Both the position numbers and the translations under genes were made by a program. Positions 1-64,000 of a stretch of 64,000 nt of DNA are shown piece by piece. Location: assembly GCA_038496445.1 (NCBI GenBank), contig JALMLS010000166.1:27275-91274 (forward strand). The letters are read 5' to 3'. The notes beneath the pieces were generated by a model. It was not told where the DNA came from. It made no database searches and saw nothing but the letters and a program-made list of their open reading frames with translations. Source of the stretch: Trichosphaerium sp. ATCC 40318 (lineage: Eukaryota; Protista; Tubulinea). The first letter of the stretch is position 1, and each line of letters opens with the position of its first letter.

Positions 1-2030
1 CCTTGAAAGATTAGTTAGTACGTGCGAGTTAATATTTTTAAAGTATGGGTACTTGAAGTGCTCTATAGATGCGCCTATACTGGCCTTGTCTCCCTTCCAC
101 CAATACGGTATTCGGACCACTGTGAACTCATTTTCTTCCAACTTTTCTATCTTTGCTTTGTCTCTAGACTTTTGTGACTGTGTTGGTCCAAACGCCCTAA
201 CTTCTGTATAGTGATGCTGACCTAAAACATTACAAGTTATTAATAAAAAATCAAACAGTTCATGGAGCTGAAAACGTAAAATTTCTGTCAAAGAAATTCC
301 CTTTATTTTCTTACCTTGGAATTCGAGTATCAACTTGAAATCTGGTACATAGACGTCTACAATCATAGCTGTCATCATACCCACCTGTTGCTGAAGATTA
401 TACTCTTCATATACTTTCCTTTTGGGATAGTATTCGGCCGTGAAGATGTACATCATACTACATAAGAGGTAAGCATTTGTTTTTTATAATTTCCAAGAAA
501 TAAAGAAAACCAAAAAGTTTTCATCGTACCGCTGCACAGACCGCTTGTTCCCACTATGCAACTGTGCTGTAGACCAACTAAAGTTAGGGTATAGTATTTG
601 TAGACTACCATCAAAATACTTGGGTGTACTAAGTTGTAAACCACCAAGATCTCCAATTTGCCTGAAATTACAAAAAATGAGTGGTTTTCGTACTTCCTTT
701 TTAACCAACTATGGTTTTGTCGAATATATAAATGTACCCGTGAGATATACGATACCATTCTTCTGGTCTATACACTCGATACTTAATCTCACAAACTAGA
801 AAATACGTCAGCCAGACAAAGAACCAAAAACAACAAATCCAAAATTCTGTACTTCGTAAAAATTTTACAATTGCCGACTTTGAGTTCCAAGTCCCCTTTG
901 GTGACTTCCTTCAAGATGTGTAAGCAATAGACTCAAGTTATTTTTATGTTATCAATAAGAAAAAGTGTACATACTTGAATTTCCAGTCAATCCAGTCAAA
1001 GTGCGGGTACAAAGCTTTTAAAGCTTTTGATAAAAACTGGTCATATCTGAAAGAAGAATAACTACTTAACATACAATCCATTTTTTCTTATATGAGCAAT
1101 GCCTTACCTGTTCATAAAGGATCTTCCTCCTTGTAATTCATGAATTTTTGTTTGTGGAATATAGTACCAGTCCTCTAGGATCTTTGCTCCGACTATTGGA
1201 GCAACATAAAAGTCCAGGTAATTCAACCTATTTTTTTTGTCATGCCAATATCCTTGTGGTGCTTGTCTATCAATAATTAAGTTGATAGTATATATTTTGG
1301 AAGCATTAGAGTATATACTATAGCATAGATGCTATTTGGGTACAATAAAACATAAGGACAATCCAAAAAAAGTGTTGCTTGGTTTTTTCATTGAAAAAGG
1401 AAAAAATAGGCTTTAGTGTACACAAATTTCCATCCAAACCACTCAAAGTCACTGAATGTATATCTAAGTCCTGCTAGAAGAGAAGTATTGAACTGACTAT
1501 AACGTTGTAAGTAAAAAATATGAAGAAAAAAAAGAAAAGAATGAGAAATGATTAATTTCGTTTTGATGTATTGGCAACGACCCGTACAACTTGAGTATAG
1601 CGTGCTGCCCAGTCTCAACCATTTTTTGTTGTGTGACTTCATACCAATCATCCAATGTCTTGACGTTCAATAATTCACCCACGTTCTGAAAGTATCTAGA
1701 AGTTAAAAGTGAAAAACCATTCAATTTTTTTCAGTTCTTTTTTTTGCAGGAAAATCTTTTTTTGGAATTGACTGTACTCACTTATGGATATTATGCTTAC
1801 TGCGCCAGTAATTCCTGGGTGCTTGTCTAAAATATATAGTTAAATGATAAAGAACACAAGGTCATCATTTATCAAAACAGAACCAAGTTTTCGGGCAGTC
1901 AATAAAAAAAAATCCAAATGACAAAAAAGATCTTACACAAATATGTAATTATCCCAGTTATGCTCAGGGTACAATGAAATCATCATATCATGCATTGAAT
2001 TGTTATATGCACTATAAATTACAGCGTTAG
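1..2030 (-). CDS. Multi-exon protein with tandem 'EDWY...YP..W..WKF..P.GYW' repeats and a C-terminal PD-(D/E)xK (Vsr/RAP-like) nuclease domain; ends not resolved
   Basis: Spliced exons give repeats (LDDWYEV, LEDWYYI, PEEWYRI, LYPHFDWIDWKF, PQGYWHD) followed by IVDVYVPDFKLILEFQ|GQHHY...RDKAK...VVRIPYWW. Confidence 0.7.
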
Positions 2031-2489
2031 GATTGTTTTTGCCGTTTTAGGCGGTTTTCAACCAAGTTTGGTTTGACATTGGTAATAATACGTCATAATA
2101 TGTTTATACGCACACAACCACTTGTGACGCGCCAGCGTTAGCTAATTGAGCAAAAGTTAACACATGCCAATCCTGTACCAGCTTAACGTTGAGCCTTGGT
2201 GCGACTACGTTGTCCATAAGATTCCGTTGTTTGCTTCTACTGTACGGGTATGATCCTACACGGTTAAGTGTTTTGTAAATCACGTATTTAAACCTGACAA
2301 TAGCCGCATAGCGCGGGAGCTCATGTTTGACATGTTTTAACGGGAATAAGTATAAGTGGTTTTAAATGAGTCCTTTTGTTGTATTATTACTATTCGTAGC
2401 GTGTCGCTACGTAATTGTTGCCATTGTTGTGACTTGTGCTAATTCTAGACAGTCAACTTCATTCATTTTTCTTTGACACCTTTCACACC

Positions 2490-4644
2490 ATGCGCCAACG
2501 TCGCGGTAAGGATGCTACGCAGGCAAGTGACACGAAAAAAGAAAAGGAAGACAAAAAGCCTAAGCAAGGCTCTGTAACACTGTACGTATCACTTAAAAAC
2601 GTTTTTGAACGATTTAAAGCTATTCAGCATCAATTTATTTCACACTTCAAGCTCATGAAATGACTTTTTTAACGTTGGCATACGCATAGACATATTGATC
2701 AGGCATTAAATGTCAAGTTTTATTACAAATTATTTTGTACTAATGCTACTCAAGCACTGCCATCATTATTGTCGGTTTTCTTTCCGTTTTGTCATTCCTT
2801 GCAGCTGCCATAGTCATTTTATACCCTTACTTCAACGAACCTCCACCTCCACCTACACCAAACGAGCATGGCGTAGATACGACTACTATTTTCAAAAAAT
2901 CATGGGAATTTGCTTCGGAGGTACGCATAGAAACATAAAAAATGACCTTGAACCTATCCGTAATTTTTCGGTTTTTTTTCTTCTTGTAGACTGTTGTAGA
3001 CTTCCTTTTGTTTAGTTCGCTGAAGCTGGCAAGCCAGTCTATGTTATTGACTCTATTGTTACTGAATGGAAAGCACTGAAATGGACAAAAGAATATCTAG
3101 TCAAGAAGGTAAGAAGACATAGTAGTACATGGACATAACTTGCCGTATAGGCACCGAAGATAAAAAACGTGAGCAAAAGTTCCAATCCAACTTTTTTCTA
3201 TTTTCGTAAAGAAGAACCCTTTGCAGCACTTGAAGATGTCAAAACTGCATCAGCAAGCGTACCTGAACGTATAGGTAAGCATAATAAGCAAATATACAAA
3301 TACTCCTCTTACACGTGTTTGACTGATTGAGCTCAATTTTTTTTTATCGCAGATATGGACATGGCGGATCTTATTTCAAAGATTGAGAATCCCAAAGACA
3401 AGAAAACGTTTTATTATTATTCTGAATCTCTAGAAACAGTATCTAAGGATCTATTAAAAGATATAACACCAATAGAGCACTTACTAGTGCGAGATGAGAA
3501 CGTACGTTCTTCGAAAAAAAAAATCAATTAAAATCTTCCAGCTGAAAAAAAAGTTTTAGCGTCGACTTCCAAATAGTGTTAAGCTACAACTATGGATGGG
3601 TTCAAAAGGTACTTGTTGACTTGAGATGTAGTTATATTTAATGAATTCATGTCAGGGACTATAACGCACATGCACTATGATTGGTCACATAATTTCAAGG
3701 TTGTTCTAAAGGGTAAGAAGCGGTTTGTTATGTATCCGCCAAAGGAATGGAAGAATCTTTATTTGTATCCGTTTTTACATCCAAACAAAACAAAAAGTCA
3801 AGTTGAAGTCACAAACCCGGACATGGCTAGGTTTCCTAATTTCAAAAAGTCTTTTCACTATGAGGTACGTACTAACAATGTAAATGGGTTAAAAGCTTAT
3901 TGTACTTCAAACCTAGGCTGTGGTGTCTGCAGGTGAAATTCTCGTACGTTCTTATTTTTTTCTTAAACAAACAAAGAAGTCAAGCTCACGACTTTACACT
4001 AGTATATTCCACCTTTATGGTTCCATCAAGTTACTGCACTGTAAGTATTAATAATGGTACAAAGATAAAGTAAACTTACGTAAGATAGGGAACCATCAAT
4101 AAGCGTATCAGTGTGGACAGGTGCGCTTAACCTAAATACAGCGCATTACTTAACTGCTTTTTTCCTCAGAGAGTCAGCATCATACTAACTGGGATGCCCT
4201 TGGTACTTTTAATAAAATACATAGTTAGTACTAAATTAAATAATAGTGAAGCTTGGACTTCCTTTTAATAGCGATTGGGATGGTAAAACGAAGATAACTG
4301 CTAGTGTTGTTTTTTTGCAAATGATTTTGGACAAAATTGTTCCTGACACCTCCTCCTTTATTCGTGAGTTATACAATATTCGATACCTCAATTTTATAAA
4401 GAAGGTACCAAGTGTTATGGATAAAACATGGAAGCTTTGTCCGTCCCTAAGCGAGGTACAAGGATTTGAGTCAAGGTCTATTTTTGATGCTGAAATCGAT
4501 GAACATTTTGTCGCTTTGATAGAAGGTATACCAATGCCAAATCGTCAAATTTGGCTAGGAAATTATGTAGAGTTAGTAGCAAACTTGGTTGTTGATATAA
4601 CACAAGTAGCTGCATACATGAACTGTCTCAAGAGAGTATTGTAA
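2490..4644 (+). CDS. JmjC/cupin-8 Fe(II)/2-oxoglutarate hydroxylase with N-terminal membrane anchor (multi-exon)
   Basis: LWMGSKGTITHMHYDWSHNF (HxD), KGKKRFVMYPP, YIPPLWFHQV (distal His); hydrophobic segment near the N-terminus; GT-AG introns. Confidence 0.88.
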
Positions 4645-5148
4645 AAAAAAGAAAAAAAAAAAAGCAAATTCAAATAAACACGTGTCGTTTTTTAAAACAA
4701 CAAGATACCTATTTGCTATTTATTTAGCCTCTTACATTAACCCAGTTGATATTGCAAGTTTGTCCGTTACTACTCCGTACATTGCAAAAGTAGGTCTGGC
4801 ACGTGCAACATGGATTAGTTCTTGAACCCAGTCCAAAATATTTGTTGTGCTGGAAAAAACAGCAAACGCATTTGCATTCACATTCAGAGTGAGGTGAACC
4901 TCACGCAACAGTTGTAAACTGACATCCCTGTAGTAGCCACTGACTGAAATATTCTTTCAAAAATCGTTTTGTAAATTGGAAGAGTCTACAACATCCCCCT
5001 GATTGTACGTATAAGCTCTTTGCTACCATTACCACCTAACCAAAGCATTTTTCAATAACAATACCTTGTCTACCTATAGGGAATACTAAACAAATACATA
5101 AACAAGTGCAATGTAAATTTTATTGCACTGTCCGCAGTAGCATTTATT

Positions 5149-5400
5149 TTATGCTGAAATGTGCAACCACATGTTTGGTATTTTGTCCTTTTCAATATTT
5201 ATGACTGTTACACCTGCCAATTGTTTTATCCCATCATTCGTTAATGTACAACTACCCAAGTCAATATGATGCACACCTGCCAAACATGATAGAGCATTAT
5301 CTCTTAGTTGTGTACAACCATACATCTCTATACAGGGTATACCAGCCAGAAGTTTCATCACGTGCCTTGAAGATTATTTTTGCAATTGTTTCGTTGTGTT
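5149..5400 (-). pseudogene. Isolated fragment of the 'GVHTIDL' LRR family
   Basis: LAGVHHIDLGSCTLTNDGIKQLAGV matches the LRR units of the genes at 16721, 36671, 59171 and 62511; no F-box or credible start. Confidence 0.6.
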
Positions 5401-5453
5401 AGAAAATACTCAACTCCTTCATCTTGAATTTGTTAATTGCTGAACGATTGATT

Positions 5454-6797
5454 TTATTGTAAGTTACACCTCTTTCCTTTTACTTTTTTCACTTCTGCGT
5501 TTATTGCAAGACGAATAGCTTCATCAAAAGCTTTTTTGAAACCTTTACAAGTGAGCGCTGACATTTCAAGATATTTTGCAACTTCCGACTTTTGGGCTAA
5601 ACCAAGACCTTCATCGTACTGTACTGATGAAGGATCTAAAGAAAAAAAAAATTAATGTCAAATCCAAACAATCAAGTTTTCTTCGTTTTGTATGTCATAC
5701 CATCCTTTCTTAAATCAACTTTAGTACCAACAAGTAGTATGGGTACGTTTGGTAAGTTTCTTCTGACTTCAGGTATCCAGTTATTGATAGCGTTATGTAA
5801 CGATTGTCTATTAACAAGGGAGAAACAAACCATGATAATATCCTGGTGTTTATACGCTATTTGTCGAAGTCTATCATAATCTGATCCTCCTGGCATATCT
5901 ACTATAGCAAGCTGTATTATCTGACAATCCCACATGATATTAGCTGGGTAACATTCCATGACACCTGGTATCTGAAAGAAAAAAAAATCAAAAAGAGGAT
6001 TATTTAATAGGGTATGGAATTCCCATTCGGATTTAAAATGTGACAGTATAAATCGTACGGTGACTAAATTAACGTCATAAGAGTACGTACATATTCTCCA
6101 GGGAAAGCATTGGTTGTATAACTTATAATAGCGCAAGTCTTTCCTAAACTGAATAAAAAAGTTGTTCACCACCAACAGTTTTCTTGACTTTCTCCGTTTT
6201 TCTTGACGAAAAAGAGGGTATAAAAAAAAATAAATCACGTGCCTACACCAACATCTCCCACAAGTGCTAGGTTTATTTTACCAGCATGCTAGTTTCGGTT
6301 TCCATAGAGAGTACACAACAATATTTTTTTAGCACACGTGACGCACCTGTATGCCTTCTTGCTCCACAATGCCTTTTTCACCAGACCATTTCACCAACGA
6401 AACTTTAAACAACCCTTTTTTAAGACGATCAGACGACAATCAAAATGTCAATGGTTTGATACCTTTGTAGTGTTTTTGGTTCTTCATATCCTTGAATCCG
6501 ATTAGAAACTGTTTTAATACCATCACAGACTCTTACCTCAGGTGATGGAGGCTCCCAGGACCTAGCACCAGGGAATTCAAGTATATGGCGTTCCCATACC
6601 GTATTTTTTGTTGTAAGGTTCTCCCAATGCCAAGAGACAAGGCATAGTGAACATAAATCGTACCTAGAATGTTTTTAAAAACGAAAACGGTTTTTTTTTG
6701 TTGATTCGCCTAACAGTCATTGATCGTACCACTCTACATTGGAGAAAACCTCAAGCCAGATTATATCAGGAAGTGTTTCCCACGTTAAACCAGACAT
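5454..6797 (-). CDS. F-box + Rac/Rho-family GTPase fusion with CAAX box (8 exons, one GC-AG intron)
   Basis: N-terminus [23 protein letters not shown]|[14 protein letters not shown]....VW (F-box); G1 GDVGVGKT; [11 protein letters not shown]|IP; YDRLR; VGTKVDLR; EMSALT; ends [11 protein letters not shown]. All exon phases are compatible. Confidence 0.85.
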
Positions 6798-7201
6798 TGC
6801 GTTTTGGAGGTTTTGACAAGTCTTTTCTGTTCAAGACCTCTATACGGTCTCTTTGATTACAGCTCCTTCACGCGCTTTTTCTATCGACATATTATTGTAT
6901 TAAACAACATCCAGATGAGCTGTATTGGTTCTTTTCACGCGATGTCCACTTGTAGTTTCCTGTACACGTGACAATTATGTAAGTCGTATTCCACATAAAA
7001 ATCCATACAGTGATTATTGATTGTAGAACTTTAGTTAACTGAAAATCTAATGAATACTCACTATTCTCACAAAAGACTGTTGCTGTATATCGACAATGAG
7101 GGACAAAGCATAAAATTTGTTTAATTTTTTTGTTTTTTTTGTACAATTGCAGGCGAGCTTTGGTGTTGCAACAATAACGCCTTTTTTTTTTCTTGTTTTT
7201 C

Positions 7202-10200
7202 TTACTTGTTGGCGTTCTTTTGACACATCTGAATAAATTCTGGGTATCTAAGCAACAACATGAGTGAATAACAACCCACCACGTGAAAAAAAATAAAAAA
7301 GAAAAAAAGAAGAAAGCAAAAAACGTACGAGAAAGTCTTTTGTTGTCGATCTTCAACAAAATGACTGAAAAAATATTGATCTGAAGGTTGTCCTTGTGAG
7401 AAGATAAGGAGCTGTTGAAAGTAAGGTCTATTCCTTCTAATATCACCAATAATACATCTAACACGCTCTGAAAGTGATGTAGTATCCTTAGAAGGCACAA
7501 GAGACAGCTAAAAAGACAAACAAGTCAACAACCTTGAAAACAAAAAAAAAACAAAAAAAAACAAGATTTGTTCTTTAACGCCACTTGGTGACGTCAAAAA
7601 TGAGAGCCAGTATCTTTGATAGTAGCAATAGATTCACTAAAAGATGAAAAAGTATTGTAGGTGTTTGTTTAAGTACCTTTGAGAGATCGACATTCTGTAG
7701 AGAAGAGACACCAAAGAGTGAATTGACAACATCACCCATTGCTTGTCCACCAATCCATACGATGATATTGATACCATTATCTAATAGATAGATACCTGTA
7801 CGATCTATTCTAGCTGAAGAAAGACCTAATATTGCAGGCATGGTAGTTCGACCAGTGTTAGGATCAACCTGACCCATTTCTGGTGCAAGATTGTGTATTG
7901 AGTAAAGACGTGGATACATCATCGCTGTAGCAAGTTCTAAATAGATAATATAAGCAAAATAGCATATTCAACATATAATAGCAGTTTTAGAGGAAGTATT
8001 TGGGATGAGGTCCACAAGTGGAACAAAAAGGGGATCATATAAAAAAAGTTTCACTGAAAAAATCCCTTGTTTTTCACGTGCCTATTGAACTGCTCTTGAA
8101 GAGGCAGCACACTGCAGCTCTGAAATCTGGTGTAACTCCCATTGACCCAGATCGGAATACAGGTGACTTAATAAGTCCAAGAACGTAAAGAGGAAGAAGT
8201 GAAAGAGCTGGAGGTAGCATTTGTGCGCCAACACCGGAATTTCCAAGAAGTGTTTTATATTGCTTCATAATGGCCACACACTTGTTTACAATAGCCTCTC
8301 TTGCAACTCTAAGATTACTTTCAAGTGCTTTATCAATAGCTAAAGTAAAAATAAGCGAACAGAAGTCAAAGACAGATCAAGGAAAGCGAAAGTTCATCAA
8401 CATTTTCGTACCCATTTTACCCATAAGGCTTACTATTGGTATCAAGTTTCCTGACTCAAGAATCTGTCTTGGGCTCTTTGAAGATGGCATACAAACAGTC
8501 AATGAACGTATTCTTCTATCACCTTGAGTAGATGTATAAAGTAATGCTGTTTGAATCAAAACATAAGGTTTATCGAAATCTTTAGTAGGAGCCAATTGAA
8601 CACCGAATCCCTAATAGAAAAATAAATATAACCACGTGGTACTTATAAAAAATAGTTCTTCTAATATCTATAAAAATAAACATACCTTATCTGCATCTGT
8701 AACAGGCAATGACAACAAGTCCTTATGCCTTAAAAAGAAATTTCCGAAATATCTGTTAATTTTCACATTCTTTGAAGCACGAACACGCATAACAGCTTCC
8801 CAAGCAGTCTGACGTGTTAATGTATGTCTTAACTCTTTACAAAGCTTCTCTAAGTGTCTAGCAGGTAGATACTCTGGGTAATAAGCAATCTGACCGCCAG
8901 TAATCGTGCAAAGAGTTCCAATCGTCGGAACATCAAGAGGTTTAGATGAAAAGAAACAACCATCAAATCCTACTTGACATCCAATGCATTCCTCAGCTAG
9001 AGCTGTATAAAAATCTCCTTGAGGCTTCATCATATTGATTTCTTTATCTTGACCAAGTAACTTTGGATCATAACGCTTCTTGAGCGCACCAAGGCCACTT
9101 ATTGGCGTTGAAGATGAAAAAAATGTTATTTTTCCGCCCATGTGTTTAACTACTTGAACAGCAGTTTTAAGCGCAGAGCCTACAACACAACTTGTCAGAA
9201 TTATTGAAAAAAAAAAGAAAAACAAACTGAAAAAAAAAAAAAGAAAAAGTCAAATTCTCAGTTTGTTCTTACCTAAGCAGGCGTGTACGCCTTGTGTTTG
9301 TGCAAACATCTTTGGTAATCGCTCTAATAAAGCCCGTACTTGTGGCATAGATGTTCTGAGATCAGTCAATAGTGTTTCCATTGTACCAGGAACAAACGCT
9401 TCTTTTGGGTTTTCAGCAACAACAAACATTTCAGGCAAGCTCGCTCCTTCTTTGAAGCTGTAAAGGTGTACAGCTGCATCGAATGTGATGAACCCAATCT
9501 TTGTTCTATCTCCACCTGGTAGATCATCTAATAGACCCTCTATAGCCTTGGCTATACCTTTAAGGAGACCTGCAGCGACTACTGGATAGGAGACATCGAT
9601 AACAAAGAAATAAACAGATGGCATTGGTGGTCTAACCATGTAGTCTTGAGGGGCTAGGAACTCAACAGCACAGTGTGTTAGTTCAGGACGTGTTGTGACA
9701 TCTGTTCTGTAACCATTGGCATCAAGACCACAGACATAGGCGTCCTTCACTATCGCGAACATTAATTTTTATCAAAATTTTTCTTTACCTCAAAAAATGG
9801 TGTAGAAAAACCGTTTTACGGCGAAAACTGTTTTGAATGGAAGGAATTTCTGTCTCAACAGTGTTTTTGTGAGTTTTTTTTGACATACCTTCGTTTAGGA
9901 AAGAGCAAAATGAGCATGTCCAGCGTCTGCCCATCTCTACAAAGCGAACGTATGGATTGATATAGGCCCTACACCTTCTGCAGCGAATGACGCCAATTGC
10001 TCCAAAATCTACCATTGGAAGGTTCTAAACGATACGTGTGAATATTGTGAAGAGTATTGAAGCGTTACCTGAGCAGTTCGGGCAAGTGGAGTGACGATAC
10101 AACCCATAGGCAATGAACACCCTCGCTCCGCTTCTAGAGTAGCTGGAAACATCTTTGCGGTAGTCTGGCAAAGTTCTGGTGGGCAAGGGACAATATGTGA

Positions 10201-10461
10201 CGGGTGCTGACGTTGAGGTTGTGTTTGAAACTGTCCTCCGCCTACCGTAGGTGTATACGCTTGAGGTGCCATTTGGGCATTTGTAGGTGGTACAGCACCA
10301 ACACCAACAGCAGGAAATGTAGGCGCTGTGGCGGCAATACCTGGCGCAGGGGTAATAGGTTGTGTTGGAGCGCCATAATTTGGTGTAAACGTTGTTGGAT
10401 TGACTGGGGCTGCCCCAGTGTTTGCTGGGGTTGACATGGATGGATAGACGCGTCTAGACAT
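7202..10461 (-). CDS. SEC24: COPII coat subunit Sec24 (multi-exon)
   Basis: Pro/Gln-rich N-terminus, zinc finger RCRRCRAYINPY..WTCSFC, trunk domain YFFVIDVSY, TRQTAWEAVMRVRAS, IQTALLYT...RRIR, gelsolin-like C-terminus. Confidence 0.96.
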
Positions 10462-10918
10462 TTTTTGCGACACGTAGAATGCTACGTTGACAAGCTGAAA
10501 GAACTTAACGTAAACTTAAAGCAATTAGCAATTAAGTTAATGTGCCCAAAAAAAACCTTGTTGTTGCAGGTACAACTCTTCAAAACCGGCAACCGGTAAC
10601 GCCCCAATAAACAAGGAGCACCCTAAATGGACATATAAAAAAATAGGCTTAACAACTGTGGTTGTGCACGTGTTTTTATCCAGAAAAATGATGTCTGTTT
10701 GAAATTGTTCTTTTTTTTTTATTTCATTCTAGGACACGACGCCAAGCGCTACGATCTACTTTTTAGTGATTGTATTACGTGCGCTTGGCATCAGGTACTA
10801 TAGTACAAGATTTACCACAGGTATTAAAGACCTGTGGAAGGCGTCTCGAGACGGTATATTTTTTTTTTTTTGAAAGGTAAAAATGTTCTGTATCGCTTTG
10901 TTCAAAAAAAAATCATTC

Positions 10919-12476
10919 CTACTTGGATTGTGATGAATCAGAATCATAACGACGCCTCTTTCTTGCTCTTCCATCGCTACTAGACGAAGAAGAAGAGCGA
11001 GAAGAAGAACGACTCCTAGAACGAGAAGAAGACGAAGAAGAACCAGACCTAGATGACGAAGGTGATCTTGATCGTCGTCTTCTTGGAGGACTTCTTCGTC
11101 GACCTCTTCGAGGACTATATGCTGGCCTACAAAAAACGATAAGTACAACTGAAAACAAGCACAAAAAAAAAGCTGTCTAAATTGCGTCACGCACCTTCTT
11201 CTGTCGTCTCTACGACGTATAGGCGACCGTCTACCTCTAGGCGGGGATCTAGAGCGATCACCACGAGTATCACGCTTATCTACAGCACTCTTTTCATTCG
11301 TTTTTTCAACTTCCTTACGCTCAGGAGAAGCCTCCTTCTTCACCTCCTCCTTTTTCACCTCATCCTTACGATCTCTATTACTCCTGCTTGAACTTCTTGC
11401 ACGCTTGCTCTCTGAAGGCCTTTCTCTGCTCTTTTCATCACGTCCACGACGATCTCTATTATCACGACCTCTATCTCTATCATCACGCCTTCTATCAGCT
11501 GGACGTCTATCTCTGTCGCCGAATCTATCACGGTTATTCCGCTCAGGACTTGGTCTGGATCTCTTAATGCCTCGTCTGTCTGGAGAGCGATCTCTCCTAT
11601 CCCTATCGCCATTGTATCGTCGCACAGGTGAACGTCTGTCTTCAGAGCGGTTGCGAGCATCTCGTGCCGGTTTATCGTCCGATTCACGCGTAAATCGGTC
11701 TCCAGTGTTACCAACAAGGCGTCCTTCTCTCTCAGCCCTTCTACGGTGTTTACGCTCTGATTTTTCGCGTTTCAAACGCTTGGCATCTGCTTCTAGACGT
11801 GCTTGCATCCTGGCTTTTTTGGCCTCCTCTTGGCGTTCTCGGTCAAATGCATAGCCTTGTTCGTAGTTTGTGTCGATTCCAAGGGCGTTAGCCATAGATG
11901 TCATTTGTTTTTCTTTTCTTGCTGCTAACGTGTGAGAATCGGTCCTAGTAACGTGTGAGAACTACCTTAGGCGAATAGGGTGATTTTCATAGTGAAAGGT
12001 CTCAACTTACTTTTTTCTGTTTCGTTGGCGTTCCTTTTGGTCCAATGCTGCCTCTTCTTGCTCAAACTTCTTTCTTTGCTTATCCATTTCAGCATCAATG
12101 GCTTCTTGTGGTAATCTGTGATTAAAAAAGGTCAGATGGTACACAAACGCTACAAGTAGGCATATACGACGACGTAGATCGTTCGAAATTGTGAATAACA
12201 GCTCAATTTAAAATTAACTGCTCAAACGCACCCTGAGTCTAATAAATCTTGTTCCTCGGCCCATTCGAGTAGTTTAATTTCTATTTGCCTCTTTTTATCG
12301 TGTGCTAATATTGCTTTGTCTGGTTTACGTTGACGTGGTTTAGCTGCGTCGTCCAGGTTATCAGTTCTGAAGTGACTAATATTCTTTTTCCATGACGGCA
12401 AGCTAGCCCAATTGCGCTGCACATAACCACTTGTACCAGAACCCCTAGGGGTACGCAATCCAATACCGTTGTACAT
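10919..12476 (-). CDS. CWC21: Pre-mRNA splicing factor Cwc21/SRRM2-like, RS/RD-rich (4 exons)
   Basis: [22 protein letters not shown] and [13 protein letters not shown] (cwf21 domain), ALGID..YEQG.AFDRERQ, RS-rich tail. Confidence 0.93.
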
Positions 12477-12864
12477 TCGCTCAAATGCAAAGCTGTTTCG
12501 CCAGAAACTGACTTAAACCAGAGATAAGTCTAGTTAGCTGTCGTTACTCACATTTCAATGTTCTTGCAGTTCTGTATTGTAGAGATTATAAGCGCTTGGC
12601 ATTTATTCAAAGTGCAATCAAAACGAACGTTTGGGTTTGCTAGAGATGGAGAAAGCAACAACGAGACATCTCAATGTCATGCCGAAGAAAAGTCCATCAA
12701 GCAACTACTCGTACACATAACCATCACGTGTTACGTTACCGTTACAACAACCTCCCCTATTAATACTTCAATCATATTGTAGGTACACAACTCATTCATG
12801 AGCGTAGGATTGACTTACGCCTTGTTTTTCATGAAAAAACAAAAAGTTACATTTATCCAAGAGC

Positions 12865-13095
12865 ATGTGTCACAAAACAAAATGTAAACAGTGTAAAAAA
12901 TGGACCTGGACAGGATGAGGGTTACATATTGAGTTTGCGCTTCGTGGTGTTGCACCTGAGAAGCGTTGTACTTGCCCTCCACCAGAGAAAGGATATAAGG
13001 GTTTTCTAGGTGGTGTAGTGCGCCGTATACTTACTGGCGGCAAAGAACCGAGCACTGGAACATCCGCAGAAACTAATTCAACCGAACCTACATGA
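12865..13095 (+). CDS. Candidate small selenoprotein (76 aa): MCHKTKCKQCKKWTWTG-U-GLHIEFALRGVAPEKRCTC...
   Basis: ATG at 12865; in-frame TGA at 12916-12918 where the small MCxxxxCxxCxKxTWxGCGxH...RCxC family has Cys; the frame stays open and family-like to TGA 13093-13095; SECIS downstream. Confidence 0.85.
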
Positions 13096-13129
13096 AAACG
13101 TACCTTACGTACAAAAATAACTAATATAT

Positions 13130-13220
13130 GCGATTGGTGGCTATAATCCATGATGTTACAGGTAACAAACCGAAATGGCTTACTTGTACTGAAGAAACCA
13201 TTTTATGGCTACCAACACGC
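13130..13220 (+). promoter_or_regulatory. Eukaryotic SECIS element (form II) in the 3' UTR
   Basis: Helix I TTGGTGGCTATAA (13134-13146) pairs with TTATGGCTACCAA (13203-13215); core ATGAT (13150-13154) faces TGAA (13190-13193); helix II GTTACAGGTAA pairs with TTACTTGTAC; apical AAA (13167-13169) then a CC-GAAAT-GG mini-stem. Confidence 0.85.
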
Positions 13221-13463
13221 TGTTTAATGTATAAAAAACCAATATAAACAACTACTACGAACAAAAAAAATCGACGGGTTATCCCTGACCTTGTGTACCT
13301 CAGTACGCTTTCACACTTGTACATACGTCTCGATCATATGGTCAACTTGTTGAAAGCAAAATCTGGTGACGTTTTATTTGGCATTTTTTAAACAAGTCGT
13401 TCACAGATTGCGTGTTACACATTCTCCCTGTATCGTGTCGCTTGGGTGTAACCATTTGATGAT

Positions 13464-13804
13464 TTACGGGCTCTCAGCGTACTTTATGTACTCTTCCAAG
13501 GAAATAGCGCCCTAATCGGATTAAAACCAGTTAAACGAATATTAATCATCTAGTTACGTCTTTGTTAGCGTCTACAGTATCAAAAGCCATCTTTGTCATT
13601 GGTTTAATATCAGCTTCACCCACACCACATTTTTTGAGCATCTAAGCACGTCAACTAACGTACTGATACCAGTACTTTGTATTAATAAGTGTGACATACA
13701 ACTTCAAGCTCATCAGGCGTTATCTGACCATCATTGTTGAGATCAGCCTCGCGGAAGCCAGCTTTTATTACTTCTAGTTGAGCTGCTGTCAAAGGTGTTG
13801 CCAT
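13464..13804 (-). CDS. Small two-EF-hand calcium-binding protein (3 exons)
   Basis: MATPLTAAQLEVIKAGFREADLNNDGQITPDELE|MLKKCGV...FDTVDANKD|GAISLEEYIKYAESP*; two canonical EF loops. Confidence 0.85.
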
Positions 13805-13924
13805 AATTGTACTTTTTGAAATTATTTTATGAATGAGATTTGGCTTCAATTACGTATTTCAACGTCAAAATCCGGTTTTGTGTTTCAAGAGTCAAAATAT
13901 TTATTAACGGGTTATTACACGGTG

Positions 13925-14888
13925 TTAATGTCTCTCAACTCTGATGTCAGCGCACATGTAGAATACAGGTGGAGCATTTGGATTCTTTGTTACATAGCGG
14001 ACACCAAGAACAGCATGTTGGGTAGGGACACTAATGAAGCAAGTCAAAACAAAACTCAGACAAGAAAAGATAATTTTTTTGAAAACAAAAAAAGTCACGT
14101 GACAATTTAAGAAAAACGGTTGATCGGCGTACTCTGGCATTCTTACTTCTTCAGTGTAAATAGTGAGAGAAGGCGTTCCAGTATCAGGTACAGTCTAGGC
14201 AATACAGTCATAAAAAAAATCTTACTAGTTTGTCTCGTACCTTTAAAATTTTTCCAGTTGGCTCTCCAGCGACCTGTTACAAATTTGTGTTAGCTGAACT
14301 TCTATTCACTTATGCTACGTACAGTGTAGGTGATTACGAACATACCAGGCGTTGCAGCGACCCAATGATCTTGGTTCTAAACGACTATAAGACACAACGG
14401 TTTTTTTATCTCATCAAAAGTTTTTGGTGTTTGTTTTCGTACCTTTTGGAAGATAATGCTTGCGTTCTTTCCTGCTTCGTAAGAAATCATTGGGTTATCA
14501 GCTGGTACACCACCACAAGGTCCAGTGAGAAGAATACAATCACCAGACGCTAAAATTCATGAGAAAAAAGCTAATTAGTAAAAGACTTGGGGAAAAGACG
14601 CGATACATCCGTTTTTCGGCATTCTAGCGCCGAAACGCTAGGAGATTACCCTTTTTGATAATCTACGCCTGGATGGAGGTGAAGTTGACACTTCTTACGA
14701 ACTTTACAGCTGCCAAAAGGGGTTCTGTTGCCAACGCTTTCTCAGGAAAATACAGCGAGATTTGTTGGTTTTAGCGACCACGTACCGGCTTTGTTAACGT
14801 TGGAAAGAGACCCACGTTGGTGAGGAGAAAGGATGCATACGTGAGCAGACGCGAGACACAAGAAGACGGACAAGAGGAAGAGCTTCAT
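13925..14888 (-). CDS. Secreted histidine-brace copper protein (LPMO-like), multi-exon
   Basis: Signal peptide MKLFLLSVFLCLASA followed by His1 (HVCILSPHQRG), GPCGG, FQK|NQDHW (second His), C-terminal FYMCADI. Confidence 0.7.
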
Positions 14889-15756
14889 AGCTGAGGTGAG
14901 GTATGAATTCGTTAAAGACATCATTTGACCTTCCTTTTCGCGAGTTTTTATCACGTGACTGTGTTATGCCACTTTTGGACTTTAGAACTCTCGAATAGGA
15001 GACCACAAAATAGGCCTCTCTAAACAGCTGGTTCTAACATCCTTTGCAGGACGTTTCGAGCTGATTTAGTAAAACGTGTCACAAAGTGAACGTAACGATT
15101 GCATAGGTGATTTTAGGTTTACAGCGCTCAAAACTACTTGGGAATTTTAAACAGGTATGTAGGCTATTATGGCGCTTTGTCCAGTTTTTATGCCTTTTCG
15201 GTTTGAAAAACGTGATCCAAACGTTAAGGCGGGAATTCTCCTTGAGCCGTTAGACCAAACTTATTGCTCCTATATTAATCAATTTTAGGCACGTTCTACA
15301 CGTTCACACACCTTAAACAGGGTTGTAGGCTCGTTAAAGCCAACTTGCACAAACCCATTTCTTATCAATGTTTGCCTACTAAGTTCCACGTTTTTGTCCG
15401 TACATGGTGTTAGTCACGGCGATGTGTAAGTTCATTCATTCATTTAATTACTCAGCTCTACGGGAAACCAATTCGAACCCTAGTTGAATGGCACCAAACA
15501 CCATCACTAACTAACACGACAATCTCATCTCACTTAAATTACAACTAGTTTTCAGTCATGTTAAAAGGTTGATACTTTACAACGAAACGTTCACATAAGC
15601 AACTCAAATATCATACGAAACGCGTTGAAACACGCCTCTATCAATCATTTACATCGATCTAAGATACTTTGGGGTTCATTTGAGAATCCCACAATATATT
15701 TTTTGGATAGAATCACAGCTATAAAACTATTTTTGGACAATTCTACAAGTGGAAGC

Positions 15757-16060
15757 AGCAAGGGGCAAACACAACTTAAAACCCTTGGTTCACCTGCTTC
15801 CATTGTAGCGATTTGATAATCTCTCAGTACACATATATACTCATGTTAAGACTTACGAAACTGGAAAGCGCTGGTGCAGTTTCTAAGTAACGAAAGACTA
15901 ATAAACCACGGTGTTCTAGTGCTCACCGTTAGTCACCACAGAGATCCTTCAGAATTTTCTCTCATTTACAAATACAATTTCCTGACATGTCGACAACCCT
16001 GGAGCTGGAAAGCGCTGGTGCAGCTCCTAAAATAGTCGAGGACTTATAACCGGTATTCTG
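15757..16060. repeat. Dispersed non-coding repeat with an internal duplication; inverted copy at 61862-62013
   Basis: GGGGCAAACACAACTTAAAACCCTTGGTT...CTGGAAAGCGCTGGTGCAG (occurs twice, ~15861 and ~16005)...GACTTATAACCGGTATTCTG matches the reverse complement of 61862-62013. Confidence 0.85.
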
Positions 16061-16720
16061 GTGCATACCGTAGTCCTAAATGGAGTATGTGTTGTGGATC
16101 ATCGTTTCGTTATTTTTTGTTTCTCAAACTTACAAAATCTTGTTTTCAGGATGGTCACTGCTTTTGACTCTTTTCAACAAGCCTATCAAGTATATATGAA
16201 CAAAAGAATAGCCAAGACAATCAATGAAGATAATTAAGTAAACTACAGGTGTACTGTGAAGTGTGGCCAGTTGTTTTTGAAGGAATTCCCATATTCGTAC
16301 TTCAATCCGTTTGACATGCATAGCTTATAGTTGTTTCTCAAGCCTTTGTTCAATAGAATACGGAAGCAATCGTAGGCTATTCCATTGTAGAAGGATAGGC
16401 TTTCTTGACTGCACGTGCGAAACTGTTCTCTGAACTCTGTCATGGATTGTACCCTTACTCTGTTTTTCACGTACCACTAAACGGGATATTGGTGCGTAAC
16501 GGTCGCAACTGGTCGAGTCTGTCTCAAAAAAGTTCAACAAATACCAAAAAACTGAGTCAATGGGTTTCTGTGCTGAGCGAATATTCTTTGCGCACATCAA
16601 AAGAAGTTGTAAAGAAAACACACAGAATGACATCTAGCACAGAAAGCGGCTTGAATGACAGGTATAAAAGTTAATTAACATCTTAATCGTTCTAAAAACT
16701 ATGATTTAAGCACTAAAACA

Positions 16721-18289
16721 ATGTTATTGGGCATGCCTATCGAGATTTTATCGACTATTATGAGCTATACAACAACTGGTCGATTTGCAGTTTGTCAAAC
16801 ATGCCATCTCCTTTCATCTATCATTCACGATATCATCGGTTACGATAGTGTCAGAATAACGACATCTGAACAAGCTCTTCAAGTTTTAACACACCAAGGC
16901 ATAATGAAACACACAGCAATTACGTTAGTTGGTAATGAAGAAACCGGGTTCCCTTCCAACAATCTCGTCGAACAATTCGCAGGAGTTCATACCATAAAAC
17001 TCGATTCTTGCAGACACATCACATATAAAAGCATAAAAGCTCTTTCAGGTGTTCACACCATCGACTTTTGTCGTACTTCAGTTACAGATGAGTGTGTTAA
17101 AGCACTCAAAGGTGTTCATACTATCAATCTCGCTTATTTGAGGAGTATAACAGATGCAAGTGTTGCAACACTTGCAGGAGTTCATACCATAAACCTGGAT
17201 ATAACACGTGTAACAGATAAAAGTATTAAAGCACTCAAAGGTGTCCATACTATTCATCTTGATGATACTAGTGTTACAGATGAAGGCATTGGGTTTCTTA
17301 AGGGAGTTCATACTATTTACTTAAATGGCACTGATGTAACAGATAAAGGATTGAAAGTTCTTGGCAGTGCTGGAGTACATGCCATTCAACTTAATGCAAC
17401 CAAAGTGACAGATGAGGGTATAAGTGCACTCAAAGGTGTTCATACTGTCTCTCTCGGCCATACATCAGTTACCGATGAAGGCATTAAAGCACTCAAAGGT
17501 GTTCATACTATCGACCTCAGTAGTACATCAGTTACAGATGAAGGCATTAAAGCGCTCAAAGGTGTTCATACTATTGACCTCAGTAGTACATCAGTTACAG
17601 ATGAAGGCATTAAAGCGCTCAAAGGTGTTCATACTATCGACCTCAGTAGTACATCAATTACAGATGAAGGCATTAAAGCGCTCAAAGGTGTTCATACTAT
17701 CTGGCTCACCCATACATCAGTTACAGATGAAGGCATTAAAGCGCTCAAAGGTGTTCATACTATCGACCTTGGGTACACTATGGTATCAGATGAAGCAATC
17801 AAAAGTCTTAATGGTGTGCACACAATAGACATTGCTGCTTGTGATAACATAACTATTGAAGGAATAAAAGCGCTGAAAGGAGCACATACGATTACCATAA
17901 GTGGTTCTAGTGATAAGGGAATATATGACAGAGAAAAAAATAAATGGTTTCCAGAGTTCAATGGGGAAGGTATGAAAGACGAATGGCTTCAACACCTTTC
18001 TGATACAAACACACTGTTTATTATTAATGGTCAAAATGCGTTTACTGATGATGGAATCAAAGCATTGACAAATGTCAAAGTACTTGTTCTGTATGAGTGC
18101 AATGCAATAACAGGTGATGGGTTTTCAACATTAGTCAACCTTGAACAAATCACTTTGACTCGTTGTTCTGAAATAACAGATTCGGGCTTGAAACGCTTGC
18201 ACTCTGTGAAGCGTATTAATGTGAGGAATTGTAGACATATTACAAAAGAGGGTGTTAAGGCAATGGGAGGTAGATGTACCTACAGGTAA
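16721..18289 (+). CDS. Intronless F-box-like + leucine-rich repeat protein
   Basis: N-terminal MPIEILSTIMSY; many units of GVHTIDLxxTxVTDEGIKALK. Confidence 0.9.
   Translation: MLLGMPIEILSTIMSYTTTGRFAVCQTCHLLSSIIHDIIGYDSVRITTSEQALQVLTHQGIMKHTAITLVGNEETGFPSNNLVEQFAGVHTIKLDSCRHITYKSIKALSGVHTIDFCRTSVTDECVKALKGVHTINLAYLRSITDASVATLAGVHTINLDITRVTDKSIKALKGVHTIHLDDTSVTDEGIGFLKGVHTIYLNGTDVTDKGLKVLGSAGVHAIQLNATKVTDEGISALKGVHTVSLGHTSVTDEGIKALKGVHTIDLSSTSVTDEGIKALKGVHTIDLSSTSVTDEGIKALKGVHTIDLSSTSITDEGIKALKGVHTIWLTHTSVTDEGIKALKGVHTIDLGYTMVSDEAIKSLNGVHTIDIAACDNITIEGIKALKGAHTITISGSSDKGIYDREKNKWFPEFNGEGMKDEWLQHLSDTNTLFIINGQNAFTDDGIKALTNVKVLVLYECNAITGDGFSTLVNLEQITLTRCSEITDSGLKRLHSVKRINVRNCRHITKEGVKAMGGRCTYR
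17461..17770 (+). repeat. About five near-identical 63-bp coding tandem repeats (21-aa LRR units)
   Basis: TACATCAGTTACAGATGAAGGCATTAAAGCGCTCAAAGGTGTTCATACTAT recurs with 63-bp period. Confidence 0.9.
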
Positions 18290-18844
18290 TTCTAGAAAAG
18301 TTGAGAAAATAATCCATGGGATAATACTGTTGAAGTCTTTTTTTTTTTTTGATATGTAAAAGAGACATTTAAATAAAGTCAAACATCTCTTTTTATTCGA
18401 TTTTGACAACAACACTGACACGTTGATTTGTACCCCAAATTAGTCATTATGGAGTGGATTTAGGATAAGCGGCCACATGACTGTGTCAATGATTTGCAAC
18501 AATTCACACTTCATCTAATAAGATTGACAACTATAGAAGGTTAGGTGTTTTAGCTGGTTACTACATTTTGATGAGAAGTATTTTTTTCTTGGATAATTAA
18601 TGAGAACTTTGAAATCAATGGTCCAACAATGCAAGGAACCCAAGACATATTTTTCTTTTATCTCCTTCACGTGTTGATTTAAGGTACTCCTTACTTTTTA
18701 CCATTGACAAAAACTAAGCACAACATGTACAACAAAAAAAACACAAGGTAATGTACTATTTGATACAAGATTCTATAGTGGCTCTTCATGTGGGATAAAT
18801 GATGTTTCCAAGTCTACCTTTTTGTTACATTTTCCAAATTTCCT

Positions 18845-19805
18845 TTATAGCTCTACACATTCTAAACGAAAGCTATGTTGAGCTAATACACCATCTAGGT
18901 TCCAACTTTTATATTCGCCTTTTGATATACCTTTAACATAGAAACAATGGATTCTTAACTGCCCATTACGATACCAAACTTTATACTCTCCATGCTTTAA
19001 TCTGTCTTTAAAATAGCAGTGTTCTTCAAGTTGACCAGTTTCAAACCAACGCTTATACTCGCCATGAATAACACTAGTAGTCTTATTATAGTATGGTTTA
19101 CGATGATTTTTTGCACGTGGTATATAACCAGGTGTATCAACAAAACACTTGTAGGAATACTTGGCTTTCATTAAGCCATATCGGTATAACATATAGTCTC
19201 CTTCAAGCTCACCCTTGTTAAACCAACAGTGCTTTCTTAGATTACCTGAATCATCATATTTCTTATACTCTCCATGGTATAGTTGAAATCTATGGACATT
19301 TTCATGGCAACAACCTGTGTTCATTGCAAAACAATGGACAACAAGTTGATTGGTTTTTTTTTTAATTTTCTTGCACTCTCCACAAATCCTTCCTTCCTTC
19401 ATTTGATAACTATCAATGAACTCTTGGCTATAAACGGTCAATAACCCGTCTTTTTGACCTTGTTTGTAAAAGCAAGACTCTAGAATCTGTCCATCACGCA
19501 CTGAGTAAGTCAAAAATTCACCATTCTTTCTACCTTTCTTTGTTGTAAACTCCTGTTGTTCTCAATGATCCATTTGCTTGAAAAACCAAGAATCTGCCAT
19601 GTTTTACGCCCTGTTTGTAGAACCCTTCCTTGTATTTAGCTCCAGATGGGTACCATTTACGGTAGTGATAGAGATAGCCTTTGTTTCTTCTTTTACCATG
19701 TCTGTTGTACCGTTCGACCGCTAATTGGCCATTTGGGTGCCATTTACGCTCCCAACCAGCTGTGGTACCATTTTTGAACTTGGTTTCAACATGTTTCGCT
19801 CCATC
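18845..19805 (-). pseudogene. 3' part of a transposon-split F-box-MORN (MORN-variant/YwqK-like) gene
   Basis: KHVETKFKNG..GWERKWHPNGQL...HGEYKRWFETGQLEEHCYF repeats; one apparent extra A near 19535; the 5' part lies at 35891-36109. Confidence 0.88.
19797..19805. repeat. Left 9-bp target-site duplication CGCTCCATC
   Basis: Identical 9-mer at 35891-35899. Confidence 0.9.
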
Positions 19806-19893
19806 GGAACAGTGTATTCTCAGAAAATTCCGACTGAAAAATTCCGAAAAAATAGAAATGTTCCGAATTTGTTCGACAAAAAAAAATAAGCGT

Positions 19894-20216
19894 TTATTTG
19901 TTACAGTTGTGGTTCATCGATTTTTTGTTGTCATCCACAGTTTTAATAGCTTCTGTTACTTGTGGCAAGTCAATTAAACCATCATTTTCTTGTCCATTTT
20001 GTGCCGCTTGTTTGAAAATAGCTCCCATTCTTGCTATAAAACCTGCGCGTAGTGTTGGGTGCTCGTTTGGTATAATACCTAGCTCACTACAATAGCCTTC
20101 GAACAATTCATTCAATGCGTCTGTTGGTAGTACATTAGGCTCCTATGCGTTTATATTAGTTTATAACTACAATAAGCGCAAATACATACATTATCGCTGT
20201 TTTGGTGGTCGGACAT
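19894..20216 (-). CDS. Small hypothetical protein (2 exons), cargo of the MULE
   Basis: MSDHQNSDN|EPNVLPTDALNELFEGYCSELG... with a GT-AG intron; no recognisable family. Confidence 0.45.
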
Positions 20217-20344
20217 GTATGCTGCGTTGTGTGGTAGTGTTTGTAAAGTAATGTCTTTTTGGCGGCAAACGCTTTTATTTACTTAACTTAAACACATAAG
20301 TAATGCCAAATAAATTATTTTGAACTTTATTGTTACACGCGCTT

Positions 20345-21800
20345 GTAAATTTACAACTTGAACAACATTTTGAGCGAATGGAGGTACAACCTCTCACCTA
20401 CCATTTCTACAGTGACTTTGTGAAGGACAACTGCCTTCAGTGTTACCGCAAACGTCAGGTCCCATTCTTTGGTTCCACATTATTGATCACAAGGAACACA
20501 TTGAGCGCTCTTACATTCATTAAGTCTTGTACAGAATCCATATACTCTTACAAGACAGTTACTACAAAGTTGGATTTTGTAAGGTGTACCTGTAATAGGC
20601 TTTGAAAAATCGCGTTTATCCTCGATGGTGGACTCTTTGGTATCAAAAATAATGGACACTCAGAATGTAACCAGCGTGTGGTGGCTCACCTACGGACCTT
20701 GTAAATCGAGCGCTCATGAAATAAATAAATGAAGCGGAAGAAAAAAAATTCTGAAACGCACCTGTAGCTATTTGGTACGCGTACAGTCTATATTGTGTAT
20801 GAGATAAGCCGTTTAAGAATTAAAAGCGTACTGTATCCCAACTTGTTACCAAAAGAATGTCATTGTTGCCAGTAGCGAAGCATACCTCTGAGATGCTATC
20901 TACCTACCAATGGCATTTAGGTCAAATCATCATTACAACAATTAAAATATTTCCGTACCTCTGCGGGCGCAACAGCAAGTTCAAATTCTTGACTCATTTC
21001 TCAAGATGCCATACACAATTTTTCGAAATAAACTACAAAAACACAGTGTACACAACACCTACCTTCATAAACGTGATACGCATACACATGTTACCCTTCA
21101 ATTCACATGAACCACCAGAATTGAAAGTAGCGGTCCATACTGAGCGCTAATGATTGTTCCTACTAGAAAAATTAGACAATTGGAACAAAACAGATGTTGT
21201 ACAACCAGAATGGAGCAGGTTTTTGTTTTGTTTTTTTTCAATTCAAAACTTTGCTTGCGTACATTCTGGAATGCTGAACATGTACTGGTACAACATAACC
21301 CTTGAGAAGTGTCATCACAACCATGTTCATTTTCAATCGTACCATTACCACAAATAGCTAGAGGAAGGTTAGTATGTTATGGAAAAAGTTTTGAGTTGTT
21401 TTCCCATTAAAAACAGATATCATATTTCTTCAACGTACAGGTACAAACTCCATCGAAACATGCGGCAGATTGTCCAACATTATTCATGTCAATACAAGAA
21501 GTATTATCTGGTAGATTAACCATCTGACAGATGCCATCTAAGCCCAACGGTAAATGAAAGGTGTATATCGAATTTTCGTTCTGAAAACGTGCTTCTGTTG
21601 TGACTTACTTATACATGCTTCAATGCACGGATCGACATCACTGTCTTCTATACAACTACAGTCTAACCTGAATCCGGAATTGCATACTTCATTCTAAGAG
21701 GAACAAGGTCAAAAAAAGAAAAAGGTGATAAATCAACGCACTTGTGTCTAGCTCGGTGCACTTGTCACCATCGTCACAGCTCATTCTGTTTGAAACAGAT
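20345..21800 (-). pseudogene. Degenerate multi-exon fragment of a Cys-rich (EGF-like)/FN3-like extracellular protein, MULE cargo
   Basis: Exons DDGDKCTELD, NEVCNSG..CSC, DGICQMVNLPDNTSC...CFDGVCTC, LSHTQYRLYAYQIAT; frameshifts present. Confidence 0.5.
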
Positions 21801-22045
21801 ACCCGCATACATGCCACCATTATTAGGATCACTGAATTACTGTTTAACTGTAACAACACATCATTAGGATTAATTACACAGGTATTTCAGCTTGCCTCTT
21901 TTCTAAACGCGTTTAGAAGTGTATACTCGTACATAACAGACAAGCATTGTTTTAGAAAACAAACAAAAAGATAAGGTGAAATTTCAAATGATGTGAACGG
22001 TGTATAAGTAAAGTGTTGTTCATAAGTTTTGATTAAATAGGATTA

Positions 22046-24210
22046 CATGCCTGGAATTGATGCTTCAGTAGCGGCACTGAGCCGATGTCTTCAAGGCTGG
22101 GACAGTAACAGTCAATAAGTATGTGAAGTTTTTCTTCAAAGAACTAAGTTAAAGACGTACTTTGTGTCAACTCCGTCTCAGAGTTTACGATTTGTATTCG
22201 CTAGTTACCAGCATCTACAATGACTGTATAGTTACTGACAGGGTTGTCAGCTAAACCCAAGGGACCACTGAATTCCTACAACTGTTTGTCAATCGCTGAA
22301 AAAACGTTGTGACGTTTCAAAAAAGTAATTTAATGACTGATCACACATGAATAATACAGATAATTCTTTTACGAAAAACCACGTACAGCTTTTCCTGAGC
22401 CTGCCTTTCTTCGGTATTGTGCGTAAAAATCACCTTTGGGAAGTAAGAAAATATGTGTTGTTGTAACGAAAAAACATACCAAATCTATCGAAAACCTTGA
22501 CGGCACTGGCACCAAAATCTGTCACCCAAAAGTAATTGTTTCTTGAAGATGTTGTAACATATGTAGAGTCATCAAACTCTTCACTTACAACAGACTGAAA
22601 CGTAGCTAAAGAAATATAAGTGACACTACGTGAAGAAAGAATAACAATCTTTTTTATACCTGCAGTACTGTTTACTTTCCATATCTTGACTAGCTTGTTT
22701 CCCCTATCTACAACTATCAATTGCCTAATAGAATAAGTCTAAATACAGAATGAGGTTACACACTCAAAGTTTTCCATATAAGCAACACCAGTAGGGTCTC
22801 TTAGTTGGTCTTTAATTACATTAAAAAAAACTGCAAAGCCACTCAGTAGTACATACTCTTATCGATTCCAAATGATCCAAATGTGTAACATACATCGAAT
22901 GAAGTAGCGTTTAATGCTGATGGTTACCACTATCTGATACAAACAGAATACCATATTTTTTACTCACAGCAACACCCTACGCAAGAACAAAAAAATTAAC
23001 AAAACATGATCTTTTTTTCAAAAAAAGCACATGTACTTTTGGAGATATGAACTGCCCAAGTGATGCACCCAATGAACCAACATGTGCTGTTAAATTCTCT
23101 AAGTGTACGTAAGAATACAATAAAGCACATTTTGAGTAATTGTCGGTTTTTTCGCATGCCTCTTGCGTAAGCAATTTGAATTCTGTGGTTTTTAGTGTCA
23201 GAAACAAAAATGATGTAGGTGACGTTATCATATAGAGCAGCTATGCTTTGAGAAAACGCAAGGGAGCCTGTCTCATTGCCTAGTGTACCAAATTCGTGTA
23301 TGTATGCGCCTGGGAGTAATTGTTAAGCGTTTTAAAGCTTTCTGAAAAACACACGCTAAATTACGTTTACAACGCACTGTATAAATCTAGTACTTGTACT
23401 CTGTCGCTCAAAGTATCAGCTACAGCGATTCTAGAGCGTAAGACGTTACGAAAGTTTTGTGCTACACATGAAATACGTACCGGTTTGTAGTTATGTTCGT
23501 TGTACTGGCAAATACACTAAAATACGTGACATCATGCGGGAGGTTAAACTGTTCTTTTCTGTCCCCTCTGTTGCCAAAATGCCTGTCAGAATTATATGTC
23601 TGAGCGCCTTGAGTGTATTAGCGCTGTAGCTTGAGTTTGCTCTTTGATAACCTTGTTGAAAGCTTCAGCACTTTCAGTAAATTGAACACACAATGTGTCG
23701 TTGATTTGTTGGCGCTCAAGTTCACTTTGTATCTTCTGTTTATGTTCATCAGCATTTGCAAGACAAGCTTTCCATCTAACAGAAAGAGGTTATTAACAAT
23801 GTAAACAAGAAAAAAAGTTGAAAAAACGCACCTTTGTGAGAGCTTCAATGTCAGATTATTTGGCGACATCAGCGAGCTGAGCAGCAAGACCTTGAAGAGC
23901 TTCCAAGTTACCCTTTTGCTCAGGTATTGAGTTTGAGAAAGTCCCAAAGTCAGCCTAAGAAAGAAGATATGTTACTACAAAGTATAGGGCTTATCAAGGT
24001 AAAAAAAAATAAGATGTGCCTTCAACTTTCTGGCATCATCGACTGTGTCGACGTTAATACCTTCTGTCAAGACGTCTTCAGTATTTTCAAGCCTACACTG
24101 AACTTTTGACCCTAGGAATACCATTTACACAAGAACGTTGGTACTGAAATACCATGTAACGAAAAAAATAATGGTTTTTTTGACGTTTTGTTGAAAAAAA
24201 AAACTTACCT
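22046..24210 (-). pseudogene. Degenerate multi-exon NHL-repeat (beta-propeller) gene, MULE cargo
   Basis: FGNRGDRKEQFNLPHDV, IAVADTLSDRVQV, LGQFISPK, QLRDPTGVAY, IVVDRGNKLVKIW, EFSGPLGLA..IVDAGN*RIQI (in-frame TAG near 22201). Confidence 0.75.
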
Positions 24211-25449
24211 TTGCAAGTACTCAATGTTCAATTACTCGTTCTTGGCATTGTGTTCCTTTCAGCCTTATGTTGTGCAGCACGCTCAATCATTGCTTATCAT
24301 CAAAAGCACTGAGCAAGTTCTTTACTGAACTAGAACCATTTACTCGTCTTCTGCCAAATTTTGCATTAGCGTCTGCGCCGCCTTTAATTCACGTAGTATC
24401 GTAAGTGTCAAATGGCAAAGGTATTTTGACTTGATTGAGTTAAGTGATAGCGTAGAGTGCTTATTAGAGAAGATGCCCATTGACTCCATCTCAGATGTCA
24501 AGGCAGCAAGTTCATCAACCTCGGTTTGGATCTCAGCGCCATCTTTGTATACCTCCTGAAGCGAATATTAGAGAGGTACGATGCCAACAAACAAGAAACA
24601 AAAGGGGTTTTTTCGAAACAAGGACATACGTTGCCAGCAGCAATACGCTCACCAGGTTCACCATCACACTACACAGGATTAAATATTTTGGTAAATATTT
24701 AAAATAAATAGCCATGCAAGAATTTTTATGCGAGGCAAATAGTAACTACTAAAAAATAAATAAAAAAGCACGTGTGTTTACTTTTTGTGGATACATCTCT
24801 AGTGTTTTAAATAATCACGTGATTTAAATCCAAATAACTCCAAAACAAAAATCAAAAAAATACTTTTTTACTAACAGTGGAAACAAGTACCTTGCACGCT
24901 ATTGTAATGATAGCGCTCATAGTCTTTGGCCATTTCACACTATCAAAATATAGTATTCTACATTTTTAGCTTCTGGATAAGCGGCTGCAATCAATTTAGG
25001 AGCATCTACCCTCCGTAAGCGTTACATTTTTGAAATAGAAAAAAAATCTGAAGCTTGCTGCAAAATATACAAACACTTCCTACTGTACCAATGATCTTTA
25101 ATGTAACGTCAAGGCCGCTTAGTTTTTCAATAACATTTCTTTCAACCTTTACTAACCGAATATCACACTGTATGATATTATCAGCCATAAGCTTAGCGTC
25201 CAAAGACTCGATAGTGTTACCAGCAGTCTTAACAGGCGCTGATTTCTCCCAAAAAAAAATAATATTTGCTTGTTCGCAAGCTTTGTTTCAAACCTGTTGG
25301 TTCTTTTGCCAGGAGCTAGTTGATGTATTTTGGCCTACATATGTTGCACCAGGATCACGGCTAAAGTTATTATGACGTCAACTTTATATATTGCTAAAAA
25401 ATCACAAAAATATATTTCAGAAAAAAAAAAAAGTTCGTTATCGGTACCT

Positions 25450-27050
25450 GACAATCAATAGCATAACCTTGTGTTCCGTTTTGAGGTGTAAAAGTACCAC
25501 CAAAAGTGACATGGGCTCCTTGGAACACATACTTCATGCCCTCTGTACGAAGACGTTAAAACAAACATTGAACAACGTTTGTACTTGAACCAACTTAGTA
25601 AACCGGCTTGCATGTTTTTAACATCAGTCAATCCTTTGAGTAAGAACAGAGTCTCCACCACCAACATAGTAAGTCTCAAGTGTGTACTTGAGAGCAAAAA
25701 GAGCAGCATAAGCAGAAAAGTTGTTTCGTTTGATACGTTAGTTGCCTCATCAGGATCAGTTGGGAACATTTGTGTTCCTATGGGTAGGTAGTTAGTTTAA
25801 GATGATATGGATAGTTAATGTGTACCAAGTGGACAATGATATAGAGAACTAAGTTTTGTTGCAAGAGCCTTCATGGCTGGTAAGATACTCAAAGCGAGTT
25901 GGACTTCAGCTGGAGCTTTATCAAATGTCTCAAACTTGGTAATATTCAAGCATTCTCTCAAATACATCACTTGAAGAGGTCCCAAAATAGCACTCCATAC
26001 GTTTTCTCCAGTAATAGGTTTACTAAGAGAACATTAAAAAAAGAAAAATTCGTTTTGTTGTCGTAACAACTTAAATCCAATAAAGACGCAACCAGTCATT
26101 CCAATGAACCATACCGAAGATTCCAAGGTGTAGTGGTATCATTATTAGGTCCTGGTGGAGGAACTTTCCACATCCAACCTTTCTGCAGTGAGAAAAAGAA
26201 AAGTACAAAAAAATCACGTGTTTTTTAATACTTACCGTAGTCACCGCTTACTGGGTCGTGCATCGCCTATTTTGGACCTATCATACGATAAAAGTAACCA
26301 CCGCCAACTTTTCTTTCTGCGACTTGGTCACAACATTCACCACAACACGTTGGATCTTGTAGTTTTACCTGTAATGAAAAAAAAAGGGTAAGGTGACAAT
26401 TAGTGTTAACTTTACTATCAAAAAAAAAAGACTTGTGTAAAAACAAAAACTTACGTGTGACATGTTCCCTGGTAGTTTTACTGATGCCAAGGCGCCCCCA
26501 GATATTTTACTTGCACCATACTTATACCTATAAAAGAGAAAAAAGGGTAAGTCTTTGCCACCCTTTTTTCTTCAAAAACGGACAAAATGCTACCTGAGGC
26601 AATGGCTCTAATTTGAATTAATCCACCAGCTTGTGCGTTAGCACCTGTAGTAGATTGATAAAGGCTGGAGCGAAGGTAAAGCTCAACCTATTTTTGTCAA
26701 CCAACTTTTTTGGGCAATTGTTAAAAATACGAACCAATCCTGCGTATCCTTCAAGAGCAAGGGCTACACTCCATACACCACCATCATATAAATTCAAACC
26801 GACGTTAGTCAATGTACGTTCTTGTTGAGCAATAGCAGAATCGAATGGTAGCATGTTACCGAAAGGATCAAAGGCACTATACGAAGTTAACTTCTGAAAA
26901 TAATTGGACATTTCTTTAAACTATTGCAAAATGAAGTACTTCACTTTGTTTTTATTTTTATCTAGTAAAAATATATGCGCACCGGAAGCAAGGTATGTTG
27001 GAGAATACCAGAATGATCTACCAGTGCATGGTATCACGTCATTGTAACTC
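25450..27050 (-). pseudogene. Degenerate fragment of a secreted glycosidase-like protein (tGLP1-like family from memory), MULE cargo
   Basis: Motifs GLNLYDGGVWSVALAL, GYFYRMIGPK, WNDW|KPITGENVWSAILGPLQ, VSNE; frameshifts present. The family assignment is recalled, not searched. Confidence 0.5.
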
Positions 27051-27124
27051 TTTGGCATGCCATCCTTAATAAAGGCAATGAGACATTGTATTATAATATC
27101 ACATGAGCAATCATTAAATGCTTT

Positions 27125-27462
27125 GACACTAGGCTCCATAATGTCCCTATTACGAAAGTTAGCGCCAATATTAAAGCGAGTAAACAACTAGGTACCAAGC
27201 ATATTCCCACCATGTTAAGCGTGTGAAAATTAGAAATTGACCACAAAGAACACCGAGACCACCCCACGCCTACAAGGGCGATCAATAAATCTCTACTTCT
27301 AAAAGTGCTGATATGTACCAAATAGCAGCAAATCGGGATGCCGTAGCACGCAATCTTTGATACTCTTCGTGCGTAGGTTTCAATTCCTCCTCAAGTTGCT
27401 TGTATCGTATTTTTTTGTCTGAGAGAAAAGTATACCTTGTGGATTTACAGTCATGTTGACCT
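27125..27462 (-). pseudogene. MCU: Captured fragment of the mitochondrial calcium uniporter gene, MULE cargo
   Basis: Coiled coil KQLEEELKPTHEEYQRL, then WGGLGVLCGQFLIFTRLTWWEYAW|DIMEP (MCU pore signature WDIMEP across a GT-AG intron); similarity stops right after DIMEP. Confidence 0.8.
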
Positions 27463-27969
27463 ATAACAAGCACGTGAGCATAGAGGAATATCAAAAGGAA
27501 AAAGCAAGAGAGGAGATGTTTTTATGAAAAGAACGTACGTATTTATCATTTGTCTCAAGCTCATAGTCGCAGGCCTGATACGTGTACAGGCATTGTGTAC
27601 CTAGGATACGAATACTGTTAGTTTTACAAATTTTAACTTGCTCATGCCAGTCATAGCGTTAAGAATTTTTTCTTGTTGTTTTAGGTACAACTGTACCGCG
27701 TATTGAGCTTTCTTCCGCTTAGCCATTACCCTAAGATTGTTTAACGCGCATCTAAAATTTTTTTACACCAAATAGACAATTGTAAAACGCACTGTCTTTT
27801 TTGCGTAGTATTAAGGCGTTTGCGCATAGCCATGCAACGAAGGGCCGCTTTTACTTTATTTGCTGGCAAAGATAAAATGCTGTTGATTTGGAGGAATACC
27901 GCTGTTGATCTGGAGAAATACCAAGCTCTCAGCTACTTCTAAAGCCAACTTGGGTTTTTCTAATAAGTT

Positions 27970-30853
27970 TTAACACAAACTACAACGACTGCATAGTCTC
28001 CAACCCAATAACAAACAGACATGCTTCAGCTTTAACAGGCAATATAGATTTGTCTCCTACCAAAGTTGGAGGTAAAATCAACTCGCCTTACAAGCCACCT
28101 ACTAGAATGTCTCCTCCACCTTCTCCTATGAGGTATGATAGAGACTATAGAAAGGCTCTAAAGCATCCAATTGTTCGTACTGTTGCTGATAAGGTACGCA
28201 TCAACAAAGGTTTTCTGCACTAAATAATTATTTAGTTATCTGAAGCCATGGAAATTAGAGGTATGTTATTGAAAGACTTTGGAGATGCATATTTTGACTA
28301 TGTTGTGGAAAACCACGAAATTATGGACAATGTAGATTACGAGTTGTTGGTGAAAACCTTGTTCTCTCCGTGGGAAATACAGTACGTTCAATTTTTTTAT
28401 TTATTTTTTTTTCTAATATTTTACTTAGTATGCTCAAATTTCTTTTGAGTTATCATCAATTGTATCCCCACCTGGATCAGCTAGGTCCTAAAACAGCTTC
28501 GTATATCAGATTTCTGATTCAAACGCATCTTGGTGATTTACCATTCCGTTGGGTTACTCCACACAGTCCTGAATAATTATGTTGTAGGCAATCCTTTAAC
28601 ATGTAGTTCTGAAACGTACGAGCAACTATATAATAAAATATTTGTCGTTCAATTGATATTGCTTTCTTAGCTCTTACAACTGATCACAACCTCATTTTGA
28701 TTATCTTAATGTGTTAGTGAGCCTACTTTGGATACCAAAGGAAGCATTAATGTTGTTTGAGCTTGCAAGTAATGGCTTTGGTTGTACTTTTTCTAATTTT
28801 ATTTTTGACTATTGTACCACTTTTGTATTACAACTTCTTCCTTAACCAGCTCTTACAACTGATCACAACCTCATTTTGATTATCTTAATGTGTTAGTGAG
28901 CTTACTTTGGATACCAAAGGAAGCATTAACGTTGTTTGAGCTTGTAAGTAATGGTTTTGGTTGTATTTTTTCTACTTTTATTTTTGATTGTTCGTGTTTT
29001 TGTATTACAGCTTACTTTGCTCATTTTCTACTGATCACAACTGCATTTTGATTATCTTAATGTGTTAGTGAGCTTACTTTGGATACCAAAGAAAGCATTA
29101 ACATCGATTTTGAGCTTAGTAGTTGTTTGTAATTTATTTTTTTACCTTACATAATTATTTCTATCTCTGTCTTGGTTTCTTATTGAATTGTAGTTCAAAT
29201 CCATCGTCTAAAAAGAAGATAGATTATAGAAAGTATGAACTGTTACATATTTTTGACGATAAAACAGATGAAGAGGTTGACACTTTTTTTGACTCTTTAT
29301 CTGATGCTAATAAACGTCTGGTTCTTAGAAACTTGGTATCTACTTTGTTTTATATAATTAATAGCACCTTAATTATTATCTTGTAGAACAACCAATTACT
29401 TTGGAGAAAGCATCCGGTGGCTTGTCATTTTTTTACAAAAAAACAAATAACGTATTTGGAGCGAAAATATAAATGGTTATATTGGTACCTAGTTTTGTCT
29501 TAATGGGTTGTTTTTCCTTGCCATAATAGTAATATTTAGCAACTTATATGCCAATGATGCTGATTATAAGACAAGGAAAACTAAAAGTGCTAAAACTGGA
29601 AAACGTGACTTTTTGCGTTGGGTACACGGATTTTAATGTTATTTCTACATTCCAATTATATTTTTTAGGCACATTTGCAGATGGCCGTTTATTTACGTCG
29701 TAACATGTCATTGACATATCCTCCTGAAACTTCTTTGATTGACCAAAACCCCAGAGGCGATAAAATAGCTGATGCTGTAATGTTCGACAAACATTATCCC
29801 ATTTGTACATATGGATATGGCGATTACAAGGCATATAAGTACTAACAAGTTAAAATGTGTCAAAATGTGTCAAACTAATTTGAGTTTAGAAATTCTACGT
29901 TGCAAATAATTTCAGTTGGATACAATGGGTCTTTTAGAGACAATATCTTATGTAGTGATGATGATTTATTTATGGACGGCGTTGTATCTGTTGAGGAGTC
30001 AAAACACATGATTAATTTGGCACATAATTATTTTAAACCAGTACGCACTATTATCGTACGTTGCGTTATCATTCACTATTATTTAGATGTTGAGCTTGGT
30101 AGCCGAACATCCAGAAAAAACCTTTAAAAAACTTTGGCACGATTTGTTTGGCCATTATTACTATAGCAAGGTTAGTTTAGTGTTAGATAGTCTAAATTGC
30201 AGCTATTACGGAAAAGTCGGAATGAAACATACGTGTTTACATGTAGATCTACTTTGTTCTTATGCAACTGCACCACATTGGGGTGGAGGAGGATTTGGTA
30301 GCAAGAATACTCCAGCTGCAAAGGCTGCCAAAAAAATGTTTACTCCAGAAATATTAGCATTAAAGAAAAAATGGAAAAGTACGTCCAAAAATGAGGTTTG
30401 TACATTTTAATAAGGTTAGTTACATCCAAAAAATACACTGCTGAACGATTTTCTTTGTTGGGCCGTCATAGAATAATTGAATTGGAGCCTCATGTTATGA
30501 TTTGTAACTTGGATAGCGCATATTTTGTACACTTGCCAGGCCAACACGAAGATTATCCGTGGACAATATTCAAAAGAGTACTTAGTTTCCGTATTGTTAT
30601 TGTTAAACGTTCTACTCACTATTTGTAGATTCAAAAACAAAAAGCGGCTATAGACATACATTGGTGCGTAATCCATTGGCCTAAATTGTGTAATGGACAA
30701 ACTCACTACTGTATTGTGTTTGCTACACCTCCTGTTCAAAATCCTTTTGGTCTTTTACAAGAAATTGAAATTGTAGCATTGGGCGTAGAACTTAGGAAAA
30801 AAGTGGATGAAGTCATGGCACAGTTGTATCCCAATGTGCGTTCACATATTTAA
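27970..30853 (+). CDS. Multi-exon hypothetical gene (possibly decayed) inside the MULE, co-oriented with the transposase
   Basis: Series of GT-AG-bounded coding exons (e.g. MEIRGMLLKDFGDAYF, YATAPHWGGGGFG, IIELEPHVMICNLD, ending ...YPNVRSHI*); no family recognised. Confidence 0.45.
28671..29120. repeat. About 2.5 copies of a ~179-bp tandem repeat
   Basis: ACTGATCACAAC..CATTTTGATTATCTTAATGTGTTAGTGAGC.TACTTTGGATACCAAAG recurs at ~28679, ~28858 and ~29030. Confidence 0.9.
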
Positions 30854-30982
30854 TATGGCTTAAATTAATATTTTTAGACTAAATATTAATCTTGGTAAAA
30901 AAAGCTCACAAAGACTGTTAACGACTTAAATAATAAATTCTTGTTGTATCTAAATTACATTACACGTTATGTATTAATTCTT

Positions 30983-33900
30983 ATGGCAAAAAAAGGTTAT
31001 GTAACCAATGGACCCAACTCACACAGTGATACAGACACTACAACATTGTTTTGGCGTGATTTGTTTGATCGTCCCATAACTTTTGCTCACGGCACACAAT
31101 ACGGTTGTCAATGGACAGTGAACAAAAGGAAACATATCAACAAAAAGTACGTACCAAATCCACCTACATTTTGTAGCATTGTAGCTTGTAGCGTTGTAGC
31201 GCACTGTTAGTAATTAGTGCAAATAGAAATACCAAAGGTGGCCAGACAAAAATTGATGCCAACAACAAAAATGTCAACAACAATGACGTCAATGACATCA
31301 ACAACAATGATATAGCAACTAGAGTGTATTGTAAATGTACGATAGTTTCTAACTGCTCCGGTACGTTTGTTTTGTTGTATAATACGATAACTGTTGTTGA
31401 TATTCATTACAGCTAAAGTGAACTTTGCGATTGATGCACGTGGAACAATAGTTTCAATTCGCAACACAGAAAAACACGCTCCAAATTGTTTACCTCAAAA
31501 CAGCATTGATTTTAGACTTAGCGAGTCCACAAAACGCAAAGTACAAGATTACCTTTTAAGTGGTAAAACTCCTGAATTAGTGGTGCGTTCAAATGTGGTT
31601 GGTCATGCTACAATAAATTAAAATCTATTTGTATAACTAAACTTTTTGTTTGTTAGGCGTTAAACATGGTTAAAAATAGTGACAAAACGCTTTTAACTTT
31701 GGCAAATAGTTCTATTACACCTAGAGTAGACCAAATTCGAGCTGTGGCGCGCAAACTTAAAAAAGAGTCCCCATACAGCGACTTGGGAGTGCTTAGTACA
31801 ATCAGAGCAAAATATCCCGAAATCAACATTTGTTTGAAGCCGTTTGTGATTTCTAAATTTAATGAAGAGGTTTTGACAAATAAAAACAAAAAATACTTGC
31901 TACGTAAAACATTATTTCTTGACGGAGTACACAACATGGCAGACTTTAAAGAACACGTACGTAACAATATTTCTAAACCCAATTTAGTACGTTGTTTAAC
32001 TTTTTATTAAGTTGTTGTTCTTTTGGAGTATATGTGACAAAGACACTGTTAAAGTGGGCTATGCATTGATGTTAGGGAAAACATTGGAGGAGTACAGATA
32101 TGCATGCGTTGCGTTGGTCAACAAAAATTTCAAAAAATTCAACAGAATTGTTGTGGATTGTGAATTGAATTTAAGGTACCATTGGATATTAAATCTGTTG
32201 ACACATACTAATTTGTATTTACTTTACAGATATGCCCTATTAGAGCTATTTTCAGATATACAAGTCACTTTATGCAAGTTTCACGTTGCTAAAGCACACA
32301 AAGAAAAACGAAAGAAATTAAAATTGTCAACATCTGATATGCTTTGGTGTCGTAATTTTAGCATGTTGCTTTTAGACGCTCAAAGCAGAGAGTTATTTGT
32401 TGAAATATGGAACCTTGCAAAACAAGAGGTACACAGATGTACTCAAATTAGTGCTGACATTTTTTAGGTATCCGAATTGAAAAAAAAAAAAAAAAATTGG
32501 CAAAAAAAGGCCACTTATATGGCATACTTGTATAAAACTTGGGTTTCAAAAAAGGCTACACACCCTCCTGAACTTTGGTCTGCTTACAGTGTAATTGATG
32601 ACGAAGAATACATGGAAAACAGAACTAATAATAGATCTGAAGGCAACAATAAAAGATTTAAAGATAGTTGTGCTGGAGTACGTGCTATGCATTTAATATT
32701 TTCTAACCAGCTTTTTTAAAGACAGGAATACAGTGTAGAACGGATAAGCTGGTCGAATTATTAGAAGAGTTTCAATTTTACAACGTTTTTAAAGCTATAC
32801 AATGTACGTGCTGAATATTTGTGTTCATTTCTAATAATATTTCTAGCTAATAGAAGCACAACACACCACGATTACCACAACCAATCGCGACTACTTGTTA
32901 GAGTAGGTAAAGAACAAGACGCTCAAAAACTGCTAGATCACTGGCGTCAAAATTATGAAAACAAATGCAAAACTTCAAATGTTCCTGTGTATAAAAACCG
33001 TCCAGTGTTGGCAACGGAAAACAATGACTTACACAATGTTGCTGTTAATTACAATGATGAAAAAGAAGGTGAGAATAAAACCAACGATAGAGATGCTTTA
33101 CAAGTTTCAGATAATGGAGCAGACTCAAACGAATGTGATACGTATGTACCTTTCTTTTTTTTTCCCCCCCAATTCTTTGTTAGCTCTGCAGATTCCATTG
33201 ACGTAAGTGACGGTATGCCTTTACCTACAACAAAGTATTTGATGAATGTGGTCCAAAACATAGAATTAAAAAAAAGGCTTGCAAACGATGGCAATTTTGG
33301 TGATACGTAAGTACAAACATTTTCTATATTGTAAATCTTACAATAATAATAGTGCTTTTGAACGATTGAAGTCTCCTACTCCTATAAAACAATCCAAAAG
33401 CCTACAAGTGTTTACATCACCTACTCGTTCTCTTGAAAATAATAGCTCTATCAATACTTCTGAGAATACTTGTGAGAATACTTCTGAAGGTTTTATATAT
33501 CCTGAAGAGTTGAGTATGCCAAAATTGGATTTCTGGGACCAATATGTGTTTGATCTTTGTCGGTAAATATTTAATTATAGTTCTTTGTGATTTATTAAGT
33601 TTAGAAATCAAACGGCAAAGGTATGGCATGGGTTTTTAGTGTCTACATATCCTTGGTATAAAAACTTGCTACAAAAAAGAAAAGAATTTAGAGAAAGAGG
33701 AACATATACGATGGACAAACCACAAACCAATTTGAATGAATTGTTCAACGACAATAATGTTGCCAACAAAGCAATAGATGACAATACTACTAATGTAATA
33801 GATGATGCTAAAATTTACAGTGTTAACAACGTTGACGATACGAGGTACTGTATTTTTATTTTTTTTGTGACAATGTAATTGATTCTAACAAAGTTGCTTT

Positions 33901-35760
33901 AAGTTGTGATACAAAGTTTGATGACGATCATGTTGCCAAAATTGCCAGAGACTTAGCTGAGGTGGATAATTTGATGGACGTTGATAATGAAGTTTCTATC
34001 GATGCAACGCCTTTCATGCATTCAACTCCTGCTTCTTTTCAAAGACGCCACCAAGATATTAATAAGTCCAACACAAAGCCAAAAACAACACGAAAGCCAA
34101 TATTAATAGATCTCACCTCAGATAGTTCACCAAACAACTTTCCAATACAACGAACACCACATGTTTTAAGGCAAAACATGCCAGGACAAGGTAACATTCC
34201 CAAGGCATTAGCTGAGGTGCGTTAACAATCAACTACTATGATTTTGTTAAGACGAATTTAGGATAAAAAAAGAATAAGAAGAGAAGCAAAACTACAACGT
34301 GCTGGCAAAAAACTACAACCAAAGAAACGTGCCAGCAAAAAACTACAACCAAAGAAACGTGTAAAAGTAATCAAGCCAAAAAAACAAAAATCAACCATTC
34401 AAAGGTACTAACAATATCCACTGATTGTTTAATGACTTTGTTAGTCCAATTTCTTCTCGATTAAAGCCACGTAAAGCTACTAAAATGAACACTAAAAAGA
34501 TTGCGAAGCAAGCAGTAGAGTTTGACAGTGATGCCGTTGTAGCAGTTGGTGCTACAGGGCTGAAACTAAACAAGGCTTTGCCTTAAATATGAAGGCATTT
34601 TTTTAAAATCAGGCATTGATGGCAAAAATCAGGCATACAAAAATGGCAATGCCTGATTTTGCAAAGGCAATGGCAACAAAGGCAAAAATCAGGCATTGAA
34701 ATAAGGCTTTGTTGGGCAATGCCTTAATTGTTGCAATGCCTTGTTTTTTTTAGGCAATGCCTGCCCTAGTTTTTTTATGCATTGCCAGCCTTAAATTTAC
34801 AGGCACCAATTAGGCAATGGTTGTGTACACATTGTACATTAAGGATACATTGGTTTAAGGTAAGTCTCCACCACACCAACACTTTCTAAACATTTTTTTT
34901 TATTTACTACTGACGTTTTATATAGACGATGTCACCACGCGCTTAGTATTTTATGGATTCTAACGAAACCACCGCCATTCGAACCGCAGCACCCAAATCC
35001 ACCTACAACAGTAGTACAGGTACGTTAAACCATTTTTCCAGTCCGCGAAAATTATACCAATAATTTGTTAATTTTTTTTTTAAGCTAAAGGTTTTTTTTC
35101 ACATGGAGGACATTGCAGTTTTTTGTGTTTTGTGTACTGTACTTTAATAAATGAATCACTATTGTATGCCTATATAAAGCCTTGTTTTATGAGTATATGG
35201 TGCCTGGGTTATGCCCAAAAATTGAGGGCAAAAATGCCTTATTGTTGCACAAAAAATGAGGCATTATTGGACCAACAATGCAGGCTATTTTAAGGCTAAT
35301 TAGTGAACCAGTTGCTTGCTATTTGGCCCAAATATGAGGCTCCAAAGCCCAAAATTACAAGGCAATGCCTCATATTTGCTCATTTTTTTTGGCAAAAACA
35401 AGGCAATTTGGTGAAAAATAAGGCTGTATTTGGTGGCAAAAAAATGGCTTTTGTAAAAAAAGCCTTATTTAGTTTCAGCCCTGTAGCACAGGAAATCCGT
35501 TAGTCAAAATCGGAGATACTGTATCTGTTTTTTGGACTGAAGCAGAAGACTGGTATCCAGGAACTGTTCTCAAGTATTCTAAAAGAAAGGATGAATATGA
35601 AATCGAGTACAATGACTCTAAAGACCACCCTGAAGGAGGAGTTATTGAAAAGTTTGATGCTGACATATGGCATTTACTCGAACATAAAGACATTTGCAAA
35701 TGTTATGGTTGCCAACTCGAAACAATCAAACGTAGAAACAATAACAACCCCTTGGTATAA
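30983..35760 (+). CDS. Mutator/MULE DDE transposase with N-terminal WRKY/FLYWCH-like zinc finger and C-terminal Tudor domain; interrupted by a MITE
   Basis: CKCTIVSNCS|AKV...EKHAPNC; LFLDGVH (D1); IVVDCELNLR|YALLELF..IQVTLCKFH (D2 + CxxH); YLYKTWV; RTNNRSEGNN (E); after the MITE, VKIGDTVSVFWTEAEDWYPGTVLKY...YEIEYND. Confidence 0.85.
34555..35483. mobile_element. 929-bp non-autonomous TIR element (MITE, Tc1/mariner-type TA TSD) nested in the transposase gene
   Basis: TIRs CAGGGCTGAAACTAAA(C/T)AAGGCTTT; TA at 34553-34554 and 35484-35485; many subterminal AGGCA/TGCCT motifs; removal restores the frame ...VAVGA|STGNPLVKIGD. Confidence 0.92.
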
Positions 35761-35890
35761 TTGTAATTCTGTATCATTAAATAAGATATTTATAGCCTGG
35801 ACTACAAATTCGTAAAAGTCGAAAAAAATCGGAAAATTCTGAAACTTGGACAAGAATATAATCGTAAAATTCTGAGATTACTATGCCTCC

Positions 35891-36109
35891 CGCTCCATCA
35901 GCCATGAATTTTCTAAACGTTCCGTGTTTGTCCATATTTGCGTTAAATCTGCTCGTTTCTGCCGCTTGAAAACAAAGAAGAGGCCAATTGATAAAAGCGT
36001 GATAATCTGTGTTTAAAATCATATGTTGGATCTCTAGTGGTAAACAAAGCAATGTTGAGTCTTGTTTGCGTTCGTTTAAGGAAGATTCACTTGTATTACT
36101 ATCGCTCAT
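35891..36109 (-). pseudogene. 5' part (F-box-like N-terminus) of the split F-box-MORN gene; includes the right TSD 35891-35899
   Basis: LLCLPLEIQHMILNTD..FINWPLL...RF...KHG is homologous to the N-terminus of 53965-54573; joins in frame to 19796 (…MADGA|KHVETKF…). Confidence 0.88.
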
Positions 36110-36670
36110 ATTGCGTACAACGTTTTTTAAAACAATAAATCTTAAAGGTCAACAAGTTTCCTGTTTGATTCTCCACGTGACTTGTAGTTAGTGTAGTACT
36201 AATATCAATAACCGGGATTGCTTCTGATACAAGCAAGACATTCAAGACAAAGCCATCAGACAACTAAGAATTCGATCTTGTGAGTTCTTGACTATACTTC
36301 CAAATATCACAATCTGTTATTCTTATCAAAGCTCTACTCACTTTCTGCCATGTTTTAGTTACAATATCTTGCACCTCGCCTGAATACACACTAATGCCCT
36401 TCCGTTACTCATGAATACTACGTATATTCAAATACAGCCAGTGTTCATGAGTTAAAAAATTCATTCATTACTATTCATACTATTTGCCTGACAGTAAACG
36501 GTCAAGAAGTTTGCGCGTTGACGGATTGACTTACGCCCACAAATACCACACATACAACTTTGATAGCGTTCGTGGGTTGTTATTAAAAAACCATCATTGG
36601 TACTTTGCTAAGGTAGACAATCTGGCAATACTACACACATAAAGTGCTGCCAGTAGGTTTATATTGTGTT

Positions 36671-38119
36671 TTACACATGTGACAAATATCGCTTTTTTTG
36701 GCCGCCAAAGTAAACTGTCAAGATTTGGATATGTGAGTGACCAGTTGCCAGTACCAGTTTTCGTACTATTCGTGCATCACCTAAAGCCTTGATGCCTTTT
36801 TTTGTAACATGCATACAACTCGTTATATTGATTGCATATACACCCGCCAGTGCCTTTATGCCATCATCTGTAATATTATTACAGTAGGACACGTCTATCT
36901 CATGAACACCAGCTAAAGCTTTAACCCCTTTGTCTGTTACAAGGGTACAGCGTCTCAACTTAATTGAGTAAACTCCAGCTAGTACTTTAATTCCATCATC
37001 TGTTATCTTAGTACAATCACTCAAGTCAATTGTATGAACGCCTGCCAGTGATTTAATACCATCATCTGTTATCTTAGTACAATTACTCAAGTCAATTTTA
37101 TGAACGCCTGCCAGTGATTTAATAACATCATCTGTCACATTGCAATTCCAGAGACGAATAGTGTGAACGCCACCCAAAGCCTTAATACCAGCATCTGTAA
37201 CTTTTGTACGTGATAGACCAATTGTATGAACACCAGCAAGTGCTTTAACACCTTCATCTGTAACAAGTTTGCAGCCCGATAAATCAATATTGTGAATGCC
37301 AGCAAATGATTTAACACAATCATCTGTAACATTTGTGCTACAAAGATTAATCGTATGAACTCCAGCTACACCTAGTGCTTTGATAGATTCCTCTGTAACC
37401 TTCAAATACCCTAAAGAAATGGTATGAACACGTGCTTGTGCTAGCGCCTTAATACAACCATCTGTTATGTTCCTACAATGACTAATATCAATCGAGTGAA
37501 TGCTTCCTGCAAGTAACAATGTTTTAATACCATCATCTGTAACATCTGTTCCTTGTACATTAAGTGTTTGAACACCAACTAAAGCCTTAATACTGTCATC
37601 TGTGATACGCTTGAAACCACCACATTCTCTCAAGTCAATCATATGAACACCGGCTAATGCTTTAACACCTTCATCTGTAACATATGTGTTGCATAATTTA
37701 ATTTTACGTATTCCAGCAAGTTGTTTAAGATGATCATCGGTCACGTTATAACAGTAAGAAAAGTCAATGCCATCAATTACATTAAAGTCTGTAAAATCAA
37801 CTTTTTGGTTAACTTCCTTCAGTTTAAGGGCATAAGCATCTTGTAGGTACTTTAAGTCTTTTTGTTTGATAGTGTAGTCAATGGCAATTGTATGTTTCTT
37901 TATGAGGAATGGGGCTTCCTTGAATAGACGTCTAAGCTTTTTTCTTGTATTCATTCGTATACTTCTCCTGTCGTCATACCCCAAGTGCTGTATCGCGACA
38001 TTGGATAATAATTTAGATGTATGTACTACTGAGCGCATAGATAACACGGAAGCAAACCGTAGAATATGAATAATGACTTCAACGGGGATCTCATCAAAGA
38101 ATGCGCTGTCTGAGTTCAT
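36671..38119 (-). CDS. Intronless F-box + LRR protein
   Basis: Likely start MNSDSAFFDEIPVEVIIHILRF (F-box), then GVHTIDL..C..ITDDGIKAL repeats; close paralogue of 62511+. Confidence 0.9.
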   Translation of the reverse strand: MNSDSAFFDEIPVEVIIHILRFASVLSMRSVVHTSKLLSNVAIQHLGYDDRRSIRMNTRKKLRRLFKEAPFLIKKHTIAIDYTIKQKDLKYLQDAYALKLKEVNQKVDFTDFNVIDGIDFSYCYNVTDDHLKQLAGIRKIKLCNTYVTDEGVKALAGVHMIDLRECGGFKRITDDSIKALVGVQTLNVQGTDVTDDGIKTLLLAGSIHSIDISHCRNITDGCIKALAQARVHTISLGYLKVTEESIKALGVAGVHTINLCSTNVTDDCVKSFAGIHNIDLSGCKLVTDEGVKALAGVHTIGLSRTKVTDAGIKALGGVHTIRLWNCNVTDDVIKSLAGVHKIDLSNCTKITDDGIKSLAGVHTIDLSDCTKITDDGIKVLAGVYSIKLRRCTLVTDKGVKALAGVHEIDVSYCNNITDDGIKALAGVYAINITSCMHVTKKGIKALGDARIVRKLVLATGHSHIQILTVYFGGQKKRYLSHV

Positions 38120-38641
38120 TTTGTGCACCTTAGTACTACAGGTAGCAGGCGATATGCCTAGAAACAACTTCAAGTAAGTGGGAGCGTAACTATAGCCGGC
38201 AAAACTGCGATTGACCAGGGAACCACGTGGTTTTTCTACAAGAAGAAAAAACGAATATTTTGGGAATGATTTTTGGATTTTAGGTTTTTTTACAGTCCCA
38301 CAAGTGATGTGGGGTTTTTTTTTTGTTTGTTTACTTGTTATCACGTGTTGAGTTTTTTTTTTGGAAATACACGTGATGATTAATGTCTCGAACTGGCAAG
38401 CCAGATATCTGGTAAGATTTATATCTTTTTTTTTCGAGTCCCAGATTGGCTCAAAATCGCCCGAGACGAGCCTAGAGTACAGCATATTTTGTGTTTGAGT
38501 AATTTTACATCTAGAAGAATAAAATAAGTACCCACAAAAACAACTAAAAGTTCAAAAAAAAAAACAAAAAATATAAAAGGGTTATGCTGTGTGTGCCGTA
38601 CCTTGTTTACATTTATTTTTTTGAGAAGGCTAAATTCGAGG

Positions 38642-41600
38642 CTATGTGTAATGAAACGTGCCGAACGTTTCACAAAAGTCTTTACCATCATTACTCACCC
38701 TACAACATCAATAAGAATTCAAAAAAAAAAACACCAAAAAAAAAAACACAAATTTCAAAAAGCTCAAGTTTCTACTACGTACCGAACTTTTACGGTAGTG
38801 CCCACCTTTCCCGGTGGTGTTGTAACAATTAACGTTCCTGATTCATGGAAATGAGCAGTCAATATCTTATCACCGAACCGAACTCGGAGCTTTGGGGAAT
38901 TGTGAAAATTTGAGCCTAAAACCACCACACGCGTATTTCCACCAGGTGTGCCGGTCTGAGGAAGTACTTCTGTTACATTTGGAGGTGGTGGAGGCGAGTT
39001 TTTGCGGTCCGTAAGGTATTGCGTGTGGGAGAAAACTTCAATAGGATTCGAGATGACACAAGCGCCCATAATGGTCTCGAATATATTACCAACGTATTTC
39101 TAAGGAGAGGAAGTTCATTAGTTTAAAAGCACAAACAAATTCTACAAAAAACGGCGCGTAGTTGAGTTTCTAAAATACGCTTCACTTCAAATCGTTCAAA
39201 TTCTTCACGTTGTTTTTCTCTCACCCTTACAAGTACTGTTTTTATAAGCGAAATAAAATGCAAGGCGTTTTTGTGGGGGAAAAAAAAAATAGAGAAATTG
39301 AACGATTTGAACTGTATGTGGTAGTATATAAACTTGTAGTTTGCACGTACTTTTAGTTGGAATTTTAGCCTAAAGAGAGTGCCTTGTTGTTGACTAGTCG
39401 ATAAAATCTTGAGTTTTTTAAACATTCCAAAAACGCCAACAGCTATACGGATGATACGATTACCATCAAGGCAAAGAGGTAGCTCTACTTCAGAATCAGA
39501 TCGTAATAACGTAGCCTCTACGAAAAGATTGGACGAAGGAGAAACCATCGCTGGATTATTTACTAAACAAACGAGGTAAGCAAATCAATAACCACACAAA
39601 GAACAAAACAGGAAGTAGCGTAAATAAGATTTACGCACCAATTAACATGATAGCTGGGAACGGCTTCAATATCCTTTGATACACTGTTTTGGCAGGTGGT
39701 TGCTTGGCTATACGCAATTGGAACTGCCTAAAGTAGTGGTAAGCAAAGGTAGATTAAAAAAAGCAAAAAAAAACTGAAAAGACCAAAAAATCAGAAAATA
39801 AGAACCACGCACATTTGTTGAGGAGCATCAAGAGGATTAAAAAATTCATACTCGCGATCAGCGGGCATTGGTGGAGGAGAAGACGTTGCTAGGGCAGTAG
39901 GGATCGTTTCTGCGTTTGGAGGAGTAGACGACATTATCTAAAAGCACACGGTAAGCCAAAGAAAAAACAAGCTATTTCACGACAGATAAAAAATGCGCAA
40001 TGCCGACGTGTTTCAAAAAAATACGTCATATTTTCTTAACTGTACCAAAAATTTTGAAAACTGAAATAAAGGGTCGTAGCGTGGTGATGACAATCAAATA
40101 TACGTACCATAGACTGAACTTCTGGTCGGTAATTATCATCTCCGTTATTTCTATTTCTTCTAGAACGCCTTTGTTGTTGAATTGGTTGAGCAGTTATAAT
40201 TGGTTCTGTGGTAGGCAAGTGACTCTCCTCAAGCGCAATCCCCATAATAGGAGGTGACGAAGCTGTAAAAGCCGCTTTGAAAGGATCTCCAAAAGCATGA
40301 TTTCCGTCTACAACTCATGTGTGAGTACTCGCAATTTATAGGGGTTAAAACTCCAAGTGAAGAAACTCTCCATTGTTGTGGTAATTAACAAAACACCATT
40401 AACAAAAAATAACACAAAACGCACCAGAGAATAACTCCATGTCACTGCTGAGGTGTAGTGGAGGCGCAGGTATGTCATTAACAAATTCCATGGTCTCTGG
40501 TTGATGATAAAATCTACAATTGTTAGCCACAGAAAGTGTAACGCAAGAGTAAAAAAAAAAATGACCAAAGTACTTCAGAAAACAAACAAAAAAAAAGATT
40601 TATTTTTCCACAGTTTTTTGTACTGTGCTTGTTGATGCAACACAATGACGCTATTTTGCCGTCCATAAAAGAGATTTATAATCAATTCAATGTAATAACA
40701 AATAAAACAAGTTCCACAATGGTGGTGAAGCAACAAATTTGAACAAAAAAAATTAAACAAGAAGAAAAAAAAAAAAGTGCCAAAGCATACCGACTGTCGT
40801 GTTCCATTTGTCTTGTAGCAGAGTGTAATTTCTTCGTTACAGGTTCTCTTATACCCATACCTCTGCTCTGGGCTATATCGTTGTTTATAGTCTTACTAGA
40901 ATTAATTGTGTCGCTCGATTTTGTATTTCCCCAACGATCGCGCTTAGTGCCCAATGACGCAGCGTTTTGAACGTCATAGTGTTCAGGTATAGGTGTAGTA
41001 ATCCTTCTTTTAATTTCGATCAAGACAGCAGGCTCCATCTGTAAGAGGTTCACCATTAGAATCAAGTGGTTTTTAGGAAGCGCCTCGATCCACCTTTTGA
41101 ACGGTTCTAGTTCTTCCATGGGTAATTTTAATAGCTCAATGATCAAATGTAATAGTTCCATGGGTAATTGCGTCTCCAACTGCAAAAGTTTTTGTCTTTC
41201 GAGATGCAGCGGCGTTTCAGACAAAATTTTGTTGTACCGTGTTAAAACGTCGTAGGTCCATTGCGAAAATTGCTTTTGTAACTTGTCAAGGAACGCCAGT
41301 TGCTGTTCTGGCGAACCTGGTGGAATCGTGTTGTTTGTAAGATGTAGCAGCTGCAAGTAGCTAATTGACTGCAAAATATGTTGTACTTGGCGTAGATCTA
41401 ATAAAAGACGAAAGCCAACTTCGTTTTCAGGAGGGTTGCGCAACATCTCGTCCAGTTTGTCTGAATTCTTGTGTAGCAGTTCAGGGGCGGTTTGAAACAT
41501 CTTACCGAGTAAAGGGACACGCATTTCGCCTGGTATTTGAGGTTGGACGACAGTTGTAAGCGAAACAAGGCAGGCGGGTAGATCTCGCCCTAGGGCGTGG

Positions 41601-41677
41601 AGAGACTCCAAAAAGTCGAGTAATAAACGTAGTTGTCCATTGTCATAGTCCGTAACCGTATCAGCCATAGTTGCCAT
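38642..41677 (-). CDS. CudA-like transcription factor with C-terminal IPT/TIG domain (multi-exon)
   Basis: QLRIAKQPPAKTVYQRILKPFP, FKKLKILSTSQQQGTLFRLKFQL, SNPIEVFSHTQYL, IPT domain VTEVLPQTG...VVVLGSNF...VRFG...RVSNDG. The 40682-41677 ORF splices in as exon 1. Confidence 0.8.
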
Positions 41678-42545
41678 TATGCGATGGAAATTGAGACCGT
41701 ACGCACGACGCGGTGTTAATGGTGTACGAAAAACAGGCTGGTCAAGTTTTACTTGCTTTGGCCTTATGTGAAAAAAACGTCGCTAGCTGAAAAGTAGGCT
41801 TGTAGGAGTTGTGATATTGTTCTCAGTGATTTGGAGTTGTGTAGCGTGGTTAAGTAGTTTCTTTGATTGCTTTTTTGTGTATAAAATGCTGCCTTGTCGT
41901 ATTGGGGTTACAGTGGCATAAAAATAAGCGACACGGTTGTTTCGACAAGTTTTTGAGGGTTTAAAGAAAGTGACGTTTTCTGACATCTTGAAGGCTTTTC
42001 TGATACTTGTTACGCATAAGAACCACTTTTTGAGCGTAGGCACAAAGTTTGTGAAATTATTTTAGCAAAAACAATTTACCGTTCTGGCAACCCGCAGACT
42101 ACGTCATTAGCTACTAACACGGCCTAGTTTTTAATTCTCACCTCAGATATTTCAATATTTTCCGCTGTCTACTGCCTAAATTCAACTCTGACGTCCAAAA
42201 CGCTCGTGCATGCTTACACAGCACGGGAAAAACAGATGTTACGTGTACTTATCGTACACTTTTTCGAAATTTGAGCGATCGACCTCCAATTGTTCATTCA
42301 AGATGTCATGACCTCTAACCATGCCGGAGTAAAAACGAAACACGCTACACGTGGTAAAGTGCAATAGAACTTGATATTTGTTTCATCATGTGTATGTATG
42401 TACAAGTTCCTTATTGCGCGGTTCTGATTTTACAAAGTGCGTATTGAGGTTTCTACAAAACGCATTATCGCACGCGGTCGAGGCCGTTCCTCTCCCCGCG
42501 CTAGTGCGATTCTTCATTGTTTTGTTGTTTGTTGGTGTTATTGCT

Positions 42546-43817
42546 TTATCTTCTATCTCTTCTGATACGAACGGAGTGAGATTTTTCTGGCATGCCTTCA
42601 ATAGCATATTGATGACTCTTGATGATCATTATAGGTACACCAGGTATTTTTCTAATGCGTGTTAGCGACAAAAAGTATGGAAATATAAAGCATAGCGCCG
42701 AGGGGCGCTGTTTTCGAGTGTACGAAAGAACACGTTTTTTTTTTCAACCAAAATGAAATGAGCGTAAACTAACCTGATCCGTTTCTTCAAATCCCTATCA
42801 CAAGTAGCAACAATATAACATTTATGCTGTTCTACACGGTTACACAAACAGTCATCCGCATATGTGCCTTTATGAGAGCATTTCAAGCGCATAAATCGTG
42901 GATCTTTGGCAATCCTGAAGTAAAGAGCGTTAGTCATTTACTTTTTTTTTTTTACTGTTTGATATTTGACAGATAGACCAACGTGTCAATTAATTTTTGA
43001 AGTTGGTGCACAATTTTTTTTTGAACGTCCAAAGTGTAGGGAAAAGGATTACGTACTTTAAAGCTAAATTATATTTTTGACCAAATTTTTCGAGTTCTCC
43101 GTAAACACAGTCTGTTATACATGGAATAGCTATAATAAAACTGTCAAAATTTATAGAACTACATTGCGAGGTCAATTCGCAATTTGGACGGTTGACAGGT
43201 GCGTAGTTGTGATAATTAATTTGATTTTTTTTTTAAATGTTCTCAAAGCGTCATGATGTGCAGTTTGTTTTACTTTGGTGCTGTGTACGTACCTTTGGCG
43301 AGTAGGCAATCGATAAGACCTTTTACAACTTCAATTCTGTTTGAAATTGAAAACAGAATGAAATTGGTGTCGAGAATAACGTAGTATGGAGGTCCAAGTT
43401 GTGTATTGTGAGAGAACCACAATGCAGAGGATTTTCGTGGTCTACAAAAAAATGTAAGATGCACAGCAGTTACGTTTTCAGAGCTTTTAGGCGCGAGTTG
43501 CGCGTCCGCGTGTTGATTACAGCATGTTGCGCATAGAAAGAAAAAGAAGCGAATGTGTAAAGGACATGGCACTTACTTGAGTGTGAGTCTCTCCTCTCTC
43601 TCCTTCTTTTCGTTCTCTCGTTTTTCAGCTTTAGATTGGGCACTGCGCCTAATTATTGGTGTAAATGGCGTTGATATATTAATGTATGTACACGTACAAT
43701 CTACTGTCTTTGTGTGAAATGACTTTTTTCCTTTTAAACGTCTGCGCTCCTAAACTCTTTGTACGGCGACCCTATTATATTACAATTAGTTTCTGGGTAC
43801 AATCCTAAGCGCACCAT
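42546..43817 (-). CDS. FCF1: rRNA-processing PIN endonuclease Fcf1/Utp24 (multi-exon)
   Basis: [58 protein letters not shown]|KIPGVPIM. Confidence 0.95.
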
Positions 43818-44030
43818 TGTTCTGCAGCTTGTTAAACGAAAATCGGTGAAAATCGGTTAAGTTCGTAACACCAAACACTTAATACTACCCCAAACAGACG
43901 CAAAACGTCACTCAATCTCACAAATTCAAGCTGACTGCGTCGTAACAACTATCATCATGAGTATACCGCCCTCTAGCAATTTGTAAAGTTCAGACGGTTT
44001 TTTTTTCCTGTTACAACAACTTGGATTCCA

Positions 44031-46027
44031 ATGAGCACCGACCTAGCATTCCTCTCAAGCATTTCGTTTGGAAACGAAACTCACTCAATTCACAGCAAAC
44101 GAAACAAGCCGAAGAGAAAGGCCAGCACATCGCATAAACACCAGCAAGTGAATAAAAGACAGAAACAAGACTCTACACAAAAAGATGGTAAAAAACGGCA
44201 ACCTTCAGAAGTTAAGCAACGAGCGCGTGGGGAGAGCAAATCCTTGGAAGATAACAAAAGATCTCACGTTACAAACGCAACCAACACATCTACAAACAAA
44301 ATGACTAAAACTGCCGATCGCAATGGAAACACACGCGCAAGGCGTAGCATGAGGTACCTTTTCTTACCTTACTTGCTTTCAATCACAATTAAAAGGCCTC
44401 ACCAAAATTACAAAAAAACCGTTTGACGCGCTCCTTTTGCGAGTTCATCGCTTACAATTCGATAATCTTTTTATGACGTTATGAGGTGTTTGACCGTATT
44501 AAATGTTTCTTAGCACGGCTGATAGAGACTTCCTGACCGCCATTCCATTCAGTTCTGGATCGGTACGTTGTAGAGAAAGCACGAACCTTTACTTCTCCGA
44601 AAGAAATTGTCAAAAAGTTACTTTGTTCGGCTATTTCTCTGAAACCACCAGACGCTCTTCACAGCTTTTATTGTTCAAAATTGATGTGCTCACGTATTAT
44701 AGATATCAAATCCACCCACCCCACGCAAAAAGAAGCAGCGCGGCAAATCAAAAGAATCAACAGAAGCAACCCGACCTATTAAACAAACAGAACGTTCTCG
44801 CGCATCAAGGTAATAACGCGTTATCGAAATCCTATTTTTTGTTTTTTTTTCTCGAATTACAGTTTAACCGTTTTTTATTGTAAACTACGCGTAGTACCTT
44901 TTTATATTCATCGCCTTTTGACCTTATTTTAGTGATGCAGATGTACTAAAAGGGAGTAAACTACTCGCTAAACGATTATTACTTGCAACCAAGAACAATT
45001 TGCCTCTAGCTGTTTTTTCTGTTTTGCCTCCGAACTATGGAGGCTCATCGACGTCTCGTGCTAATGTGCTAGCGTAAGTACTTGAGTAACAGTATTGAAA
45101 CCTAATTTTCTTGTAGACCGATCAAAGCTGAAGTTTTAAAGATTTCAAAACCTCCAGAGCACGGTGTATCGTGGTCAACGCTCTTGAGTGTGTACGTGCC
45201 TGTCTTCTAGAATTTTGACATATTTGCTAATACAGCGTTTAGAGAGCAGCCTGCTTATGACCCAGCTGTGTTGATGGAAGTACAAGCCCAGCGATCATTC
45301 AACATGAATTTGCCTTTTTGTAGAGTACGTGAAGTTCTATTATTCGTCAATTAATGTTGGTTGTAGAGTTCGGTTATACCGTGGGTGAGCAAAAGTGATT
45401 TAAAAGAAGATATCAACGAAGCTTTTCGAGAAAAAAATACGTGGCTCACTACCAATATCAATTTGAGCAATATACGCAGTGTGGAACGCAAGCTACTATT
45501 GTGTGCTCTTAAATGCAGCAAGGTAACGTTTGTTTTTTTTCTTGTTGTACTTGTAGTACTCACTTTTCTGTTAGTATATTGACGTTACATCTGTTGCTAT
45601 GGCTCAAGCGTATTTTGAAAAATTAGTTGTAAAGAATGTGGTTGATACTAGTACCCATAAATCATATGGCGCTGCGTGTCTTTACGTGGCTCATAAGTTC
45701 AATACGCCGATGTTGCCAAGCGAGATCAGGGCATCCTTAAAACCGATTCAAGAGGTAACTTAACAACACTCCTGCTTTTTTCTCTTAATGTTACCTTAGG
45801 TCATTCACTCGCTGTTTAGCGTGTCTCGTGCAGACCTCCTTTGCGCCGAACTTCAAGTTCTTATGCTCTTGGGTTTCTCTCTTGTTTTAACCCCAGAAGA
45901 ATACGTTCCACACTTGAAGAAGCTTGGGGCAACACGAGAATATCAAGATTCCTTATTTTCAAAAGTCAGAACGAATAACGCCAATCCAAAGACGCTTTTC
46001 GATAGTAATTTTAAAGGTGTACCCTAG
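44031..46027 (+). CDS. CABLES-like cyclin-box protein (multi-exon; ends approximate)
   Basis: N-terminal LAFLSSISFG; C-terminal VAMAQAYFEKLVVK..AACLYVAHKFN..DLL.AEL.VL..LGFSL...EYVPH. Confidence 0.75.
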
Positions 46028-46149
46028 TGGGCCACGCCTTATCGTTGACACAACGAAAACCAAAATATTAAACCTGTACATAAAATTTTTTATTCCTCCG
46101 ATTTTGATCTTCTACTACTATTATTTACACTGTTGTTACTCTTTGAATC

Positions 46150-47370
46150 AGTTTTTGAGCTTCTTGAAGGTCGTCTCGAGGCTACTTGAGGGATGTCGAG
46201 GGTGCCTATGCGAGCAGTTGTGATCTGTATTGAGACCAACTCAGAGCTTTCTGTCATAGTTGTGCTATTAGCCTCTTCGTTTGTTTGAGATACCTCTGGA
46301 CTGTCATTCTTCTGGCTATTCTTCCGCGCCTTTGGTCGAGTTTTTGGGCTTGATTCTGATGGTGTAAACTTATATTCACTCTCAACTATTCATACAAGTC
46401 AGTACAATGTAAACTGAAGAACGGCTGGACTACTTACCACTTGGCTCAACTGAATGAGAATTTGTGTTCTCGGATTCTTTTGCTACCTGGTCTTCTTTTT
46501 TGTTCCAAGCTAGTAGTAATATTAACGTGGCAGCACAACGTCATTCTCGTACTCTGTATAAGTGCTGCTTGAGATCTTCTTTTCTTCTTTTTCTTCTCCT
46601 TCAAGTTTGAGACGTTGGAACGTTTTCGAGCCATCTTATAGTCCAAGTTCCCTTCTGACGCCATTAACTGTGAGAAGGAGTTAGGGTAAGCTTGTATAAA
46701 ACGTAAACTAAAGGCTAAGCGTACTCTCTTGGTTTGCAACGCTGCTTCTTCTTCGCTACTTGATTCTCTTTTGGGTATAAGCGGTTTCTCGTTTCAGATG
46801 GTGCGTACGTGTCGGTTGTATCTCGCTCGCTGAACTCAGAATCATCTACCAAGTCACCTTTCTAGAAGCAACATATTAGCACGAGGCCTCGTATTTCAAG
46901 GTTTCGACGAAGGAATCTGAGAAACCGTTACAACAAGGCGTACATAACTCTCTTGAGACATAACCTATAATGTATATAAGAGTGTGTATTTAATCAATCG
47001 CGAAATACCTGTGGTGTCTTATTACTTGTCCGTCTAGAATCACATTTTTCGTGTAAATGGTTTGGAATGTGTAGTTTTCCCGAGCAGAACAAGTCGAGTT
47101 TAGATTGCTTACTCTTCGCTAACCCATCTTCCGCTGATGGCTGTGAAAATATGGAATCTTCTGTTCTCACGACAGGTCTTCGTGGAAGTGTATCCGTCAT
47201 TGCAAGTCTAGAAGGCTTAGGTTTTATTTTTCTCCTTGCGTATTTCTCATTGTCAACGTGAATGCCACGTCTTTCTCTACATCCATTGCACAAAGATTTA
47301 CGTTGCTTCCAAACAAGTAAAACAACGGCACATGTAAGGGCAGCAGCGAATATACATAAAACACCTTAAA
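46150..47370 (-). CDS. Hypothetical single-pass membrane protein with low-complexity basic cytoplasmic tail
   Basis: GVLCIFAAALTCAVVLLVWKQRK transmembrane segment plus stop-transfer signal, followed by several GT-AG-bounded exons. Confidence 0.45.
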
Positions 47371-49699
47371 CGAGGTAAGAAAAAAGTGATTGAAATGCGT
47401 TTATTGTTTTGACGAAAAAATAAAAAAAAGTTTTACCGTTTGGCGGTATCAAACGACACAGTCGCTTGAAGGACCTTAGGTTACGTACTTAGGGAGATAC
47501 GGTATGCTAGCAATGTTTTAGTACTAGTTTCCCCGTTATTTTGCCTGCTATTGTCTCGTGGTGTGCTCGTCTAACGGTTTTAGCTGTAAAAACGTTATTT
47601 TAGAGAAATATGCAATTACCTGGCATAAAGCAATTAGCGGCAGTAATAAAACTACTACGAGTAGCTTTAAACTATACCCCCAGATACGTTCGGACATAAG
47701 CGAAGCGGTTTACTAGTTGCTAAATTGAAAACAAGGAAATTTCTTTTTTTTTTGGGTTCTTTGCTTTCTCTGTTACGTTTGGTAGCTTAAAATCTAAGGA
47801 AAGTACTATTGAACCTTGGATTTGGCCTATATCTGCAGTAATTGGATTTCAGCGTTGAACCGAGAATTCCTCCGCTACACCACTCTGGACGCCCATAAAA
47901 TGGTTTTAATACGCAAAGGAGCCACTTTGAGGTGTAAAGCACAAAACTACTAAAAACAAAGCACAAAGAGGAAAAACTCCAAAACTAAGCCAAGAATTGC
48001 GACTATAAGATTAAACGTTGAGTGAGAATGTTTGATCATTCTTCAGCGGTTTAAGATGGCCAAAGTGGTTTGTTTTATCATGTTTTTCGGTGTACTTTAA
48101 ACGCGCTGTTACAACGTATACACCTATGATGTTTGTAGTTGCTTGTGATGAGAAACTAAGTAGTTTTGTTGGATGACATCTCATTCTCGACTGCAGCAAT
48201 TTGGCGAAGTAAACTAGGTTTACATGACGTACCACAGTTTAGTCTAACAATGACTTGTTCTTGGGCTAAATGCAGGATGTAAAAAAGTATAGAGACATTT
48301 GGTTGTATAGTCTTTGATCGCCTGCCAGGCCGGTACCGGACCGTTGCCAGTTCTATGTGTTACTACTGGTTAAAGATATGTTAGGTATCGTATTCATTGG
48401 TAGAAAAGCTTAGTATGCTAGTAACTGTATTGTATTTTAACTTGTTAAAATCATTCATAGAAAGTGTCTCCTAGTGTCCACGATTTTAGGTAGGCTACTT
48501 CGTATAAATGGTAGAGTCTTGTGACATAGATTCCAAGGGAAGGTTAGGTTCAGGAAGTGATACACGTGATTTTGTGTTCCATATTTTTAAGCTTCATGCG
48601 CAACAGGATACCGTGGGAAGAATATAGAAAAACTATTAGAACACAACCATTGCAACTTGCAATTGTTATTCATTGCAAGTATGTTATTACGTGAATTACC
48701 CTTTTACCGCGAACCGCACGTTTTCAGGAAGAACAAGGTATTGTTAAGTCGTGGTGTATTCAATTGCTCACAAACAACCACCTGTATACTATGACTCTAT
48801 GCTGGGAGAAGAAAGACGAATGCTGTCTTATTTAGTTGACAGCATGTCCGCTAGTCTGGAGCTTTACTGTTTTTTTGTTGGCTGTAACCATAATAATTAC
48901 GGCAACGTACGAAGAGATGTTACTTTAGCACGTGACTTCAACAGTCCTAAACGTCGCTACAAAATTTGGTTAGAGTATTTACCTATTATTTAGTACATGT
49001 AACATAAGCGATCCACGTGCTATTTGTAACCTTTCAAGTACAAATATTGAAGAGTCAGTATGTTGTGATATAGTCTATTGTAATTGTACACAACAGTAAG
49101 TGTATTTAAGTAAGAAAATCTGACACCTAAAGTAGTGGTAATTCTGTTCCCAGTTGCTCTTATATGATTTCAGTATGTTGTACTATTCATGTCTTTGTCG
49201 CTCACGACTTGTATTTTATAGAATAAGTCTGTTGGGGAATGCATAAACGAAGGTAAATGTTGTACACTACTACTTTAAGTTGTTGACTTATTGAACATAA
49301 ATAGGTGGCAATTGTGCAGAAGAGAGGAGACAAATTTGTCAAGTGCAATGCCATACTTGCTGGGTTTTTGAGGCTAGAGTAAGACACTAAATTATGAACT
49401 TTTTCACTTTTGTAGCAGTATAAATGCGTTTGGGAATAGACTGACACATCACGCATGTGAAAAGTCACATGTCTAGTTGTATACAAGCGTTTCGCATTGA
49501 TCTAATGTGGTTTAGTGGAACTATACTTGCTTGTATAACAAAGATGACGTGTGTTGCAGTGGTGAAAATAACCGCTTTTTAAAAAATTTAACTTTTAAAA
49601 CATACGGAGAGTCAGTAGTACATCAAACTGACTACAAGGTAAGGCTTTTTTTGCTAGCCATTATCTTTAAGTTTGACTAAACATGAACCAAGATAGGTG

Positions 49700-50452
49700 A
49701 AAACAGAGTATGCTACTACAACCCAAGCGATTGTTCTGAAATATCTTTTTCTGGAGGTACGCTATCTTGTTCTATTCCTGTTCTCACGTGTGTCGCGGAC
49801 AGGTATACCTCCCGGTGCATGGGTTGTAATAATCATTCTATTCTTTATAGTGATGAGTATAATGATATCAAGCTATTTGCCTTGCCAGTATATATACATA
49901 TGTGACGGTACAGTTGTATGCAATTTATTCTTTTTTATTGAATTCTAATAGGAAACTATGTCGTATGCTTATGGTTTGGTTTTTTGTTGTAGCATCATTA
50001 CTCCACTTGTTATATTTCTTCCAGTACTCCTTCATGCCAGTAAGACTATCATCACACCAATAATACAACATGTTTTCACAATAGCGGCATTCTTCTTTGC
50101 CTGTGTTGGTGCAGGGCTGGTACCGGTGATCACGTGTGATGATATCTACAAACTCCAAAAAAAGTTTGAGATTAACCTTTCCAAAATCACGACCACCTCT
50201 CTTGTCATCACACTGTCATTTACTCAGCTTTTCTTACCTATCAGTGTTACAGCGCCAATAGCGTATATCAGGAAATCAACTGTATTTACAATTGTTACAT
50301 GCTTGTTATTAACAGTACCCCTACTATTGAAAGGTGCCATATTAAGCTGGTGGTTCACACAGAGAACGAACAGGGAAACATCTACCAGTAATATAAAAGA
50401 ACAATCAAACAGCAAGGATGACAGCAACTTTGAACAGGAATCTAGTTTATAA
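49700..50452 (+). CDS. Hypothetical multi-pass membrane protein
   Basis: Several long hydrophobic segments in ORFs 49697-49948 and 49958-50452. Confidence 0.45.
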
Positions 50453-52470
50453 ATACTGAGCGTAAGAAACAGTGACACTATTAATAAATACCATTTCTAA
50501 AAGGTTTCTTACAGAACCTCGCATGTGAGAACTTGCTCATGTTGCCCATGTTGTCGTACACAAGGCGCAAAGTAACTATGTTTTTGGTTTAGCACTAGCA
50601 AGCGTACCCGATATCAATATAACGGAGTGTGATCTTACAATTTAATACTTCTGCCAAACGTTGCAACCTTGAATGATACTACACTACAAAGCCAAAAAGG
50701 AAAGTATGATTTTCAAACTCTTATCTCTTTCGTATTAAATTCTCATTTCAGTCCCATATATTTTGCTGATTGGAAAGTTTACGCAGTTTGTAGCTGGATA
50801 ATACTGTACCACAACTGCTAACAATAATTATTATAGATGGTTATGGGCATGTAGAGAATAGATCTGTAGTATACAAACATCAAACAACAGAAACGAAAGG
50901 GATTGGAATGTAAAATGCCTTTTATTTTATACAATAGATATCTAGGTTTTCAGTTAAAGAAGTAGCTACTCCCTACTTTGGTTCGCTTATATTCAATGTA
51001 TCAATAACATTAGTAAACTTTTCCATTGTCATTGTCCAGTCTTTTTCTTCTTCCTCCTACATTAAACATGTTATTTTCACTTAAAACTATTGAACACAAC
51101 TTACAGAGTCTGATAATGAATCGTATCCATCTTTTTTACGTTGTCTGTTTACCTTAGTCCTATCATTCATATTTTTGAATGTACTTGACACCTGTCCAAA
51201 TGCGCCAAAGAATGCTTTTATCAGCTGAAGTAAAATGTCAAATACAATGCTATGTTAAAGTGTCAAACCTCATTTTCATTGAAACCACCTGTTTGATTTC
51301 TTACGTTATCATTGGGATAATCATTAGATCTTGGACGCTTTCTAACACTTGGTTAGCCTACTAAAGAATAAAAAACAATGTACCTAGCGATGTACTCTGG
51401 TTGACTAGTAAACCCAAATTGACGTGTAGGGAGTTTAGTTTCCACGTGAATAATGACAGTACCAATTCGATTTTCAGGTGAATTGTAATACAAATTTACC
51501 TCGAATTTGCCTACGTGAGCAAACTGAAGGTAAATAATTGCCTTAGTTTGAGCATCGTTAGTCTGTTGTTCGCTGCGAAAAAGTCTTTCGAAAGCTCCCG
51601 TTTCGAAAGCTTCGTTCCACTGAGCGGTATTGAGGCCCTTGGAGTATTTCCCTATGCGAAAATTAACTCCAAATCAAGCCAATGGCTCTAAACACAAAAG
51701 AACTTGCACAAGCACGTGATGGAGAAATAAACGTCATTCCAATTGTAAACACCATCGCTTGGTAAGTCTACAATGAGAGGATTATCCTCTGGTATTGAGT
51801 CCTTGAAGGCATACGCCTTGCTTTGTTAGTGAAGGAACTGATCTTTGATAACTTCCACGTACCTGTTCTTTGCCATACCGAGCGCCTTTAGGCATATAGA
51901 TCTCTTTGACGTTAACTCTAAAACCATACAGTAGGTTGTAGCCTAGTTTACAATAAAACACATCAGTACACTCAGAGATAATAAAACATGCGTACCAGGC
52001 TCCATTTTGATAGGAGGAACTCGTTTGTGTTAAAAAAATAAAAAGTTTTGACAGGTCAAGAATATTCTGAACGGGCGGTTTTTCGATATTCATTTCTGTT
52101 GTCACGTGTGCTGTGGTCATTGTTAGTAATGGATAGTCAACAATTGAACATACACTCTAGTTAGTTTGAGTTATGACAGCGTCATTTATTTTTCAACGTG
52201 ATCGTTGGACTAGCAGAGATAGTATACCAGCTAATAGGTAGAAAAAAGTAGGCCTAGGATTAGTACAGTAGACATGTTTGGATGGTTGTAATACTGAAAA
52301 TATTGAAAGAAATTTACCAGTAGTTCGATACTGTGTTGGCAAGATATGCCTTTTTATAGAATGGTGTCACAGTAGGGTACAAATATTGGGTGTACAAAAA
52401 CTAAACTATTTTTAAGTAACATGTTTATTACAGAGAGTTACAAGAGCATTACATAAAAGTCAAGTTGCTT

Positions 52471-53439
52471 TTACATGCTTCTACTTCTTTTTCGTTTCAT
52501 CATGAGACTTTGATGGTTGCTGAATGTGACTGTCATATGACCTGAATTTGATGTGTGTACTTGATAGTAATGCATTGTAGCAAAGCGCTCTAAGCTTGAT
52601 AATGACTTGAGTGCTTGAAAGCTAGTTTGAGCATAAACTGTTTTCACTTCAACATTTCGTATTTTTTTCCAATTGTTGATGATTATAGGTGATAGAAAAT
52701 CTCCATAAGTATCACTAAGTGATGTGAACATTCCTCTAAAGTAGAAAGTTTGGATATTAGGAATAGATTTAAGAAGCCATGAACAAGACTTGCAAACATC
52801 AATACCATTAACTTTCAAAGAAAGAAATGTCACATTTTCGAAAACACGATCATCCATCGCTATAAAGTCAAAGCCATCTGTTTCATCGATACTATTTTCT
52901 TCTATTCTAATATATTCAACATGTGGCGATTGTTTTAATATCTCATAAAGGCAATATAGAGCCCTTGTATACTTAAAGTCTACCCTTGTTAGATTGTTTA
53001 ATTCGACAGTAGTTACAGCCTTTAAAACTGGTCTTCTAAAGCCACCAGTTAGGTATGAAACACAAAGCCACTGTAAAGAGTTTGGTGTAGCTATTAAAAT
53101 ATCTTCAAGAGGTATAGAACCAGTGCTGATCATAGCTTCTGGATTTTCAAGTGAAAAATGCGAAAAATTCCGGATAGAAAGCTTTACCATTGGTTTGAAG
53201 AGCGCGCTTAATGTTGACTTGTATTTTGGGTCTATGTGCGCACAAACGTAGTCTACACACAAAGAAGTGTTGTTGTAGCTTTCCTCTTCCTTTACAATAT
53301 CTCTAAGGTTTACAATGCGTTGAGGCTTTAAATAATAGATAGAATACCATTCTTTACATACAATACAAGATTTAGCACGTGTTCTAAGCGAAAAATAATC
53401 CAGTTTAAGATAAGCAATTAATTTGCTTGGTTTTCTCAA
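52471..53439 (-). CDS. Intronless hypothetical protein, possibly RNI/LRR-like
   Basis: 322-aa open frame with LxxL-type spacing (PNSLQWLCV, PHVEYIRI, PNIQTFYF, LSSLERF); the ORF starts at TTG, so the start is uncertain. Confidence 0.45.
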   Translation of the reverse strand: MRKPSKLIAYLKLDYFSLRTRAKSCIVCKEWYSIYYLKPQRIVNLRDIVKEEESYNNTSLCVDYVCAHIDPKYKSTLSALFKPMVKLSIRNFSHFSLENPEAMISTGSIPLEDILIATPNSLQWLCVSYLTGGFRRPVLKAVTTVELNNLTRVDFKYTRALYCLYEILKQSPHVEYIRIEENSIDETDGFDFIAMDDRVFENVTFLSLKVNGIDVCKSCSWLLKSIPNIQTFYFRGMFTSLSDTYGDFLSPIIINNWKKIRNVEVKTVYAQTSFQALKSLSSLERFATMHYYQVHTSNSGHMTVTFSNHQSLMMKRKRSRSM

Positions 53440-53964
53440 AGAAGTATCGTATTGAAGTTAACCTTGCAGAATAATACATCGTTTGTGTTATGGGTTGGGG
53501 AACATGTACTTGACCTATACTGACTGAGTATGTACGACCTGACATAGTGCTATTTTATGCTAGTACTTAGCTTATTGTTTAGAACGGCTCCTCATTTGGC
53601 ATGCTTGTGATTTTCTGATCTTACGATCATGTTAAGTACTCTGATAGTGTCACTAAAGCATAGTTACAGAGTCGCCCAAGGGCTACCATCCACGTAGCAT
53701 TCAAAAAACAACTAAGCACTAGTATTAAATTAAAGCTATGTCAGGTCATATCTAAGGCATTTTTAAATACTCTTCAAGGTCATATTCAGTATGTTACTTT
53801 ATTGTTGACAGATTATACATTCTGAAAAATGTAAGTAGTTAATAGCTATTCCGGATTCAATGTTTAAGAGATGTAGCTGTACGATATAGTACTATCCTTG
53901 TACAAGTCTTTTCACCTGGTCTCTTGACTTCACAAAGAGCTTCTCTGTATTTTGTTTTTCATGT

Positions 53965-54573
53965 TTAACAATAAAAACTTAGGGGATACTCTCTACATTC
54001 TTCGAGTACACCATTGACATAAGTAAATTGCTTCCATAGTTTGCCATTGTAATGCCACTCTTTAAACTCTCCTTCAAGCTTTCCATCATTATAGTTACTT
54101 ATCTTATACACCTTGCCATCTTCATGCCACTCTTTACACTCTCCTTGAAGTTTGTCATTGACATAGCGACAAAACTTGCATAGTTGTCCATCCCTGTACC
54201 ACATTTTGAACTCTCCGTCTAGTTTATCACAAACATAAAAGCAGTGCTTCTTAATATTACCTCCAGGATACCACTCCTTATACTCACCATTGTATCTACA
54301 ATTAAAAAACCGGCAATATAGTAGCAATTGACCTGAATCATACCAACACTTGTAATCTCCATGCGCTTTACCATGCATGTAACGAATTTGACTTACAATT
54401 ACAATCCTAGATTTAGAGGTTCTCTTATATCGTGACCACTTGCCGTGTTTGTTCAATTCAATATCAAACCTTGTTGTAGCCGCTGTGTACCTTGATAATA
54501 GAGGCCATTTAATATACGATTCGCCGTCTGTGTCTATGATATCAAGGTGTATCTCAACTGGCAGTTGAAACAA
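53965..54573 (-). CDS. Intronless F-box-like + MORN-variant (YwqK-like) repeat protein
   Basis: LPVEIHLDII..; repeats HGDYKCWYDSGQL, NGEYKEWYPGGNI, DGEFKMWYRDGQL, EGEFKEWHYNGKL; no in-frame ATG immediately upstream. Confidence 0.8.
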   Translation of the reverse strand: MFQLPVEIHLDIIDTDGESYIKWPLLSRYTAATTRFDIELNKHGKWSRYKRTSKSRIVIVSQIRYMHGKAHGDYKCWYDSGQLLLYCRFFNCRYNGEYKEWYPGGNIKKHCFYVCDKLDGEFKMWYRDGQLCKFCRYVNDKLQGECKEWHEDGKVYKISNYNDGKLEGEFKEWHYNGKLWKQFTYVNGVLEECREYPLSFYC

Positions 54574-55229
54574 ATAACAGCTATTTTCATCTACTGACGT
54601 ATTCTACTCTCTTTGTCAGTCACGTGACTTTAAACTAAACTTGTAACAATAATATACCGGTGAATCAATGTGTCGCTTTGTAAACGATGCCATCGTTGTG
54701 GCGGCGTTGATAAACAGAAATTACATTCAAAGAACTATCACTGTATTGTTATTTTTAGATCATTTTCATGTAATCACCGCTGTTTGACACGGGCTAATAC
54801 ACTAATTGTGTTTTGCCCGATTCATAGAACTCAAATGATAGTATATTGCAATTGTTTGCTGTTTTAGAATGATAGCTGTTACAGTATTTCAAAAACATCA
54901 AAGAGACTATGTATAATGTTCGTTTTTGTATTTGCCTTCATGTGTAACCTTCATATCAGTTTTTAACAGTTGCTGGTGTTCAATGAAACGGAAATTTCAA
55001 CCCAATGCAAAGACACTACAACATACTAAGTACTTTACTTTTATTTGTCTACCCGCCGGGACTGACCCATTCTTAAGCAAGCCTACATTGGTGATCACTA
55101 AGGGTTGACATTTGGAGTTGCACCAAACCAATCTTCCACGTGTATATATGACTAGGACACCAACTACTTGATGGACCGTAACAGTGAAGGAGTGATCCGC
55201 CCTGTGCTTTTTATAGTATTATTTATATG

Positions 55230-55400
55230 TATTTTTTTTTAGGAAGCTCAACTGAGTTCCAGGGTTTGTTGTAGGAGACGAACCAGGGTCCCAACCTGGT
55301 CCAGGCCGCAAATTTTACCGGACTTACAAGCATTCAACCGGGATTGAACCCGCGACTGACTAACCAGTCGGACACTCAACCTTGGTCTCAACAACATACT
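55230..55400 (-). mobile_element. Possible tRNA-derived SINE or Pol III ncRNA
   Basis: GC-rich island with T-arm/B-box CGGGTTCAATCCCG, hairpins, and an A-run at the 3' end; no complete cloverleaf. Confidence 0.35.
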
Positions 55401-56014
55401 ATGATGTGCGCAAATTATAGATGAAGATGTGACATTTCAAGCAGTTTTTGATGGACTAGACAAGGCTGACAATACAAAATCAGACATGGCGAGTAGCAAA
55501 CAATCAAAAGCTCCACCCTAAATAAAATCCGTTTTTTGTTTCCAGCCTTTTTATTTCAAAAACATTGCAAATCGCACCAGTTACCAATACACCAACTCAT
55601 GTGGCTACACCAGAGCCACTAACTTTCCTCCCTTCATTTGGGTTTTTGTTAAAGTGTTTGCAGGTCTCTACAACCTTTTCGACATGTGCCTAGACTCAAC
55701 TCATAACTATAAAAGATTAGGGAAGTGAGAGCTGTTTATTGTATAACCAAATTTTAAGGCGGAAGCATGAAAGTGTTGTGAAGATGATGAGATAACTGTT
55801 TATATTTGTTGTGAAAGAAATACATCCTTGCTAACTTCTCCGTCTAGACATTAGACCCTTGTGCACCCATGTTTTCTTCCGTTGCGGTTATTCACTATAT
55901 TTACTGTTCCTGGCAGAACACAAATTGTCTTTGTTAGAGTTTGCAGCGAAAAGTTGCTTGAACACGTGTTCATTTTTGTGAGTTTAAAGCACAAAATCTC
56001 CTCATAAACGCAAT

Positions 56015-57815
56015 ATGGGCGTCACCACTCTCCTCTTGTTAATCACTATTGTGTGCTCTTCTGAATGCGCAGTAAACGTATTATCAGGACCTAGCTTAGG
56101 AAGAAAAATACGTTCATCTCAATGGCAAAATAAGCAATCTTTTGTAAAACCAACAAATTACTCACTTGTCCGATATAAAAGTGGATTAAAAGGTACCTAT
56201 TTTGAAATTGTATAACACCTTTTATCGCTCAAATTACGCAACACTAACACTCTTAACATTACAGGTGACGCTGTGTTACTTTTACACTCGGAGTTAAGTA
56301 GCAGATCGATAATAGAGTCTAGTAAAGAGTACAAGGCATTAGTATTAGCGTGGTCCAATGATTACATGAGTCCTGGGTGTTCCATGTATTTTTTTTACGG
56401 TAAATGACCTCACATCACGTGCTTGTTCGAACAATTTTGAAGATGTTTCTAATTTTGGTTTCTAGAACAATCGTCACGTGATTTGACAGTACCAATAATA
56501 GAAATTAATCCAGATGAAGTTCCAGAGTTATTTTCGAATGATAGTGTTCTTATTACCATAACACCAGGTACGTAGCAAGTATCATAACTAAAAATCAGCC
56601 GTAAAAAGCTAAAAAGATTGTTTTTTTCGAATAGGCGAAAACAAATGCTACGAGTACTTTACAAGTGGTTGGCATACATTTTTTCAAGTAACACTATCTA
56701 TATTTTGCTTGGGTGTTGTGGGACTATGTTTGGTGAGGTACATAATCCAGAAATAATGTAACCTAAAAACAGCACGTTAAAACTTATCGTACATATAGAT
56801 TGTACCAGCACTATGTTAATAGAGCTTGTGGAATATCTTTGGCTATTATTGCAATAAGCATAGAACTCTTCGCAAGTGCACGTGCGTATATTCTAGTTCT
56901 TTTTTATAAGTATTTACTAACAGAGCTTATAAGTGAAACTTATTAGTATTGTCAACTTTTTGGGATCTCGTCGTTTGTATCACTATCAAGCAGATACCTT
57001 TTTTCTTACTCTTAGTACACCTTTTACTACAATCACAAATGTGATGATAACAATGTTTTGGTAAGGAAATACATAACCTCCGTTTTCAGGTAGTAACAGT
57101 TTGCAATTAGGCATGAAGCTCTTGTTTATAAAGGAGTAGTTGTACATAAGTTCTTGCACTCAAGGCTATTCAGAGCACTCTTTGTAGTATTATTCTCTCT
57201 GCTTGTTGTTATGGAACTCATTGCATCTATTGCTCGTATAGCTACTAACCAGTCTCCTCGTGCTGTAACACTGTTACCTCATGTACTTAATTTTGCTACT
57301 AATTTCGCCACATTGATCTACAGCACTTTCATCCTCAAGCACGTGCGTGATTTCTTCAACAATCCAAAGCTATCTATGCTTAAGTAATGTATAGGTATAT
57401 GATAAGGTTTCTGAAGGAACTAAAGACAAGCCGTCATCATCTGAGAAAATGATAAAAAAAGTACACTAGCAATGATCTAAAATTAGCCAAGCCACCTAAT
57501 CTGTTTTAGATACGAACACGTATGGTTGCCAACACCATACTACTGTCGTTACTTCTTATCGTTATTGTAATTTTAGCTATACCTCCACCAAAGAATACAG
57601 CTGTTATTGCAACAACGTTGAGTACAGGTACACTATATGCTCTTCAAATGGGATTGTCTTTCTTACAGGTAAGAATGTACATTGAGTATGTTCTAACTTG
57701 TTGTGAAAAGGTGTACTCATTCCAAGCCCCTATAAAACCTAAGAAGGCAACTGAACAGTATGTGGCGACAACTAAGAAACAAATGAAAGAATCTATTGAC
57801 AATACAGATGATTGA
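56015..57815 (+). CDS. Signal peptide + PA-like extracellular domain + 7TM (GPCR-like) protein, multi-exon
   Basis: MGVTTLLLLITIVCSSEC signal; YKALVLA..PG..M..; VPIIEI; about seven hydrophobic helices in the downstream exons. Confidence 0.65.
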
Positions 57816-58061
57816 ATGTTACTACACAGTAAAATCTGATTTGGTTTTATATCGGAATAGTTTCTGTACCTACAAGATTATTAAAGCTTGAACTGTAAAA
57901 CCCCACAGAAAATGTTGAGCGCAACGTGTCAAAGCCCCGTAGCGTATTTGCACGGTGATAGTTTTGGTCTTCTTGAAGCACCCTCCAACACACCCAACAA
58001 GACTAGTTTATGTTCACTGAACGCCTGACTTGAAGTAAGTAATTGTTAACTGCAAACGCCC

Positions 58062-58701
58062 ATGGAGGTTCCTGTAGAAATTTAGCATTTTATTTTTGCG
58101 CTATTGAAGCAATCTGTTGTGGATCAACGTAATTTGGTAAATACATGCAAGTTTATAGCTCAAGCGATGCCATCTTTACAACCACGTACAGAAATACACG
58201 TAATAAAACGAGAGGTAGCGTTAATCATGTTTTCAGCCTCCGTACGTCTGTCAATAAACAAAACGCACCTAGATGATGTATGTGCACCCTGAAGACCGCG
58301 AAAAGATGCTAAATAGCCTAAAAACAAGCCATAGGTTTGGTTTATATACTCTACCTTCCGTTTCAAGGTTTTTAAAGCGATTGCTTGTAGTACGGCATTC
58401 CTCGTTCCTAAACTGATCTAATACTTATCTTAAGAGTACCGGCGATGAACGTACTCTTGTGTCAATGCTAATTAAGCATCATTACGACACTTGGGACTCA
58501 ACAAAGTTTAGCGCAAAGGAAGTTTTTGTAGAAAAAACAATAAGAGTTTTAAAGGACTGGGTTGCTGTTGGTACTGTGTCTATTGATAGTATTGAATCTT
58601 TTATTGATTTAGCCAATACTGATAATATATCTTGGAATGCTAGATTGTATATATTGGAATGGATTAAGAAAGAGCGCAGGCAAAAATTGCTTGATGAATA
58701 A
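58062..58701 (+). pseudogene. Decayed F-box gene
   Basis: MEVPVEI*HFIFALL..DQRNLVNTCK: F-box-like with an in-frame TAG, and further stops downstream. Confidence 0.5.
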
Positions 58702-59170
58702 ACTTTTTTTCCTTTTTATTTCTTACTATTTTTGATTGCTATGTCCTATGCCTCTAGTTTCTTAGTTGGTACGAGAACAGTTCCTGTTGTATGCAATCCT
58801 GTTTGATGTTAAATTTATTGTTTGTGTTTTTCTGTTATTGTATGTTGTAATTTAGTATGGTGGGTGATAATCCGAAGAGACGATGCAATCAAATAATAAA
58901 AAAGGCTTAAAAGAGAAATACAATTTCGTATTTTAAGTCTTGTAACAATAACTTCAATAGTCACTGCTACACAGGACAATGAATCATAACTGACGAGATA
59001 ACAAGTGGTGTTGTATAGGTATTAATAAGTAAGGTTTATATGTATACATAAGTTATGGGTAGCTATAGCGTTATATCCTGAGTAGTACTAAACAACACTT
59101 AAATTATTGGAATTTTCTCTTGCACGACATGTGCAAGGTTCAGGTTTTATTTGTAAGTCAACATAAACTG

Positions 59171-60232
59171 TTACTTTTTACGAAGTAAACGGTCAATAAA
59201 ATCACCTGAAGTTTCGTCAAAAAACGTTACAGAAGGAACACCCTTCAATGCTTTTATGCCAGCTTCTGTAACTTGTTTACAATTATCCACAACAATAGTA
59301 TTAACTCCAGTTAATGCTTTGATACCATCATTCGTAACACTCTCACAATGCCATAGTTTAATTGTATGAACACCAGACAATGCTCTGATGCCATCGTCTG
59401 TAATATGTGCCATGCTTAAGTCAATTGTATGAACGCCTGCTAGTGCCTTGATTCCATCATCTGTAACAGAGTCACAATAAAATAGTCTGATTGTATGAAC
59501 ACCAGACAACGCTTTAATACCATCATCTGTAATATGGTTGAAGCTTAAAGAAATTGTATGAACACCCAATAATGCTTTGATGCCGACATCAGTAACATAT
59601 TTACAACTGCACAAAGAAATTGTATGAACACCAGCCAATGCCTTAACACCATTGTCTGTAACACTACAGCCATAAAGTTTAATAGAATGAACACCAGCTA
59701 ATGCTTTAATACCATCGTCTGTAACATTTGTACATTTGCTTAAGTCAATCGTGTGAACACCAGACAACGCTCTAACGCCCTTATCTGTCACATTTGCGTT
59801 CCATAATAAAATCTTGTGTACTCCAGCAAGTTGTACAAGGTGATCATCAGTAACATACTTACAATTAAAGAGGTCAATACAGTTAACAATGTTGAGGTTT
59901 GTAAAATCAACCTTCAGCAAGTCTTTTCTCTTTAAACTTAGATCGTATACTCCTTGTAGATACTTTAGATGCTTTTGCTTGATGGAGAATCGAAGAGTAA
60001 TACTATTGGTGTGTATGAGGTGTGGTAGTTTTTTGAAGAGCTCTTTCAGCTTTTTTGGTGTTTTAAGGACGATTTCTCTTGTGTTTACGTATCCCACGTG
60101 ATTTATTGCGATATTTGATAAAAGTTTGGATGTACGAACAACTGAGTGCATATTTAAGAGCGAGACATATTGTAGAATATGAACAATGACTTCAACAGGT
60201 ATCTCTTCAAAGAATGCGCTGTTTTGGTTCAT
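59171..60232 (-). CDS. Intronless F-box + LRR protein
   Basis: MNQNSAFFEEIPVEVIVHILQY, then GVHTIDL..C..VTDDGIKAL repeats; paralogue of 36671 and 62511. Confidence 0.9.
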   Translation of the reverse strand: MNQNSAFFEEIPVEVIVHILQYVSLLNMHSVVRTSKLLSNIAINHVGYVNTREIVLKTPKKLKELFKKLPHLIHTNSITLRFSIKQKHLKYLQGVYDLSLKRKDLLKVDFTNLNIVNCIDLFNCKYVTDDHLVQLAGVHKILLWNANVTDKGVRALSGVHTIDLSKCTNVTDDGIKALAGVHSIKLYGCSVTDNGVKALAGVHTISLCSCKYVTDVGIKALLGVHTISLSFNHITDDGIKALSGVHTIRLFYCDSVTDDGIKALAGVHTIDLSMAHITDDGIRALSGVHTIKLWHCESVTNDGIKALTGVNTIVVDNCKQVTEAGIKALKGVPSVTFFDETSGDFIDRLLRKK

Positions 60233-60437
60233 TTTTCTGTATACTAGTGAGAAGTAGTTTCTAAGCTAAAGCTGAACGGTTTTAGGTAAACTTAAGCTAG
60301 CAATTGTATTTTTGTGTTAAGTCAAACCGCTGTACTTGATTTACAACACAACTATTGTCTGTCGCAAGCAAGTTTGCGGAGAAAACCAAGCCTGCTACCT
60401 AGCTTGTGCCTTAATATCATTGTCGCCTTGTTACAAT

Positions 60438-61640
60438 TTGACACTTCTGTCAAATGGTGTAGAACTATCACAATGTGCACTATTTGCCTGCCATTAATCA
60501 CAATGCTGGCATAGTACAACGTACGTCCCTTAAGTGATAAACACATTTTGAGCATTCCACCAAACACAGACGATGCCTCAAACACTTTGCTTTAAAAATC
60601 AACGTACGCGTATATAACTTACAAGCTACGCTAGTACCTACTCCACACTAACAGAAGCGCTCTCGCAGCATTCAAATAACAAAGCAGTTATATTGACATA
60701 AAAACCTCTCACAACAGTACCAACGTTGCTGTGGGTCAATATGTTAGTAAAACTTTTCGGTAGATTTGTTAAATCATGTGTCCACCTGCAAAAAATCATC
60801 ATAAACCATACTATATTGCTTTACACGCTCAACAAAGCTACGCTCTTAACTACACGGCATGCACATAACTAGAAGGTAAAAGAAGCAAATTGACAAAAAA
60901 ACTTCAAAATCAAAATAGCATCAAGAAAGTTATACTTATTTATAGTTGATTCTAGTGATGAATAGAATACTGAATCTATTGCCAAGATGTGAAAAGTTGG
61001 CAATAGTCGATTCTATTCCGATTCGGTTTTCAGAAGAGCGACTGTATTGTCTGTTTCAGTCAAGTTTTACTAATATTTTCTAGAAAGTGAGTTTTTAGCA
61101 CTTTTAGCAGATCTAGCAAGATCTGACACTTCTGTCAAATGGTGTAGATATATCACAATGTGAACTATTTGTGTTACAATGTTGTCCTTCATTGTATGAC
61201 ATAGGTACCTTACGGTAAGTGATAGCAAAATTTTCAATGTAAGTTTCAACAGACCATGGAAGATGATCGCAGTATTTCACCTACGCCAACTGTACACGGT
61301 ACGATCAAACCACAAAGGTGTTCAATGCGCTAAAAGCGAATTAAAAAGGTATGATGTCCTACAAAGCTATCGCATTACCAAACACGGTATGAATGCCTCA
61401 AAACACTGTTTGCTGTATGTTTTGCTTCAAAAAATCAACGTACGTGTATAACTTACTAGCGCTACGCTAGCGCCTACCCCACGCTAACAGAAGCGCTCTG
61501 GTAGCATCCAAGCAGCAATGAAGGTGTAACAACGTCAAAACCGCCCCAAAACACCGCCAGCGTTGCTGTAGGCTTTGTAAACGCCGCTAGGCGTCAAATA
61601 TGTAAATAAAAAAGTTTGCTCTGGGTTTGTTAAATCACGT
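60438..61640. repeat. Diverged direct repeat pair (~60438-60780 and ~61125-61640) between divergent F-box-LRR genes
   Basis: Shared blocks TGACACTTCTGTCAAATGGTGTAGA.TATCACAATGTG, AAAAATCAACGTACG.GTATA, GCTACGCTAG..CCTAC.CCAC.CTAACAGAAGCGCTCT, CGTTGCTGT and TTTGTTAAATCA.GTG. Confidence 0.85.
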
Positions 61641-61861
61641 GGGTTTGAAACGGTTGGATTCACTGGACAGGCGGGTAGATCACATTTAAAAAAATGACAA
61701 TTTGCAAGATCTGTCAGAAGTGTCAAATCCGTCAGATCGGACAGATCGGGCAGAAACTGGATTTTTTTTGCTAAAAGTCAGTCTGTCTCAAAACTTGAAT
61801 GAAACAGACAATAATAAGACTACTAGTGTTTTTCATGGCGAGTATAAGCGTTGGTTTGATA

Positions 61862-62013
61862 CAGAATACCGGTTATAAGTCCTCGACTATTTTAGGAGCT
61901 GCACCAGCGCTTTCCAGTTTCGTAAGTCTTAACATGAGTATGTATGTGTACTGAGAGATTATCAAATCGCTACAATGGAAGCAGAACCAAGGGTTTTAAG
62001 TTGTGTTTGCCCC
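61862..62013. repeat. Inverted copy of the 15757-16060 non-coding repeat
   Basis: Reverse-complement match; lacks the internal duplication seen at 15.9 kb. Confidence 0.85.
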
Positions 62014-62510
62014 TAGCTGGCTTGCCAGTTCGAGACATTAATCATCACATGTATTTCCAAAAAAAAAACTCAACACGTGATAACAAGTAAACAAACAAAA
62101 AAAACCCCTTCATCTGTAACGTGCAGCGTCACCATGTTCAGTATGCATTCTTTCCAAGTATTTCCACGAAGATATTTATTGTGAACTTTGACGAAATACA
62201 CAAATGTATTCTCTGAATGTATTACGTATGTCACTAATAAATTACGCTACTATCCTACAACTAAGGCCACGTCTCTCTTACACGTATTTTCATATTTCGT
62301 GTGCCCTTTAACGTTTCAACATCACTTGTGGGACTGTAAAAAAAACCTAAAATCCAAAAATCATTCCCAAAATATTCGTTTTTTCTTCTTGTAGAAAAAC
62401 CACGTGGTTCCCTGGTCAATCGCAGTTTTGCCGGCTATAGTTACGCTCCCACTTACTTGAAATTGTTTCTAGGCATATCGCCTGCTACCTGTAGTACTAA
62501 GGTGCACAAA

Positions 62511-63962
62511 ATGAACTCAGACAGCGCATTCTTTGATGAGATCCCCGTTGAAGTCATTATTCATATTCTACGGTTTGCTCCCGTGTTATCTATGCGCTCA
62601 GTAGTACATACATCTACATTATTATCCAATGTCGCGATACAACACTTGGGGTATTACGACAGGACAAGTATACGAATGAATACAAGAAAAAAGCTTAGAC
62701 GTCTATTCAAGGAAGCCCCATTCCTCATAAAGAAACATACAATTGCCCTTGACTACACTATCAAACAAAAAGACTTAAAGTACCTACAAGATGCTTATGC
62801 CCTTGAACTGAAGGAAGTTAACCGAAAAGTTGATTTTACAGACTTTAATGTAATTGATGGCATTGACTTTTCTTACTGTTATAACGTGACCGATGATCAT
62901 CTTATACAACTTGCTGGAATACGTAAAATTAAATTATACAAAGCATTTGTTACAGATGAAGGTGTTAAAGCATTAGCCGGTGTTCGTATGATTGACTTGA
63001 GAGAATGTGGTGGTTTCAAGCGTATCACAGATGACAGTATTAAGGCTTTAGTTGGCGTTCAAACACTTAATGTACAAGGAGCAGATGTTACAGATGATGG
63101 TATTAAAACATTGTTACTTGCAGGAAGCATTCACTCGATTGATATTAGTCATTGTAGGAACATAACAGATGGTTGTATTAAGACGCTAGCACAAGCACGT
63201 GTTCATACCATTTCTTTAGGGCATTTGAAGGTTACAGAGGAATCTATCAAAGCACTAGGTGTAGCTGGAGTTCATACGATTAATCTTTGTAGCACAAATG
63301 TTACAGATGATGGTGTTAAATCATTTGCTGGCATTCACAATATTGATTTATCGAACTGCGATCTTGTTACAGATGAAGGTGTTAAAGCATTATCTGGTGT
63401 TCATACAATTAATTTAAATAATTGCAAGCGTATTACTGATGAAGGTGTGAGTGCATTGGGAGGTGTGCATGTAATTGATTTATGTGGTTGTTTTCGAATA
63501 ACAGATGAAGGTGTTAAACCCCTAGCTGGTGTTCATACAATTAGTCTATCATATACAAAAGTTACAGATACTGGCATCAAGGCTTTGGGTGGTGTTCACA
63601 CTATTCGTCTCTGGTATTGCAATGTGACAGATGATGGTATTAAAGCACTGGCAGGCGTTCATACAATTGACTTGGGTGATTGTACTAAGATAACAGATGA
63701 TGGGATTAAAGTATTAGCTGGAGTTTACTCAATTAACTTGAAAGGCTGTACCCTTGTAACAGACAAAGGGGTTAAAGCTTTAGCTGGTGTTCACGAGATA
63801 ACGTGTCCTACTGTAATAATATTACAGATGATGGCATAAAGGCACTGGCGGGTGTATATGCAATCAATATAACGAGTTGTATGCTTGTTACAAAAAAAAG
63901 GCATCAAGGCTTTAGGTGATGCACGAATAGTACGAAATTTGGGCGATTTGTTAAACTACTAA
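62511..63962 (+). CDS. Intronless F-box + LRR protein, recent inverted duplicate of 36671-38119; frameshift near 63800
   Basis: Near-identical to the reverse complement of ~36760-38405 including upstream DNA; a 1-bp deletion (GAGATAACGTG vs GAGATAGACGTG) truncates the ORF at 63839. Confidence 0.85.
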
Positions 63963-64000
63963 TGTTAGTATGTTAACAAAAATAAAAGTAGTGTTACATG

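Follow-up and report, generated by a model that had tools for sequence, protein, structure and literature searches.

A 16-kb Mutator-like element with its own transposase and a train of decayed host-gene fragments splits an F-box/MORN gene in Trichosphaerium

Analysis of a 64-kb stretch of Trichosphaerium DNA (64,000 nucleotides, hereafter the window) confirmed a large Mutator-like element and the host gene that it splits. The history that we consider highly probable is that of a cut-and-paste Mutator element whose left arm grew by repeated capture of host DNA and which, already loaded, inserted into an F-box/MORN gene. The element, its ends and the interrupted gene are located as follows:

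19806–35890, unstranded: whole Mutator-like element, 16,085 bp, or 15,154 bp without a nested insertion
19797–19805, unstranded: left 9-bp target-site duplication (TSD), identical to 35891–35899
35891–35899, unstranded: right 9-bp TSD
19806–19875, plus strand: left degenerate terminal inverted repeat (TIR), with a GGA start and repeated TTCCGA-like motifs
35821–35890, minus strand: right degenerate TIR
35891–36109, minus strand: F-box-like N-terminal half of the split host gene (41% identical to residues 20–68 of the paralogue, pairwise E 4e-12)
18845–19805, minus strand: C-terminal MORN-repeat half of the same gene, with one 4-bp frameshift near 19535–19541 and no premature stops

The duplicated 9-mer, CGCTCCATC, is perfect and occurs in the window at 19797 and 35891 only, its length lying within the 8–11 bp that define MULE target-site duplications (PMC6446971). 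Two random 60-nt windows shared a 9-mer in 1.6% of trials, a figure obtained before demanding frame, collinearity, TIRs or an internal MULE transposase. Both ends open with GGA and can be aligned over ~70 nt at ~70% identity; scores anchored on the TSD were equalled by 1–4 of 3000 random pairs, whereas an unanchored scan gave a score of 32 against a background of 30–33, and because significance depends on this anchoring, we classify the ends as degenerate, a form that the pattern for MULE TIRs (a G start, and 14–500 bp or degenerate) includes. Excision of 19806–35899 brings the F-box and MORN halves together in frame (...KFMADGA joined to KHVETKF...), and the fused gene is collinear with its paralogue, the C-terminal half running from fused residue 77 and paralogue residue 81 onward. 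An RNA contig from a public run matches the host flank at 19700–19807 and stops there. The initial annotation had described the flanking 9-mer, the imperfect inverted ends starting with GG and the in-frame rejoining of the host gene on excision; all of these hold, and the 4-bp frameshift in the C-terminal half is added here. F-box/MORN genes form a large family in Trichosphaerium (PMC10521059), which would be compatible with an assembly artefact or a chance meeting of two paralogue halves; however, a misjoin would not yield the perfect duplication, the inverted ends and the in-frame collinear join together, and the transposase stays in frame across 14 homopolymer runs, so that we regard this explanation as extremely improbable.

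The left arm is read from the minus strand and the right arm from the plus strand, with the switch at ~27.8–28.1 kb. The right arm contains:

30983–35760, plus strand: MULE transposase gene in 16 exon segments, encoding 1043 aa once the nested element is removed
34555–35483, unstranded: nested TIR element of 929 bp, TA-flanked, with 31-bp arms that are 97% complementary
35488–35757, plus strand: final exon segment of the transposase, Tudor/Agenet-like
28107–30889, plus strand: second gene (ORF2), an orphan with an HVD...H motif
28669–29164, plus strand: three ~175-bp tandem repeats, lying within the long intron or spacer of ORF2

Without the nested element, the transposase is open over 3129 nt with neither stops nor frameshifts, in a model whose exon boundaries, like those of the other gene models, were chosen to preserve the frame and whose introns are all canonical (GT..AG, 39–80 nt; a 25-nt intron was dropped in favour of one of 55 nt). 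Since the frame is kept over the homopolymer runs, base errors are not the cause of the lesions in the cargo described below. The protein has, in frame, a zinc-finger-like C-x-C...H-x-x-x-C motif, D245 (FLDG), a D/E (VVDCE), CKFH, TNNRSEG and a C-terminal Tudor-like domain. Searched exon by exon, it was placed by Atlas in the MULE family (PF10551) with a score of 0.95 and MULE in 21 of 30 matches, and had no match to the Pfam HMM of the MULE domain. The MULE identity proposed earlier is thus upheld by the 9-bp TSD, the DDE and CxxH motifs and the PF10551 assignment. The element's own transposase gene is likewise present as claimed, with the refinement that the nested element truncates the Tudor-like tail: read-through into it stops the protein at 962 aa, ahead of that domain. 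The last exon segment matches Agenet at E 6e-5 (23.8 bits, under the 27-bit cut-off) and PTM_DIR17_Tudor at E 0.002.

ORF2 has a 3′ part (29194–30889) of nine exons encoding 436 aa without a stop, to which the 5′ part (28107 to ~28500) can be joined in frame, giving 526–539 aa. With single exons as queries, Pfam, PHROGs, PDB and phage searches gave it no name, a homologue search covering proteins of similar length was blank, and exon-wise searches detected no homology to VANB, VANC or Ulp1. Atlas matches to ORF2, all below 0.9 and with low recognition, were rejected. The HxD...H-type motif, which in 2OG-Fe(II) dioxygenases (JmjC, TET/JBP, AlkB) sits on a double-stranded beta-helix, was seen by eye and had no profile match, and the single-exon structural model (pLDDT 43) was unusable. 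On balance, ORF2 is probably an accessory gene native to the element, of the MURB/VANC type; this 2.8-kb plus-strand gene looks like part of the element rather than cargo.

The left arm consists of an ~8-kb same-strand train of decayed fragments from at least eight host-gene donors, together with a small ORF beside the left end:

19894–20216, minus strand: intact two-exon ORF of 91 aa (gene model)
20590–20665, approximate, minus strand: piece of an unnamed donor, contig depth 27.4
20830–20995, approximate, minus strand: WD40-like piece, spliced contig depth 21.8, PDB WD40 protein at E=2
21082–21160, minus strand: 79-nt piece, contig depth 860, loose contig ends on both sides
21260–22100, approximate, minus strand: Cys-rich repeats, introns kept, spliced contig depth 44.5, Dicty_CTDC at E 0.023
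22228–23440, approximate, minus strand: NHL repeats, introns kept, NHL at E 0.004 and 0.026, 20 differences in 405 nt
23626–24669, minus strand: internal piece of a coiled-coil gene, weakly alpha-actinin/spectrin-like (PDB alpha-actinin-2 at E 0.51)
24333–24390, probably minus strand: 58-nt piece of another transcript within the actinin-like piece, its own contig running loose at both ends
25210–25380, approximate, minus strand: piece of an unnamed donor, contig depth 38.7
25448–27091, minus strand: glycoside-hydrolase-fold piece, (alpha/alpha)6-barrel, introns kept
27100–27750, minus strand: further probable cargo, outside the stretch to which reads were mapped, with exon-like frames and no family matches

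Pfam, PHROGs, PDB and phage searches with single exons left most of the cargo exons unnamed, and three donor names are tentative. The WD40-like piece may resemble the N-terminus of Bub3, and the 79-nt piece, whose exon had no Pfam or PDB match, may resemble capping protein alpha. The NHL and Cys-rich pieces may share a donor. The 91-aa ORF had no contig in the public run, and its main exon had no homologue among proteins of similar length. Viral or capsid cargo was considered and dropped once the donors appeared as spliced transcripts.

Apart from the contig on the host flank, the remaining 10 of the 11 contigs placed from the public run lie spliced on separate cargo pieces, skipping CT..AC introns that the cargo retains and extending past the pieces with loose ends. 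The actinin-like piece covers positions 694–1336 of a 1532-nt donor contig with 30 differences in 538 nt, and carries frameshifting deletions and stops. Similarly, the glycoside-hydrolase-fold piece corresponds to residues ~100–470 of a ~670-aa family and lacks the last ~200 aa, while its donor contig extends into the absent next exon; it contains a premature stop and frameshifts (an apparent further frameshift at ~26700 is actually a 47-nt intron). Host fragments whose parents are known as public-run transcripts therefore lie between MULE ends, captured at the DNA level with introns retained. That the pieces share a strand and retain splice sites might suggest a working chimeric gene or a cluster of genes, a reading largely refuted, and now very hard to credit, given premature stops and frameshifts throughout, no contig (0 of 11) at 99% identity or above and none (0 of 11) spanning two pieces. 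The initial annotation had genes running outward from ~27.8 kb in a vehicle for captured genes; the strand layout and the intron-containing host DNA stand, whereas the left-arm "genes" are fragments, and because these are decayed and come from at least eight donors, the element is not a vehicle of working genes.

Where differences could be counted, the cargo is about 5–10% diverged from the contigs; across the listed pieces 74 of 1173 nt differ (6.3%), with about six indels per kb, a rate for which the aligned lengths were approximated from depth bins. The strain of the run may not be the sequenced one, so strain difference is part of these figures, and some of the donors may be paralogues. 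At the cargo's rate of decay, the transposase would be expected to carry ~7 stops and ~19 indels and has none of either (P 0.002 and 7e-9), ORF2 ~3 stops and ~8 indels and again has none (P 0.03 and 4e-4), and the host halves ~3 stops and ~7 indels, against 0 and 1 observed (P 0.04 and 0.008). The host-enriched hexamer CACGTG, found 45 times outside the element versus 5.9 expected, occurs four times in the left arm, where 0.94 would be expected (P 0.016); the right arm has a single occurrence, where the host rate predicts 7.5 (P 0.005).

This contrast in decay bears on the improbable alternative that the MULE was never more than ~8 kb long when it moved and that the cargo was added in place after insertion, either through gap filling or in the form of a nested Helitron-like element. 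Helitrons typically carry trains of fragments in one orientation, and here every piece lies on one strand and a single copy was seen; moreover, transposition-independent gap filling accounts for most single-copy animal Pack-TIRs (PMC8277862). However, pieces taken in place from live genes could not be in a more advanced state of decay than the host gene around them, as the cargo is, although an old nested element may have arrived late. In addition, the left arm is not bounded by a second TSD or TIR pair, and of the Helitron pattern (5′ TC, 3′ hairpin plus CTRR, insertion at AT) no hairpin-plus-CTRR lies at the arm's edge, the two hits being inside cargo exons.

In the capture-and-transposition history that we favour, the transposase would bind both degenerate ends, excise the unit and insert it with a 9-bp staggered cut, chemistry that is established for MULEs. 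The left arm was enlarged through repeated DNA-level capture, as shown by the retained introns, by breakpoints inside exons and introns and by separate donor transcripts; the likely route is template switching as breaks within the element were repaired. Captured pieces would have accumulated lesions free of selection, with the transposase and ORF2 remaining intact, a contrast that argues for a lineage that went on transposing. The ~15–16-kb unit, cargo included, would then have entered the F-box/MORN gene: because decay is far more advanced in the cargo than in the transposase, ORF2 and the host gene, the cargo was most likely already old when the unit moved.

A chimera, in which an old non-autonomous Pack-type left arm recently fused or recombined with the right arm of an intact autonomous MULE and the hybrid transposed once, differs from this history only in how the cargo came to lie beside an intact transposase. 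It would account for the unlike ends and for the abrupt change at ~27.8 kb in strand, state of decay and frequency of CACGTG, and there are precedents in maize, where "heteromorph" Mu elements exist and transpose (PMC10401008), and in the neighbour-fusion model for Pack-TYPE elements (PMC8903248). Nevertheless, a search for internal remnants of either end found none, and degenerate ends are normal in non-TIR MULEs too (PMC6446971); we consider the chimera rather unlikely.

For the same-strand bias of the cargo, we tentatively favour outward transcription from the 27.8–28.1-kb centre with purging of antisense captures, since these would presumably silence host genes; a strand-biased capture mechanism is the alternative. 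One copy of the element was seen, other copies having been sought in viral and metagenome collections, where the left end, a transposase exon and ORF2 had no match among the contigs scanned. More speculatively, and with little probability attached, the element could represent a family of large autonomous MULEs in Amoebozoa, moving with multi-kilobase, strand-ordered trains of host fragments and equipped with their own chromatin kit: a Tudor reader on the transposase, and ORF2 as a demethylase-like or VANC-like protein that would counter silencing at the internal tandem repeats.

DNA transposons have been documented to capture genes in plants, animals and fungi; our literature search turned up no Pack-MULE-type case for amoebae, and transposons go unmentioned in the genome paper of Trichosphaerium. 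The Pack-MULEs of plants such as rice (Jiang et al. 2004) lack transposase and are mostly 1–2 kb long, with none exceeding 7 kb in the founding set (PMC6431247). The present element resembles them in its MULE ends, 9-bp TSD, fragments of multiple genes rather than whole genes and insertion into a gene (PMC6431247, PMC6446971, PMC5861414), but differs in its 16 kb, full transposase gene and second gene, ~8 kb of cargo that lies on a single strand and derives from at least eight donors, short degenerate ends and protist host. Because Pack-MULEs are defined as lacking transposase, the label given earlier describes how the element works and not what it is. Autonomy, degenerate ends, extra element genes and internal tandem repeats recall the VANDAL/KAONASHI non-TIR MULEs of Arabidopsis (PMC13317346, PMC6446971), although VANDALs are not described with long decayed host trains. 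The red-algal Jittery-group MULE-Cc and Phytophthora SET MULEs (PMC6446971, Table 1) also encode transposase outside land plants, with potentially host-derived inserts or a chromatin domain; MULE-Cc, however, has long TIRs of 192–500 bp and donors not demonstrated, and the tail here is Tudor-like, not SET or SWIM. Ectocarpus KDZ, EnSpm and Sola-1 elements (PMC12477816) are 15–30-kb DNA transposons with accessory genes and fixed nested insertions, Pyrenophora hAT transduplication (PMC3538342) gave an autonomous element with a captured gene, and animal Pack-TIRs (PMC8277862) capture by template switching, but these belong to other superfamilies and carry, respectively, whole accessory genes, a single gene and short pieces (median 224 bp). 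The Ectocarpus paper names a Gypsy retroelement as the first transposon with a Tudor domain (PMC12477816). Annotation will mistake fragment trains such as that in the left arm for novel chimeric genes. Against this background, the element represents plant-style gene capture at several times the usual size in an amoeba-like protist, and would be a natural MULE capable of moving 15–16 kb. It keeps transposase and cargo together, with exact ends, an exact empty site and pieces unequally diverged from their donors, so that, if more copies exist, gap filling, template switching with transposition and neighbour fusion could be tested as capture routes by ordering the captures on a tree.

The window contains exactly two copies of the 9-mer CGCTCCATC, at 19797-19805 and 35891-35899, confirming the perfect 9-bp flanking repeat described in the initial annotation. 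Between these target-site duplications (TSDs) lies an element of 16,085 bp with GGA at both ends, which align over ~70 nt at ~70% identity. Anchored on the TSDs, this alignment scored at a level matched by 1-4 of 3000 random pairs, but an unanchored scan did not set the ends apart from background, indicating degenerate terminal inverted repeats; the GG-starting imperfect inverted ends proposed earlier were recovered, with a significance that depends on anchoring. Deleting the element and one TSD in silico placed the F-box-like half of the host gene (36109-35891) in frame with the MORN repeats, as had been predicted, and the halves are collinear with a paralogue: the N-terminal half corresponds to paralogue residues 20-68, and the C-terminal half resumes at residue 81. 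The C-terminal half is free of premature stops, and its only frameshift, of 4 bp, lies near 19535-19541. In the sole public run with words in common with the region, which consists of spliced contigs, one contig fits the host flank alone and stops at 19807, suggesting an empty site. We conclude that the element is real, well bounded and unusually informative.

The right arm of the element contains the following features:

30983-35760, plus strand, transposase gene, 16 exon segments with canonical introns
34555-35483, nested element, 31-bp arms 97% complementary, TA on each side
29194-30889, plus strand, 3' part of a second gene (ORF2), nine exons and 436 open codons, upstream of the transposase on the same strand
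28669-29164, three ~175-bp tandem repeats within the long intron of ORF2

Once the nested element is removed, the transposase frame has 1043 open codons and encodes, in order, FLDG, VVDCE, CKFH and TNNRSEG motifs, with a zinc-finger-like region upstream of them. Feature-based annotation (Atlas) assigned its catalytic exon to the MULE domain with very high confidence (PF10551 in 21 of 30 hits), establishing the Mutator-like (MULE) transposase anticipated initially; a Pfam search of single exons returned no MULE match. The gene's final segment resembles a Tudor/Agenet domain (E 6e-5, below the curated cut-off). As read from the sequence, the nested element would cut the transposase to 962 aa, leaving the catalytic core whole. 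AGGC(A/T) words are dense within the nested element (32 per kb, compared with 3.4 for the whole window) and its CpG content is low (o/e 0.36 vs ~0.8). It also shows what resemble two short introns and a small exon, and may therefore carry a captured piece of its own. The 5' part of ORF2, from 28107, can be joined in frame across the long intron, whose tandem repeats recall the motif arrays of VANDAL elements. An HVD...H pattern resembles 2OG-Fe(II) dioxygenases, a likeness that profile, homologue and single-exon model tests did not confirm; we infer that ORF2 is an accessory gene of the element.

Contigs of the public run were aligned to 19700-25690 at 80%. Eleven fitted, none at ≥99%, three at 95-99%, five at 90-95% and three below 90%. 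Apart from the host-flank contig, they match separate stretches of the left arm, splice out its CT..AC introns and run on into sequence missing from the element; none of the 11 joins two left-arm stretches. That contigs skip introns kept by the cargo bears out the capture of intron-containing DNA. At least eight donors (host genes whose transcripts match cargo pieces) are represented in the 5-kb contig-covered part; where orientation can be read, the pieces are on the minus strand, and a 58-nt piece from one transcript is lodged within the piece of another. The proposal of ~8 kb of captured intron-containing DNA is supported, the pieces being decayed fragments of host genes with stops and frameshifts. 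The innermost piece is:

25448-27091, residues ~100-470 of a ~670-aa protein family widespread in protists

In this copy the reading frame is broken by a premature stop and frameshifts and the final ~200 residues are absent, whereas its donor contig continues into an exon missing from the cargo. The family (P0015 and relatives) occurs widely in protists and also in some bacteria, its main part being without a Pfam domain. Its model has an (alpha/alpha)6-barrel fold of glycoside-hydrolase type (pLDDT 87), a barrel like that of sugar-acting enzymes, which makes it a candidate for a glycoside hydrolase family not yet classified. Elsewhere in the cargo, Pfam gave weak support for NHL repeats and for Dictyostelium-type Cys repeats. 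Other pieces may resemble alpha-actinin (PDB E 0.51), Bub3 and capping protein alpha, likenesses that exon searches failed to confirm.

In base composition, intron size and frequency of F-box/MORN genes the window agrees with the published Trichosphaerium genome, which has 37.7% GC, a mean intron of 75 bp and F-box and MORN enrichment among giant-virus-derived genes (PMC10521059); the string 'transpos' does not occur in that paper. Outside 19797-35899, CACGTG occurs 45 times vs 5.9 expected from composition. Within the element, the left arm is enriched in this word while the right arm shows it at background frequency, as expected if the left arm derives from the host and the right arm is native to the element. 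An F-box/leucine-rich-repeat gene is present in two inverted copies (36797-38407 and 62014-63898; 97% identical over 1072 nt) that also have upstream sequence in common, the product of a recent duplication adjoining the right end of the element; further family members lie at 16721-18289 and 59171-60232. Two leucine-rich-repeat genes are preceded by short, near-identical inverted segments at 15794-16069 and 61853-61984 (97% over 93 nt, 94% over 65 nt), which may mark where another mobile or duplicated unit ends. Ordinary-looking host genes tentatively assigned by eye are:

7575-10473, minus strand, Sec24-like gene
43270-43572, minus strand, Fcf1/Utp24-like PIN domain gene
38764-39069, minus strand, IPT/TIG-like domain gene

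Divergence of the listed cargo pieces from their donors amounts to 6.3% of sites (4.9, 5.6 and 10.4% in three pieces), with ~6 indels per kb. At this decay, a rough figure because depth bins supplied the aligned lengths and the divergences may include differences between strains, ~7 stops and ~19 indels would be expected in the transposase, ~3 and ~8 in ORF2 and ~3 and ~7 in the host halves, compared with observed values of 0 and 0, 0 and 0, and 0 and 1. The cargo was therefore most likely already old when the unit entered the host gene, and the transposase and ORF2 were either kept intact or joined late during cargo decay. Late joining is the main alternative, in which an old Pack-type arm would have fused with an autonomous arm, as paralleled by maize heteromorphs (PMC10401008); the last jump is the same either way, a 15-16-kb unit moving.

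The element has MULE ends, a TSD and a transposase, and its many host pieces were captured at the DNA level and have decayed. Capture may have proceeded by template switching while breaks in the element were repaired, a route put forward for Pack-TIRs (PMC8277862), after which the loaded unit would have moved as a whole. A run of at least eight pieces on one strand has a chance probability of 2 x 0.5^8 (<1%) and is unlikely to be random; the explanation we prefer is that transcription may run outward from the centre and antisense captures may have been lost.

By its TSD, transposase and ends, the element belongs to the MULEs. We found no report of an element of this kind in amoebae in the literature searched. 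The initial description as a giant Pack-MULE-type element captured a like way of working but not two defining features of Pack-MULEs (PMC6431247, PMC6446971), since this element encodes its transposase and exceeds them several-fold in size. Parts of the arrangement have precedents in VANDAL elements, in red-algal MULEs that may carry host inserts, in a fungal hAT that captured a histone gene and in giant brown-algal transposons of other superfamilies.
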